DNA of 64,000 nucleotides from Takakia lepidozioides (GCA_030704615.1 CM060734.1:18600001-18664000); one strand, 5' to 3'; positions 1-64,000 are shown, counted from the stretch's first letter. Numbers and translations are program-made. Notes: generated from the letters alone by a model not told the origin.

Positions 1-362
1 TCCCTTGGAGTCAAAAGACTGTCTTAAAGATGGCACTCAACATACAAGTATGTGGATTTGACCTCATGGCCATTTGCAAGGCTGTGCCCTTACCAGTGGG
101 CCATCTGTTGGGTGCTCCCATACCTTTTAAAAATAAGGTAGAAGGGAATAGGGAAAGAGGAAAAGAATCTTACTGTTCATTTTTGGGAACATGAAGAGAA
201 GATAGGATTGATGAAGACCAAAAAAGAAATTGGCAGCAGTGGAGAGGAAGCACGGATACTGATAGCTACAAGAAAAACTATGGAGTTCAGAAGCAGCTGT
301 CAACTTTACTTCTACCACCTTTGGTTGACTTTGAAAAGCTGACGTGCCTTTCATGGGTGCAG

Positions 363-812
363 ATGGGTCAAAGGCCGCAGCTGCCAGCAGAACTAGATAA
401 GCTGGTCTCGCAGCCATACAACAAGAATGAATCAGCCACAGGCACAGCGGGTGACACAGAGAATCTGAGATTGTTAGTAAGACTCTTTTATTCATGCACT
501 GAGGCTAGCCCGCTCCAGCGACCCACTGCGAAAGAGGCATTTACAATTCTTTCAGGAGTGTTTGGACCCGCACCCAAAGCAGATGTGAATCCCGTTTTTG
601 GAGAGGTGGTTTTGGATGACACACTGCCAGTGCTGGTAGCTGGACCAAAGCTGGTTTTGTCACTGACTGATGAAGCAGTTGAGGATCCGGCTACCCTCTC
701 TGAACCTAATGTTCTCTGCAGTTGTGAGGTGAAGACCTGCAGTAGCTGTGAAGGAAGTAGTGCTCCTTACACAAGCAAGCTGGACACAACCGACTCTGTC
801 AGTGCAAAGTAA
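363..812 (+). CDS. Terminal coding exon of a protein kinase, resembling the C-terminus of plant LRR protein kinases (AT1G04210 type); the rest of the gene lies upstream of the window
   Basis: Acceptor gtgcAG at 361-362, then MGQRPQLPAELDKL...LVRLFYSCTEASPLQRPTAKEAFTIL (kinase subdomain X-XI: C..P..RP), stop at 810-812. The family assignment comes from recalled similarity. Confidence 0.6.
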   Translation: MGQRPQLPAELDKLVSQPYNKNESATGTAGDTENLRLLVRLFYSCTEASPLQRPTAKEAFTILSGVFGPAPKADVNPVFGEVVLDDTLPVLVAGPKLVLSLTDEAVEDPATLSEPNVLCSCEVKTCSSCEGSSAPYTSKLDTTDSVSAK

Positions 813-1028
813 ACATGAGAGCTTTGTAAATCTCGATTTGGGTAGGGTGACCGAGCGCGCAAGCTTTTCTTGGTCCTTAGTACACACAGTTGCCTTCTGT
901 TCTTAGGCCTCAAAAGTTTACCCTTTGAGTGGCCAATCATTCAGCTGAAGGGGGGCACAGCAAGAAGTCTAGATTAGGAGTGTTTTGTTGAAGGCCACAT
1001 ATTTCAGGGAAAGCACAGATGTTGCTCC

Positions 1029-1066
1029 CCTCAATATTAATCGCTCTCCTCAATATTAATCGCTCT
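1029..1066. repeat. Perfect 19-bp tandem duplication (CCTCAATATTAATCGCTCT x2)
   Basis: Copies at 1029-1047 and 1048-1066, just upstream of the L1 fragment. Confidence 0.9.
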
Positions 1067-1089
1067 AGATATGGCCATAGGGCTACGGC

Positions 1090-3509
1090 ATGGCAGACTC
1101 GCTGGGATATATGCTTCAGAGCAATAGGCTCATTACAGGCCTGCACATCACAAACTACATCACTCAGCAAAGAACCCACGTTATTGATTCTATGTTTGTG
1201 GACAATATCTTCTTGATGCTTCAAGCAAACAAGCAAAATCTGGACAGTGCTGGAAACACCCTGAACTCCTTCTGCGCAGCCTCTGGCTTTAAGGTGAACT
1301 GGCACAAAACTTCTGCCTTACTGGTGGGGGACCAATCTGCCTCTATGCTCGGAGACATCCCTTCCTGGGGTACGAACTATGGTCTCAAATGGCTAGGGCC
1401 AGGGGAATCCACTACCCTTCTCGGTTACACGTTTGGCATAGATCTCTCAGATGTCCAAAGATTCAAACCTATCCTAATCAAGCTGAAGCTCAAGTTAGCT
1501 TTCTGGGGTAGTAAGCATCTTTCCATAACTGGTAGGGTCTTGGCTGCTAACCAGATACTATCCGCTGGTATCTGGTACTATGCAGCTTCCTGGCGCCCTA
1601 ACGGCTCCCAGGTTCAGGAAGTTAAGGGGCTCATCAGGAGCTTCATTTGGGGGGCTGAAAGCTCGGCGGAGAAAAAAAGGCCTCAAGTGGCCTGGATCCA
1701 AATTTGTCTTCCCAAAAAAAAGGGCGGCCTGGGAATAATTGATCTGGAAACTCAGATTTCAGCGCTTTTGGCAAAATGGATCCCAAGATTCTTGGGTCCA
1801 GAAGGAGGGTTGTGGAAGTTCCTTGTGTATGACAATATTACCCTCTCCTCTCCTTTAAAGATCACGATTTGGAAGCCATCCCTTCGATGGATAACCCAGG
1901 GTTTCAAGCTCAAATCAGAAGGATCCCAACTGTGGTCAAGCATTTGGCAAGCTTGGGGAAGGATGCGCCAGTTCCTTCAAAAGAATCCAACATCTTCATT
2001 CTATGAGGTGCTTCGTCAACACCTCTTCATGAACACCAACAATCCTAAACCCCCAGCAAAAACAGCACGCTAATTGCTGGGTAGCTTGGGACCGTCTCGG
2101 TATCAGCCAGATACACAATATCTGGGTGAACACAGGATTCCAATCTCAAGAGAATATAGCACTAGCAGTTGGCTCTGTGAGGACAACAAATGGTTATCAG
2201 GCAGTTAAGGATTCTATACCTACCCACTGGTTGGCTATCCTCAACTCTGGACCACTGGCTCCATCTCTCCCCTCTGGGCTCTTTCCATTCTCGATGGTTG
2301 TCTGACCATATTATTTGTAAAAGACTCATCTCCCTCCCACCATTCAGTCTTTCCCTTTGCTATAGATACCATGTCACTATCCCTTTCTCTATTGTCCTCA
2401 AACCATATAAACATCCCCCCCTCTTACTCCTGTGCGCATCTGTTGCTGGTCTCTTCCTGGCAAACTCCTGGATCCTAAACCTGATCTCCTGACACCCCTG
2501 GTGCAATGGCTGGAAGACAATACCTTTGTTTGGATTCTGGGCCGGCCATTGGCAGTGATTGTTGTACTGCTGGTATTATGGAGTCTCTGGAGCATTGTCT
2601 CCTTTTTTGTCAGGCCCCCGCCAAGATCTGGCCTCTGGTGATAACCTTCTACAGGAACTGGGATAACAAATCTCTTTCTATTCTAGATCTGCTGCTCAAT
2701 TACGATAGGAATACCAAGCAGAGATCTCTTAAATGTCCTGTTTTTGAGACTCTTCGCAGTTCCACCCTGTGGCACCTTTGGAAGGCTCGCTGCAGGAAGA
2801 CCTTTTCAGGGGCGATCTCCGCCCTTCTTGCTTGTGTGTTTTATGACCTAGGGGTAGAGTCAAGAAAAGCCTGGTGCAAAATGTGTGCAGATGTTGAGCG
2901 AAACTCCGGAAACGCGGCAGCCATCCACTCTGCCTTCCGAGAGTCCTGGGGCAAGCAGGGTCTTATCTGCCACACCACTGCGTTGGACACCTGCAGCTGG
3001 TCCGAGCTCCCTCCCCCTGGCTGGCGGGATCTACGCTCGCCCCTCCATTGTCTCCCCCGAATATGAACGAGATATCAATTGGAAGCATTTGAAGCCATCG
3101 TCTTCGGCCTCCAGGCTTCACTATACATAGGGTTCTCTTTTCATCATGATTACCCTCGAAATTATGCCTTTCTAAGCATGCTTAGATTAGACGCTCAATC
3201 GAGCTTCTGGTCTGCTCTCACCTTGGACAATTATTAAGTTTAAAATACTTGTTCCATCGACCTTCTCTCTTAGCTCGGCTCAGATCGTAGGCTTTAGGTG
3301 CAGCTCTTTAAGCTGCTTTCAAGGACACGGGATTAGCATCTTCGTGATTTTCTTTCTTGAAATCTCTCCAGGTGAGAGGTAGGGATCTGTTTACAGTGCT
3401 TGCAGTGGGTGCCTTATAGCGTATCAGGGGTTTTAATTTTTTTCCCCTCAGTAATTATGAATAAACTAATCAGGGCCTTCCACTGTTCTTTTATTATTTT
3501 AAAAAAAAA
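1090..3509 (+). mobile_element. 5'-truncated, decayed L1-clade LINE (ORF2 RT C-terminal half, 3' UTR and A-tail)
   Basis: ORF 1090-2073 has degenerate FADD (MFVDN), ASGFKVNWHKT, GRVLAANQIL and W.QICLPKKKGGLGI. The frameshifted C-terminus (LWHLWKARC) ends at 3066. AATAAA near 3459, A9 run at 3501-3509. No TSD found. Confidence 0.85.
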
Positions 3510-3566
3510 TCTTTTCAATACCCGGACCCGGCTGGTATTAGAAAAAGTAATACCCACCCAACACTG
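3510..3566. mobile_element. Right end of a hAT-family MITE related to 54529-55034
   Basis: CCGGACCCGG...TATTA(G)AAAAA...CCCAACACTG aligns with 54989-55034. The next 8 bp (GTGTGGAG) fit the nTnnnnAn hAT target consensus. No left end is visible. Confidence 0.65.
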
Positions 3567-3694
3567 GTGTGGAGCACGGTATGGATTGTGGATATATTGG
3601 GCATCCGGTATTTGTGGGGGGATGAATATTGTTGATGGCACCCCTGCACCTGAGTTCTACAACATAACGTAAACCAGAATAGCATACAAGTAGA

Positions 3695-6600
3695 CTATGC
3701 TATAACAGTAGCTTGGGATTTGCCTAGATGGTTCATAGCGTCCATGCCCGGTGGAATGAAGACTATATCTCCCCAGCCCGTGTCCTCCTCATTGCTCTGC
3801 CCAAAAACAAACAAAATGATGAGAAGTTAACTAAAAAAGTCATGATCTATGGGCATGCACGACACAGACCATGCATCCAAACTTCATGATATGTTCCTCA
3901 GACATACGCATGATAAGGCCCTGCATTCAATGTTTGCCTCAGAAACCCAAAATAGTTGGGATACTTGGAAGAAGGACAATCTCATGTTAACAACGCCCGC
4001 CATGAGCACAAACCAAGCAAAGTCAGAGCAGAATGTTAGAGAGTACAAGTAAAATTTCAGTTTACAGAAAGGGAGGGGGTCAGAGAGAGACAGTACCTCC
4101 ATCCTCTTCAGTACATCCTCAAAGCTGCCCACCTGCCCAGCCACAAATGACAACAATACATTTAGCTGTCCAACTGAAGGCTTCTTGCCAAGTCGAGCAC
4201 AAGTGCCAAACAAAAATACAAAGGTTTTTCCTTGAAACTTCCCTTCTGAGAATTCTCAGAACATGTCATGTCCTCGTATGACTGCTTCAACTGGAAGCGC
4301 TCCGTAAATCATGTACTCTGTAATAACTTTTTGTTACCAATATTTTGAGGTCTGTGCAACAAGGAACAAAGAGGCACCTGGACATCTGTATTGACCCGCA
4401 AAGCCGGGTTTACTCTCTGTTGCTGTTTGAAAGCTCTCCCAAGAGCATTCTCTAAATCTTCCTGTTGACAAAGAACCAAGCAAAAACATGCATGTCAATT
4501 TCAAACAAGCTCATTAAACACCCGTAACCATGAAATTGCAATATGAACTGCCAGTACCAGTTCCCACAGAGTGATCACTGCAGCAGCAAACCCAACCTGG
4601 AACTGCTAGACCTACCTATATGTTGAATATCCCCCATGTCATGCAGCCTCCCTAGGAAAATCATCAACATTCTGAAAAAGAAAGTGGAGAAGGAGAGGAT
4701 CAAACCTTGCAGAAGAAGATAGGGCAGAAGCGCCGGTTGTTACTCCTCAGAATTAGGTTGCCAGACTGCAAAAAAAGCAGTTTACACTCAGACCTCTGAC
4801 CTCCCAGCAAGCCATATTTATGCTGTCTAGTCAGTGGTATGCAGTACCAGCAGGATATTTCCAAAATCATCAATTTACTGGAAGGTTACTAAGTCCTCCC
4901 AAGCCATGGCTCGATGATAGCCTCATTATGTTCATCGGCTAGAGCTAGTGCCACCCTTCATCTTCAATGCAATTATTTGCAACACGCCATATACAAAGAA
5001 ACAAATTCACTCCAATAGCTTACCTGGAAGACTGGCACCCCGTCAAATGCTCTCCCTAGATCGCCTGCCTTAGCTCTTGCCTGTGCCCAAATGACATACA
5101 CATTTGAAGCTTGAACCCTGTCTCCTTCCCTCCTCTTTGGTTAAGTGCAAAGGGTCACTCTTTAGTACATTCATGACTGTCATGTTTGAAATAAGCATAT
5201 CTTTTGAAGTTGCAAGGACCTGCACTTGTCACATGCAAGAGAGGTCAACTTACCTCAAGTGCATTTTTCACTTGCTGTGGGTCAGGTAGAAACCGGAATG
5301 CAATGCCCTCTGTGTTGAGCTGGTACACCTGTCAAAAATCATGCACTAAATCTCCTAATATGTAACCACAGGAATATATGAAGAGTCTCTTGCTTAGTTA
5401 TTACTATGAGCCTGGACCTCAATCTCAAATCACGGCATGACAAGGAACCCCATGTTGTGCATTTCTGGCAATCCCCTCCACAAAATATTTTGTTGCATCT
5501 AAGAGCTGCCATGCCCAGCCTCCAAAGACTTCATGATACACTGCTGATGGAGGGTATTTTGTTCAACTGTGGAAGGTAGGAAGTCCTGTAAGCTGGCATG
5601 CACACAACTAAATTGAGACCACAAAACAAACCAACTTGAAAGGTTCAACAATGTGTTATCACAAGAACATAAAGTAAGCACTGCGATTTCCAATCATGCC
5701 CTACATGTCACAACTAATGGGAAAATTCGTGCACAAAATGTCACCTTGTCAAGTGATACAGCAACCACTTTTGCCCCACGACCTAAAGATGGCTCTCGAT
5801 CTCTGACCTGCTCAAAGAAAAAGACAACATGAGAAATTAAGATGTTCCAAGCTAACTGCATTACATGTAACAAAGAAAACCAAGGGATTGCACTAGTGCC
5901 CCATCTGTGTGATACTGTAAATGTGCGGGTATGAAGAGAATGTACTCATAGGATGTTGGCTACGGATAGAGAATGTACACATAAGACTTTGTTTGGCGTA
6001 GCCTTGTGGCCATAGACACTGCGCCCAGTTTGGACGGAAACATAGGGAATAGGCACTCAGAGAGAATGTACTCATAAGACGTTGTTTGCCGTAGCCTTGT
6101 GGCCATTGACCTCGCGCCCAGTTTGAGCGGAACACAAAGGGACAGAACCTACCTTTGTCAGGGGCTGACGCCGGTGGTAAGAAATAAACAATTGATCCAG
6201 GTTTTCCAGATATCCTCTAGAAATCCCTTCACACAAGCATCAATCTGCTGTGTGTGGTTTGCCCAATAACTAGGCCCCAAAAGGGCCTAGGCCTTTGGCT
6301 CAGCCTCGAGACTTTCAAAGTTGGTAAACAGAGGTACAGGCACAATTCCCTTGATAGATTTGAGGAGAGTGTCTCTCTGGTGAGAGAACCGCGGACAATG
6401 AATCAGAAAATGAATATTGTCTTCAGGTTGCCCACACAACGGCCAATTGCATTCTCCCTTTCCTCTCTGCTTCTGTTTGCTGTTCAAAGGTACACTTCTC
6501 GACCTGAGTTTAAATTTCAGTCTAGTGCCAAGAGTGGGTAGACCCTTGAGGTCATCCAAGATGTCCTCCCCCATATCACAGACTGGAAACAAGTTCAGGG

Positions 6601-9600
6601 AAGTTTTCTGCCTAACTTCATTTTCATCAGACAATTTCCTGGCAACAGACATGGCTTTGGACACTACAGCCTCTAAGTCAGATTAATCCAGCAGGGTCAA
6701 GACTTGCAGATTGAGATTCAGTCCTTGAGAATCTCTTCTACTCTCTTCTGCCAGGACTTAGCCTGTTTGACTGGGCGATCCTGTTTCCAAGATATAGAGT
6801 CGAGGATATCTGATGTTGGACATATGTTGCAGCTGACCCACCATCTGACCTTGAATTCATCTCGTCGGAAGCTTAAAGAAGGGATGCCAAACTCACCCCG
6901 AACAGCCACATCGGCTGTTTTGGAGCATGCTGACATGCACTCCTTAAGCACCCCCACTTGAATGGATTCTACAGACTTAGCCTGGTTGGAGTTATCAACC
7001 CATATTGCAGATGCGTACTCCAAGGCAGGTCTAATAATGCGACAAAGCATGACCTCAGAGTTGATCCCGCTGCAGTGGAAAAATTTAGTGAGATCCAGCG
7101 CTTTGCGCTTGCCAGTTTGAACAACTTTCTGAATATGTGCATCCCGAATACAGTTGGAGGAAAACTCAACGCCCAGGTATGTGTAGGAAGGGAGGACCGG
7201 AATCTCTGGCAACCCCACTGCCACTTGAGATCACTTCCTCCCTCTCCTCGGTCGTTGAATGCCACCACTGCACATTTACTGACGCTAGCCTCTAGCCCCC
7301 AAATGTCAAAGTATCTCTTCGCGCAATCAATCAACTCCTGGAGGTTGCAAGGAGTCTCCCCTATGCATGCGAAGTCATCCGCAAACATAAGGGCTGGTAT
7401 GGTGGCATCACCCACCCTTAACCCAAATCCCTCACTTTCCACATCCTCGAGGAGTTGATTGATGAAAACATTGAAGAGCAGAGGGGAGAGGGTACATCCT
7501 TGAGCTACACCTTGGTCTATGTAGTTAGACTTCTGTCCATTAAGAGAGAGACAACTTTTGGTGTGAGCATACAAGTTATGGACAACTCTCCACATCTTTC
7601 CCTTGATCCCACATGACCTGAGTCGGAGCCATAGACCATCTCTCCACACTGTGTCATAAGCCTTTTTGACATCCAAGAAAAATACAAAAGTGGGCTTCCC
7701 TTCCCTTTTCCTTCCCTGGATAATCTGGCTTAGAGTGAAGATATGATCCACACAGCCCCTGTTTTGCCGAAAGCCAGCTTGGCCTTCGTGGAAACAACCT
7801 CTAGATTCCAGATCAACCTCGAGAAGAGTACTTATAACTTTACAAAATATCTTGCCAACTGCATTGAGGAGCGTGATGCCTCGGTAGTTCCCCAGTTCTT
7901 CTATGTCACCCTTCTTGCATAGATTGACAATGACCCCCTGTCGCCAGCGAAAGGGGATCTTTTCAATCCTCCATAAGGTCAACCAGAATCTCTTGTCATT
8001 ACCACCATGGTGGTTTGAGTTTATTTCACTGTATAGCTTGTCCCAGTACAATTTCTTCTGAGACCTTACAAGCTGATTGATATCTTTGCAGATCTGCTAG
8101 TACTTAGCCCACAGTTCTTTGTTGGTATTCAGATTGCAGCACTCTTTATAGATCGTCTCTCAGCTATCTTGAGTTTAATCTCATTGGTCCACCAATTCAC
8201 AGCTCCAGTTTGGGCTTTCTCACGCGTCCACTGCACTTTGTCTGCTTTTGACCTATTATTCAAGGTCAAAAGCTGAAGTTCTTCGAGACAGTTAGAGTTC
8301 TACCATTAGAGTTCAGCTCGTCCTCACCAAAAGGCCCAATGGTATCATCCTGATGAAGACCTTTGCCCACCCGGGCATTGAAGCCACCAAATAAGACCAC
8401 CTGACCCTTGGCGAGGAACTTAGCACAGTCCAGCCTTACGTCTTCGAAGGCTTTGTCTGCGTCAGCACTAAGGGTCCCCTCTGTGGGCATGTAAACACAA
8501 CCCACAAACAGGTCTTTCGTATTCACGCCGCCCTTCAATTTCAGTTGTAGCCAAATACTGTGGTCATACCGCAGACCCTTGTTGATAATTCCACAATTGT
8601 CACACAAGAAATCACGGACAAAGAAGCCAACCCCTTTTTGACCACGTTTGGCAGAGGCTGCCTTAAGAGCACACATATTACCGATCCACTTATAACCCTT
8701 GACATCTCCAACCAGTTTGTCCGAAGTTTCCCATGTTTCTTGCCGAGCACAGATATGGATATCATTTGCCCGAAGAACTTGTCCCACTTCGAATTGTTTC
8801 CTTTGGTTAGTCAGCCCTGAGAAATTGAAAGTGCCCAGCCACAAGCCAGCCCTTTGCAAATGAATTGTTTGTCGTCTAGGTAGCCTATGGTTGCTCCTGG
8901 ATGGCCAACCGTTCTGCAAAGGGGGGACGATTACCCCATGTGTAGATTTTGCTCGTCTTGTGTAAAAGAGAGAGAATGTACTCATAAGACGTTGTTTGCC
9001 ATAGCCTTGTGGCCATTGACCCCGCGCCCAGTTTGAGCGGAAACCAAAGGGACAGAACCTACCTCTGTCAGGGGCTGACATTGGTAGTAAGACTTACCTT
9101 TATACATAGAATTGATCGGGTTTTCAGGATATCCTCTAGAAATCCCCTCACACAAGCATCAATCTGCTGTGTGTGATTTGCCCAAAAACTAGGCCTCAGA
9201 AGGGCCTGGGCTTTTGGCTCAGCCTCGAGACTTTCAAAGTTGGCAAACAGAGGTACAGGCACAATTCTCTTGATAGATTGGAGGAGAGCTTCTCTCTGGT
9301 GAGAGTACCCCGGACAGTGAATCAGAAAATGAATATTGTCTTCGGGTTGCCCACACAACGGGCAATTGCACTCTCCCTTTCCTCTCTGCTTCTGTTTACT
9401 GTTCAAAGGTAGGCTTCCTGCCAATTTCAGTCTGGTGCCGAGAGTGGGTAGACCCTTGAGGTCATCCATGATCTCCTCCCCCATGTCACAGACTGGAAAC
9501 AGGTTCAGGGAAGTTTTCTGCCTAACTTCATTTGCATCAGAAAAATTTCTGGTAACAGACATGGCTTTGGACACTACAGCCTCTAAGTCAGATTTATCCA

Positions 9601-12600
9601 GCAAGGTCAAGACTTGCGGGTCCAGATTCAGATCCTTGAGAATCTCTTCTACTCTCTTCTGCCAGGACTTAGCCTGTTTGACAGGGCGGTCCTGTTTCCA
9701 AGATATAGAGTCGATTAACTTAGGGTATCTGGTGTTGGACATGTGTTGCAACTGACCCCACCATCTGACCTTGAATTCATCTCGTCGGGAGCTTAAGGAA
9801 GGGATGCCAAACTCACCCCGAACAGCCACATCGGCTGTTTTGGAGCATGCTGACATGCACTCCTTAAGCACCCCCACTTGAATGGTTTCGAGAGACTTAG
9901 CCTGGTTGGAGGTATCAACCCATATAGCAGATCCGTACTCCAGTGCAGGTCTAATAACGCGGCAAAGCAACGTTTTCTTGACCTCAGAGTTAATCCCTCT
10001 GCAGTGGAAAAATTTAGTGAGACTCAGCGCATTGCCCTTGCCAGTTTGAACAACTTTCTGGATATGTGCATCCCAGTTACAGTTGGAGGAAAACTCAATG
10101 CCGAGGTATGTGTAGGAAGAGAGGACTGGAATCTCTTGGCTACCCCACTGCCACTTAAGATTACTTCCTCCCTCTCCTCTGTCGTTGAATGCCACCACTG
10201 CACATTTACTGACATTAGCCTCTAGCCCCCAAAGATCAAAGTATCTCTCCGCGCAATCAATCAATTCCTGGAGGTTGGAAGGAGTCTCCCCTATGCCTGC
10301 TAAGTCATCCGCAAACATAAGGGCTGGAATGGTGGCATCACCCACCCTGAACCCAAATCCCTCACTTTCCACATCCTCGAGGAGTTGATTGATGAAAACA
10401 TTGAAGAGCAGAGGGGAGAGGGTACATCCTTGAGCTACACCTTGGTCTATGTCAAAGAAGTTAGACTTCTGTCCATTAACAGTGACATAGCTTTTGGTGT
10501 GAGCATACATGTTATGGACAACTCTCCACATTTTTCCCTTGATTCCGCAAGACCAGAGGCGGAGCCATAGACCATCTCTCCACACTGTGTCATAAGCCTT
10601 TCCAAGAAAAAAACATAAGTGGGTTTCCCTTCTTTTTTTCCTTCCCTGGATAATCTGGCTTAGAGTGAAGATATGGTCCACACAGCCCCTGTTTCGCCGA
10701 AAGCCAGCTTGGCCTTTGTGAAAACAACCTCTAGATTCCAGATCCACCTCGAGACGAGTACTTATGAAAAACAGAAGGGAGATTGGTTGATAATGTGTAC
10801 AAGAACCACCAAGTACACTGGTCTAAATCAGAGAGGGAAGATACTTATGTCTCGTCGAGACATGGACAAAGACCTGACAAGGTCATTGTAAAATTAACGA
10901 CAAATCAGCCTCATTATCAACCATTCTTCATTCACAAGTCAGCTTTATGACAAATCCCAGACTTCAAAGTCAACGAAGTCTCTGGGTGGGAGGGGGGGTG
11001 GGGAAAATTAGAGACTCGATTACCACTGTTCATAGCAGGAAACCGTTGTTCAGCATGCTAAAAAGTGCCATTCATGACATGCCATGTCATTCAGTCTGTA
11101 TTTTTTGGTCAGCTTACATACCAAGGCATAACCAACCATCCTAATGTAGGGCAGACCTGTTTTCATGACCAGACAGTGTTCTTGAATGTACAAGCATTGG
11201 AAACTTAGCCTCTTTTAGAAGCCGGTTACTCTAGGACACTTGATACCATGCCAAACTGATATGGATGGATCTTTTGTGGCCAAGATTTACTAACACCTTG
11301 GTCTGAGCATGACAAAAGGTTATCAAATATGTTCCTGATTGAAGTGATGAACCCAAGGCAATGGGAAGGCCAAAGCCATGAGATATCAGCCTCCTCTCCC
11401 GCCATGACCACGGTGTGGAGCAAGGAAGTCCTATCTTGCCAACAGCATTGAGAAGCGTGATGCCACGGTAGTTCCCCGGGTCTTCTCTGTCACCCTTCTT
11501 AAATAGATTGACAATGACCCCCTGTCGCCAGCGAAAGGGGATCATTTCAGTCTTCCAGATAAGGTTAAAGAGGAGAACTAGGGCCTCTATCATGGGATCG
11601 CCGCCGTGCTTGATAAGCTCGTTGACTATGCCATCAGGACCACCTGCTTTATATCCATTTAGATGTTCAATTGCTTCCACAATCTCAGAAGAACTAATGG
11701 GAGCGTTGTAGGCTTTTGAAATATACTCCAGTTCATCAGGGCTGTTTTGAATCATAGGAACAGTTTTACCAACTGTGTCCTTCCATTCATCAGAGGACAC
11801 CTCACTGTTAGCCCTAGAAGTTCTGCCAAGGATACTGTAGTGGGTTTCAAAGGTTTTGACAATGTCAACCGATGAAGTTACCACTGCACCCTTAGTAGTC
11901 TTCAACCTTGTACTTGCTGACAGCTTTTCGGCTTGTACAAACGTTGAAGGGCCAACCAGAATCTCTTGTCATTACCACCATGGTGGTTTGAGTTTATTTC
12001 ACTGTATAACTTGTCCCAGTATAGTTTCTTCTGAGCCCTTACAAGCTGATTGATATCTTTACGGATCTGGTAGTACCTCGCCCACAATTCTTTATTGGTT
12101 TTTAAATTGCAGCACTCTTTATAAAGGACTCGTCTCTCAGCTATCTTGAGTTTAATCTCATTGGTCCACCAATTAACAGCTCTACCGCAGACAATTAGTT
12201 TCCTCCCAATGATCTTGTCAGCCGTAGAGGAGACGAAACTCTCCCAAGAATCCAATGCTCTTTCGACTTCATTTCTTACATTGTCAGCGCGAGACTGAAG
12301 GTCTTAGAGCGAGTGGACAAAATGAGGGAGAGCCTCTTGCAAGGCCTGGACATACTCAGCCTTGACCTCTTCATTATGGAATTTTTCTATGCGCCACTTC
12401 CGAATCGAACGTTTCACAGATCTCTTGGTGTTGGGAAAACACCTTTTGATCTCAGTCCAAACCAGGAAGTGGTCAGAGGTACCAATATCAGTTCTGTCGA
12501 TCAACACATTGGCACTCTGGGGAAACAAATTTTTGTCCATTATGATATAATCCACAATGGAACGTTCCCCAGTTTGGGCTTTCTCACGCGTCCACTGCAC

Positions 12601-15594
12601 TTGGTCACCTTTTGCCCTATTGTTCAAGGTCAGAAGCTGAAGCTCTTCCAGACAGTTAATTAACCGTCTGCCATTAGAGTTCAGCTCGTCCTCACCAAAA
12701 GGCCCAATGATATCATCCTGATGGAGACCTTTACCCACCCGGGCATTGAAGTCACCCAATAAAATCACCTGACCTTTGGCAAGGAACGAAGCACAGTCTA
12801 GCTTTACATCTTCTAAGGCTTTGTCTGCGTCAGCACTAAGGGTCCCCTCTGTGGGCATGTAAACACAACCCACAAAGAGGTCCTTCGTACTCATGCCACC
12901 CTTCAGATTCAATTTAGCCAGATACTATGCTCGTACCTCAAACCCTTGTTGATAATTTCACGATTGTCAAACAAGAAATCACGGACAAAGAATCCAACCC
13001 CTTTTTGACCGCGTTTGGCAGAGGCTGCCTTGAGAGTACACATCTTACCTGCCCATTTATAACCATTGACATCTCCAACCAGTTTATCCGACGTTTCCCA
13101 TGTTTCTTGCCCAGCACAGATATGAATATCATTAGTCCGAAGAACTTGTCCCACTTCGAGTTGTTTCCTTTGGTTAGTCAGCCCTAAGAAGTTGAAAGTG
13201 GGCAGCCGCAAGCCAGCCCTTTGCATGTGAATTGTTTGTCGTCTAGGTAGCTTAAGATTGCTCCTGGACAGCCAACCGTTCTGCAGAGGGGGGACAGTTA
13301 CCCCGTGTGTAGATTTTGCTCGTCTTGTGTAAACTTTGAGAATTGGTAAACCATTCAGAGTACCAAATCCTTCAATTACACGACGTTCAGACTCCGCACA
13401 CTTAGGGGAAAGTTGTCCGTCTGACTGCTTAGTGACAATTACCCCATGTATAGATTTTGCACGTCTTGTGTAAACTTTGAGGATTGGTAAACCGTTCAGA
13501 GTACCAAATCCTTCAGATACACGACGTTCAGATTCCGTACACTTATGGGCAGATTGTCCGTCAGGCTGCTTGGATTCAACCTCGTCCAGAGCCGATTAGA
13601 AACTCTCAAGTTGAAGTCCCTGCCCTTGGTTGTCTTCCTAGAGCGCCCCATTGAATCACCAATGGCTAAAACCGCCCTCCAGCCAGTCAAGGGACGAACT
13701 TCTTTGAGATTGAGTTGATGTGAGACTCTATTAGAAGCATTTTTGGGCATTGCAACCTTCAAAGTACCCCTGTTATCAAGTCCTGAGATGGAGCCATTGG
13801 CCATGAAATCCAAGCCTAAGCTAGAGCATGTAGTTTTAAAGGACGCATCGTCCATCCTGGGATTCACCCCAAAAACTACACATGAAGCCCTAGATTTGGC
13901 ATAAGTAACCAATTCCCAGGAATCACCCTGGGGAGTGTTGCTGTTGACAGGAGGTAATGTAATGATTGTTTTCGTAGGCCATAAGTTTAAGCACAAGGAC
14001 CAACCCTAGCCCAAGTGCCGAGTATGCTAGACAGAGCATACGACTGCCCAATTTGGGCGGAGGGGCTGCCCCCAAGCGGTAGGGGTCCGCTTGTTACCAT
14101 TCAGATTGTACTCATAAGACGTTGTTTGCCGTAGCCTTGTGGCCATTGACCCCGCACCCAGTTTGAGCAGGAACAAAAGGGACAGAACCTACCTCTGTCA
14201 GGGGCTGACGTTGGTAGTAAGACTTACCTTCATATAAAGAATTAATCCGGGTTTTCCAGATATCCTCTAGAAATCCCTTCACACAAGCATCAATCTGCTG
14301 TGTGTGATTTGCCCAATAACTAGGCCTCAGGAGGGCCTGGGCTTTTGGCTCAGCCTCGAGACTTTCAAAGTTGGTAAACAGGGGTACAGGCACAATTCCC
14401 TTGATAACTTACGATATCTGGTGTTGGGCATATGTTGCAGCTGACCCCACCATCTGACCTTGAATTCATCTCGTCGGGAGCTTAAGGACGGAATGCCAAA
14501 CTCACCCCGAACAGCCACATTGGCTGTTTTGGAGCATGCTGACATACACTCCTTAAGCACCCCCACTTGAATGGATTCTAGAGACTTAGCCTGGTTGGAG
14601 TTATCAACCCATATAGAGATCATATTAGTTACCATTCAGAGATCACACTCCAGGGAGTTGCAGGGAATGGCCCGTGTAGGCATATTCTAAAGAGGGAAAG
14701 GCCCCAAGCTTTCCAACTAAATCCGATGCACTACCTTACCTGGAGCAAAGCGCTTCAGGTCGAAACAAACAAAGACACGAGGTCACAAGGCCGGCATTTA
14801 GTCACAGAGACATTCATGTACTCCCGTATCAAGTCCACCCAACGGCAATAGGCTTCCTAGAGGACAGGGAGAGAGAAAACTTTGTTTCTGATTTAGGGTT
14901 GCTAAACCCAGAATCAAAGAAAGAGTATGACAACACGCACCTGGGCAAGGAGCGCCACCGCGTCCTCCTCTCTGAAGCAAAAAATTCCAAGAGATTTTGA
15001 GCTACTGAGATCTGATATCAACACAAATTCATTCGCGGAATTGCTCACAGTGTAGACCGGGACGCCATCCAACCTCTTTGCCACCTGCTCCGTGTTCATG
15101 GCGAGATTGAACAGAGGTTTTGGCTCCCATTGCCCACTTGTATCCGAGGAACTAAGTGATAAAGAAGCCAAAAGATGCAGATGGATCCTCTGGTTTGCCT
15201 GCCTGCTGGCACGCCTAACCATCTGCACCAGATGATACGAAATCTCTAACCTCCGCTTATTGATGCTCTCCTCAATCAGTCCTCCAACCCTCAACCATGG
15301 CTGCCAGAATCTGCTTTCCCAAATATTCCGTACCTGCCCATCACTCTGTAGACGCGGAGATCGACGTCCAAGGCTTGAAATGTGTTCCGCCAACCTTCCC
15401 TTTCCTTCCTCTATGCATTGACCTAGCCTTCCTCCAACTCCTGCCCACCGCTGCCTAACCTCCCCCACCGAGGGCCCAATGTCCCACCGGGCAGGCCATC
15501 TGTCTTCATTTTCCTCAGCATTTTCTACAGAAACAGACCGCGGAGACCAAGACTTCGCTCCAGCTCCCCCAGGAGGAGTCCAGCCCCCTTCCAT
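3695..15594 (-). CDS. TIC22: Chloroplast intermembrane-space import component Tic22, ~376 aa, 8 exons: 14941-15594, 5745-5807, 5254-5328, 5024-5080, 4706-4765, 4378-4461, 4097-4132, 3695-3796
   Basis: All introns are GT-AG and phase 0. The spliced protein has LDGVPVYTVSNSANEFVLISD, CFREEDA, EGIAFRFLPDPQQVKNAL, FDGVPVFQ, RRFCPIFFCKEDLE, VGSFEDVLKRME and GWGDIVFIPPG. Confidence 0.95.
5934..6057 (-). mobile_element. Two stacked short 3'-end stubs of the RTE-X-like LINE family
   Basis: Degenerate copies of the terminal motif ...CTTATGAGTACATTCTC (reverse complement) at ~5934 and ~5968, directly abutting the 3' end of copy A at ~6060. Confidence 0.8.
6058..8965 (-). mobile_element. LINE copy A (APE endonuclease + RT + CCHC finger), 5'-truncated, with internal deletions; RTE-X-like
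   Basis: EN motifs (QETW, FNARVG), RT motifs (NYRGITLL, QAGFR, FLDVKKAYDTV, QGCTLSP, FADD) and the C-terminal PLCGQPEDNIHFLIHC finger. Contains frameshifts. Clade assignment is tentative. Confidence 0.9.
8968..10765 (-). mobile_element. LINE copy B, 3' half (RT to 3' terminus)
   Basis: ORF 9068-10747 has QAGFRRNRGC, QGCTLSP, FADD and CPLCGQPEDNIHFLIHC. The family 3' terminus at ~8970 directly abuts the 5' end of copy A. Confidence 0.92.
11432..14092 (-). mobile_element. LINE copy B, 5' half (structured leader, N-terminal extension, APE endonuclease, start of RT)
   Basis: EN motifs GQETW, GDFNARVG, SIVDYII and SDHFLV; RT start PGNYRGITLLNAVGKI. It breaks at 11432, 12 bp upstream of where the 3' half resumes at 10765. 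Confidence 0.9.
13298..13571. repeat. Diverged ~141-bp tandem duplication in the LINE N-terminal coding region
   Basis: TTACCCC.TG..TAGATTTTGC.CGTCTTGTGTAAACTTTGAG starts at both 13298 and 13439. Confidence 0.85.
14106..14627 (-). mobile_element. LINE copy C, short and internally deleted, with 13-bp TSD
   Basis: TSD GTTACCATTCAGA at 14093-14105 and 14628-14640. ~440-bp internal deletion at ~14405 relative to copy B. ORF ends GHKATANNVL*. Confidence 0.92.
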
Positions 15595-17240
15595 TACGAC
15601 CTCCTCGCTCTATTTAAGGAACCATAGTCACACTCTCAAGAACTTCTCTGCGAGGGATACGGTGGAATACGGAGATGGAGAACCCCAAGCTCCAGACCTA
15701 AAGAGAGCCTGCAGCGAGAAATCGGATCGGCAGATGGGTGATCGGAATCAACAATAACCGTTCATTACAGATAAGATACAATCTTCTCACCGTCCAATAT
15801 TTAGGATCGGACGATAAAGAAAACATACAACTGGTCGCAATTTTCCCGCGGTTTTGGTGTAGCGAGAGTTTTTGGAGCTTCCCGCCCACCGTCCCTTCCC
15901 GCCGGAGCTGCAGCTCTCAATCCTTCTCAGACTCATGGCAAAGGATTTTATGCAGTCTTTCTTCTCCAGGAGGCCAACGCCTGAACACCTCTTTGAAATG
16001 ATATTCAAGAGTTGAGTGAGCTGTGGTTTCAGTTGCCCTTGGATGATGGCGTGCTTCACCTGTGATGCGAAGGAGTCGAGGAAAGCGGTGGAGAGACAGA
16101 GACGGGATTGAAGATCTTGGATGTGGAAGGATGCGAAGGGCCAGCATCTTCTGCAGCCCCGTGTGCACTTCTCCATTTACTCTTGGTAAAATCTCTTTGA
16201 ACAAAGTCTCCAAGAGCTTATCCTCACAAACATCACTCTGTCAGTACATTCAGATGTCCAGCCGCTGCAGAAGTAGGTCCCTTGCAGTCCACAGTGTTGA
16301 TTTCTATCTAAGGGTGAATCCTGCTGTTAGATGAATCCTCCAATAAGAGCAATCCTCGGAAATGGGAGATATGGCTGAGGCTCCTGCTTCCTTGACGGGA
16401 AGGAGATACATCAGCAGGAGAGGCCGCATTGCACGTAACTTTCTGTTATTACGTTCCCGTAAGTTGGAGCGGCTTAGCGGTTTTCCAGTAGACTGCGTCC
16501 GGCTGATTGCAAGATTTCGAGGAGTGACCTTTGAAGCTGATCAAGGTGAGTGAACGTCCTCTAGAACTTACAGTGATTACAGCCCCTGACTTCTAGGGAG
16601 GAAGACGAACTACACAGAAAATCTGCACTTTCTGTTTCAGCTCATGTATACAATTGCCTTGCATTGAAATCAAGTCTTAAGCAGATGGAATAGATTGCAT
16701 AGGATGAGCTAGAAAAATCCAAAGTGAAAGCTTGTTATGCAGTCCATAAAGGTGGGTTGCAATGTCCGCCGTGAAAGTTCAAAGGTCACTGCATGACGAC
16801 AATGAAAGTAGGAATTTAGTTCGCATGTGGCAGTTGTCTTTGGACTTCCTTATGGTTTTCAGTGTAGTACCCACCCTGGGAATCAAGTAGGATGCCTGTA
16901 TAGTCTTTAAAACAGGGGAATAAATCTCATTATGACTTTTGGAAGGTGACAGCCACTTTTAAAGGCAGACATTGAGAGGAGCCACATTCTAATTATACTT
17001 TGCATCGTGAGAGTGGACTCTTTCTGTGGTGGAGGAAGGAGCAGAGAGTATCCTTGTCTTGGTCCCTACCCTTGATTTTGGAATTTTCTTTTGGCAGCTG
17101 CTGAGGAATCCTTCTGACTACACATGTGCATCAGGGGTCTCTAATTCTTGAAGGTGGCAAATATAGAGGCAGGGAGTCTGCCACCAAAAGTCAGCAAGGT
17201 CTCAGTATTTGGTTCCGTTGAAGAAAAAGTGAAGGAGAAG

Positions 17241-20200
17241 ATGCTGATATTGAAGCAGCGGCAATTGAGACGGAATGGCTGTAAGCAAGTCCAGACGACA
17301 GAACACGAAAAATGTAGCCAAGCCAATGTAGGTGAGTCTGTTCCCTGTAAGAAACGGAAGAACCCCACGCGGATGGAGGCTGTACAAACCGAGAGGGATA
17401 CACTGGAGGAGATCAGAAATTCTGCTATGGGGAGGAGAAGAAAAAAGAAAATGAGAAGCACAAATGATTTGTATGCAAGCACTCCAAAGGTGGAAACTAA
17501 GTATGAGGAGGAAGTATTTGGTGTCTGCGTCAAGGAAGATGTCCCCGGTTTGGAACCTGGGATGTCAGTGCAGCCACAGGGAATATATAGAACACATGCA
17601 CTGCAAGAAGTTCGCTTAGCCAGTGGAACAGGGATAAGTGAATCTTACAGTGAGAATGGCATTGCGACAATCGAATTGTCAGAGATTTTCAACGATTGTG
17701 AAGGTGAGACCGACCATTTGAGCTTCAAGGAAGAGGCTAGTGCTGTGGTGATGCCATGGCTAGATCTTCAGGGGAAGGCCACCAAGCCAAGGAGTTGGAT
17801 ATCAATCATCTCTTGCCATAGTCAGCCAGAAACAACAACCATCCCCGATGTGGCCTCACAGGTAAATTCAGAGCCTAAGACGTTAGTCTCACATGGTAAA
17901 GGTGGGGAGCTTGAATCAGGCCACATCGGAGATAAACTGGTACCTGCCTTGCAGCCATGGGATTGGAAACGTGTCTCTGATTGTAGCTGCTCAGAATTGG
18001 CTACTCTTCATGAGGTGTCTTCACAGACAGTGATGGAGGTGAAGGAGTCAAAAGAAGTGGCACAGCTTGAATCAAATTCTGCCAATGTGAAGCTCAAGGA
18101 GTTAATTGGAGAAAAGAATGGGGAGCTTGAACGAGGCCTAGCAGAGGATGCTCATGATTATTCCACTCAGATTGGAAATTTGCAGTTGGCAGACTGCAGC
18201 TCACCAGAACCAGCCATCCTTTCCAATGAGTCCGCACACACATCTTTGGAGGTCAAGTGTTTCTTGACACATGAAGTTGAGAGTGAGTTTGAATTGAGCC
18301 AAGATGTTTCTCTGCCAGGAAATTGGAAGTCACTGGTCAAAGTTCGCACCCCGCCAGATAGAGCCACGCATCATGATGTGTCTCCACAGACTGATGGGGA
18401 GTGCAAAGAACTTATCTTGAGTGGCGGAAGGGACCAGCTTGAACCAATCCCAGAAACCCGGAAAGACGCCATTAAGTCAAGTGTCTCTGAATTAACAGCG
18501 ATTAGCCTGCAAGAAACAGCAACCTCTGCTGATGTGGTCTTGCAGCCGAAGACACAGCTGAGGGGGTCCCATTATGTTAGGAAAGAAGGGAGGAACCTTG
18601 AGATGAGGGATTGGGGTCAGCCTGGCGGGATAGACACTGAGAAACTTACTGTAGTTCCCTGGTTGGACATTGAGGCTCAATGTCAAACAAGTACCCTTTG
18701 GCACGCATCCTCACAGACAAATTCTGAGCCTCAGAACTTCATCTTGGATGGAGGTGAAGTTGGAGAGCTTGATTCCCTCCTACACGAGAAACTGCTGGTA
18801 GCTGCCCCTCAGCCATGGGATTGGAACTTGGGTGTCCCAGATTGTAGGCTGCCAGATTCAGCCACTCTCCCTGAGGTGTCTTTACAGGCAGCTATGGAGC
18901 TCAGGAAGTCACTACTGAGTGGTAAAGAAATTGGGCAGCCTGAATCGAACTCAGAAAAGGAATCTCCTGGAGACATCGTGTCACACACATTCTGTCTGCC
19001 AGAAACAGCCACCCTTCCTGGGTTGCCATCCCCGCAGACAGATATGGGGCGAAAGGAATGTCAATTGATTGGGGAAGACAGTGGAAAGCTTGGACTGAGT
19101 CCATTAAAGGAACCTCAGGATGATTTCACTCAGATTGGGAATTTGAGGTTGACTCATTGCAGCCAACCAGTAACAGCAACCCTTTCCAATGAGTCTGAAA
19201 ATAGGTGTTTGGATGCCAAGCGTATATTAAATCATGAAGTAATAAATTGGAAGTGCATGGTCACCAGCCCTCCTGATGTGTCTCCACAAACACACGGGGA
19301 GCACAAGGAGTCTGTCTTGAGTGGAGAAGGGGGCCGGCTTGAATTGATGTCAGTGGAGGAATCTGGAGACGATATCATGCAGCGAGGGAAGTCAGGTATC
19401 TCTCAAATGCCAGACAAAAGCCTGCCAGAAATAGAAAACCGGGGTCATGTGGCAATGCAGGGACATACACAGCTCAAGTGGTCCCCTGAACTCAGACAGG
19501 AGAGGAAGCTTGAAATAAGTGATCACAGTCCAGCTGGTGGGATTGGGTCTGTAAGGCAAAGGCTTAACATTCACATTCACAAAGATATGTTGCAGGAACT
19601 TGAAATTGAAAGAGGTATGAAAAGGTGCAAGATGACAGTGGAGCCCCTAAATGGAAGCTCAGCATTTCAATCGCAGTCTAGTGACAGGGAGGTTGGTGTC
19701 AGCAGTGCTTTAGGAAGAAGCACACTTGCAGTTACAACCAAAGGGGAACACGAACGATGTGTTTCTGAATCCTCAGGGGAGGAGGCTGGAGATTGGGAAA
19801 CCACTAGAATGAAGAGAATGACTGAAGCTAAAAGTGAGGGAGACACGATTGATCTGTCTTTTGAGCTGGATTTCAAAGGGAGGAAAAATGTTTCACAAAC
19901 AGCAAATGAGGAAAGGATTGAGATCAGACGGGAAACTCTGATTCTGACAGAAGATGTGTCAGTTCCACAGGTACCAAGAGATGACATCTTAATCGGCAAA
20001 CAGAAGTTTGGACGGATTGACAATGTTCCACGGGGAGAGGTTTCTCCCAGAGAAGAAGTGAGTCCAGTTGGGTCCATCCAAGGCAATCTATTTGATGGGG
20101 TTGAATTGATTGCACCACAGCCTTCTTTGTTTCGAAAGTCAATATCGGGTGAGAACACACCAGTACTATTCCTCACCTCTTTTCGAGAGAGAGTTGCAGA

Positions 20201-23200
20201 AATGGAAGGTCATGAAAAATGCCACATTGAGTCTTGTTGTATACTGCCATGCCATTATCATCTTCAGTACGAGTGTCCAGCTTCTTTCCACATGTAGGTT
20301 GTTTTACCGGTGTACTAGCATGTTGCCCAAGGTAGTGGACCTGAGGCTGCCAGCTGTACTTACATTGTGTTTGAACTTTGTTATGCAGTGGAGGAAGGCT
20401 TTTGTGGGGCAGTGATTGACAGACCTCCTGTTAGCACCAAGAGGATTGAACCTGGAAATGGAAATGTTCCTACAGGTTCTGTTGGAACCGGTGCATGCCT
20501 TCAATTTAGGCAGAAAGATGGGAACCAAAACTTCTGTTATCACTACGTAATGACCTGGACACTGAGACCAAAAACTTACAGTGATGCTTTCTCGAGAGAT
20601 CCTGCATCCGGTGAGAGGGAGGGAGGCTCACAGGGAGAGCAAGTGAATGCAGGTTTCCAGGCACAAACAAAGCAGGAGGCCGAAGCAGGGAACAGTGAGA
20701 CAACCTGTTGTACTAAGGGGATTGAAGAACAGCTAAAACATTTAAGGCTTCTTGGGGATGAAGGAGCTGAAAGCTTGATTACAAGCACCTCCCAAGAAGA
20801 GCTGGTGGTGGATGAGTGGAGTTCACTCCTGGAATCTAAAGAGGTTGGTGGAGCACAAAATATTGGCAGCCGTGAATCACCAGAAACTGACGCAAGAGAT
20901 TTGGTGTGCAATAATTCAAAAGCCACATTGGCTGTTTGTCAAGAACAGATGGATGTTCCTATCTCTCAAATGCCTTCACAGGAAGAAGAGAATGCGATGG
21001 TCCATGGGGGAGAAAAAACGCATGACATGGCAGAAACCGATAGCACGATGGAGACAGATCCCAAGATGGAGCCATTTAGAGTGTCCCAGACAGATGGGAT
21101 GGTGAAGGAGCTGACTGAGAATGAAACCGACGACATATATGAGTCTAACAGAACCCCAGATTTCGATAGGCCGGTAGAGACAGTGGAGAGTGATGACATG
21201 AAGGATAATTCTGAAACAGATTGCAGAGCAGAGACTCATGATGGAGGGGGAGTTGATGACATGGTTGAGACAACTGGTGCCCTTAGATTATCAAAGACAG
21301 GCAACAGTGGTGAAGCAAACTGCTTGCAGTCATCAGTAAGGAATTTCACCACATTACACAGAAAAGGTCTGCTCTCTGTTGAGAGCCTTGAAGTGGAAGA
21401 GGACACTCGACATGAGATCCATTCATTTGAGGGAACCTCTAAGATGCCCTGCAATCGGAAAGTGAGAGCTCTGTAACCAACCTGCAGTGGGTTTTTATCA
21501 AGAGAATGTAGATTCTTAAATTTCCTCTTCAAGTAGACATTATTGTAATTGCTTGTGTACCCTACCATCAACAGACATTTAGCAGCTGTTGGTGGTGGTG
21601 TGTAAGGATGGCCAATGGCCCTGTGGCATGAATATTATTGTCCAAAGAAACTCGCATACCACTTCCAGACTTCAAATTTCTGTGGTCAAGAGACAAAGAT
21701 CATTTTCTCTGTGAAGGGGGTTTGATGTCTGTTCTGGGTCCTTACAATGCACCTACCTAATTGATTTCTTTCCTACAGCGTCTGCTGGCACTCAAATTTT
21801 GTGTTGGATATATTTTCCTTGCAGGCCATATCTCCCCGGTCACAGATACAACTTCTACAGGCATTTCACTCCCAGAGCCCTATGCAGGGAACGCATTGCT
21901 TCCATCTCAAGCCGCCAAATAACCACTCAAGTGGGTTTTCCATCCTTTCTCAGTCATTTTTTTTGCCCCTTTTGTGATGGTCCATTGACTAGGATGATGG
22001 AATCCTTTCCGTGTATCCTACTTGTTCTCCTGGAATGTAGTTCAATGCTCTAGTATTACAGGTGACAGCTGAACTTAGACATGCAACGAGCTTAATTGAA
22101 TCTGTCCCCTGGATGCAGAAGATCCATGTGGAGGCACCCTTGGGCAGAGTCAGAGCAGGAAAGCTGCTCAGAGATGGCTGAAAGAGCAGTCATGTAGGCA
22201 TCAAGATGCTGACACTGCACTCTCCGATTTATTTGAGCATATGAAGGAAGAAGGTCAAAAGGAAAGTGACTCTGAATTATTGTCTCATACCTCACTTGCC
22301 TTTCCTTCCAGTGACCAACAAGCTGTGCAGTCCAACCCCTCTGTACCCCTATTGCACTTAAGTTCACCTTTGCGACCTGCTGAAAGTTGGCCACCAACTT
22401 CCGACAGTGGATCTCTGCCAGAGAGTTCACCCAGGGCCAATTGCTGCGGGCATCCTGCGTCAGGGCACATTGAACACACCTCTCTGCCCAGAAAATCAGG
22501 CTTGCAGCAGACACTCTTGCTATGCAGTGAGGAATCACCCACTCCCCCTCTACAATGTACCTCCTACGAGTACCCAGGGAAATCGTCCACCCCATGTTTA
22601 CCCATTCTGCAACCTGCTAGAAACAGGCCACCAACTGGCTTTTCCAATGGCAACTGCAGTGGGCATCCAGCATCCGGGTCCTCAGATCACAACCAGCAAC
22701 CCCCTTTGCCCAGGAAACCAGGCTTGCAACAGGCACTGTTATTATGCACTGAGGAATTACCCATCCCCTCCCCGGCACCCCTGAAGAGCATCCTCAAGAC
22801 GAATGCTGTGCCTTGCAGCGAGTGTCCAAGGTGTCTCATACGAAGTGAGCAGGCAAAAACTGCCGCAGAGTTTATCAACTCTCAAATGCATTACATTAAG
22901 AGAGTTGCTGAGCGGTTGATGGGAGAGTTGGGGTGTCTATGCAACCTGGTTAAAGATCAGCTCCTTCCACACCCAGGGGTGGTGTCCTTGATGCCAGTTA
23001 CTACTTGCACCCCAAAGGTCGGCGGCATCAATTTGTGGTGTTTCTTTTCAACATAAAACTGTTTCCATCATTGCTTAACTATACTACCATAATTGCTCAT
23101 GTATTAAGCAGTTGATCCTATCATGGTCATCCTGGTGCATGTGGACTTTGACTTCCTATGACACAGGATAGACCTTGACCTCATAGCCTTGTCCTAAATC

Positions 23201-23557
23201 CATGAGAAGGTTCACCTAATTCTTCCCGCTCTCTCTGCACTGCAGGTAAGGGGAGCTATTAATGGTGCGGTACAGGCTGAGCGTTGGGCGCACAAGGAGC
23301 TTAAGAAAATGGCACGAGATTCTCGGCAAATGTGCCACATCATTGTATGATTGCTAATTCTCACTGCAAGAATTGCAGTATTTCAACCTCCATGTTGCCT
23401 CTGCTTTATTCCAATTTACTTGATCATAGACTGACAATAATAACCCTGGACAATGCTGCAGGGAATGGGCCCCCGCAGAATCACCTTTGCAGATGAGGTC
23501 GGGAGGCAGCTCTGCCACGTCAAATACTTCCAATCCCAGAGGACCTGGGAGGATTAG
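17241..23557 (+). CDS. Large (~1,726 aa) mostly disordered E/S-rich protein with internal repeats and a C-terminal helical domain bearing SILK and RVxF motifs; exons 17241-20148, 20389-21461, 21825-21930, 22119-23017, 23246-23344, 23462-23557
   Basis: GT-AG introns with matching phases join into 5,181 nt of open frame. The C-terminus reads KSILK...CSECPRC...QMHYIKRVAERLMGEL...RRITFADEVGRQLCHVKYF. The start codon and possible upstream exons (~15800-16546) are uncertain. Confidence 0.75.
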
Positions 23558-24249
23558 AACGTCCTCACTATGGATTATGGTGGAAGAGATGTACTCATTC
23601 CCTATACCTTTGCCACATTGGCTATGACCCTTGAGCCTCCCCCCTGCAGGATACTAGTCCTCCTGAGCTGGCCTGCTACGAATACCCACCAAAATATGGA
23701 AATAAACTTGACTGTCTGTTTGATTTTCACCCAGATATTCTTGTTACAGGGTTTTAGAGGGAGATATTTCCACAGAGAGTGTGAGAAGAAAAAACTGAAA
23801 GAAATTTTGCATTCAAGATATGATGGATGGTGCCCACCAGAAGGGGCCCACTTGTGGAACTTCCCCAACAGTCAGCCACCTTTCTAGATGCAAGAAATTT
23901 CCAGGATGTTCTCTGGAGCTCCTCTTCGCATCGGCAGGGTGCCTGGCATTGCAGCAAGTGCGCTCTACATCCTATCTTACTAAGTATTTGATTCACTATT
24001 TGTCCGCACAATAGCTTATAGTCAGTATAATACCTACAGTCCTACCAATTCTTTGTCGATCTCTGTGATGAGCCTGCATACAGAAGGCTCATTCTATTGT
24101 TTCCTTTTGTGGAGATGGTAAGGGTGGCTGTGTGTGAAGGCAAATCCGAAGGTAAGTTTAGTGGTCACAGAACCACAGTGAGGAATGTCTTCCGAATTAA
24201 GAGCGAGGCCATTTGAAGTCAGACCAGTACATTCTGAGGTGCATGATAA

Positions 24250-24720
24250 TGTGCCATGGGTGGCAAGCTGTCAATTCCTTTCAATTTGAAGGGAATTTGG
24301 CGGGGGATCAAGTCGAACGAGGCTGTGTCCGCAACCCTTGACCAACTCCAAAACTTTAGTCACACAAGTAGAGACTCGTTCCAATGCAAGATGACAAGCT
24401 GGTTGAGTGCATTGCCACCACAACCAGTCCTTTTTCTCTTGTATGAGAACAGCAAATGCCTGGAGGCTCTGGAATCAAAGCTCTGTTGTGGATGATGGTT
24501 CCGTCACATCAAAAGCTCTTTTTACAACACCAAGTCAAAAGGTCCTGTGAAAAAGCCTTTGGTTGACTACTGATTGCAACTATGGCCTCTACCATGGCCA
24601 AATTGTCTCTCAAAGAAGCTGGCCCAAGGCCGCCTCCACAGATCTCAATGGCCATTTAATGAACTTTTATAGAAGATAGCAGAGGTTTTGATATGATATA
24701 AAGGGCTTCTTCAAAAAAAA
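24250..24720 (+). mobile_element. Possible highly decayed L1 3' remnant
   Basis: MRTANAWRLWNQ resembles the L1 C-terminal W.LW motif; ends in an A8 run at 24713-24720. Evidence is weak. Confidence 0.3.
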
Positions 24721-25460
24721 GGATAAGAGAGGTGGACATGTGCAGGAATGTGAGAGAGTCAACACCTTAAACCTCTTGGGTATTTTCAACTTTGTTCAAG
24801 CTCCTTTATCCATCACCAGCATGTCAGTGCAAAATCTGTTGTTGTAGGAAGTTCAAATCAGTTGAGGGTGTGATGCATATCTAGATTATCACTCCCAACT
24901 TCCTTTCGCACAATTCGAGCAGCTGATTTGTCTCTTAAGCTCAAGTCAGGCCCATCTTAACACATAATTGAGCCAAGATCCACAAGACTTCGGAAATCTG
25001 GATTTTACACATTTGGGGGGTTTTGCAACCACCAACTGAAAATGTTTCCATAATAACTTGGGATCAAACCTACAATCTCACCATTGATAGCGTATGAGGG
25101 AGAAAACCAGATGCCAAGCACCAGCAAAGCAAGACTAACAAAATCTCCAAGTTACACAATTGCAATTCAAGTGGATGAAGAGTGGGGTGGGTAGCAGTGT
25201 ATAAGACAACCGTATCCACAGGCTCTTTGCCGCGAGAGTCTCCATGGTATAATGAATTGGAAGTCATACATTATGAAGGTTAAGTGGTGTCAGTAACATC
25301 CGCATTCAGTTATGAGTCACAAGAAACAAAACAACAATCCAAAACTCTCATCAGTGAGGCGAGCAGAATTCACGGATGTCTTTTTACAAGATACTGGCAA
25401 ACATTCTTACATGAGCCTTGGATTCTGCAGTTCATGGGTAACAAAAAGTACAGGTGCAGA

Positions 25461-28400
25461 TCAATCAAGATCAGCAATACCCAAATTGGAGACAATAATT
25501 TTGAGTTGTTCCACAAAGTTGGCACCCGTTGCATATTCTGTAAGCAGGCCAACTGCGATCCCGAACATAGTCCACCTTCACCATTACAAAACCCAAAATA
25601 AGTGTTAGCTATCCATAATTCAAGATGAGTGCGACTGACACATGACTGAAGTCATTCTTCAGTGATGGGAAAGAAAGATAACCTTTTGTCCCTGCCTGGT
25701 CTTGTGCTCACTAGAGGGGAAAAAATGCCTACAAATGTAACTCGTAGTACAAGATACCACTCATATATCATGCTGACCTCAATCAGGCCAGTCTCAATCA
25801 TTACATAGCTCATCTTCTTCTTTCTCTCTGGGAGTTATAAGTACTCTCTCGAGGTTGATCTGGAATCTAGAGGTTGTTTCCACGAAGGCCAAGCTGGCTT
25901 TCGGTGAAACAGGGGCTGTGTGGATCATATCTTCACTCTAAGCCAGATTATCCAGCGAAGGAAAAAAGAAGGGAAACCCACTTTTGTTTTTTTCTTGGAT
26001 GTCAAAAAGGCTTATGACACAGTGTGGAGAGATGGTCTATGGCTCCGACTCTGGTCATGTGGGATCAAGGGAAAGATGTGGAGAGTTGTCCATAACTTGT
26101 ATGCTCACACCAAAAGTTGTCTCACTCTTAATGGACAGAAGTCTAACTTCTTTGACATAGACCAAGGTGTAGCTCAAGGATGTACCCTCTCCCCTCTGCT
26201 CTTCAATGTTTTCATCAATCAACTCCTCGAGGATGTGGAAAGTGAGGGATTTGGGTTAAGGGTGGGTGATGCCACCATACCAGCCCTTATGTTTGCGGAT
26301 GACTTCGCAGGCATAGGGGAGACTCCTTCCAACCTCCAGGAGTTGATTGATTGTACGAAGAGATACTTTGGGCTAGGGGCTAACGTCAGTATATGTGCAG
26401 TGGTGTGTACATGGCATTCAACGACAGAGGAGAGGGAGGAAGTGATCTCAAGTGGCAGTGGGGTAGCCAAGAGATTCCGGTCCTCCCTTCCTACACATAC
26501 CTGGGCGTTGAGTTTTCCTCCAACTGTAACTGGGATGCATATTCAGAAAGTTGTTCAAACTGGCAAGCGCAAAGCGCTGGGTCTCACTAAATTTTTCCAC
26601 TGCAGAGGGATCAACTCTGAAGTCAAGAAAACCATGCTTTGTCGCGTTATTAGACCTGCCTTGGAGTATGCATCTGCAATATGGGTTGATAACTCCAACC
26701 AGGCTAAGTCTCTAGAATCCATTCAAGTGGGGGTGCTTAAGAAGTGCATGTCAGCATGCTCCAAAACAGCCAATGTGGCTGTTCGGGGTGAGTTTAGCAT
26801 CCCTTCCTTAAGCTCCCGACGAGATGAATTCAAGGTCAGATGGTGGGGTCAGCTGCAACATATGTCCAACACCAGATATCCTAAGTTAATCGACTCTATA
26901 TCTTGGAAACAGGCTAAGTCCTGGTAAAAGAGAGTAGAAGAGATTCTGAAGGATCTGAATCTTAACCCGCAAGTCTAGACCCTGCTGGATAAATCTGACT
27001 TAGAGGCTGTAGTGTCCAAAGCCATGTCTGTTGCCAGGAAATTGTCTGATGAAAATGAAGTTAGGCAGAAAACTTCCCTGAACTTGTTTCCAACTGTGAC
27101 ATGGGGGAGGACATCATGGATGACCTCAAGGGTCTACCCACTCTCGGCACTAGACTGAAATTTAAACTCAGGGCGGGAAGCCTACCTTTGAACAGCAAAC
27201 AGAAGCAGAGAGGAAAGGGAAAGTGCAATTGCCCGCTGTGTGGGCAACCTGAAGACAATATTCATTTTTTGATTCATTGTCCGGGGTTCTCTCACCAGAG
27301 AGACGCTCTCCTCAAATCTATCAAGGGAATTGTGCCGGTACCTCTGTTTACCAACTTTGAAAGTCTCGAGGCTGAGCCAAAAGCCCAGGCTCTGGGGCCT
27401 AGTTATTGGGCAAACCACACACAGCAGATTGATGCTTGTGTGAAGGGATTTCTAGAGGATATCTGGAAATCCCAGATCAATGTTTTATTTCAAGGTAAGT
27501 CTTACTACCGACGTCAGCCCCTGACAGAGGTAGGTTCTGTCCCTTTGTGTTCCACTCAAACTGGGCGCGGGGTCAATGGTCACAAGGCTACGGCAAACAA
27601 CGTCTTATGAGTACATTCTCTGGGAGTTGAACTAGTATGTTCTGCTGTCTGCACCTCCGGTGGACATGATGAGATTTTAATTTTCTTCTTCCACCCTTTT
27701 TTCTCAACAGCCTTACCGGCCTACACATGCCACATCTATTTGCAAGCTAGAGGGCTGGAGCAGAGTGGTGGAATTGTTCTCAGGTTATTCAGTATCACAT
27801 CACATGGCAGCCAAACATCAACAATTACTATTAACTTAAGGTGTCGTCCCTCTGTGCAAGCACCATGGTAGGGTCTCATACACCTAGGTGCTGAAACCCT
27901 AAGAACAGGTCTGGGAAGCTCAGTAACCAGAGGGCACAAAGCCTTTAACTCTACATTATAGCGAACCTTCGCACGGAGCTGTCAAAGAGATCTATACCAT
28001 CCAGAATAGACTGCTATCTCACAAATTGAATGTTATTGGCTGAAGGAGAGTATGGTACTCCAGACTGGAAAAGCAAACCACAGAAAAGAACACTTTCTCA
28101 TTTTATATCATGATTCTTCCTTTTAGAAGATTTACCCTGCCTTGCACAGACTAACACATTCTACCTTTTCTCTTACTTCTCCATTATTCTGATTAGGAGT
28201 ACTGTGTGAGATGCAGCGGCTAGTGTTGCATGAGACTGTAATGATAATATACTCCCTACTCATTTAATTGAGACTATCAAATGAAACAGAAGGGATACCA
28301 AATCCCACAAGCATGGTCTTATCAACTGTGACAGGCAGATTAAAAGGTCCCTGCCACTGATGTCCAGGGCGGCCAGAGATAGAATTGACAGTGTGTTGCT

Positions 28401-29627
28401 GCCACTGCAAACAACTCACAGGAACGTATAACTAGGCCACTTAAGTAGGTCATTTAATGACCATAGATGACTTGACGAAGGTTACAGTTGAGGCTAGCCC
28501 TTAGCAAGAGGTGAAAACTAGCCAAGCAAGGCTGGACATATTGCTGCTGGATCTGGAACTAGGATAGAAATTCTATGGCTGTGCCCTTCGAATCAGGCTC
28601 CTGAAGCAGTTTTTGAGCTGCTCTCATGGTGCCTTTCCACGCATGCATTGTTTCTGAAGGCATTCACTTCGTCTTTGGCACTGTAGAGATACTACATTCT
28701 AATGTGAGATAGAAATACAGGTTTCTCTCCACCACCACAAGGGTCTCCGTCCTACTGCTCAATGAACATTCTCTGCATTAGACTGTTGGCTGTTTGAGAG
28801 CTATCACAATGCCATGCATACTGCTGGTTGAGACACCGAGAGGTAAATCCTGCATCGAAGTCCGTGCTCCAAAATTGCTGAATGGCTCATGAAGCCAGTA
28901 GATTCCGCAGGGAAACTTGTGTGTAAACACTCTCGCTTGAAGCAGGCATGATGTGCCGTTCACAAGATGTGCCCGCTCACAAGACTACGCATTCTCAGGC
29001 ATACTTCCTCTCCTCAATGCAACGTCTTATGAGTACATTCTATTGTCCTTGATAAATTTCTTTCATCCAACCAGCTAACCGAGGACAGGGAAATATTCGC
29101 AATTTCAGACCGCACACTCACAGGTAAGGGACAAAGGTTCACTATCTCTCAGCATTAGCCAACCTACAAAGGCTGACTCATTCACAAGCGGAGACACTCG
29201 GTGATATCTGGAAGCCATACCTTCCATTGGCAATCTCATTTTTCCGCGTCCATCCGAAAATGCGGCCCGCCCTTATCTGATCTTCAAACTTTTTGTCCAG
29301 AAAATACTCTTGAAGCTCTTTAGCCCTCTGTCTCTGATACTCAATAGTGACAACTGATGTGCGCGAAGAGGTTACCGAGGGAGAAGGGGCCATTACTGGA
29401 GAAGATGCAAACGGAGACGGAGAGGGAGGAGGGGGAGGAGAAGTCGCTATGGAAGGAGCAGGTGGCTGGCTGGTGGTTGGGGCACTTGGCCTTCTTAAAG
29501 GTCCCTCTGCTTGTGAGGCTCTAATTAAATTCTTGTTGGAAGGTCTTCTCTGTGTGGCAATTGCCTGACCTGATCCTTTCCAGGAGTGTGATGGCAGCAC
29601 TGATGGGAGTGACAGTGCCGCGGCCAT
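25461..29627 (-). CDS. OHP2: One-helix protein 2 (LHC-like, PSII assembly), 173 aa; exons 29221-29627 and 25461-25575
   Basis: Transit peptide, Pro-rich linker, VTIEYQRQRAKELQEYF, FGWTRKNEIANGR|WTMFGIAVGLLTEYATGANFVEQLKIIVSNLGIADLD*. Phase-2 GT-AG intron of 3.6 kb. Confidence 0.95.
25837..27616 (+). mobile_element. LINE copy D (RT to 3' terminus), antisense in the OHP2 intron, with 12-bp TSD
   Basis: TSD TCTCTGGGAGTT at 25825-25836 and 27617-27628. RT and CCHC motifs as in copies A and B. Contains stops and frameshifts. Confidence 0.93.
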
Positions 29628-30032
29628 GGCCTCCTCCTCTTCTCCGCGTCTCTTCCTGTTATTCCCTCTCCTCCTCCTCCAAAATACCCACCTGCCCAGC
29701 TGCAACCAGAGATGTCCTTTGAGAGGATCGAGAGTGCACCAAAATAATTCCTCCAAAAACACAGCAAGCGAGAGTGATGATAAGCCCGCAGGTGGGCCTT
29801 GTTGCGTAGAGACGATAAGCCCACACAGGTGGACCACAGCAAGCCACACCGGGACGATAACTGTCTCGTTATCGTTGACGATGCCTTACAATCGTCACTA
29901 ATCACCCACATTTCGCTAGTTCGCCCGCCGAAATAGAAAGGGAAAGATGCTCGTTCGTCCTCTGAACGGACGACGTTGTATGACTCTATAATCGCGGGTC
30001 GGAGGAGACCCGCGATTGTAACAGAATCGGGT

Positions 30033-31527
30033 TAGGGAATGGAAAAAGCTGAAAGATTCCAAAGCCCGGGACAATATTCCATAGCCCAGGGCATGCAATG
30101 TCTCGGGGTTTTATTCCTCATTAAAAGAGCCGGGGACAATATTCCATAGCCCAGGACATGCAATGTCTCGGGGTTTTATTCCTCAAAAACCCATAGGCCT
30201 CGGGTATCCTATGGGAACGTTTGGGAACATTTTGTGGCCTGCAAGTGAGACTTGGACCCGGGCTGGGATATTTCAGGAATCTTTCTCGCCTAAGACAGAT
30301 TCCTAAAATGATTCTATACCCTAGGGTCCAGGGCAATCTTATTGTATATACGGATCAAGTTGTTTATTGTATGGATGGCTTGGTCTCCTTCACTGCATCT
30401 CTGTTGGAATGCTTCGATGTATGCAGTTACAGCAATTTAGTGCACTTGTTCTGCTTACCACTGAGTGGTCCTGATGCTTCCCCTCACAGCAGTTAGTTCC
30501 AGGTTCAACTGTAGTTTTGATGTGCGTTGCAGCAGACATCACATATAATGAGCTCACCAACAAACTTCATTTCAATTCAAGCCATAGGTGCTGCTCAATT
30601 GAAGCTTCTTTGATTATTTAGTCCATATCATGTCAGTGCAGTTCCCACGTTCAAGTTGCAAAACTACAGTTTAAAACTCAGGGCCTTTTAGAGAAACCTC
30701 CTATTCCAGTAAAGTAACTTGTCATCAGCATGACAACTCAACGGAATCCCAAGTTCAGTCACCAACTAGTCAAACATCAAGGAAGCCAGGCCAATTGCCG
30801 AAACTACCACAAGAGAAGCTTAACAATCAACTAGTCAACCCAATCAACCCTTAAAGATGGAGATGATGGTGAGATACTGCAGCACAAATTTCGCAGCACA
30901 ATATTTGAAACCGTTCTGAGTCTGCTAACTCCAAATTCATGTTGTAATTTCAGACATACATCTGTTGCTGCAGTTCTTCCCTTCCAACTTCCACAGACAG
31001 AAAAAATGGTCGCACAACAATAGTAACTCCACAAATCCAAAGTCAAAAGTCAAAAGTCCCACAAACAAGTATTTAATCAAAAGAGGGGAGAAAACAGCCT
31101 ACCACTATCAACCTCTGATTCCGGGGTGCCTGTTTTTTTTAAATCGGGGGTCGAGGAATCGGCACCTTGCTCCATCTCCACAAGCAGCCGGAGAGCCTCA
31201 TGACTTAAATCCAAATCATCGATCAAGATCCGTATATACGATAAGATTGCCCTGGACCCTAGGCCCGAGCCTAGGGTATAGAGTCATTTTAGGAATCTGT
31301 CCTAGGCTAGAAAGATTCCTAAATTATCCCAGGCCCGGATCCAAGGCTCACTTGCAAGCCACAAAATGTTCCCTTACGTTCCCATAGGATATTCGAGGCC
31401 TGTGGGTTTTGAGGAATAAAACCCTGAGACATTGCATGTCCTGGGCTATGGAATATTGTCCCGGGATTTGGAATCTTTAGCCCGTGCTTTGAAATCTTTC
31501 AATGTAGGGCTCTTTTTCCATTCCCTA
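30033..31527. mobile_element. Non-autonomous long-TIR (foldback/MULE-like) element ~400 bp upstream of the OHP2 start codon
   Basis: 30033-30356 is the reverse complement of 31227-31527 (e.g. GGGACAATATTCCATAGCCCAGG.CATGCAATGTCTC). The left arm has a ~65-bp tandem duplication (30064/30129). ~870-bp unrelated core. Weak similarity may extend to ~29943/31591. No TSD found. Confidence 0.8.
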
Positions 31528-34500
31528 TCGGGTCACCCGGGGTCTGTAGCCCTACAAAACATACCGAAGAAGTAGACGACGAAGAGATCTTGCATAGCGT
31601 GCATATTGTTGCAGTAATCTCTACATGTTTCTGTGTTGTTTCCAATGATTTAAAGTTCAAGGAGGAGTAAAGATGCACATCTGAATTCGGGGCACAATCT
31701 GAGCAGAAATTTGAGTAAAATTGAGGTTGCATCGTGGAGATAAGTATGTGAAAGTGAGTTGCACCATCGGACCACGAAGGTGTGAACTACCGGACTAACC
31801 ATCAAACTAATATAAAAATGTTGTCACAAAAAGGTTGCTTTTAGTTATTTAAACACAATACTCCAAGCTCACTCTTTAAAATGGCCTGGCAATTAGAATT
31901 CCTTGTTTAAAAAAATTCATAAGTCCCTGCTACATTCTTCGATTCACTTTCCGTAAAGCATCAGTTGTAACCTAAGCTTTACTCCACAAGATTCTAGAAT
32001 TATTTTGTGAATCAAAGTTCATAAAAAGGTTTTTAACTCAAATCGTATCTGCTCATAATAATAATAAAACTATTTGCAGTCAAGAATTGCCCTTGTTCAA
32101 AAATTCATAATTTTGCACTCACCACTTGTTTTCCTTAAATTTGAATCAGATTCCCATTAACATTCTTCCTTCTATGAGATTCAATCAGCACCTCTTCTAG
32201 ATCATCCAAACACTAATTAAGGTCTCAACTTGAAGTTAGTAATTTAAGCAATAAGATTGGATGTGCTGGGCCAACAAAGAAAACAACTAAGTCACATCCT
32301 AGTATGATTTTCCAGTTGAAAATCGATAGGGCGGTATTCTGATAATTAGCCGCCTTCAACTTAAGTACCCCAAGCTCATTACATGGAAAAGATAGAAGAG
32401 AATAGAGCAGGGAAGAAAGAAGCAAAAGAAGACAACCAACCAACCAAAACGAGACAATTTTACAATGATTTGGCGGTAGCTTAGGAGTGCTAGATTTCCA
32501 AGGTCGTTTCCCCTAGCGCGGCGTAAATCTAGGACTGTCTATGATACCTGAAATTCAGATTCAAGGCTGTCTCTATAGAACTCCAACTAGGTATAGAGGG
32601 TAATTTTCTACAACATAATCAACTATTCGAGGTAGATTTTCTTCATACGGTGTTCACCCGAGCACGAGTCCCAAGTTGATGTCGCAGATGGTGCAGGTTC
32701 GATGAATTCTGCTCACGGACTGATCTGAATTGCTATGGTACGAACGATCTATCAGATTATAAGAGGGTAGGTACACGAATGCTCAAAGGAAATCTAGACA
32801 GTAACAAGCTTCTCTACTTCAATCATGCAAGTCTCGGCGTACCACACGATTGACTCACGTTCACTAACACGGCACCTTGATTCCAACGGCGTGCGGCTGC
32901 AATGTTTAATAAAAACCAGTTCACTATACACCGTTCCTCTTCACTACAACATCTAGCCTACATTTAAAAGAGAAAGAGGGCGAAGAGAAAGAGCGAGAGC
33001 GAGAGAAAATAAGAACTCGATTGTCTGTTCTCTCTTTCGCCGGCTGATTTATATCAGTCCGTCGCCCTACATCCGTCACTTGTGTTGACCACTTTCATCC
33101 ATCCCTTTCTCCAAAAAAATAATAAATTACTACTGGTGCATTTAAGCACCGACACCTAGTTAGAGTTTTTAATTAATTTTCCCTAGAGTGTTCATTAATA
33201 TAAGATATAATCTTTTTTGTTTTAATCCTTCAGATCTGCGCCCTCCACCTGAACGGTCCAGATCGAACCATGTGTTTTTTCCTCCATCCATTGTCATCTG
33301 TCCAAAAATCCAGTCAGTAATCCATTCATCCATCGTTCCATCCGCTGATTTCACCCATTTTCATCATTCCTCATAATTTTCATCCATCTGTAACTTTCAT
33401 CACTCCAGGGACATGACCAACTTAAGTTCGTACATGACCAACTTAAATTGATACATGAACTGTTTTTAAATCCTCATGAATGTTGCTCCTCATCCATGTC
33501 ATTCATCCATTTGGGAAGTGGGGATTGCTACCCTTGATCAACCAATATCCAGCGGTTCACCTTTATCCTTGTTTTCCCATTAGCTCCCTTTTCCTGCTAT
33601 GTTGAGATCGGGGAGAGGTTCCCATGCCTGAAGTAGCAAATTGTAGCGTTGTTCTGAGAGTCATCTGCTGGTGAGATCCTCCAGCAAGATAAGCATATTT
33701 TCTTGCATTTGCTAACTTACAAAGACATCGATCCTGAATCATTCTTGGCGCTGAAGACTATTCATGGATTTCTAGATCATACCTCCATACCATGTAATCT
33801 CTAGAGTACTTTCCGCAAACCAAAGGCTGAGTTCCTGTAACTGCCGACTATTTGTCAGAAACTTCAAAGGTATAATCCACAGGGCAGTCTGGCAGACATC
33901 GCCAACGCGTACTAACGGAATCACACGCCCACCACTTCCGTGCACTTATGAGAGGCTGTACAGTGTGTGCAGGCCCAGCCAGCATGTAAACCCATTCCTC
34001 CTTGATCTCTACCCATTTTATGAATCTCAAAGACGTCGTTGCGGCCTTCGTCATCAACCACCGCTAGCGCATTCTGCCATTCTTACAACCACCTGTCAAC
34101 GATAAATAATAAGAGCGAGGCACCCGTGCAACGCATTCTAGTGTCACATGGTCTGTCAACCCGGAATCAGGAGTTGTCCTTCGACTGGTCCTCCGTCTCT
34201 GCCATTGCTAAGTGATCGACACCGGCCCCTGGCCCGAAATGGTCGTTTTCCCGACGCGGCGGCGTGGCCCGGGCGTCGCAAAGGCCCCCTTTTTCCTGTA
34301 GTGAGTCTCTCGTGATGTTGACGACCTTGGTGAAGGAGTTCAAGCATAAGGCAGAGAAATACACATACGAACTTGCTGATCACCTTCTTCATGCAATGCC
34401 TTCCTCGATCCATACATGGCTGCACGACCCTTTCAGAAAGCTCCATCTCTCAGAAGCTGGGATTCTCCTACAAACATTCATTTGTTATGTTGCAAATTTG

Positions 34501-34837
34501 TGGGATGTACTGTTTCCATTCACTCTTTTCAGTGACAGTCCTGTGTACTGTCCACGATTGTTTTAGGCAACTTTTTCCTCGGGAACTCGATTCATGGATG
34601 CCTGCATGTTCCAATCATAGGTTTGCATCTCAGAACATGGGGTTCTCATGGAAGCATACCTGACTGTACTTTGTAATTTGCTGCGAGCACTGTCTCATTT
34701 GCCTTTTCAGGGTAACAGTCCTCTTTAGGGTTGAAGGATTGTCTTAAGGTCCTTGTTTTCAAAGTCTGTATACAGTGTACTATTGGACTTACATGACGCC
34801 CTTTAATTCCAGTAATGCAAGGTGCTCTCTGTTGTAG

Positions 34838-35799
34838 GTACCATTGCTCATTTGGGCCAGAGGACAAGACATCTACCGTCTTGGAGGTTACATCCGCTAT
34901 GGGAGCGAAGAAGTGGAAACCAAAACCGCCTAAGAAGAAGGGTAGAAAGACAAGAGTTGTTGGAACCAGTAAGGAGCAAAAACCAAAAGTATTTAGGACG
35001 TCAAAAAAGAAATATGGTGAAGGCATCAAGAGGGGATGTGTATGCCGATTTGCAGTGAAGCAATGCTATTTGGACCCAGAAATAGCGGAGGTTGTGTACT
35101 ACGAGAAGAGGCACGTTGATCGGGCGGGAGACATATCCCATGGGCCAGCTCATGATTGTGGTCGCGTTGCATTGGCCCCCCACATCAGCGAAGAAATGAA
35201 AGCCTGGGTACTGCACAACTTGCGCCTATGACTAAGCTTCAACAAAATCATGGAGAAGCACATGCAGTGGGTGAAGGAAACTATGGAAGTTGGATTGGAG
35301 GCGGATCGTGACACATTCCTGCTCTCCTGGGACATCCGTAACATTGCCAACAAATGTGATGAAGAAACGTTTAAAAAGCACCCAAATGATGCTCGTAGTG
35401 TGCGAATGTAGGTGGAGTCGAACCCTGACAGTGTCTTTTACTACCAGGAAGAGTCGAATCACCCTGCCTGGTCTTCCAATAGCCGTAAACTGGACCTTCC
35501 TTTTGTGTTGGGCATATAAACCGAATGGCAGAAAAAACGGATGTTGTATCACGGGCATTCTCGAATAATGGCATGCGATGCAACATTCGGGACAAACGAG
35601 AAGAAGGTTCGTGTTAGGAAAAGTACCTGCCTGCAACCAGAGCTTAAACCATTTTCTGCATGATCACAATTGTGTTGTCCCCTCCTTCCTCTGTATTCCT
35701 AATTATTTTTGTTGCATGCTTTTCTTGCAGTATCCTTTGTACACCATGATGGTGTTTGATGAGTGGCTGGATGGTATTCCAGTCGCGTACATAATCAAT
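34838..35799 (+). pseudogene. Decayed Mutator-like (MULE/SWIM-family) transposase, 3'-truncated
   Basis: YHCSFGPED, KRGCVCRFAVK, HVD..G...HG, DIRNIA, PFVLGI*TEWQ and DATFGTNEKK|YPLYTMMVFDEWLDGIPVAYII (intron 35607-35730). In-frame stops at ~35229, ~35409 and ~35517. Confidence 0.85.
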
Positions 35800-38560
35800 T
35801 TGCAGAAGCGCCTTTGTCATCGGGGTGAAGGACGTTTCGGCCGACGTCCACATCATGTGCACAGGCAGGTTTTGCTGTGGGTGCAACTGTAACACTGTCC
35901 ACCACAGCAGGAGGGGGGCCATCTGAATTGTGAAGTTGGATGACTGTTTCCACCGCAGGCTGTAACACATGACCTCCACGCGGAGGGCTACCCACGTTCT
36001 TGGAGGCAATGTTAGCCGCATCCACCAAGACAGAGATATTTGTATCCCCTGTGGGGTAGCGGGGGGCGATGCATTGCCTAATCTGAGAATAACAGGCCAC
36101 CCCTTCTTTACAGCAGTGCGTATTCTGTGGCACCCCATCCTGGCAAGAGCCACAACATCTGCAGATTTGTGCACACATTGCAACGCCTCATTCACTTCAG
36201 AGTCATTGTAATCAAGAGAGCCTGCACAAGTCCAGGTGGAGTACACTTAAGCACCTCTTCCATTTCAAAACAGTACACATAGTTACAAGTACAAAGAAGA
36301 CATTGTAAAAACAGTAACATTGCAATGACTTTCGTGCAAAGGATGGAAATTTCACATACCTGGATCCCGACCAATCCAAACCATGTCAAGATCCTCTTGT
36401 TACTTCAAGGCAGCTCTGAAATCTTGGAGGGCCTTATCAACACCCTGTCCTGGCAGTCCCACCCCACACCACAAGACCTCAAATGAAGCAAGCTTACAAA
36501 TGGCAAGGACCTGTGCAGCCCTGTATGCGACTCCTTGCATGAAGTCATTCATGGAATCCAATACACGCACCCGATCCTCTTCCTGCCGTCGACAAGTGCA
36601 TGTGCACTTTCGAGCACCCTCCACTTGACCTCCTCGTAGGGGGGCATGCCACCATACAGTAGCTATCCAAATGACATGAAATTCGCTGCAGCATTTCTGA
36701 TCGCAGTCTTACCCTCGCTGGTGTACAGGAGTTGCTTAAGGAGTACATGCAACCCTAAGTTTCTGGGTGTGGACAGGGGAGTAGACGCATCAACGTGGCA
36801 CATCCAAATCAAGCGCAAAACCCACATGAAAGGGGGCACATAGGGGCACTCAAACGGGTTTGTTGATGACAAGATGAGCCTGTGGGCTTCTTGTTTCAAA
36901 TGATTGAAAATATTAGGCATCTGTGGGAACTCACCCATCTTGATAATTCTGAACAAGGGCGACCAGCCCCATTTAGCCTCGTGTAAGTCATCATGTATTA
37001 CCCTCTCCCATTTGGCCATGCCAGCCTCCACATATTGATGTTTTTGAACCTCCAATGCAGCCAGATCTTCACTTCGTAATCATTGAGAGCAGCCCTGTAT
37101 TTGTTGTATTCGACAACAGCCACGCATTCACCGTACCGGCTTGCATGGTCGGGAGTGAAACCAGGACGTTTGGCAAACAAATTTAATGTCTTCTTCAAAA
37201 GCTCCGTAAGCTCAGGGGGCGGTCCACCATGCTGCGACCACAGTCATGCGTCAGGAAGAACCCCACATTAGCATACAATGGAACACAACGAATGACAGTG
37301 AAGGATAAAAAGTATGCACCGGACAACAATATGCCATGGATGCACACCAAATGCTTCATGTCCAATTACAAGTAATACAATATAATGAAAACAATCACAA
37401 TTCCCTCATTCTTTGTACACCTGTTCAAAGTGAGAATGCATGGAGGTTCCAGTATCATTGAAGTCACCACCATTCCAAACATGTGGGTAGAAGAGGCATG
37501 GCGCAGTGAAATGAATGCATGGGATATAGTTGCAACACAAGCATCTATCCACAAGCATGACAAAAAATGATTGCAAGTAAAATTATTGAGGGTCAGAAGG
37601 AGACTTACCATGAATTTCATAAACCATCTACCGTAGGCAGCACCCATCATACTGTCAGCGAATTCAGGGGTCCCCGCAAGGTCCACAAGTCTCTGATAAA
37701 ATTCAGGGTCGTCCGGCGAAGCGAACTAAGGAGGCAACAGATTGAAGTCCATGAGGTAGCTAAGGCCTGGCCGTGAAACATGAACGGGTTTGGGTGGAAG
37801 AGCAACATCAGACCTTAATCTCAAAGAAGCTGCCTCAAATGCCTTTGTGCCCTCGTCTCTACTGAGATCCCTAAGGCAATTTTTGTTAAACAAATCTTCT
37901 GGAGTTGGAGGGACGGTATGGTGATTGTTGGATTTCCCATTATTTTTTATGGGTCCGTCCCCCGCAGGTGTCGTCTGTTTTTCTGGCTGGACCACTTTCT
38001 CCTCTGCAATGTTGCACTGCCCTGGCGCCACAGACTGTCCCTCATTCTTTTGTAGACGCAAGCCCTTCTTCCGCAGCTTCAATGGTGGCATGTCTGCGAA
38101 TTCCTCATCACCGCTGTCAAGCAGCTCCACAGCCGTATCGCCCTTATCCACGTCCACATTTGCGGACGGGAGTTTTTTCGAGGCGCCAGACAGTGCTTGG
38201 TGAGAACAGCCTCATAGACCGCCCTCTGGGCCACCTCAAAAACATGGTACATTTTGAGTTTAGGGGCACCCTTGTACTAACGAGCATCATATCCGTTTAT
38301 CCTGTGAATGTTTAGTTTCTTTTTGTCTTTATAGATCTATGCAGAAAAATGCATTTTAAGGGCTTATTACAATCGGGTTCCTCAACCCTTGCCTTCGTGT
38401 GGGCCTCGCAGATCAATTCCTCCCACTCATCGTCTTCGTACTCCTCGTGGTATACCCGGTGGGCTTCCACCATGGTCGATTTTTTGACCATATCGCAAGA
38501 GCAATTGGAGCGCCTCCATCCACTCTATCGCAGAGAATGGTCAAAAGCGAGCTCCTAAAA
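35800..38560 (-). pseudogene. Fragmented multi-exon coding sequence convergent with the MULE transposase, probably the element's accessory gene
   Basis: Run of coding-like minus-strand ORF fragments (37726-38157, 36998-37198, 36663-37055, 36400-36624) with splice-like boundaries. No recognisable domain. Confidence 0.4.
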
Positions 38561-39689
38561 GTAAACGGGATTCGGAGTGTGGAAGCAAAAATTTGGGAGT
38601 GACGCAAGAAATCGACAGGGAAAACAAAATGCACTACAAGCTCGTGCAACAGTGCTGCAAGAAAAAAGACAGTATGTACAGTGAAACCCTAAAGCAAAAA
38701 CGAGGAAGGATTTCAACCTCCCCGCCACCGCGCCAATGCCATACAAACTACCAGAGAATCTGAAGAGAAGGCCAATAACTGCAAGGACAGCAGGAAAGGA
38801 TAACAATAAAATCTCTGAATGCGCACACTCGGAAGGCTGCTTCGTTTAACCCGGGAAAGGTGTGCAGCAGAAACATGGGGGACAGGAGAGCAACTACTTA
38901 CGGTGGTGACACCAACCTGTGAAATCCTTTCCATGGAGGGAACGTCTCACTTGTTTCTCCAGATTCTCCTCCACAGACTGAGGGCATGGTCGATATGAAG
39001 AATACAGAACCGTTCAAGCGACATGAATAGTGCCACAAAACGAGTGGATGTGAATAGTGAAGAGTGAAGCAAAACGTCTCGCATGCGAAGCATCCCCTTC
39101 CGCATGACTGCACGCACTTGTCAACCCCATGGGAAAGTCCCAGGGACAACTGAATGTCTATGCTATGATTGCGCTCTAGGACGGTGCGTAGGTGCGTCTA
39201 TGAAGAGGCATTCATGGGGCATGCATGATGGATGTCTACAGCACTGTAATACAGATCGGGGATGTATGATGGTGAGAATGTATGACGGTGTTTTCGCGAG
39301 CAATAGACCCGGCGTGGGGGCGGGGGGTGGAGGGATTGGGGGGCAACAGGCGCAGCGGCACCGCGAGGGGGGTGCGAGGCGGAGGGTGAGGGTGGGGCCA
39401 CGCAGGCAGGCCCGCTGAGGGAGCATTGAACTCCCATGCCTCTTTTATCACTTGCCAGACTCAAACACACAGACATGCATGGCAATAGGAACTTGTGTGG
39501 ACTTGTTTGAAAGACCAGCCTTTTCTTAGTTAGAAAAATGGTTGCATAACCAATTGTCATTCAACATACTTTTCTTGGCAGTTACAAAAATCACCCAGTG
39601 GTATAATCATGTGCAATTCTATCCAAAGTTGGTCACAAATACTGATAGGTCGGTCTCAAGAGACAAGGATCAAATCACAAATAACCTGA

Positions 39690-41841
39690 CTAATCAACCT
39701 CCTCAATTGTTGGGCCCGCTCCAGCACCTCCTGAAGGTCCATTTTCAGCACCTCCATAGGAATGAATGTCAGGACCACCTGCACCGCCTTGATACATGCG
39801 AGCAATAATAGGGTTGCAAATTTGTTCGAGCTCTTTCATCTTGTCGTCAAGTTCATCAGCCTCAGCCAGTTGGTTGTGATCAAGCCATTGAACAGCCTGA
39901 TCTACAGCATCTTCTATCTTCTTCCTGTCAGCAGGGTCAAGTTTGGCTGCGATCTTATCGTCCTTGATGGAGTTGCGCATGTTGTAGGCATAGTTTTCCA
40001 GAGCATTTTTAGACTCGATCTTCTTCTTGTGCTCCTCATCTTCTGTCTTGTATTTCTCAGCATCTTGCACCATCTTCTCAATTTCGTCCTTGCTCAACCT
40101 GCCCTTGTCGTTGGTGATGGTAATCTTGTTTTTCTGTCCGGTGGTCTTGTCCTCAGCTGACACATTGAGGATGCCATTGGCGTCAATATCGAAGCACACA
40201 GTGATTTGAGGAACACCTCTGGGCGCAGGGGGGATACCAGACAGCTCGAACTTCCCTAACAAATTGTTGTCTCGCGTCCTAGATCTCTCTCCTTCGTAAA
40301 CTTGGATCAAAACACCAGGTTGATTGTCTGAGTACGTAGAGAAGACCTGCTCCTTCTTGGTGGGGACGGTAGTATTCCTGGGAATCAGAACAGTCATTAC
40401 TCCTCCTGCCGTCTCCAACCCCAACGAGAGAGGGGCCACATCCAACAAAAGCAGGTCCTGCACCTTCTCACTGCCCTCACCACTAAGGATCGCGGCCTGT
40501 ACTGCAGCACCATAGGCAACCGCCTCATCGGGATTGATGATCTTGCATAGCTCCTTCCCGTTGAAAAAATCTTGCAGAAGCTGTTGTACCTTGGGAATGC
40601 GAGTAGAACCCCCAACCAGAACAACATCATGGATACTACCTTTGTCGATCTTGGCATCCCTCAGACACTCCTCCACAGGTTCCATACACTTCCTGAACAT
40701 GTCCATGTTCAGCTCCTCGAATCTGGCCCTGGTTATCGTCGAGTAGAAGTCGATGCCTTCGTACAACGAATCAATCTCTATTGTGGTCTGAGCAGTGGAA
40801 GAAAGCGTCCTCTTCGCTCTCTCACAGGAGGTTCTTAATCTTCTAAGAGCTCTGGCATTTCCAGAAATGTCCTTCTTGTACTTCCTCTTGAACTCCAAAA
40901 CAAAGTGATTCACCATGCGGTTGTCGAAGTCCTCCCCTCCCAAGTGCGTATCTCCAGCAGTCGCCTTGACCTCAAATATACCCTCCTCAATTGTGAGAAT
41001 AGAGACATCAAAAGTACCACCTCCCAGATCAAAGATCAACACGTTCTTCTCCCCAACGCTGGTCGCCTTCTTGTCCAGGCCATAAGCAATGGCGGCAGCC
41101 GTGGGCTCGTTGATTATTCTCATCACATTCAGCCCAGATATGGCCCCGGCATCCTTTGTGGCCTGTCTTTGGGAATCGTTGAAGTAAGCAGGAACTGTCA
41201 CAACGGCGTTCTTCACAGTGGTGCCCAAGAAAGCCTCAGCTATCTCCTTCATTTTAATCAAAACCATAGACGAAATTTCTTCCGCAGCAAACTGCTTATC
41301 CTCTCCCTTGTAGGTAACTGTGATCATTGGCTTTTCAGCTGGTCCAGCGGTCACCTTGAATGGCCAAAGCTTAATATCACTCTGAACAGAAGGGTCTGAA
41401 TACCGCCTTCCTATCAAACGCTTGGCATCTGCAAGAGAGTACAAGATTACTTCAGTACGCACATCACTTTCTGACCAACCAACGCAGATTAAAGGTTCTC
41501 GATGACCACAACAGTTGTTCCTCTACATCGCGAATGATTGAAACAAGAGAAACAATTTAAAAAACAGTAGCAGGAAAATCTGAGAACTCTTGGGAAGAGA
41601 ACCAGAAAACTTCATCGATGCACTTACCGAAAACCGTGTTAGTGGGGTTCATGGCCACTTGATTCTTAGCAGCATCTCCGATGAGACGCTCGGTGTCCGT
41701 AAAAGCGACATAGGATGGTGTAGTTCTGTTCCCCTGATCGTTTGCAATGATCTCCACACGGTCATGTTGCCACACTCCAACGCACGAGTAAGTCGTTCCC
41801 AAATCGATACCGATGGCAGGCCCTTCACTCTTGGCAGCCAT
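39690..41841 (-). CDS. HSP70: Cytosolic HSP70/HSC70, 650 aa; exons 41628-41841 and 39690-41428
   Basis: [34 protein letters not shown] and C-terminal GPTIEEVD. Single intron after nt 214, the canonical position in plant cytosolic HSP70. Confidence 0.98.
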
Positions 41842-42060
41842 ATCCACAAGCACTCACTAGATCAACCTCTCTCAAAACCGAAAACAACCAACAAATCTGT
41901 AACACTCAACTCGGATCCCACAAAATATCGGACTATCTCACAACCGCCCAATCAGGCAATGCACTATACTCACAGACGAGCTCAACAATCGCAGCAATCG
42001 CAGAGACTTGAAGGCAGAATGAAGGAGAGGCAGATCGTAACCACCTTTGAAGTCCTGCGG

Positions 42061-42444
42061 GGAAGACTCTGAAAACTACCCGTTGCCTGAACTACTCTCT
42101 TCTGGACTCTTCCACACCCAAGGCATCCAACGTTCCACCTCTCTCCACCCGCATCTAGACCGTTCGAATTCTGGCCGAGCATTTTTAATTTAATTATACA
42201 CACATTCAGTTAAGCTGATTGGATGAAACAGAGTATGATCCAATTACTTATGACCGTTCAATCGTCTACTACACCGAACAACTACTCACCGTTGTGGTTG
42301 ACAAGATGGATGGTTCAGATAATTCCGTTATTTCGAGGTTACTTACTTTCTGATTGACAATTACGCATCTGCACGTGCCAAACCCGCCTACGCCACCTGT
42401 TGCACCACGTGGCAGCGCCGCCAGCTAATCTGGCCTATAGCCCA
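42061..42444. promoter_or_regulatory. HSP70 upstream region with an imperfect HSE, two G-boxes and a site II motif
   Basis: TTCtgGACtcTTC at 42100-42112; CACGTG at 42372 and 42406; AGCCCA (site II, reverse) at 42439-42444. These are motif matches only. Confidence 0.45.
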
Positions 42445-43454
42445 TAACCCTGGCCGAAACCGAGTTATGGATGATCTTGGGATGAAGTTTGGATGTATGA
42501 GCTCGTAGATGTGGTCTATACCGGTGTTGGCCGGTTATAAGAATTTTCCATATCCGGCAGTTCAGGTTACTTCAATATTTTTGGGATGGACACACTCCAT
42601 GGTTATGTATAAGGGTTTTTTTTTTTTTTTTAGTATATCCACCGGTTATCTATTTTACAAAATTCTTCAAATTTTGACGGTTATGAATATGACGGTTAGG
42701 GTGTCCTAAAATTGGCGGATATATATGCCATTGGCGGTTATATATAATATATTGAATAGGGTATTTCTCAATTCACACATGACATCCCTAGGGGCTCCGG
42801 GTGCAGCAGTTGTGTGTGCATGACGTCCTATAACTGCGTCCACCAGCCTCGGGAAAGGCCATGGGTATGTGGCGTCGGAGTCAGCCACATCGGCATCAGA
42901 ACAGGAAGATCTGAACTTTAAAATCATGAAGTCAGACGCACGGAAGGTGGCGGAAACTGTACTCAGGGAGGAAGAGGATACCCATCCCAAGGAGAAGGAG
43001 GTAGCATTTGCAGAGACCGAATCTCCGGCAGTCCGGCCAACCATTTCTCGGCCACTTTTGACATCCAGAACAAAGAGTCCGGCCAATCGACCAGTAGCAC
43101 AAGAAAGGCGACGGTGTGTCATAAATGCGGGACCGCTGGACACCTAGCAACAGAATGCCATATGAAAGACAAATACTTAGCTGCTTCTGCAGGCCAGTCT
43201 ATGTAATTACTCCTACCTACAGTCTGTCCTAGTCGATAGACTTGAAAGTGCTCTCAAGTCCACCGGCTCCTTGGCCTGTCTACCACCCGGATACACCTGC
43301 CCGCGTGACTTGAAGAGAGCCATGGTTATAAGCCTGCCTGCCATGGTCTTCGCCAACACCCTTTTACTAAGTTCCATTGATTTCAATTAGGATTGATAAA
43401 TTTTTGACCAGGGATCAGCGATGCGGTGTCTATTATAACCAATTCATCCACAGC

Positions 43455-43712
43455 TCGAGGTTGGTTTCCCTTCGATTTGTTCGAATTGTCTTCATGCCAT
43501 CTACTACAAGTTTTCTCGGCCCTTCCACAAAAACTTGGACCTGCACAACAGGCATCTTGAATGGAGAAAACCAAAGGGCCTGAAATCATCTCAATGGCAA
43601 CCAGCAGCAAAACTGATTGCTGCCCAAACCCAACTTCCATGAAGTATGTCGGAGTTATGTACGACCCGAAGGGCTTCAACTGTTGCACTCACAAATTCTG
43701 GGGTCACCTTTC
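43455..43712 (-). pseudogene. Captured two-exon fragment of an unidentified host gene (mirror copy at ~53128-53390, +)
   Basis: KVTPEFVSATVEALRVVHNSDILHGSW|GT..~89 nt..AG|VQVFVEGPRKLVVDGMKTIR joins in frame across a canonical intron. Confidence 0.45.
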
Positions 43713-43822
43713 CTGGCCTAAACCATGCAGCATTCTAGTAGGGTGTTAATCTATTACTTTGCTTGTTCAACCAAAGCATGAAAAAAATCTGTCAAAAATT
43801 GCATAGATTGCAGCAGGACCTA

Positions 43823-43894
43823 CATGTTCACACAGTAGTCGTCGTCAATCTTCGCTTTGAAGGCCTTTGCTGACTTTGCTGAAAGCTTTTCATG
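43823..43894 (-). pseudogene. Captured fragment of a transmembrane-9 superfamily (TM9SF/EMP70) exon (mirror copy at ~52946-53017, +)
   Basis: KLSAKSAKAFKAKIDDDYCVNM followed by a GT donor resembles the recalled plant TMN motif AKAFKEKIDDEYRVNM. Confidence 0.7.
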
Positions 43895-44199
43895 GACTGT
43901 ATCGTACACATGCTCGCTCTAGTCATCCCCGGTCTTAGACCCCAAGGCTGCATTGATACCTCCCTGCAGCACTTAACCTTCTCTAATCAACCCCTGTAAA
44001 CAATGCCTCGCTTCAACCTGAACTCAATTGATTGAATGCAGGGACCTCCATATAAGATGCTAATGATCAACCAAACCTATGTCAATAGCATTACCTGTGC
44101 AGCAACTGTGAGTGACCTAGTAGCAAATAGCTTGGTGATACAAGCATTTTTATATCCGGACAATGACAACCCAATGGCTGCTTTCAGCCTTGCCCCTCC
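43895..44199 (-). pseudogene. SDH1: Captured, decayed two-exon fragment of succinate dehydrogenase flavoprotein subunit (exons 44095-44199 and 43895-43963; only the second survives in the right arm, 52877-52945)
   Basis: [35 protein letters not shown]|[22 protein letters not shown] versus SdhA GGAGLRAAIGLS...[25 protein letters not shown]...DDW.WH.YDTV. 131-bp GT-AG intron. Confidence 0.9.
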
Positions 44200-44749
44200 C
44201 AGAATTGGGTATAACGCAAAGTGAGGTTAACCTTTACAGCAACCAGCCATAACCACCAAACACAGTATTATACACCTACTGGAGTAGAAAGATATTGGAG
44301 ACATGTAACAAACAATTGAGCACGGTATGTGCACTAACAAGAGAACTTTGGTTCAAGCCAGATATGAGACCTTCACATCAAAGCTATGGTGGTCGCTGAA
44401 TTCCAAGCGCTCCACATGCAATGCACCTGCCTGCAACCCACACGCATTCATATCAAACCAGCCCAGCTGTGTGAACATAACATAGAGCAAAGGCACCTTT
44501 CCCTAAACATGCAGAGGCACCTTTCACAACTAAGGAAATAGAACAAATTGTTCATAGGACAATCCTTTCAATTTCTCTCTCTTTCCCTCACTGCACATAC
44601 ATAGAATGGGCTCTTTTACAAAAGGAAATACTGCAATCTTCCGACATTTCTTCAAACACATCCAATCAACAAGTGCATGCCAACTAGACAAATGATGCAC
44701 TTCCCAGATCAAACAGAACAATTCGCCCCCAAAAGATCAAATGTTTGAC

Positions 44750-46359
44750 CTTGAAGATGTTGATGAGCCGGGGGATTTTGATTTTCTTAAAGACCGATTC
44801 GCCTTCCTTTTCACCTGATGTGGCAAGAACCACTAGCACCGGCAATACTCGTAAAAGGGCATGCCTTTCAGAGTAGAGTAGAACACGGTCTGACTCAAGT
44901 GACTCCAGGCAGAAAAGTATGAGGACTTGAATAATGTCCTCCACACTGTACAGTTTGAAAGATGGGTTAAGTTTCACCACTGGTTGGAGGGAGATGACAA
45001 ACAAAATCACTGGGTTCATGCCTATCAGTCCATTGTATGTAGATGACATTCCTCTTTCTTTTAACTCATTCCCACAACCGGCTGGAATCCCAATACCCGC
45101 GAAAGCATGTCAAAAGGTATGTACAAGCCATACACATTTGTTGTATTTGCTTCAAGCTAGGGCAAGGGCAGCAGTGTTGCATTCTTTCTAGTATGATATC
45201 AGTGCCACTGTATACATAACTCTCCATACCCTGTAGCTGGACTCTCCTCCCCCGAGCACAAGCACTATGGTGATGTTGGATGGACATATACCCTAGCGCA
45301 CTGAAACGCCACAACAACTCTGGAACCCCAAATGGACTCTGCCCTTTCACTCCCAGGGATGGTCAATTGAGAGTGTTGATATTGGCTTGCTTGGGCATTT
45401 CCACTTCTAAGCTAAGCGTTATTTCATTTCCAACTGGTAAGGAATAAGAAGTAAAAAAAGGATTTCCATTCACTCGAAATATTTCAGCCTGCAGGTTGAG
45501 TAGTATTGTCCATCTCGTGCTCAGGAAGATCTGCAGTGGAAAAATCCAACCAAGTGAACCCACCAACATGCTTCCATGTCAGCATGCATGTAAGAAAAAC
45601 AGAGTTGTCTTAAGATACAGATGAAGTAACAGGCTGCAGAAAAAACTTGTAATCCACATATACTGCCAAGTGTCCAACCTTGCCGCACATAACCCTGTGA
45701 TTAAACACTTCTTCACACCAGATTGATCTTGGGTTCAGATTGTGGAACCAGCAAACCATCAACCTCGGTGTCAATCTTTGCTAATCGACTGTGTTGGAGT
45801 GCCATTACAAAGTTTGCCCAGTCCTATCAGGTGCCTGACAATGACAAAGTGCTTACTCACAAATTCAAGTCTTTAGGAGGCGCTAAATCTGGCTATCATC
45901 ATTTGTGTGCCTCAAGTCTCTTACAACAAGCAGAGTCCAACCTCCTAAAGTGAGAATGTACTCATAAGACGGTGTTTGCCGTAGCCTTGTGGCCATAGAA
46001 CCCCAGCCCAGTTTGGGCAGAAAAAAGGGAGCAGACACTACTTTTGTGAGGGGCTCCCTCCGGAAGTATGACATACCTTGATAAAGACAATTAGTTCAAG
46101 TTTTCCTAGTATCCTCTAGAAAGCCCATCACACAAGCATCAACCTGTTGTCTGTGACCTGCCAGGCGATTAGACCCCAACAGGACCAAGCCTTTAGGCCC
46201 AACCTCAAGATTTTCAAAGTTGGTGAACAGAAGTGAGGGGGAACAATGTTGTCTGGGCTGAAAGAGAGAGGGAGGGAGAGAGAGTACACCTGGAGATCAT
46301 CAAGTTCTTTCCTCATCACATCAGTGTCAGGCCATTGTGCATTGACTTGAGTGAACGTT
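44750..46359 (-). pseudogene. PIR: Captured three-exon fragment of PIROGI/SRA1 (CYFIP; SCAR/WAVE complex), left-arm copy; exons 46290-46359, 45466-45530, 44750-44945
   Basis: RTFTQVNAQWPDTDVMRKELDDLQ|IFLSTRWTILLNLQAEIFRVNG|VEDIIQVLILFCLESLE...ERHALLRVLPVLVVLAT...RLINIFK matches the plant PIR121/SRA1 N-terminal region. Flanking exons are absent. Confidence 0.9.
45950..46250 (-). mobile_element. Old, diverged 3' stub of the RTE-X-like LINE inside the captured PIR intron (mirror copy at ~50920-51215, +)
   Basis: Terminal motif GGCCACAAGGCTACGGCAAACACCGTCTTATGAGTACATTCTC and upstream CACCAACTTTGAAA. Confidence 0.85.
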
Positions 46360-46961
46360 CTGTCACGAAGCCACCACACACATGAGCAGACATATATACT
46401 AGTATGCAGAATCTTTGGTTGTGTAACAACAACATCTAAGCAACAGATTGAAGATTTCAAGCTTGGATTGTATGTGTAGCTGAAACTTTTGCTAATCAAT
46501 ATATATACTACGATCTGTGCACCGCAAAATCTCTATAGCAACAATAAACATAATCCCTGCACCTATGTTCACCAACATTCCTAATTTCCAGGCTGACCCT
46601 AAAGTCCTGGCCCTGCCTAGGTCCATTACAGCCCAATCTAAGCTTTTCTTGAAGTCAACAACTTATGCAACCTCCTTACCTGCAACCCAACCCTATTACT
46701 TATAGGATTCCCTTCCATTAAATTGACAGCCACAACCCACCTGGGGTAGCCAAGACAAAGATGTATCGAGTAGCAATAAACCAACCTCTTGGTTCCGCAA
46801 TGACATAAATAGTCTCATGAGGCAATCAATTGAGAAAGACATAATTACGATGCACTTCAACTATTATAATTCATTGTCATCTCTACATGTTCTAATCTAC
46901 AATTGTCCAATGAAAGAGTAGCCTACAACGTGGCTACTATTACATTGACCATGGATAGACC

Positions 46962-47997
46962 TTAGTGATCTACATCTGTTTGCAATTCCTCAAACAAACC
47001 AGCCTCTTCTAAGATGACATAGTTGTCATCGGCTAGGGTTGCCTCGGCCTCCATGAAGTCCTTAAAATCGCAAGTGGACATACAATTTTGGCGAGGATCA
47101 GCTGACCAATTTTTGATCACCATAACCATTTGATCAAGATTCTCAACTTGCAAACGACATCGTTTGAGTGCTGTCAAAACCCCAGCAATGCTAAAAATTC
47201 TTTCAGTCTCAATTTGAGAACCTGGGATGCCAAGGATTTGTTTTGCTAAAAATCCAACATTTGGAAATTGGTTTTCATGGCTCTCCACCATGCTAGAGGA
47301 TCGGTGCACGCATTGGGCTGAATTGACAAGCGTCGGAACAAGTTCAATTTCCCTTTCACAAGCGCTTTTGAGGACTCCTCATTTGTCGCCTTTGAACCAA
47401 ACATCATGTTGTCTTCAACGACATCAACATGAGCCATCTCTGCCCCAGATGAGCCTTGTGCCATCGATGAAGTTGTTGCAGGGTTTAAGAATGCAAAACA
47501 AACCATTAATAAAGGATCAACAATGTTCACATCATACTGAGAGACTAATGCAATAGTAGAACCTCGACCAGCATACTCAATTACACACCTTAAATTCTTG
47601 AAGCGGGGATCTAACATGATAGCGAGCATATTGTGAGATTGCTTATTATCAAATAGCACAAGAAATCTGAGAAGCGGCTCAAGTACATAAATTACTTGTT
47701 GTCGCATCCTACTATGAAGAATAAGAAGCTCTGCCTCAAACACATCTGGAGGCTCAGTCTCATCCTCAACTCGAACAATCTCAGCTCGCATGTTCACACA
47801 CACAGTCATAGCCGTAGTGAGGGCGTCAGATAGGAGCCAATGTCCACGTGATTGATTCAACACACAAGCTGTTACCACTGGGTTCAGGATAGATGTAATT
47901 GCTTCTGTAATCGCCCAAACTTGAGGTTTTGGAACTCGTTGTTGCAAAGCAAGTGACACTTGCCGACCATAACATATAATGATCGCTTGCTTGAACT
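46962..47997 (-). pseudogene. Inverted copy of the 3' half of the hAT transposase
   Basis: MLDPRFK and LAKQILGIPGSQIETERIFSIAG (hAT C-terminal dimerisation domain); mirror of 49178-50205. Confidence 0.92.
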
Positions 47998-48003
47998 AAT
48001 CAA

Positions 48004-50205
48004 AACGCCTTATCTTTCAAGCTGGTTTTTGGAAACCGCATAATCGGTATAGCGTTTGTTGGGGATTCTTTGCTGTGAATGATAATCTCCCTATGGATGT
48101 TGCAAACCCTCAAATTTTGAGATGCATTGTTTGCAGATCTGACACAGCTTCTAGTAGCGTACTTGATCAGCGAAGTGCACTTAGGAAGGGACTAGTCAAG
48201 TATACCAAGAAGCATGGTATCACCGCTATGCACACACATATTCAAAATGTTCATCCCCATTTGTTGGCTATGAGGAAAAATCAACTCGTGGAGAAGAAAA
48301 GTGACGACACACGTTTGCCATCAAAGAAACAACCCGCACCTACTGGCGCTGCCATCACAGCTTTCTTTGGTTCGAGTAATCCTTACTCAAAACGTGATGA
48401 TGCACAAGTGAAGTTTCTTGAAGACCTCACCTTGTACGTGTGCAAATGTTACAGGCCAATCTCAACGGTAGAAAATATATGGCTCAAGAGGTTAATCTTA
48501 CGTCAGTGTCCTCAAGTCGTGTTTCCCTCTCATCACATGTTTGTCGAGGAAACATTACCTGGCATGGTACATAAGATTATGGACCAGTACGTGTTGCCTT
48601 CTCTTGCGAATGCTAGCACTGTATCTGCAAGTTTTGATTTGTGGATGAGCAGGGGTGGCGTGGATACATTTGCATTGGTTATAAATTTCTTGAGCGACAA
48701 ATGGGTTCCAGTACACTTAATAGTTGGACTGTTTGAGGTTTCAGATACACATGGAACTCCTATGGCAATCCAGCTTAAATCCATGCTTGATAAGTTTGGC
48801 CTCACCAAACGAGTAATTGCCTTTGTGAAGGATGAATGTGGCAATCTGGGAACCATGACAGCAGATCTCGAATCGATTGTCAATGTGAGCCATTGCAGAT
48901 TCAAAAAGTACACGAGGGTACTTGTTTTGGTCACGTTTTGTCCAAAGCAATCCAATATGCTACCGATGACAAAAAGGTATCAGCAAATCTGACAAGTGTC
49001 AGTATTAGTGATGCCCAAGCTACTTTGCAAAAGACCATAACGTGGACAAAAAAATCAGGCAAGGGGCAAAGGGAGTGGAAACAGACATGTATGGATATGC
49101 AGTTGAGGCCTCGCAAACTGAAAACTCCTGTAAAAAACGTTTTGCAAGCAAAGCGGTTATGTTTCAGGAAACTCTTGAGTTCAAGCAAGCGATCATTATA
49201 TGTTATGGTCGGCAAGTGTCACTTGCTTTGCAACAACGAGTTCCAAAACCTCAAGTTTGGGCGATTACAGAAGCAATTACATCTATCCTGAACCCAGTGG
49301 TAATAGCTTGTGTGTTGAATCAATCACGTGGACATTGGCTCCTATCTGACGCCCTCACTACGGCTATGACTGTGTGTGAACATGTGAGCTGAGATTGTTC
49401 GAGTTGAGAATGAGACTGAGCCTCCAGATGTGTTTGAGGCAGAGCTTCTTATTCTTCATAGTAGGTTGCGACAACAAGTAATTTATGTACTTGAGCCGTT
49501 TCTCAGATTTCTTGTGCTATTTGATAACAAGCAATCTCACAATATGCTCGCTATCATGTTAGATCCCCGCTTCAAGAATTTAAGGTGTGTAATTGAGTAT
49601 GCTGGTCGAGGTTCTACTATTGCATTAGTCTCTCAGTATGATGTGAACATTGTTGTTCCTTTATTAATGGTTTGTTTTGCATTCTTAAACCCTGCAACAA
49701 CTTCATCGATGGCACAAGGCTCATCTGGGGCAGAGATGGCTCATGTTGATGTCGATGAAGACAACATGCTGTTTGGTTCAAAGGCGACAAATGAGGAGTC
49801 CTCAAAAGCGCTTGTGAAAGGGAAATTGAACTTGTTCCGACGCTTGTCAATTCAGCCCAATGCGTGCACCGATCCTCTAGCATGGTGGAGAGCCATGAAA
49901 ACCAATTTCCAAATGTTGGATTTTTAGCAAAACAAATCCTTGGCATCCCAGGTTCTCAAATTGAGACTGAAAGAATTTTAGCATTGCTGGGGTTTTGACA
50001 GCACTCAAACGATGTCGTTTGCAAGTTGAGAATCTTGATCAAATGGTTATGGTGATCAAAAATTGGTCAGCTGATCCTCGCCAAAATTGTATGTTGCGAT
50101 TTTAAGGACTTCATGGAGGCCGAGGCAACCCTAGCCGATGACAACTATGTCATCTTAGAAGAGGCTGGTTTGTTTGAGGAATTGCAAACAGATGTAGATC
50201 ACTAA
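48004..50205 (+). pseudogene. hAT transposase (BED finger, DDE core, dimerisation domain), 5'-truncated and frameshifted
   Basis: FWKPH...CWGFF...CIVC...HTHIQNVH (BED), SFDLW, VKDECGN, CFGH, LDPRFK and SQIETERI. Several frameshifts; stop at 50203-50205. Confidence 0.92.
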
Positions 50206-50807
50206 GGTCTATCCATGGTCAATGTAATAGTAGCCACGTTGTAGGCTACTCTTTCATTGGACAATTGTAGATTAGAACATGTAGAGATGACAATGAATTA
50301 TAATAGTTGAAGTGCATCGTAATTATGTCTTTCTCAATTGATTGCCTCATGAGACTATTTATGTCATTGCGGAACCAAGAGGTTGGTTTATTGCTGCTCG
50401 ATACATCTTTGTCTTGGCTACCCCAGGTGGGTTGTGGCTGTCAATTTAATGGAAGGGAATCCTATAAGTAATAGGGTTGGGTTGCAGGTAAGGAGGTTGC
50501 ATAAGTTGTTGACTTCAAGAAAAGCTTAGATTGGGCTGTAATGGACCTGGGCAGGGCCAGGACTTTAGGGTCAGCCTGGAAATTAGGAATGTTGGTGAAC
50601 ATAGGTGCAGGGATTATGTTTATTGTTGCTATAGAGATTTTGCGGTGCACAGATCGTAGTATATATATTGATTAGCAAAAGTTTCAGCTACACATACAAT
50701 CCAAGCTTGAAATCTTCAATCTGTTGCTTAGATGTTGTTGTTACACAACCAAAGATTCTGCATACTAGTATATATGTCTGCTCATGTGTGTGGTGGCTTC
50801 GTGACAG

Positions 50808-52416
50808 AACGTTCACTCAAGTCAATGCACAATGGCCTGACACTGATGTGATGAGGAAAGAACTTGATGATCTCCAGGTGTACTCTCTCTCCCTCCCTCT
50901 CTCTTTCAGCCCAGACAACATTGTTCCCCCTCACTTCTGTTCACCAACTTTGAAAATCTTGAGGTTGGGCCTAAAGGCTTGGTCCTGTTGGGGTCTAATC
51001 GCCTGGCAGGTCACAGACAACAGGTTGATGCTTGTGTGATGGGCTTTCTAGAGGATACCAGGAAAACTTGAACTAATTGTCTTTATCAAGGTATGTCATA
51101 CTTCCGGAGGGAGCCCCTCACAAAAGTAGTGTCTGCTCCCTTTTTTCTGCCCAAACTGGGCTGGGGTTCTATGGCCACAAGGCTACGGCAAACACCGTCT
51201 TATGAGTACATTCTCACTTTAGGAGGTTGGACTCTGCTTGTTGTAAGAGACTTGAGGCACACAAATGATGATAGCCAGATTTAGCGCCTCCTAAAGACTT
51301 GAATTTGTGAGTAAGCACTTTGTCATTGTCAGGCACCTGATAGGACTGGGCAAACTTTGTAATGGCACTCCAACACAGTCGATTAGCAAAGATTGACACC
51401 GAGGTTGATGGTTTGCTGGTTCCACAATCTGAACCCAAGATCAATCTGGTGTGAAGAAGTGTTTAATCACAGGGTTATGTGCGGCAAGGTTGGACACTTG
51501 GCAGTATATGTGGATTACAAGTTTTTTCTGCAGCCTGTTACTTCATCTGTATCTTAAGACAACTCTGTTTTTCTTACATGCATGCTGACATGGAAGCATG
51601 TTGGTGGGTTCACTTGGTTGGATTTTTCCACTGCAGATCTTCCTGAGCACGAGATGGACAATACTACTCAACCTGCAGGCTGAAATATTTCGAGTGAATG
51701 GAAATCCTTTTTTTACTTCTTATTCCTTACCAGTTGGAAATGAAATAACGCTTAGCTTAGAAGTGGAAATGCCCAAGCAAGCCAATATCAACACTCTCAA
51801 TTGACCATCCCTGGGAGTGAAAGGGCAGAGTCCATTTGGGGTTCCAGAGTTGTTGTGGCGTTTCAGTGCGCTAGGGTATATGTCCATCCAACATCACCAT
51901 AGTGCTTGTGCTCGGGGAGGAGAGTCCAGCTACAGGGTATGGAGAGTTATGTATACAGTGGCACTGATATCATACTAGAAAGAATGCAACACTGCTGCCC
52001 TTGCCCCTAGCTTGAAGCAAATACAACAAATGTGTATGGCTTGTACATACCTTTGACATGCTTTCGCGGGTATTGGGATTCCAGCCGGTTGTGGGAATGA
52101 GTTAAAAGAAAGAGGAATGTCATCTACATACAATGGACTGATAGGCATGAACCCAGTGATTTTGTTTGTCATCTCCCTCCAACCAGTGGTGAAACTTAAC
52201 CCATCTTTCAAACTGTACAGTGTGGAGGACATTATTCAAGTCCTCATACTTTTCTGCCTGGAGTCACTTGAGTCAGACCGTGTTCTACTCTACTCTGAAA
52301 GGCATGCCCTTTTACGAGTATTGCCGGTGCTAGTGGTTCTTGCCACATCAGGTGAAAAGGAAGGCGAATCGGTCTTTAAGAAAATCAAAATCCCCCGGCT
52401 CATCAACATCTTCAAG
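50808..52416 (+). pseudogene. PIR: Captured three-exon PIR/SRA1 fragment, right-arm copy; exons 50808-50877, 51637-51701, 52221-52416
   Basis: Translation identical to the left-arm copy. Confidence 0.9.
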
Positions 52417-54528
52417 GTCAAACATTTGATCTTTTGGGGGCGAATTGTTCTGTTTGATCTGGGAAGTGCATCATTTGTCTAGTTGGCATGCACTTGTTGA
52501 TTGGATGTGTTTGAAGAAATGTCGGAAGATTGCAGTATTTCCTTTTGTAAAAGAGCCCATTCTATGTATGTGCAGTGAGGGAAAGAGAGAGAAATTGAAA
52601 GGATTGTCCTATGAACAATTTGTTCTATTTCCTTAGTTGTGAAAGGTGCCTCTGCATGTTTAGGGAAAGGTGCCTTTGCTCGATGTTATGTTCACACAGC
52701 TGGGCTGGTTTGATATGAATGCGTGTGGGTTGCAGGCAGGTGCGTTGCATGTGGAGCGCTTGGAATTCAGCGATCATTACCATCTTATATGGAGGTCCTT
52801 GCATTCAATCAGTTGAGTTCAGGTTGAAGCGAGGCATTGTTTACAGGGGTTGATTAGAGAAGGTTAAGTGTTGCAGGGAGGTATCAATGCAGCCTTGGGG
52901 TTTAAGACAGGGGATGACTAGAGCGAGCATGTGTACGATATAGTCCATGAAAAGCTTTCAGCAAAGTCAGCAAAGGCCTTCAAAGCGAAGATTGACAACG
53001 ACTAATGTGTGAACATGTAGGTCCTGCTGCAATCTATGCAATTTTTGACAGATTTTTTTCATGCTTTGGTTGAACAAGCAAAGTAATAGATTAACACCCT
53101 ACTAGAATGCTGCATGGTTTTGTCCAGGAAAGGTGACCCCAGAAGTTGTGAGTGCAACAGTTGAATCCCTTCGGGTCGTACATAACTCCGACATACTTCA
53201 TGGAAGTTGGGTTTGGGCAGTAATCAGTTTTGCTGCTGGTTGCCATTGAGATGATTTCAGGCCCTTTGGTTTTCTCCATTCAAGATGCCTGTTGTGCAGG
53301 TCCAAGTTTTTGTGGAAGGGCCGAGAAAACTTGTAGTAGATGGCATGAAGACAATTCGAACAAATCGAAGGGAAACCAACCTCGAGCTGTGGATGAATTG
53401 GTTATAATAGAACACCGCATCGCTGATCCTTGGTCAAAATTTATCAATCCTAATTGAAATCAATGGAACTTAGTAAAAGGGTGTTGGCGAAGACCATGGC
53501 AGGCAGGCTTATAACCCTGGCTCTCTTCAAGTCACGCGGGCAGGTGTATCCGGGTGGTAGACAAGCCAAGGAGCTGGTGGACTTGAGAGCACTTTCAAGT
53601 CTATCGACTAGGACAGACTGTAGGTAGGAGTAATTACATAGACTGGCTTGCAGAAGCAGCTAAGTATTTGTCTTTCATATGGCATTCTGTTGCTCGGTGT
53701 CCAACGGTCCCGCATTTATGACACCATGTTGCGTTTCTTGTGCTACTGGTCGATTGGCCGGACTCTTTGTTCTGGATGTCAAAAGTGGCCAAGAAATGGT
53801 TGGCTGGACTGCCGGAGATTCGGTCTCTGCAAATGCTACCTCCTTCTCCTTGGGATGGGTATCCTCTTCCTCCCTAAGTACAGTTTCCGCCACCTTTCGT
53901 GCGTCTGACTTCATGACTTTAAAGTTCAGATCTTCCTGTTCTAATGCCGATGTGGCTGACTCCGACGCCACATACCCAGGGCCTTTCCCGAGGCTGGTGG
54001 ACGCAGTTATAGGATGTCATGCACACACAACTGCTGCACCCGGAGCCCTAGGGATGTCATGTGTGAATTGAGAAATACCCTATTCAATATATTATATGTA
54101 ACCGCCAATGGCATATATATCCGCCAATTTTAGGACACCCTAATCGTCATATTCATAACCGTCAAAATTTGAAGAATTTTGTAAAATAGATAACCGGTGG
54201 ATACTAAAATAAAAAAATTACCCTTATACATAACCATGGAGTGTGTCCATCCCAAAAATATTGAAGTAACCTTAACCGCCGGATATGTAAAATTCTTATA
54301 ACCGGCCAACACTGGTCAAAACGCCTTACTAATCCGGGTATACAGTGTAGTGCTAACCTTGATATATGGTACATATACATATACATACTCACCTCCCAAC
54401 CATCGGTTATCTATTTGCTCTATTTTGCAGAAATACCCTCTATGCGGTTATGTATACCTACTAACCGGGGTGGTAACCGACTCACTAACCAGGGTAGAGT
54501 GCTATACCCGGCCAACCCTGGTCTATAC

Positions 54529-55034
54529 CAGTGTTGGGCGGATATAGAGTCATCAGGATATCAATAATAGGATACCAACCCGGATATCAATGTATCTGGA
54601 TCCGGATCCGGCAACTATTTGATATCCGGCGGATACATAAAACCCGGAGCTCAACCGGATACAAGAAAATCAAATAAAATATTAATATTTTATTAGAATT
54701 TTAATAATTTAAATTGATTAAATGAAATTTAAAAACAATTGCGAGTAAATCTCAATAAAGTTAAATCAGGGCTACAATCCCCCCTGTTTAACAAAAAGTT
54801 ATATTTCATGATTATTTATATCCGGATTACTCTATAACCGCCGGATATTAAAATCTAAATATCCGGACTTATTTATATCGGGCAGATTTTTAAGAACTTA
54901 CACTATGCATAACTGGCGGTTATTAGAAATGCAAATTATTCTAATATCCGGATCCGCAGGATATATCATTCACTAATTTGTCAAGTATCCGGACCCGGCG
55001 GATATTAAAAAAAACTAAGAATCGCCCAACACTG
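54529..55034. mobile_element. 506-bp hAT MITE
   Basis: TIRs CAGTGTTGGGCG / CGCCCAACACTG. TSD GTCTATAC at 54521-54528 and 55035-55042. Many subterminal CGGATA/TATCCG motifs and an AT-rich core. Confidence 0.95.
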
Positions 55035-55068
55035 GTCTATACGTCCAAGGGGATGAGACAAACGGATG

Positions 55069-55077
55069 AAACCCTAA
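55069..55077 (+). promoter_or_regulatory. Telo-box upstream of UTP21
   Basis: AAACCCTAA ~150 bp upstream of the ATG; the motif is typical of plant ribosome-biogenesis promoters. Confidence 0.7.
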
Positions 55078-55222
55078 GGGCTTAATCCCTAAACCCTGGA
55101 GTTTGGAAGGTGTCGTCGTCTGGTGTCGAGGCAAGCAGAGAGTTTACGATCGCCTGTGCACTGGAACATAATCACTGTTTGTTTGGTGGTTTGGTGGTTA
55201 TGTGTGCTGGGGTGGGGGCAGG

Positions 55223-58200
55223 ATGGGGATTTTTGAGCCATTTAGGGCAGTGGGATATATTACAGATGGAACTCCTTTCGCCGTCCAACGCAGAGGCATG
55301 GAGAATTTTGTTACAGTCAGTGTCGGGAAAGCTTGGCAAATTTACAATGTAAATCTCTTCTATCGTTTTCGGATTTCTAGATCTTTTTCAGCTGAGTGTG
55401 TTCTGAAATATGTTGCGTTTTGTACTAATGGCATGTGTTTTCTCTCTGTCGCGGGCTTGTGCAGTGTGCGAAGCTTACACTCGTATTCGTAGGTAAGAAT
55501 CTATCAAATAATGATCTAGCTTATTATTGTGTTGAGCTTATCTTTTACAATACGGAGCTCCTTCCTTCCTCTGTTACTAGGTGTCTTGAACGCACTCGCA
55601 TTTGATGGACAGATTTTTTCTGAGAAGGAGAGGGACTTGTGTGTCCGTGAATGCAATTTTGCCTAGAGCTAGCACTGGGTATGGTAGGCTTGGGGGACTG
55701 TAGATGCAAGACACAAATGAAGCTCTTGCCGAAATGACGCAGGGCCACAATTGCAGAAAAGGATTCGAGCGTTAGCTTCACATCGGGATTTCACTTATGC
55801 TGCGACGGGACGCCACATTGCTGTCTTCAAGCGTGCCCACCAGGTTAGTGTATGGGCACGCCCTTCCCTCCTTTATCCCTGTACAATACGAATCTATCTC
55901 TGGTCCCATGTCCGATCCCCATCTTCTGGCATCTAAGGGCAATCTTTGGCGTGCAGAGGGGAATATCTTGTCAAGTCATTGGACGAACTTGGTTTGGACA
56001 TTGCAAAACCAGTTGGCTGGACTCTTAGGTGGTCACATTCCCATAGAGACACAATTTTTGCCTGGCTTTGCTTCCCTCTTATAAAAACAGTTCAATTGTT
56101 GTAATAAGGAGGAATCTATGGCAACTTATCGGAGTGGGTTCTTCCAAGCCCAAGCTAAAGAAGGTATGGTATTCTTTCAGGGGCAAGTCTTCTTATACTG
56201 TGCGGTAAGGAGCTTCTAGCCACCAATTTTGTTGGCCTGTGCAATGTCAAATGCTAGTAAATGGGTAATTTGCTCTTTGCATTGGGATGTTGATTCTCAC
56301 ACGGTTGTGCAGGTAGCTACTTGGAGTGCACACAGCGGCAAAGTGACACTGCTTCTACCATTCGGGCAGCACATTTTGAGTGTTGGTGCTGACGGGCGTC
56401 TGCTCATATGGGTGGCTGTGGACACTGCGTCAGATGTGCCTGCGGAGCCAGTGGGAGAATTGAAGTTTCGGGACACCTTCACACCCACCTGCATCATGCA
56501 CCCTGATACTTACCTTAACAAAGTAATGTAATAGCTTTCCTCTTTGTCTGTCTGTTGTTGTTTGGATTTGTATGTGCCAATGCAAAGACAGTGCCACAGG
56601 CTAGTTTTGTGTGTTCATAGCCTCCTACCCTTTCGTCTCTCTTCTTCCCTCCATTACACTCGCTTTCTCTGAGCTCACAAATCCATACAGTTTTCAGACA
56701 TTGATGCAGGTGGTTGAAGGTTGCTTGGGGTGGCAGGTTTTAATTGGCAGTGAGGAGGGTTCCTTACAACTCTGGAACATCAGTACCCGCCAAATAGTAT
56801 ATGAATTTAAGGGCTGGTGTTCTCCTGTTCATTGCTGCGGATCTTCTCCAGCCCTTGATACTGTCGGAATTGGATGCAGCGACGGAAGAATCCATATTCA
56901 CAACCTCCGCTATGATGAGACAGTAGTGACTTTCTCTCACACAATCAGAGGGGCAATCACAGCTCTCTCCTTCCGGACAGGTACTATCAAACATTCCTGC
57001 AAATTACATGTGGGAGTGCCATCTTTGAAATTTATGAATCAGTATTAACCACCTTGTTTGATGTGGCATATCCAGATTGCACAAGCTAACCATCCATTGT
57101 GATGGTGATAAGTTCACCATCATGTGTGTCCTTCACTAGTCCATTGTGCTGATGGTAATTCATGTTGGCATCGGTTGCCTTTATCTATGAATGTTGAACA
57201 TCGTGTGAAATAGTTAGATATTATTGCGGAAATAGTTGATATTAATTAAGCCATTGCTTGGTTTTATGCAGATGTTTGTATATTAGGTGGGTGTTGCAGT
57301 AGGATTTCCTGCAATGGTCCTTCTCTCTCTCTTCTTTGTCCCATGAGCTGTATAAAGTCTTCTCTTTCTTTCTCTCTCCCTCCATTAAAGAAAGGTAGTG
57401 TCTGCTCCCTCTTGTTGGACCCAAAGTGGGCATGGGGTCTATGGTCACAAGACTACAGCAAATATCTTATGTGTACTCTCTCTCCATCTTGAGCAGCACT
57501 TAGGCATTCTTTGCTGGTGCTTTTATTTGTATTTTCAGTTCTTGTCTCCGGACATCCTGTATGCCATCTCTTCCATGTATGAGATTGTCATTGGCATGGT
57601 CAAGCGGGGGAATTCTCAGCAGAGGTGCATAGCAACATTGGGGTCAGGCTGCCCCTCTCACCTACCCTTTTCAGGATCTACATTGACACTTTGGAGTACA
57701 TCTCAAAAAACCATGGAGTTGGGGTGCCGTTGGATGGGGGACCACGCAATCAGATCTCCTCTACGCTGATGATGTTGCCCTCTTGGCACAATCTCCTGTC
57801 TTCCTGCAACGCCATGTTCACATCCTGGAAAAGTTCTCCAAAGACTATGGGCTGCAAGTCAATCTTAGCAAAATGAAGATCATGGTTTTTCAAGGGCCAG
57901 CGGACTGCAGATTCATCTTCAACCAAAAGGAAATTGAGATTGTCAAATCATACCGATATCTGGGTCTGGTTATCCACTCCCCCAAATTCCAGTTTGCATC
58001 AACTGCCCTGGACAGATTGACGAAGGGCAAGGCGGCCTCCATCCGCCTTCAGGCCCAATGCAAACAGATGCATCTGCGCCACCCCCAACCAAAAAGTGGC
58101 TATTGTTGTGAGTTCTGGGCACCTGGTGTCCCAGTTTCCTGGTGGGAAAAGAATCTGGAAAACCATTGCAGTCATCTTTCTTCCAAGCAATGCTTGGCGC

Positions 58201-61200
58201 CAGAGGCCAGAAACTCCATCTCACATCCTATGTGCAGAGTTTGCAATGCGTGCCACTTCAAAAGCCGAGGCCCTCTTCCGGCTTACAATCTTTCTTAATA
58301 GGTTACAAGCCCTCCCACCCAAGGGGCTCATGGCAAGAGCCCTATTAGGCTCAAAACAGCAGGTTCAAGCACTCCTGGTGATGCTCGAGTGTGAAGTTTT
58401 TTTGAGCGCAATGGACTCTCTATTGCTTCACTCTTGCCAGAGAATCCAGAAGGGGTGGAAATCACATCCAAACAGGATCGCAGACTCATTAGAAGGGAGC
58501 TTATGGAACTACATGTCAGGAGAACTTGGAAGCTACCCAATCTCGCAACACAAAGCTCCATTTCTCTCTAGAGACATTCTTGGTTCTCCGAGATGATAGA
58601 ATCTTGCGGCCCAATTACCTTTCGGCGCCTTTATCCCCTTCCCTCCTGAGGGCATTGGCGGCGTTCAGGGTGGGCTCCCACAATCTACGGATAGAACTGG
58701 CAGATGGGAAAACCTGCAACGGCATGACCACCTATGCCCAGCTTGCCACCGGCGCAACCAGGAAATTGAAACTGAAGAACACTTCTTCTTTTATTGCCCT
58801 CTATATTACGAGATCCGTGGGAGATTCCACTGTCTCTTCCGCGGAACTCACTCTCTCACTGAAGTCTGTCCACTATGAGGATCAGAAATGCTTGGCAGCT
58901 TACCTGCACGAGGCCTTGACCCTTAGACAATCCCTCGAGCAGTAGTTGCTTTTGGGCTGTTTTTTTCCGGCTCTGGTTTTGTTTCCTCTCTCATGTTTTT
59001 TTTCCATTTTTTCCTATAAGCTCTGTTGGGGTTCCGTGGATGTTATAAAGTACAATTTCATCTCATTTCTTTCTCTGTTTCTCTGTTTACCAACTTTGAA
59101 AGTCTCGAGGCTGAGCCAAAAGCCCAGGCCCTTCTGAGGCCTAGTTTTTGGGCAAATCACACACAGCAGATTGATGCTTGTGTGAAGGGATTTCTAGAGG
59201 ATATCTGAAACCCGAATCAAATTCTATGTATAAAGGTAAGTCTTACTACCAATGTCAGCCCCCTGACAGAGGTAGGTTTCTGTCCCTTTGGTTTCTGCTC
59301 AAACTGGGCGCGGGGTCAATGGCCACAAGGCTACGGCAAACAACGTCTTATGAGTACGTTCTCTGTTTCGCATGAAACATAATTTTGTACATCTCTCATT
59401 CAGTACATCCGTCTCTTCTCTCTTCATAACTGACTCCCCACAAACATTCATGCCTCTTTTCACAGATGGACAGCCTTTCTTGGCAGCTGGAGGGGTGTCT
59501 GGTGTGATCAGCATTTGGAATCTGGAAAAACGGAAAGTGCAGGCAGTTATAAAGGATGCCCATGATTCAGTTGTCTCCTCTCTTCACTTCTTGGCCAATG
59601 AGCCTGTCTTGCTCAGTGCTGCCACTGACAATTCCATAAAGGTTTTTTTCGAGTTCTTTCCTTCCCATCTAAGTTCAATGGCAGTTACTCAACTAGTTTG
59701 AAGTGTGCCCACCCTCCATCTCCTTTTCTCTGGTCAGAATCATCTTTCATGTTTCCTCTTTGTTTGCTACTGAGTCAAGTAATATACAAGATCGGTGAGA
59801 GGTACATGAAGAGTTAATCTCACAGGAAACTTGCTTCTGTAGCCGCTTGGCAGGATTGTGATCAATTGGGGGACTTGTGATCAATTACTACATGAAATAT
59901 TCATGCCTTGAGTGCTGCATTGGGTGCGGGGGGTCAGATGTGGATTTTTGACACTAGTGATGGTGAGGCCCGACTGCTGCGATTTCGAAGCGGCCACAGT
60001 GCACCTCCTACCTGTATAAGGTGCACGCATTGGTTTCTCTACTCCAAGACTACATTGCAGTAAAAAGAACATCGTTATACCAGGTAGTATGTTGCTTGAA
60101 CAGTCAGCCTTAAACATGGGGGTTCTGAATGACTCCTCCCCCATTTCGATAAACAATGTGTTTTGTGATGTCAAGAGATAACCCTGTTATCTGGAGATGT
60201 GCTGCAATGGGCCTATGGCACACAATTGTTGAAAAGTCACATGAATGCTGAGCTTAGTGGGAAGTCTTTTCCTAAAGTCAGAGCTCAACAAAAGTTGTAT
60301 TGTGTATATATTCCCTGGGGTCTTACCCTCATCTAATCTGAAGTATGGTGAGATCAGGTGTCACGGATGTAGGTACTATGGAAATGGGTGGCATATCTTG
60401 TCTGCTGGTCAGGACCGCGCCTTCCGTGTCTTCTCCACAATCCAGGTCTTATGTGCAAGCCTCCTGTTTGACTGCTTGTAACAAAATGAACCAATGCAAT
60501 AATACCAGAGCAGGAGTTTGCAAACTAAGCAAATGCATGCAATTAAAACCTGTTCAAGTGTGGCTAGTTCTAGTTTATCTGCATGGGTCAAGTACTGATC
60601 TTTGTTTGTCTCACTCCACATGTGTAAAGGAAAAATGTTGTTGTGAGATGTTTCTGTAGCCTTGTGGCCATAGACCTCGCACCACGTGTTTAAAGAGTTG
60701 GCAAAGTAGATGGTGTGTGTGGTCACGTTCCTATACTGTCTCAAGCTGAAGGAATGGAATCTTTTCGGAGACTGCACGCTGCTTGCCATAAACTAGTGAG
60801 TATTTTATAGAACATATATGCTGAATTAGTTGGGATTGTATGATTCATGCAGGACCAACAAAGCAGAGAATTATCACAAGGACATATTGTAAAAAGGGCG
60901 AGGAAGATGAAAATTAAGGTCAGCTTCGGTCTAATACATCTTCCTCTCTTTTTACTGCAAGCACACCAGTGCAAAAATTACAACTTGTGGAGTATGTCAA
61001 GTTACAGCAAATGGTCTATTTTGGCCTGAAACGCTTGGACTGCTGTGCACACAAAGCACATTGTAACTGCCCCAAACCAAATGAAACGAGCTCTGTGAAT
61101 TGTTGCAAAGAGAAGCACAACATATAGTCCAGTCGTACCTTATTTCTGTGATTTGTGCCTTGAATGCCTACAATAGATTTCTAATTTCTCAGATCTTGGT

Positions 61201-64000
61201 TATCGGACTGTTTGTTCCTCAAGTTCCTAATAAACATATTGTGCTAGCATCCAAAGTCTAGGCTGGTCTGTTTGGCACAACTTTACTTATTGTTAACCCA
61301 TCTTGAAATTGTTGTAGGAAGAAGACTTGAAGTTGCCTCCAGTTGTTGCATTTGATGCAGGTAACTGAATTACCTTCTCATCTTGATCCCTGTGAAACTG
61401 ATCTAGTTCTATGTATATCTAGGGGCCAAATGGTTGCACATCAACGTCCTTGCAAGGCGCCTATGGTTGACTGTTGTTATGTCATTTGTCCGCAGCTGAG
61501 ATTCGGGAACGCGATTGGTGTAATGTGGTGACATGCCACCTGGATGAAAATGTGGCATACTCATGGCGGGTCCAGAACTTTGTGATTGGCGAGCATATTC
61601 TTAAGCCCTTTCCTGATGACCCAACACCTGTGAAGGTTTGTCTTCCTATGCACTCAGTTGCGGAACGGTGTTCCTGTCACTGTTCCTGTTTCAGGAGATA
61701 TTTAAGCATTGCCTGCTCCCTCCGACTGTTGGTTGAAACTTACCATGAAGGGCCTGAATTGACAAAGAGACCCACCAAAACAGACCGACCAATCCAACGC
61801 CCTGTAACAGAAGAGAGAGGGACAGAGAAATGCAGTGCTCAGTTTATACTTGTTCCTTGTTAGCTGAAGACCTTCTCCTGCTAAAAAGAAAGGCCTGATA
61901 CATAGGGGCACTATATAGATAAGCACATGAATGGGAACTTGACTCTGCCTGGTGTGCGCGGGGACAGAGTTGTGCCATCAGTGCATGTGGCAACTTTGCG
62001 GTTCTTGGTTCGGAGGGGGGCTGCATTGAACGATTCAATTTGCAGTCAGGAGTAAGTCGGGGCTCCTATGTCGAAACAGTAGTCGGAGAATCCCGTGCTC
62101 ATAATGGGGCGGTTCTTGGCTTAGCGTGCGATGCCACCAACTCCTTGCTTATAAGTGGTGGCTATGATGCAACTATTAAGGTCTCCTGTTCTCTACACTG
62201 TTCTCATTCGATGTGGAGTGGGAAGAAAAAAGACTGCTTTGTATTAGAAGAGGAGACATACCCAACCCTAAGCTGATTTTTGGCCATAGACCTTAGGCCA
62301 GACTCGAATGTAGCTAAAGGGCTAAGGGTGGGAGGAAAAGAACAGAGGATGCCGCCGCTTCCATTGCTGAAGGCCTGATTGATAAGTGGGACCTACCTTA
62401 GTAGGCAAGTCCAGTCAGGAGTGTGTGTGTGAGTGGAGAGAGACACACACACAGAGCATTAGTTGACAAATTGACACGCAGTTTACAGAGTCTATGGAAT
62501 ATGCATTGATGGTCCACAGGTGTGGGATTTCAAAGGTCGTGAACTCAAATTCACATTGCATGTAGGCTCCCCGCTGGTGAAGATGGCATCACACCGTGGA
62601 AATGGTATGTTGTCTCCTCCCCTTTATCTAAGCTTCCTTGTCTGTCTGTCCCTCTATCACTGGTGCATTGTTTGATAGAGCTTTGCAGATTTAGATCCTT
62701 CAAAACTTGTATCTCCTTGCTGCAACAAACAAGGATGAAACTGCAGCTCCATGCCGATTTGCTGCTAATTGCTTGTCTCAACTACATTCAGCACTCTCCT
62801 TGTGCTGTTTCATACTGATTCCGCACTCTCCTTGTGCAGGTCTGATAGCGGTTGCCTCAGACGACAATGTCCTGCGATTGTACGATGTAGTGGCGGGGAG
62901 ACTGGTGCGTGTGTTCCAGGGCCATACTGACCGTGTGACAGACATGTGCTTCAGTGAAGATGGCAAGTGGCTTCTCTCTGCAGCTATGGATGCCACTGTC
63001 CGTGTATGGGACGTGGTAGCTTCCAAGCAGATTGATGCTATGCATGTGGGCTCTGCAGTAACAGCACTGTCACTCTCTCCCCGTATGGACTTGCTGGCCA
63101 CCTCTCATGTAAACCGCAATGGCATCTATTTGTGGTGGGTTCTATTTCAGCACTCCTGTTGGTGTTTGAGAGTGAGAGAAGAGAGAAGACATTTATCATT
63201 CCTCAGTGTTTGAGAGTAAGAAGCTATGTATTACATCCCGTCAGAAGCCCACAGGACCCATGGGGCACCCTGGAACAGCACAGCAGAACCATTGAAATCA
63301 AAGAACATCAAAATTGCTCGAAAATTGAGTGCCTCTTGTAAGTAGCACATGAGAACTTTGGGTCCTCATAACTGCAGCTGCAGCTGCTGCTAGGGGCAAC
63401 GATTCTAAGAAAACCCTGAAGGGTGTTTGTAACCTGTCACATGTTTGGTTTGCTGACTCAAGTGTACCCGTTGGCTATTTCCAGGGCAAATAGGTTGATG
63501 TACTCAGGTGTGGCCAATGTAGCAATACAGGGAAGTGGGAAGGCTGTGAGAGAAGTGTCGTTACCGACTTTGTCATCTTCCAAGGAGTGTGGTCTGGAAG
63601 AAGATGAAGAAATGCTAGAGGCAGCTGCCACAGAGGAGCCCACTACATCTACTGGCAACCATGTCAAAGAGATAGGAGGAGGGAGTGGGCAGATTATGCC
63701 CAATCTCATTACACTCGCAATGATTCTGAAGACCCAGTGGCAAGGCCTTGTCAACCTGGACATTATCAAGGTAACCCCATTCTGCCTCTGACTACCACTT
63801 TTTCCTTATTAACAGCTTTTAACACCATTATCATCATGCAAATCAAGTATGCATGTCAATGTTATGCTTGCTTGCGAGCTACCACAGTAGAGCCAATGTT
63901 AAATATGGCACAACGTTGACAGCTTGTATAAGGTCTGATTGTTTGTAACTTTACATTGGATGGGCAGCTACGAAATAAGCCCATAGCGCCACCAAAGAAG
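55223..64000 (+). CDS. UTP21: U3 snoRNA-associated protein 21 / WDR36 (WD40, SSU processome), 3'-incomplete; exons 55223-55348, 55465-55492, 55743-55843, 56313-56522, 56737-56980, 59466-59641, 59938-60020, 60373-60445, 60853-60918, 61318-61360, 61496-61635, 61968-62180, 62520-62604, 62840-63134, 63485-63770, 63968->64000
   Basis: MGIFEPFRAVGYIT, IMHPDTYLNK, LLRFRSGHSAPP, QSRELSQG, WQGLVNLDIIK|LRNKPIAPPKK, multiple WD repeats, and phase-consistent GT-AG introns. Confidence 0.95.
57390..57480 (+). mobile_element. Short diverged 3' stub of the RTE-X-like LINE
   Basis: GGGGTCTATGGTCACAAGACTACAGCAAATATCTTATGTGTACTCTC, lying next to a CT-rich tract. Confidence 0.7.
57585..59070 (+). mobile_element. 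Decayed 5'-truncated LINE of a second RTE/RTE-X-like family in UTP21 intron 5
   Basis: SNIGV..GCPLSPTLF, LLYADDVAL, YRYLGL, FRVGSHNLRIE and C..C...ETEEHFFFYC across frameshifts; TTTCA-like tail at ~59056-59070. Confidence 0.85.
59082..59358 (+). mobile_element. LINE copy E (277-bp 3' fragment) with 11-bp TSD
   Basis: TSD TTCTCTGTTTC at 59071-59081 and 59359-59369; inserted at the tail of the preceding LINE. Confidence 0.9.

Follow-up and report, generated by a model that had tools for sequence, protein, structure and literature searches.

A folded 12-kb hAT transposon carrying host-gene exons in Takakia lepidozioides

A transposon made almost wholly of an inverted repeat, with pieces of transposase and of host genes in its arms, raises two questions: how did it come to be folded, and does it act as a natural silencing locus? 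Both were addressed for a hAT element in a 64-kb stretch of Takakia lepidozioides DNA (the window), which had been proposed from sequence inspection to be a "hAT killer".

Architecture and cargo of the element

The element spans 42522–54520 (~12 kb), is flanked on both sides by the 8-bp target site duplication (TSD) GTCTATAC, and reads in the order left arm, loop, right arm, opposite end. The inverted duplication makes up ~90% of its length. The sequence-only reading of one TSD-bounded hAT consisting mostly of an inverted repeat is borne out, as arms, loop, TSD and terminal inverted repeats (TIRs) were all located. Its coordinates for arms and loop are right, but these do not make up the whole element; the last 206 bp (54315–54520) lie outside the repeat and represent the other end.

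39690–41853, minus strand: flanking HSP70 gene, start codon near 41841; transcription points away from the element
42514–42521, no strand: left TSD GTCTATAC, a perfect 8-mer at the element border
42522–42538, plus strand: A-end TIR (3′-side end); base 2 is G, versus A in the copy at 54313
42522–47997, no strand: left arm, 5,476 bp
46962–47959, minus strand: C-terminal part of the transposase in the left arm, in two overlapping frames, including the hAT dimerization domain
47998–49177, plus strand: loop, 1,180 bp; 5′ leader remnant and N-terminal half of the transposase, running on into the right arm
49178–54314, no strand: right arm, 5,137 bp; rest of the transposase, cargo on the plus strand and inverted A-end
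54298–54314, minus strand: internal inverted copy of the A-end TIR
54315–54520, minus strand: 206-bp fragment of the 5′-side ("B") end, with its TIR at 54504–54520
54521–54528, no strand: right TSD GTCTATAC, doubling as the left TSD of a neighboring MITE
54529–55034, no strand: 506-bp hAT MITE with related TIRs; a third GTCTATAC follows at 55035–55042
55223–55342, plus strand: first exon of a flanking UTP21-like gene (yeast Utp21 chains, E 6e-4); transcription points away from the element

An 8-mer count found GTCTATAC three times in the window, every copy at an element border, and the MITE has reused this target site. The terminal TIRs (42522–42538 and 54504–54520) share 14 of their 17 bases; seven sequences in the window fit the TIR pattern, where 0.32 would be expected. 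The 8-bp TSD, the short TIRs and a transposase with a C-terminal dimerization domain place the element among the hATs. It sits in a spacer of roughly 860 bp between the divergent HSP70 and UTP21 genes, and no duplicate of either flank was found within the window.

Between 48075 and about 50200 lies a transposase gene of full length whose frame is broken, and its C-terminal half is present a second time at 46962–47959. The N-terminal open reading frame (48075–48992) is within the loop; its nearest named relative is a hAT protein of Diphasiastrum complanatum (61% identity) that carries PF05699. The right-arm portion has at least five frame breaks, and the sequence upstream of this sole N-terminus has been lost at 47998. 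Approximately 1 kb of decayed transposase C-terminus is common to both arms, as had been proposed; reading frames and the Pfam dimerization domain PF05699 were recovered in each (left, E 1.7e-7; right, E 0.0068). The 12-kb composite is a genuine element that is dead and immobile.

The following captured pieces and other features were located in the left arm, with copies in the right where present.

42922–43203, plus strand: reading-frame piece with a CCHC zinc knuckle, within the outer block; copy at 53637–53918 with 13 differences
43823–43894, minus strand: captured TM9SF-like exon, 24 codons; the copy at 52946–53017 has gained a stop
43890–43962, minus strand: captured SDH1 exon with an in-frame stop; copy at 52878–52950; an RNA contig joins it to 44094–44214
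44094–44214, minus strand: captured exon of SDH1 encoding the FAD-binding N-terminus, confined to the left arm; PDB SDHA chains (E 1.5e-8) and RNA contig
44370–44434, no strand: fourth captured exon, gene unnamed; RNA contig with 2/65 differences; right copy shortened by a 326-bp deletion
44750–44945, minus strand: captured exon of PIR with an open frame; the copy at 52221–52416 is identical
45466–45530, minus strand: captured exon of PIR with an open frame; the copy at 51637–51701 is identical
45950–46231, no strand: ~280-bp high-copy short repeat in a captured PIR intron; copy at 50936–51217
46290–46361, minus strand: captured exon of PIR with an open frame; the copy at 50806–50877 is identical

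Spliced contigs from a probable RNA run join exactly the captured exons, which confirms their exon/intron structure. The PIR identity is confirmed by matches to proteins named cytoplasmic FMR1-interacting protein or Protein PIR. The PIR exons have open frames and differ from an mRNA contig of the RNA run at 4 of 333 bases, so the suggestion that they remain close to their donor holds. The SDH1 identity is confirmed by solved SDHA chains, with Pfam FAD_binding_2 reaching E 0.27 on 44094–44214; the other SDH1 exon shares 5 bp with the TM9SF-like exon, which an abundant spliced RNA contig matches with 4/72 differences. The name TM9SF is tentative for this 24-codon exon, and no tool run on it gave a match. 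Similarity searches with exon 44370–44434 likewise gave no match. The claim that both arms hold pieces of PIR, SDH1 and TM9SF stands for the PIR exons, SDH1 exon 43890–43962 and the TM9SF-like exon, and fails for SDH1 exon 44094–44214, which falls within the 326-bp stretch (44067–44392) that the right arm lacks. The CCHC piece scored E 0.001 with Pfam zf-CCHC (just under the curated cut-off) and E 3e-4 with zf-CCHC_3. Seven further copies or fragments of the ~280-bp repeat lie in the window, and its summed word depth rises to about 188,000, compared with about 27 for a single copy.

Pack-TYPE elements, including Pack-hATs, are by definition non-autonomous and without transposase (PLoS Genet 2022, PMC8903248). 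The element resembles them in its TIRs, its TSD, a length within 300–15,000 bp and, between the TIRs, pieces of several unrelated host genes with introns included (PIR, SDH1 and two further exons). It differs in its whole though broken transposase gene, which excludes it from the strict Pack-hAT class, and in the inverted duplication. "Pack-hAT", the label first given to it, is therefore loose, and decayed transposase-bearing element is the better description.

Junctions and proposed origin

The features that bear on how the fold arose are as follows.

42522–44066, no strand: outer block of the left arm, 2.8% from 52773–54314 (43 substitutions)
44067–44392, no strand: 326-bp segment in the left arm only, deleted from the right; marks where the outer divergence block gives way to the inner one
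47997–47998, no strand: novel junction of left arm and loop; a double-depth DNA contig stops exactly at 47997
48000–48012, plus strand: first copy of the 13-mer TCAAAACGCCTTA, 2 bp past the novel junction
54316–54328, plus strand: second copy of TCAAAACGCCTTA, 1 bp past the internal TIR end

A conserved hAT motif spans 49177/49178, where the transposase is unbroken, and a paralogous short-read contig (~93% identical) covers 49107–49482. Because both are continuous over this boundary, the novel junction is the one at 47997/47998. TCAAAACGCCTTA occurs exactly twice in the 64 kb, within 1–2 bp of both novel junctions, which suggests that the junctions were made together and points to a single event. 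The exact TIR tip at one of them points to transposase chemistry; the other would be a break junction.

In its anatomy, as reconstructed here, the element matches composite insertions of maize Ac. Those at p1-ww-id1 and p1-ww-id4 yield intron-retaining dsRNA, siRNAs and heritable Ac silencing, and arise by alternative transposition with aborted re-replication (Wang et al., bioRxiv 10.1101/2020.01.07.897926). Both are hAT structures in which two fractured copies of the same terminus, inverted and unequal, are fused at a non-TIR junction within a perfect 8-bp TSD (total size 6–8 kb in maize, 12 kb here). There are differences. The right TSD here abuts a 206-bp fragment of the other end rather than a second A-end, and the maize composites consist of 5′ halves that keep the Ac promoter, whereas these are 3′ halves with captured host exons. 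Insertions of the maize type are expected to be accompanied by duplicated or deleted flanking chromosome and by an excision footprint at the donor site; the maize cases have a large flanking inverted duplication, of which there is none within the window, and come from laboratory stock, whereas this element is old enough for its arms to have diverged by 0.4–2.8%. Finally, dsRNA and siRNAs were observed in maize, whereas those of the present element are putative.

We favor, with a probability of roughly 60%, the reading that the folded composite formed in one aberrant transposition/repair event akin to those that made the Ac composites. The ancestor would have been a ~7-kb hAT with its transposase followed by co-oriented pieces of PIR, the unnamed gene, SDH1 and the TM9SF-like gene ("co-oriented" does not extend to the fourth exon, 44370–44434, whose strand is not assigned). 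A 6.3-kb copy, beginning a little before the transposase start and ending precisely at the 3′ TIR, would have become joined, inverted, into a sister or sibling element, landing between the recipient's 206-bp 5′ end and mid-transposase. Two A-end fragments, of 5,476 bp and 6,317 bp, would thus face each other and meet at 47997/47998; the 1.18-kb "loop" would be the excess of the longer. The 13-mer could stem from target duplication, from microhomology or from a short native palindrome of the 5′ subterminal region. The composite may afterwards have moved to its present site, or may have arisen in place.

Between the arms there are 57 substitutions and 12 indels, one of 326 bp and 11 small, and arm divergence is bimodal: 2.8% in the outer block (43/1547) versus 0.39% over the inner ~3.6 kb (14/3605; Fisher p 1.5e-12). 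Transitions in the outer block are asymmetric: in 21 of 25 the left arm has G/C and the right arm A/T. A single event predicts even divergence, so the bimodality and the 21:4 bias mean that a second event must be assumed. We suggest that, after the fold had formed, the two divergence blocks were produced by the 326-bp deletion and by either arm-to-arm conversion of the inner 3.6 kb or replacement of the right outer 1.5 kb from a paralogue. Derived states are on the right arm, and comprise the 326-bp deletion, which truncates an exon, and deletions of 2, 1 and 5 bp that break frames open in the left arm.

Silencing, stepwise assembly and assembly error as alternatives

As a working hairpin-RNA locus, the element would give a transcript that is diced to 21–24-nt siRNAs, silences the hAT family in trans and damps PIR, SDH1 and TM9SF. 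The arms are suited to this, being long and near-perfect over the inner 3.6 kb and holding ~1 kb of transposase for which the reads contain a ~93% similar paralogue; the PIR exons, identical between the arms and so close to the mRNA contig, offer many perfect 21-mers. Precedents exist in the same superfamily, in the maize Ac composite insertions and in Antirrhinum. The Antirrhinum New and Old Stabilisers (NSt and OSt) are natural Tam3 derivatives with a hairpin transcript and sRNAs that suppress transposition (bioRxiv 10.1101/2024.06.24.600476). They share with this element a natural hAT origin and an inverted or rearranged structure, but NSt has two intact Tam3 copies head to head, whereas truncated, dead copies are joined here through their 3′ halves. 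The NSt sRNAs come from 5′ ends bearing transposase-binding motifs, and transposase production there is undiminished (bioRxiv 10.1101/2024.06.24.600476).

In maize, Mu killer duplicates part of a DNA transposon in inverted orientation, and its proposed hairpin RNA is ~4 kb long (Front Plant Sci 2012, PMC3440606). It likewise includes transposase coding sequence and a TIR, and the present arms contain the transposase C-terminus in both copies. Mu killer, however, is of the Mutator superfamily, is without captured host exons and owes its transcription to read-through out of a neighboring gene; here a hAT has captured host exons, and HSP70 and UTP21 both read away from it. Its promoter-bearing 5′ end is cut down to 206 bp, the arms being the 3′ half of the element. 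Element sequence was found among the assembled contigs of one probable RNA run only, and these contigs lie on spliced donor-gene exons; no transcript of the element was found in it, and depth is zero on introns, transposase and loop. The same run yielded assembled PIR, SDH1 and TM9SF-like mRNAs, and PIR has thus not been shut down there. SDH1 is an essential gene, and its silencing should be selected against. On balance, the little evidence at hand leans against a silencing function, and a working hairpin locus appears unlikely.

Assembly in several steps, from two family members lying tail to tail or nested and later trimmed by deletions, would explain the 2.8% divergence and strong directional bias of the outer 1.5 kb, which look like the product of two different copies. 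Depth bins put about six copies of the outer region in the reads and only about two of the inner, and NSt consists of two Tam3 copies head to head. The entire structure nevertheless has a single TSD pair and no second 5′ end, the inner 3.6 kb is near-identical between arms, and the 8 bp past the internal TIR agree with the TSD at only 6 of 8 positions. Independent deletions would not yield a 13-mer common to both novel junctions. We regard this history as improbable, and prefer the single event.

Public short-read DNA contigs, from runs possibly of the same sample as the assembly, cover the arms at depths of 51–66 (X1) and 72–97 (X2). This is about twice the depth of the 326-bp deletion joint, which is present at single-copy depth (25 and 40), and of a donor-gene contig (29 and 47), and indicates that the arms are at two copies. 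A 225-nt double-depth contig stops at exactly 47997, as expected where the path forks into two loop ends. No contig bridging 47997/47998 was among the DNA contigs listed, and 48315–48374 in the loop is covered by variant contigs only. In a second study (X5), contigs cross 44066/44067 on left-arm sequence with zero differences. At 44484, 45159, 46771, 47404 and 47517, the right-arm state is the only one in the reads and has double depth, so some inner arm differences may be assembly errors or polymorphisms. A false palindrome, produced by chimeric long reads that fold back or by a repeat that was collapsed and then re-expanded, would fit the nearly identical inner arms, the absence of certain left-arm-specific bases from short-read contigs and the presence of about 0.73 of sampled words in the DNA runs, but is highly improbable given the double-depth arms, the contig ending at the fork, reads for both the deleted form and the junction into the 326-bp segment, a clean TSD, the 13-mer at both junctions, and substitutions, indels and a 1.18-kb unique loop that perfect, spacerless fold-back palindromes do not have.

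Potential as a source of small RNAs

The idea of a natural hAT killer is not new, given the published cases of p1-ww-id1/id4 in maize and OSt/NSt in Antirrhinum. For the present element, we put the odds that it is a source of small RNAs at about even. That it matters for the hAT family is unlikely, and an effect on PIR, SDH1 or TM9SF is very unlikely. If any polymerase crosses the element, the RNA would fold into about 5.1 kb of near-perfect duplex, which Dicer-like enzymes would cut.

Anatomy and genomic site of the element

Global alignment of the two arms (42520-47997 with 49178-54316 in reverse complement) confirmed the inverted repeat that the sequence-only reading had placed within the 12-kb hAT element at 42522-54520; the arms differ by 57 substitutions and 12 indels. 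With the TIR tips as end points, arm lengths are 5,476 and 5,137 bp, and the loop between them is 1,180 bp. The TSD, the TIRs and a dimerisation domain, which together define the hAT superfamily, are all present, and the element is a member of that superfamily. The label "Pack", also applied to it, does not hold in the strict sense because the element contains a transposase gene. Elements of the Pack-hAT type have themselves been described (PMC8903248).

Features of the element and its flanks
42514-42521 and 54521-54528: TSD GTCTATAC, flanking the element
42522-42538 and 54504-54520: TIRs of the element, 17 bp, identical at 14 of 17 positions
54298-54314: inverted copy of the left TIR, which terminates the right arm
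54315-54520: opposite end of the element, 206 bp, outside the repeat and with its own subterminal motifs
48075 to ~50200, plus strand: transposase gene, running through the loop into the right arm
start near 41841, minus strand: HSP70 gene (Pfam, E 6e-225)
start at 55223, plus strand: UTP21-like gene (E 6e-4 to Utp21 chains)
54529-55034: hAT MITE, 506 bp, with TIRs related to those of the large element; it abuts the right TSD and is followed by a third GTCTATAC

The sequence-only reading had noted transposase sequence in both arms, and the hAT dimerisation domain was detected in each. The gene is dead: five or more frame breaks interrupt the right copy, three of which are small deletions absent from the left arm. 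Its closest named relative is a protein of the clubmoss Diphasiastrum complanatum (61% identity), which points to a lycophyte or another non-seed land plant as the probable host, and an exact-product look-up of the 305-amino acid transposase ORF found no identical product on record. A conserved hAT motif straddles 49177/49178, and a paralogous contig (~93% identical) spans the same point. The boundary between loop and right arm is therefore ancestral, and 47997/47998, where the left arm meets the loop, is the novel junction. Exact-pattern scans of metagenome contigs gave no matches to junction 47997/47998 or to the inner end of the 5' fragment, the latter sought for its native continuation.

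The reconstructed empty site is a spacer of ~860 bp between the HSP70 and UTP21-like genes, both of which read away from the element. Heat-driven read-in from the HSP70 side was considered and dropped, as heat-shock elements near the promoter scanned at chance level. Two distinct hAT elements have hit one 8-bp target, GTCTATAC, which fits the nTnnnnAn target pattern of hAT elements. Far from the element, 3550-3566 (minus strand) fits the hAT TIR pattern with two mismatches and may be the end of another family member. The window also holds nine copies or fragments of a ~280-bp repeat that are 77-85% alike, two of them in the arms (45950-46231 and 50936-51217) and the others at 5969-6048, 6059-6332, 8969-9251, 14103-14381, 27340-27620, 57391-57476 and 59082-59363. 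Its summed contig word depth in the DNA runs reaches ~188,000, against ~27 for single-copy sequence, and it is abundant in a probable RNA run too. The repeat is SINE- or MITE-like and of very high copy number; no Rfam family was matched at gathering threshold anywhere in the window, this repeat included.

Captured gene fragments

The captured exons were each searched singly and not as a joined spliced model. Contigs of one public run (X6) are spliced, so this run is probably RNA, and they were used to link exons. The exons at 46290-46361, 45466-45530 and 44750-44945 matched entries named cytoplasmic FMR1-interacting protein or Protein PIR, which bears out the assignment to PIR; all three are open, as claimed, and identical in both arms. 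One X6 contig links the three with 4 differences in 333 bases. The assignment of a second fragment to SDH1 was likewise upheld (SDHA chains, E 1.5e-8), although its proposed presence in both arms fails for one exon, which is confined to the left.

SDH1 exons
43890-43962, minus strand in the left arm: common to both arms, with an in-frame stop
44094-44214, minus strand: inside the 326-bp left-only segment (44067-44392)

A second X6 contig links these two exons with 10 differences in 194 bases, and further contigs from this run overlap 43823-43894 and 44370-44434. We take the former exon to resemble the N-terminal luminal portion of TM9SF proteins from plants; neither it nor 44370-44434, the fourth captured exon, found a match in Pfam, PDB or the ESM Atlas. 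Pfam searches of the individual captured exons gave nothing usable beyond a weak FAD_binding_2 match, and a PIR exon had no match in PDB. The PIR, SDH1 and TM9SF-like exons lie on the minus strand in the left arm, in the same orientation as the left-arm transposase. The right arm represents the derived state, since the 326-bp deletion shortens the fourth exon.

The SDH1 and TM9SF-like exons share 5 bp (43890-43894) in one continuous frame (43823-43962, minus strand), which places the capture junction within exons at microhomology, as expected for capture by template switching. The 101-amino acid frame at 43386-43688 is no recognisable exon; its lone match in a full-library HMMER search, a bacterial Ig-repeat protein, is taken as spurious, with a score built from nine weak repeats. 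A CCHC zinc-knuckle frame piece lies in the outer block at 42922-43203 (plus strand; copy at 53637-53918; Pfam E 0.001), antisense to the captured genes. It may belong to the hAT family itself, derive from a captured host gene or be left over from a retroelement gag.

Origin of the inverted repeat

The arms fall into two blocks of different divergence. The outer block (42522-44066 against 52773-54314) carries 43 substitutions in 1,547 bp (2.8%) versus 14 in 3,605 bp (0.39%) for the inner block (Fisher's p 1.5e-12), and the switch coincides exactly with the 326-bp indel. CpG decay was rejected as the cause of the outer divergence, as transversions alone differ ~8-fold (18/1547 versus 5/3605). 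In the outer block, 21 of the 25 transitions pair G/C in the left arm with A/T in the right, a bias which indicates that the two outer blocks have different histories. Decay has clearly gone further in one arm than in its partner, which is unexpected for copies made simultaneously and kept at one locus. Nine of the 12 arm indels are deletions on the right arm. Read depth gives approximately six copies for 43800-44190 versus approximately two for the PIR/transposase region; the outer block is common to other members of the hAT family. At 0.7-1.3e-8 substitutions per site per year, rates commonly assumed for plants that may not be those of the host, the inner block would be roughly 0.15-0.3 million years old and the outer roughly 1-2 million.

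The window has just two copies of the 13-mer TCAAAACGCCTTA, at 48000-48012, beginning 2 bp past the left-arm/loop junction, and at 54316-54328, 1 bp past the internal TIR tip. Loop and right arm (6,316 bp) are thus enclosed by a 13-bp direct repeat. Independent breaks would not share one 13-mer, so both novel junctions stem from a single event. Read in the transposase sense, the proposed order would be the 5' end (206 bp), then an inverted copy that starts at the 3' TIR tip and extends back to a point shortly upstream of where the transposase begins, and then a forward copy from mid-transposase to the 3' TIR. The exact TIR tip at one junction is a signature of transposase-mediated joining; the second would be a break junction, with the 13-mer common to both.

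In maize, alternative transposition of Ac is followed by re-replication of the element, which aborts, and the broken ends fuse; the products carry two fractured copies of one terminus, inverted and unequal, flanked by 8-bp TSDs (bioRxiv 10.1101/2020.01.07.897926). The anatomy of the element matches these composite insertions, and an Ac-type route is the most likely origin. The match is not complete: a different half is duplicated, the element has the extra 206-bp end, and it has no visible flank duplication. Furthermore, the inner junctions in maize could not be sequenced, whereas both novel junctions of the element are readable and have the 13-mer in common. A purely replicative route might also account for the structure: the 5' subterminal region would natively hold a 13-bp palindrome at which the template switched by folding back, and an off-centre deletion would have followed. 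Both routes require one additional event to account for the two divergence blocks. The arms may have undergone conversion over the inner 3.6 kb, halted where they met the 326-bp heterology, or a more decayed paralogue may have supplied the right outer block.

A false palindrome created during assembly is very unlikely. Four DNA runs of one sample, possibly the very sample behind the assembly, contain ~0.73 of the sampled words; in a second study the share is small. Read contigs were compared over 43800-49700 in two of the DNA runs (X1 and X2), the second study (X5) and the probable RNA run. Depth was 51-66 (X1) and 72-97 (X2) for shared-arm contigs, 25 and 40 for the contig that skips the 326-bp segment, and 29 and 47 for a donor-gene contig; therefore the arms are two copies and the deleted form is one. 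A 225-nt contig at double depth stops precisely at 47997, the point at which a de Bruijn path would fork into both ends of the loop, and an X5 contig crosses 44066/44067 into the left-only segment with zero differences. An artefact also sits poorly with arms that differ at so many sites, with a unique loop and with a clean TSD.

None of the contigs listed bridges 47997/47998. At 44484, 46771, 47404, 47517 and 45159, every read state is that of the right arm and depth is double; part of the 14 inner substitutions may therefore be polymorphic or reflect errors in the assembly. In the loop, 48315-48374 and 48182 are covered in the DNA runs by variant contigs alone (5-9 differences per 60 bp), with no exact contig among those listed, which reflects either a difference between sample and assembly at these positions or an incomplete contig listing.

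Prospects for silencing in trans

A transcript across the element would yield ~5.1 kb of near-perfect duplex. The maize composite insertions produce dsRNA, 21-22- and 24-nt siRNAs and heritable silencing of Ac (bioRxiv 10.1101/2020.01.07.897926), and Antirrhinum NSt gives a hairpin transcript with sRNAs (bioRxiv 10.1101/2024.06.24.600476). Mu killer is the classic precedent (PMC3440606). Natural hairpin silencers of the hAT superfamily have already been published as an idea, and the locus adds no new principle.

No source of transcription is evident, because the neighboring genes point away, the arms are 3' halves, the 5' end is cut to 206 bp, the sole transposase N-terminus lacks an upstream region, and introns, transposase and loop all have zero depth in X6 (one run, contigs only). 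PIR, SDH1 and TM9SF-like mRNAs were assembled in that run, and its null result for a hairpin transcript is weak negative evidence. The sequence-only reading had proposed a silencing locus that also targets these host genes. We put at roughly one in ten the probability that this fixed, natural composite hAT is a hairpin-RNA gene whose siRNAs quiet the family and tune PIR, SDH1 and the TM9SF gene; the tuning would act through exons almost identical to those of the donors.

The maize authors proposed that aberrant transposition generates inverted duplications and so family silencing, perhaps generally for DNA transposons, from cases that originated in a single laboratory stock (bioRxiv 10.1101/2020.01.07.897926). 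The element offers an older, natural, sequence-resolved case of this anatomy from a distantly related plant. If its arms carry no small RNAs, it is merely another rearranged dead transposon. Small RNAs on the arms, if found, would back the generality of the maize model and, as the arms hold near-identical exons of three to four host genes, would allow a direct test of trans-silencing of donor genes after capture. Were the hairpin-RNA gene real, self-silencing by alternative transposition, as in maize Ac, would reach across land plants and be tied to host-gene regulation.
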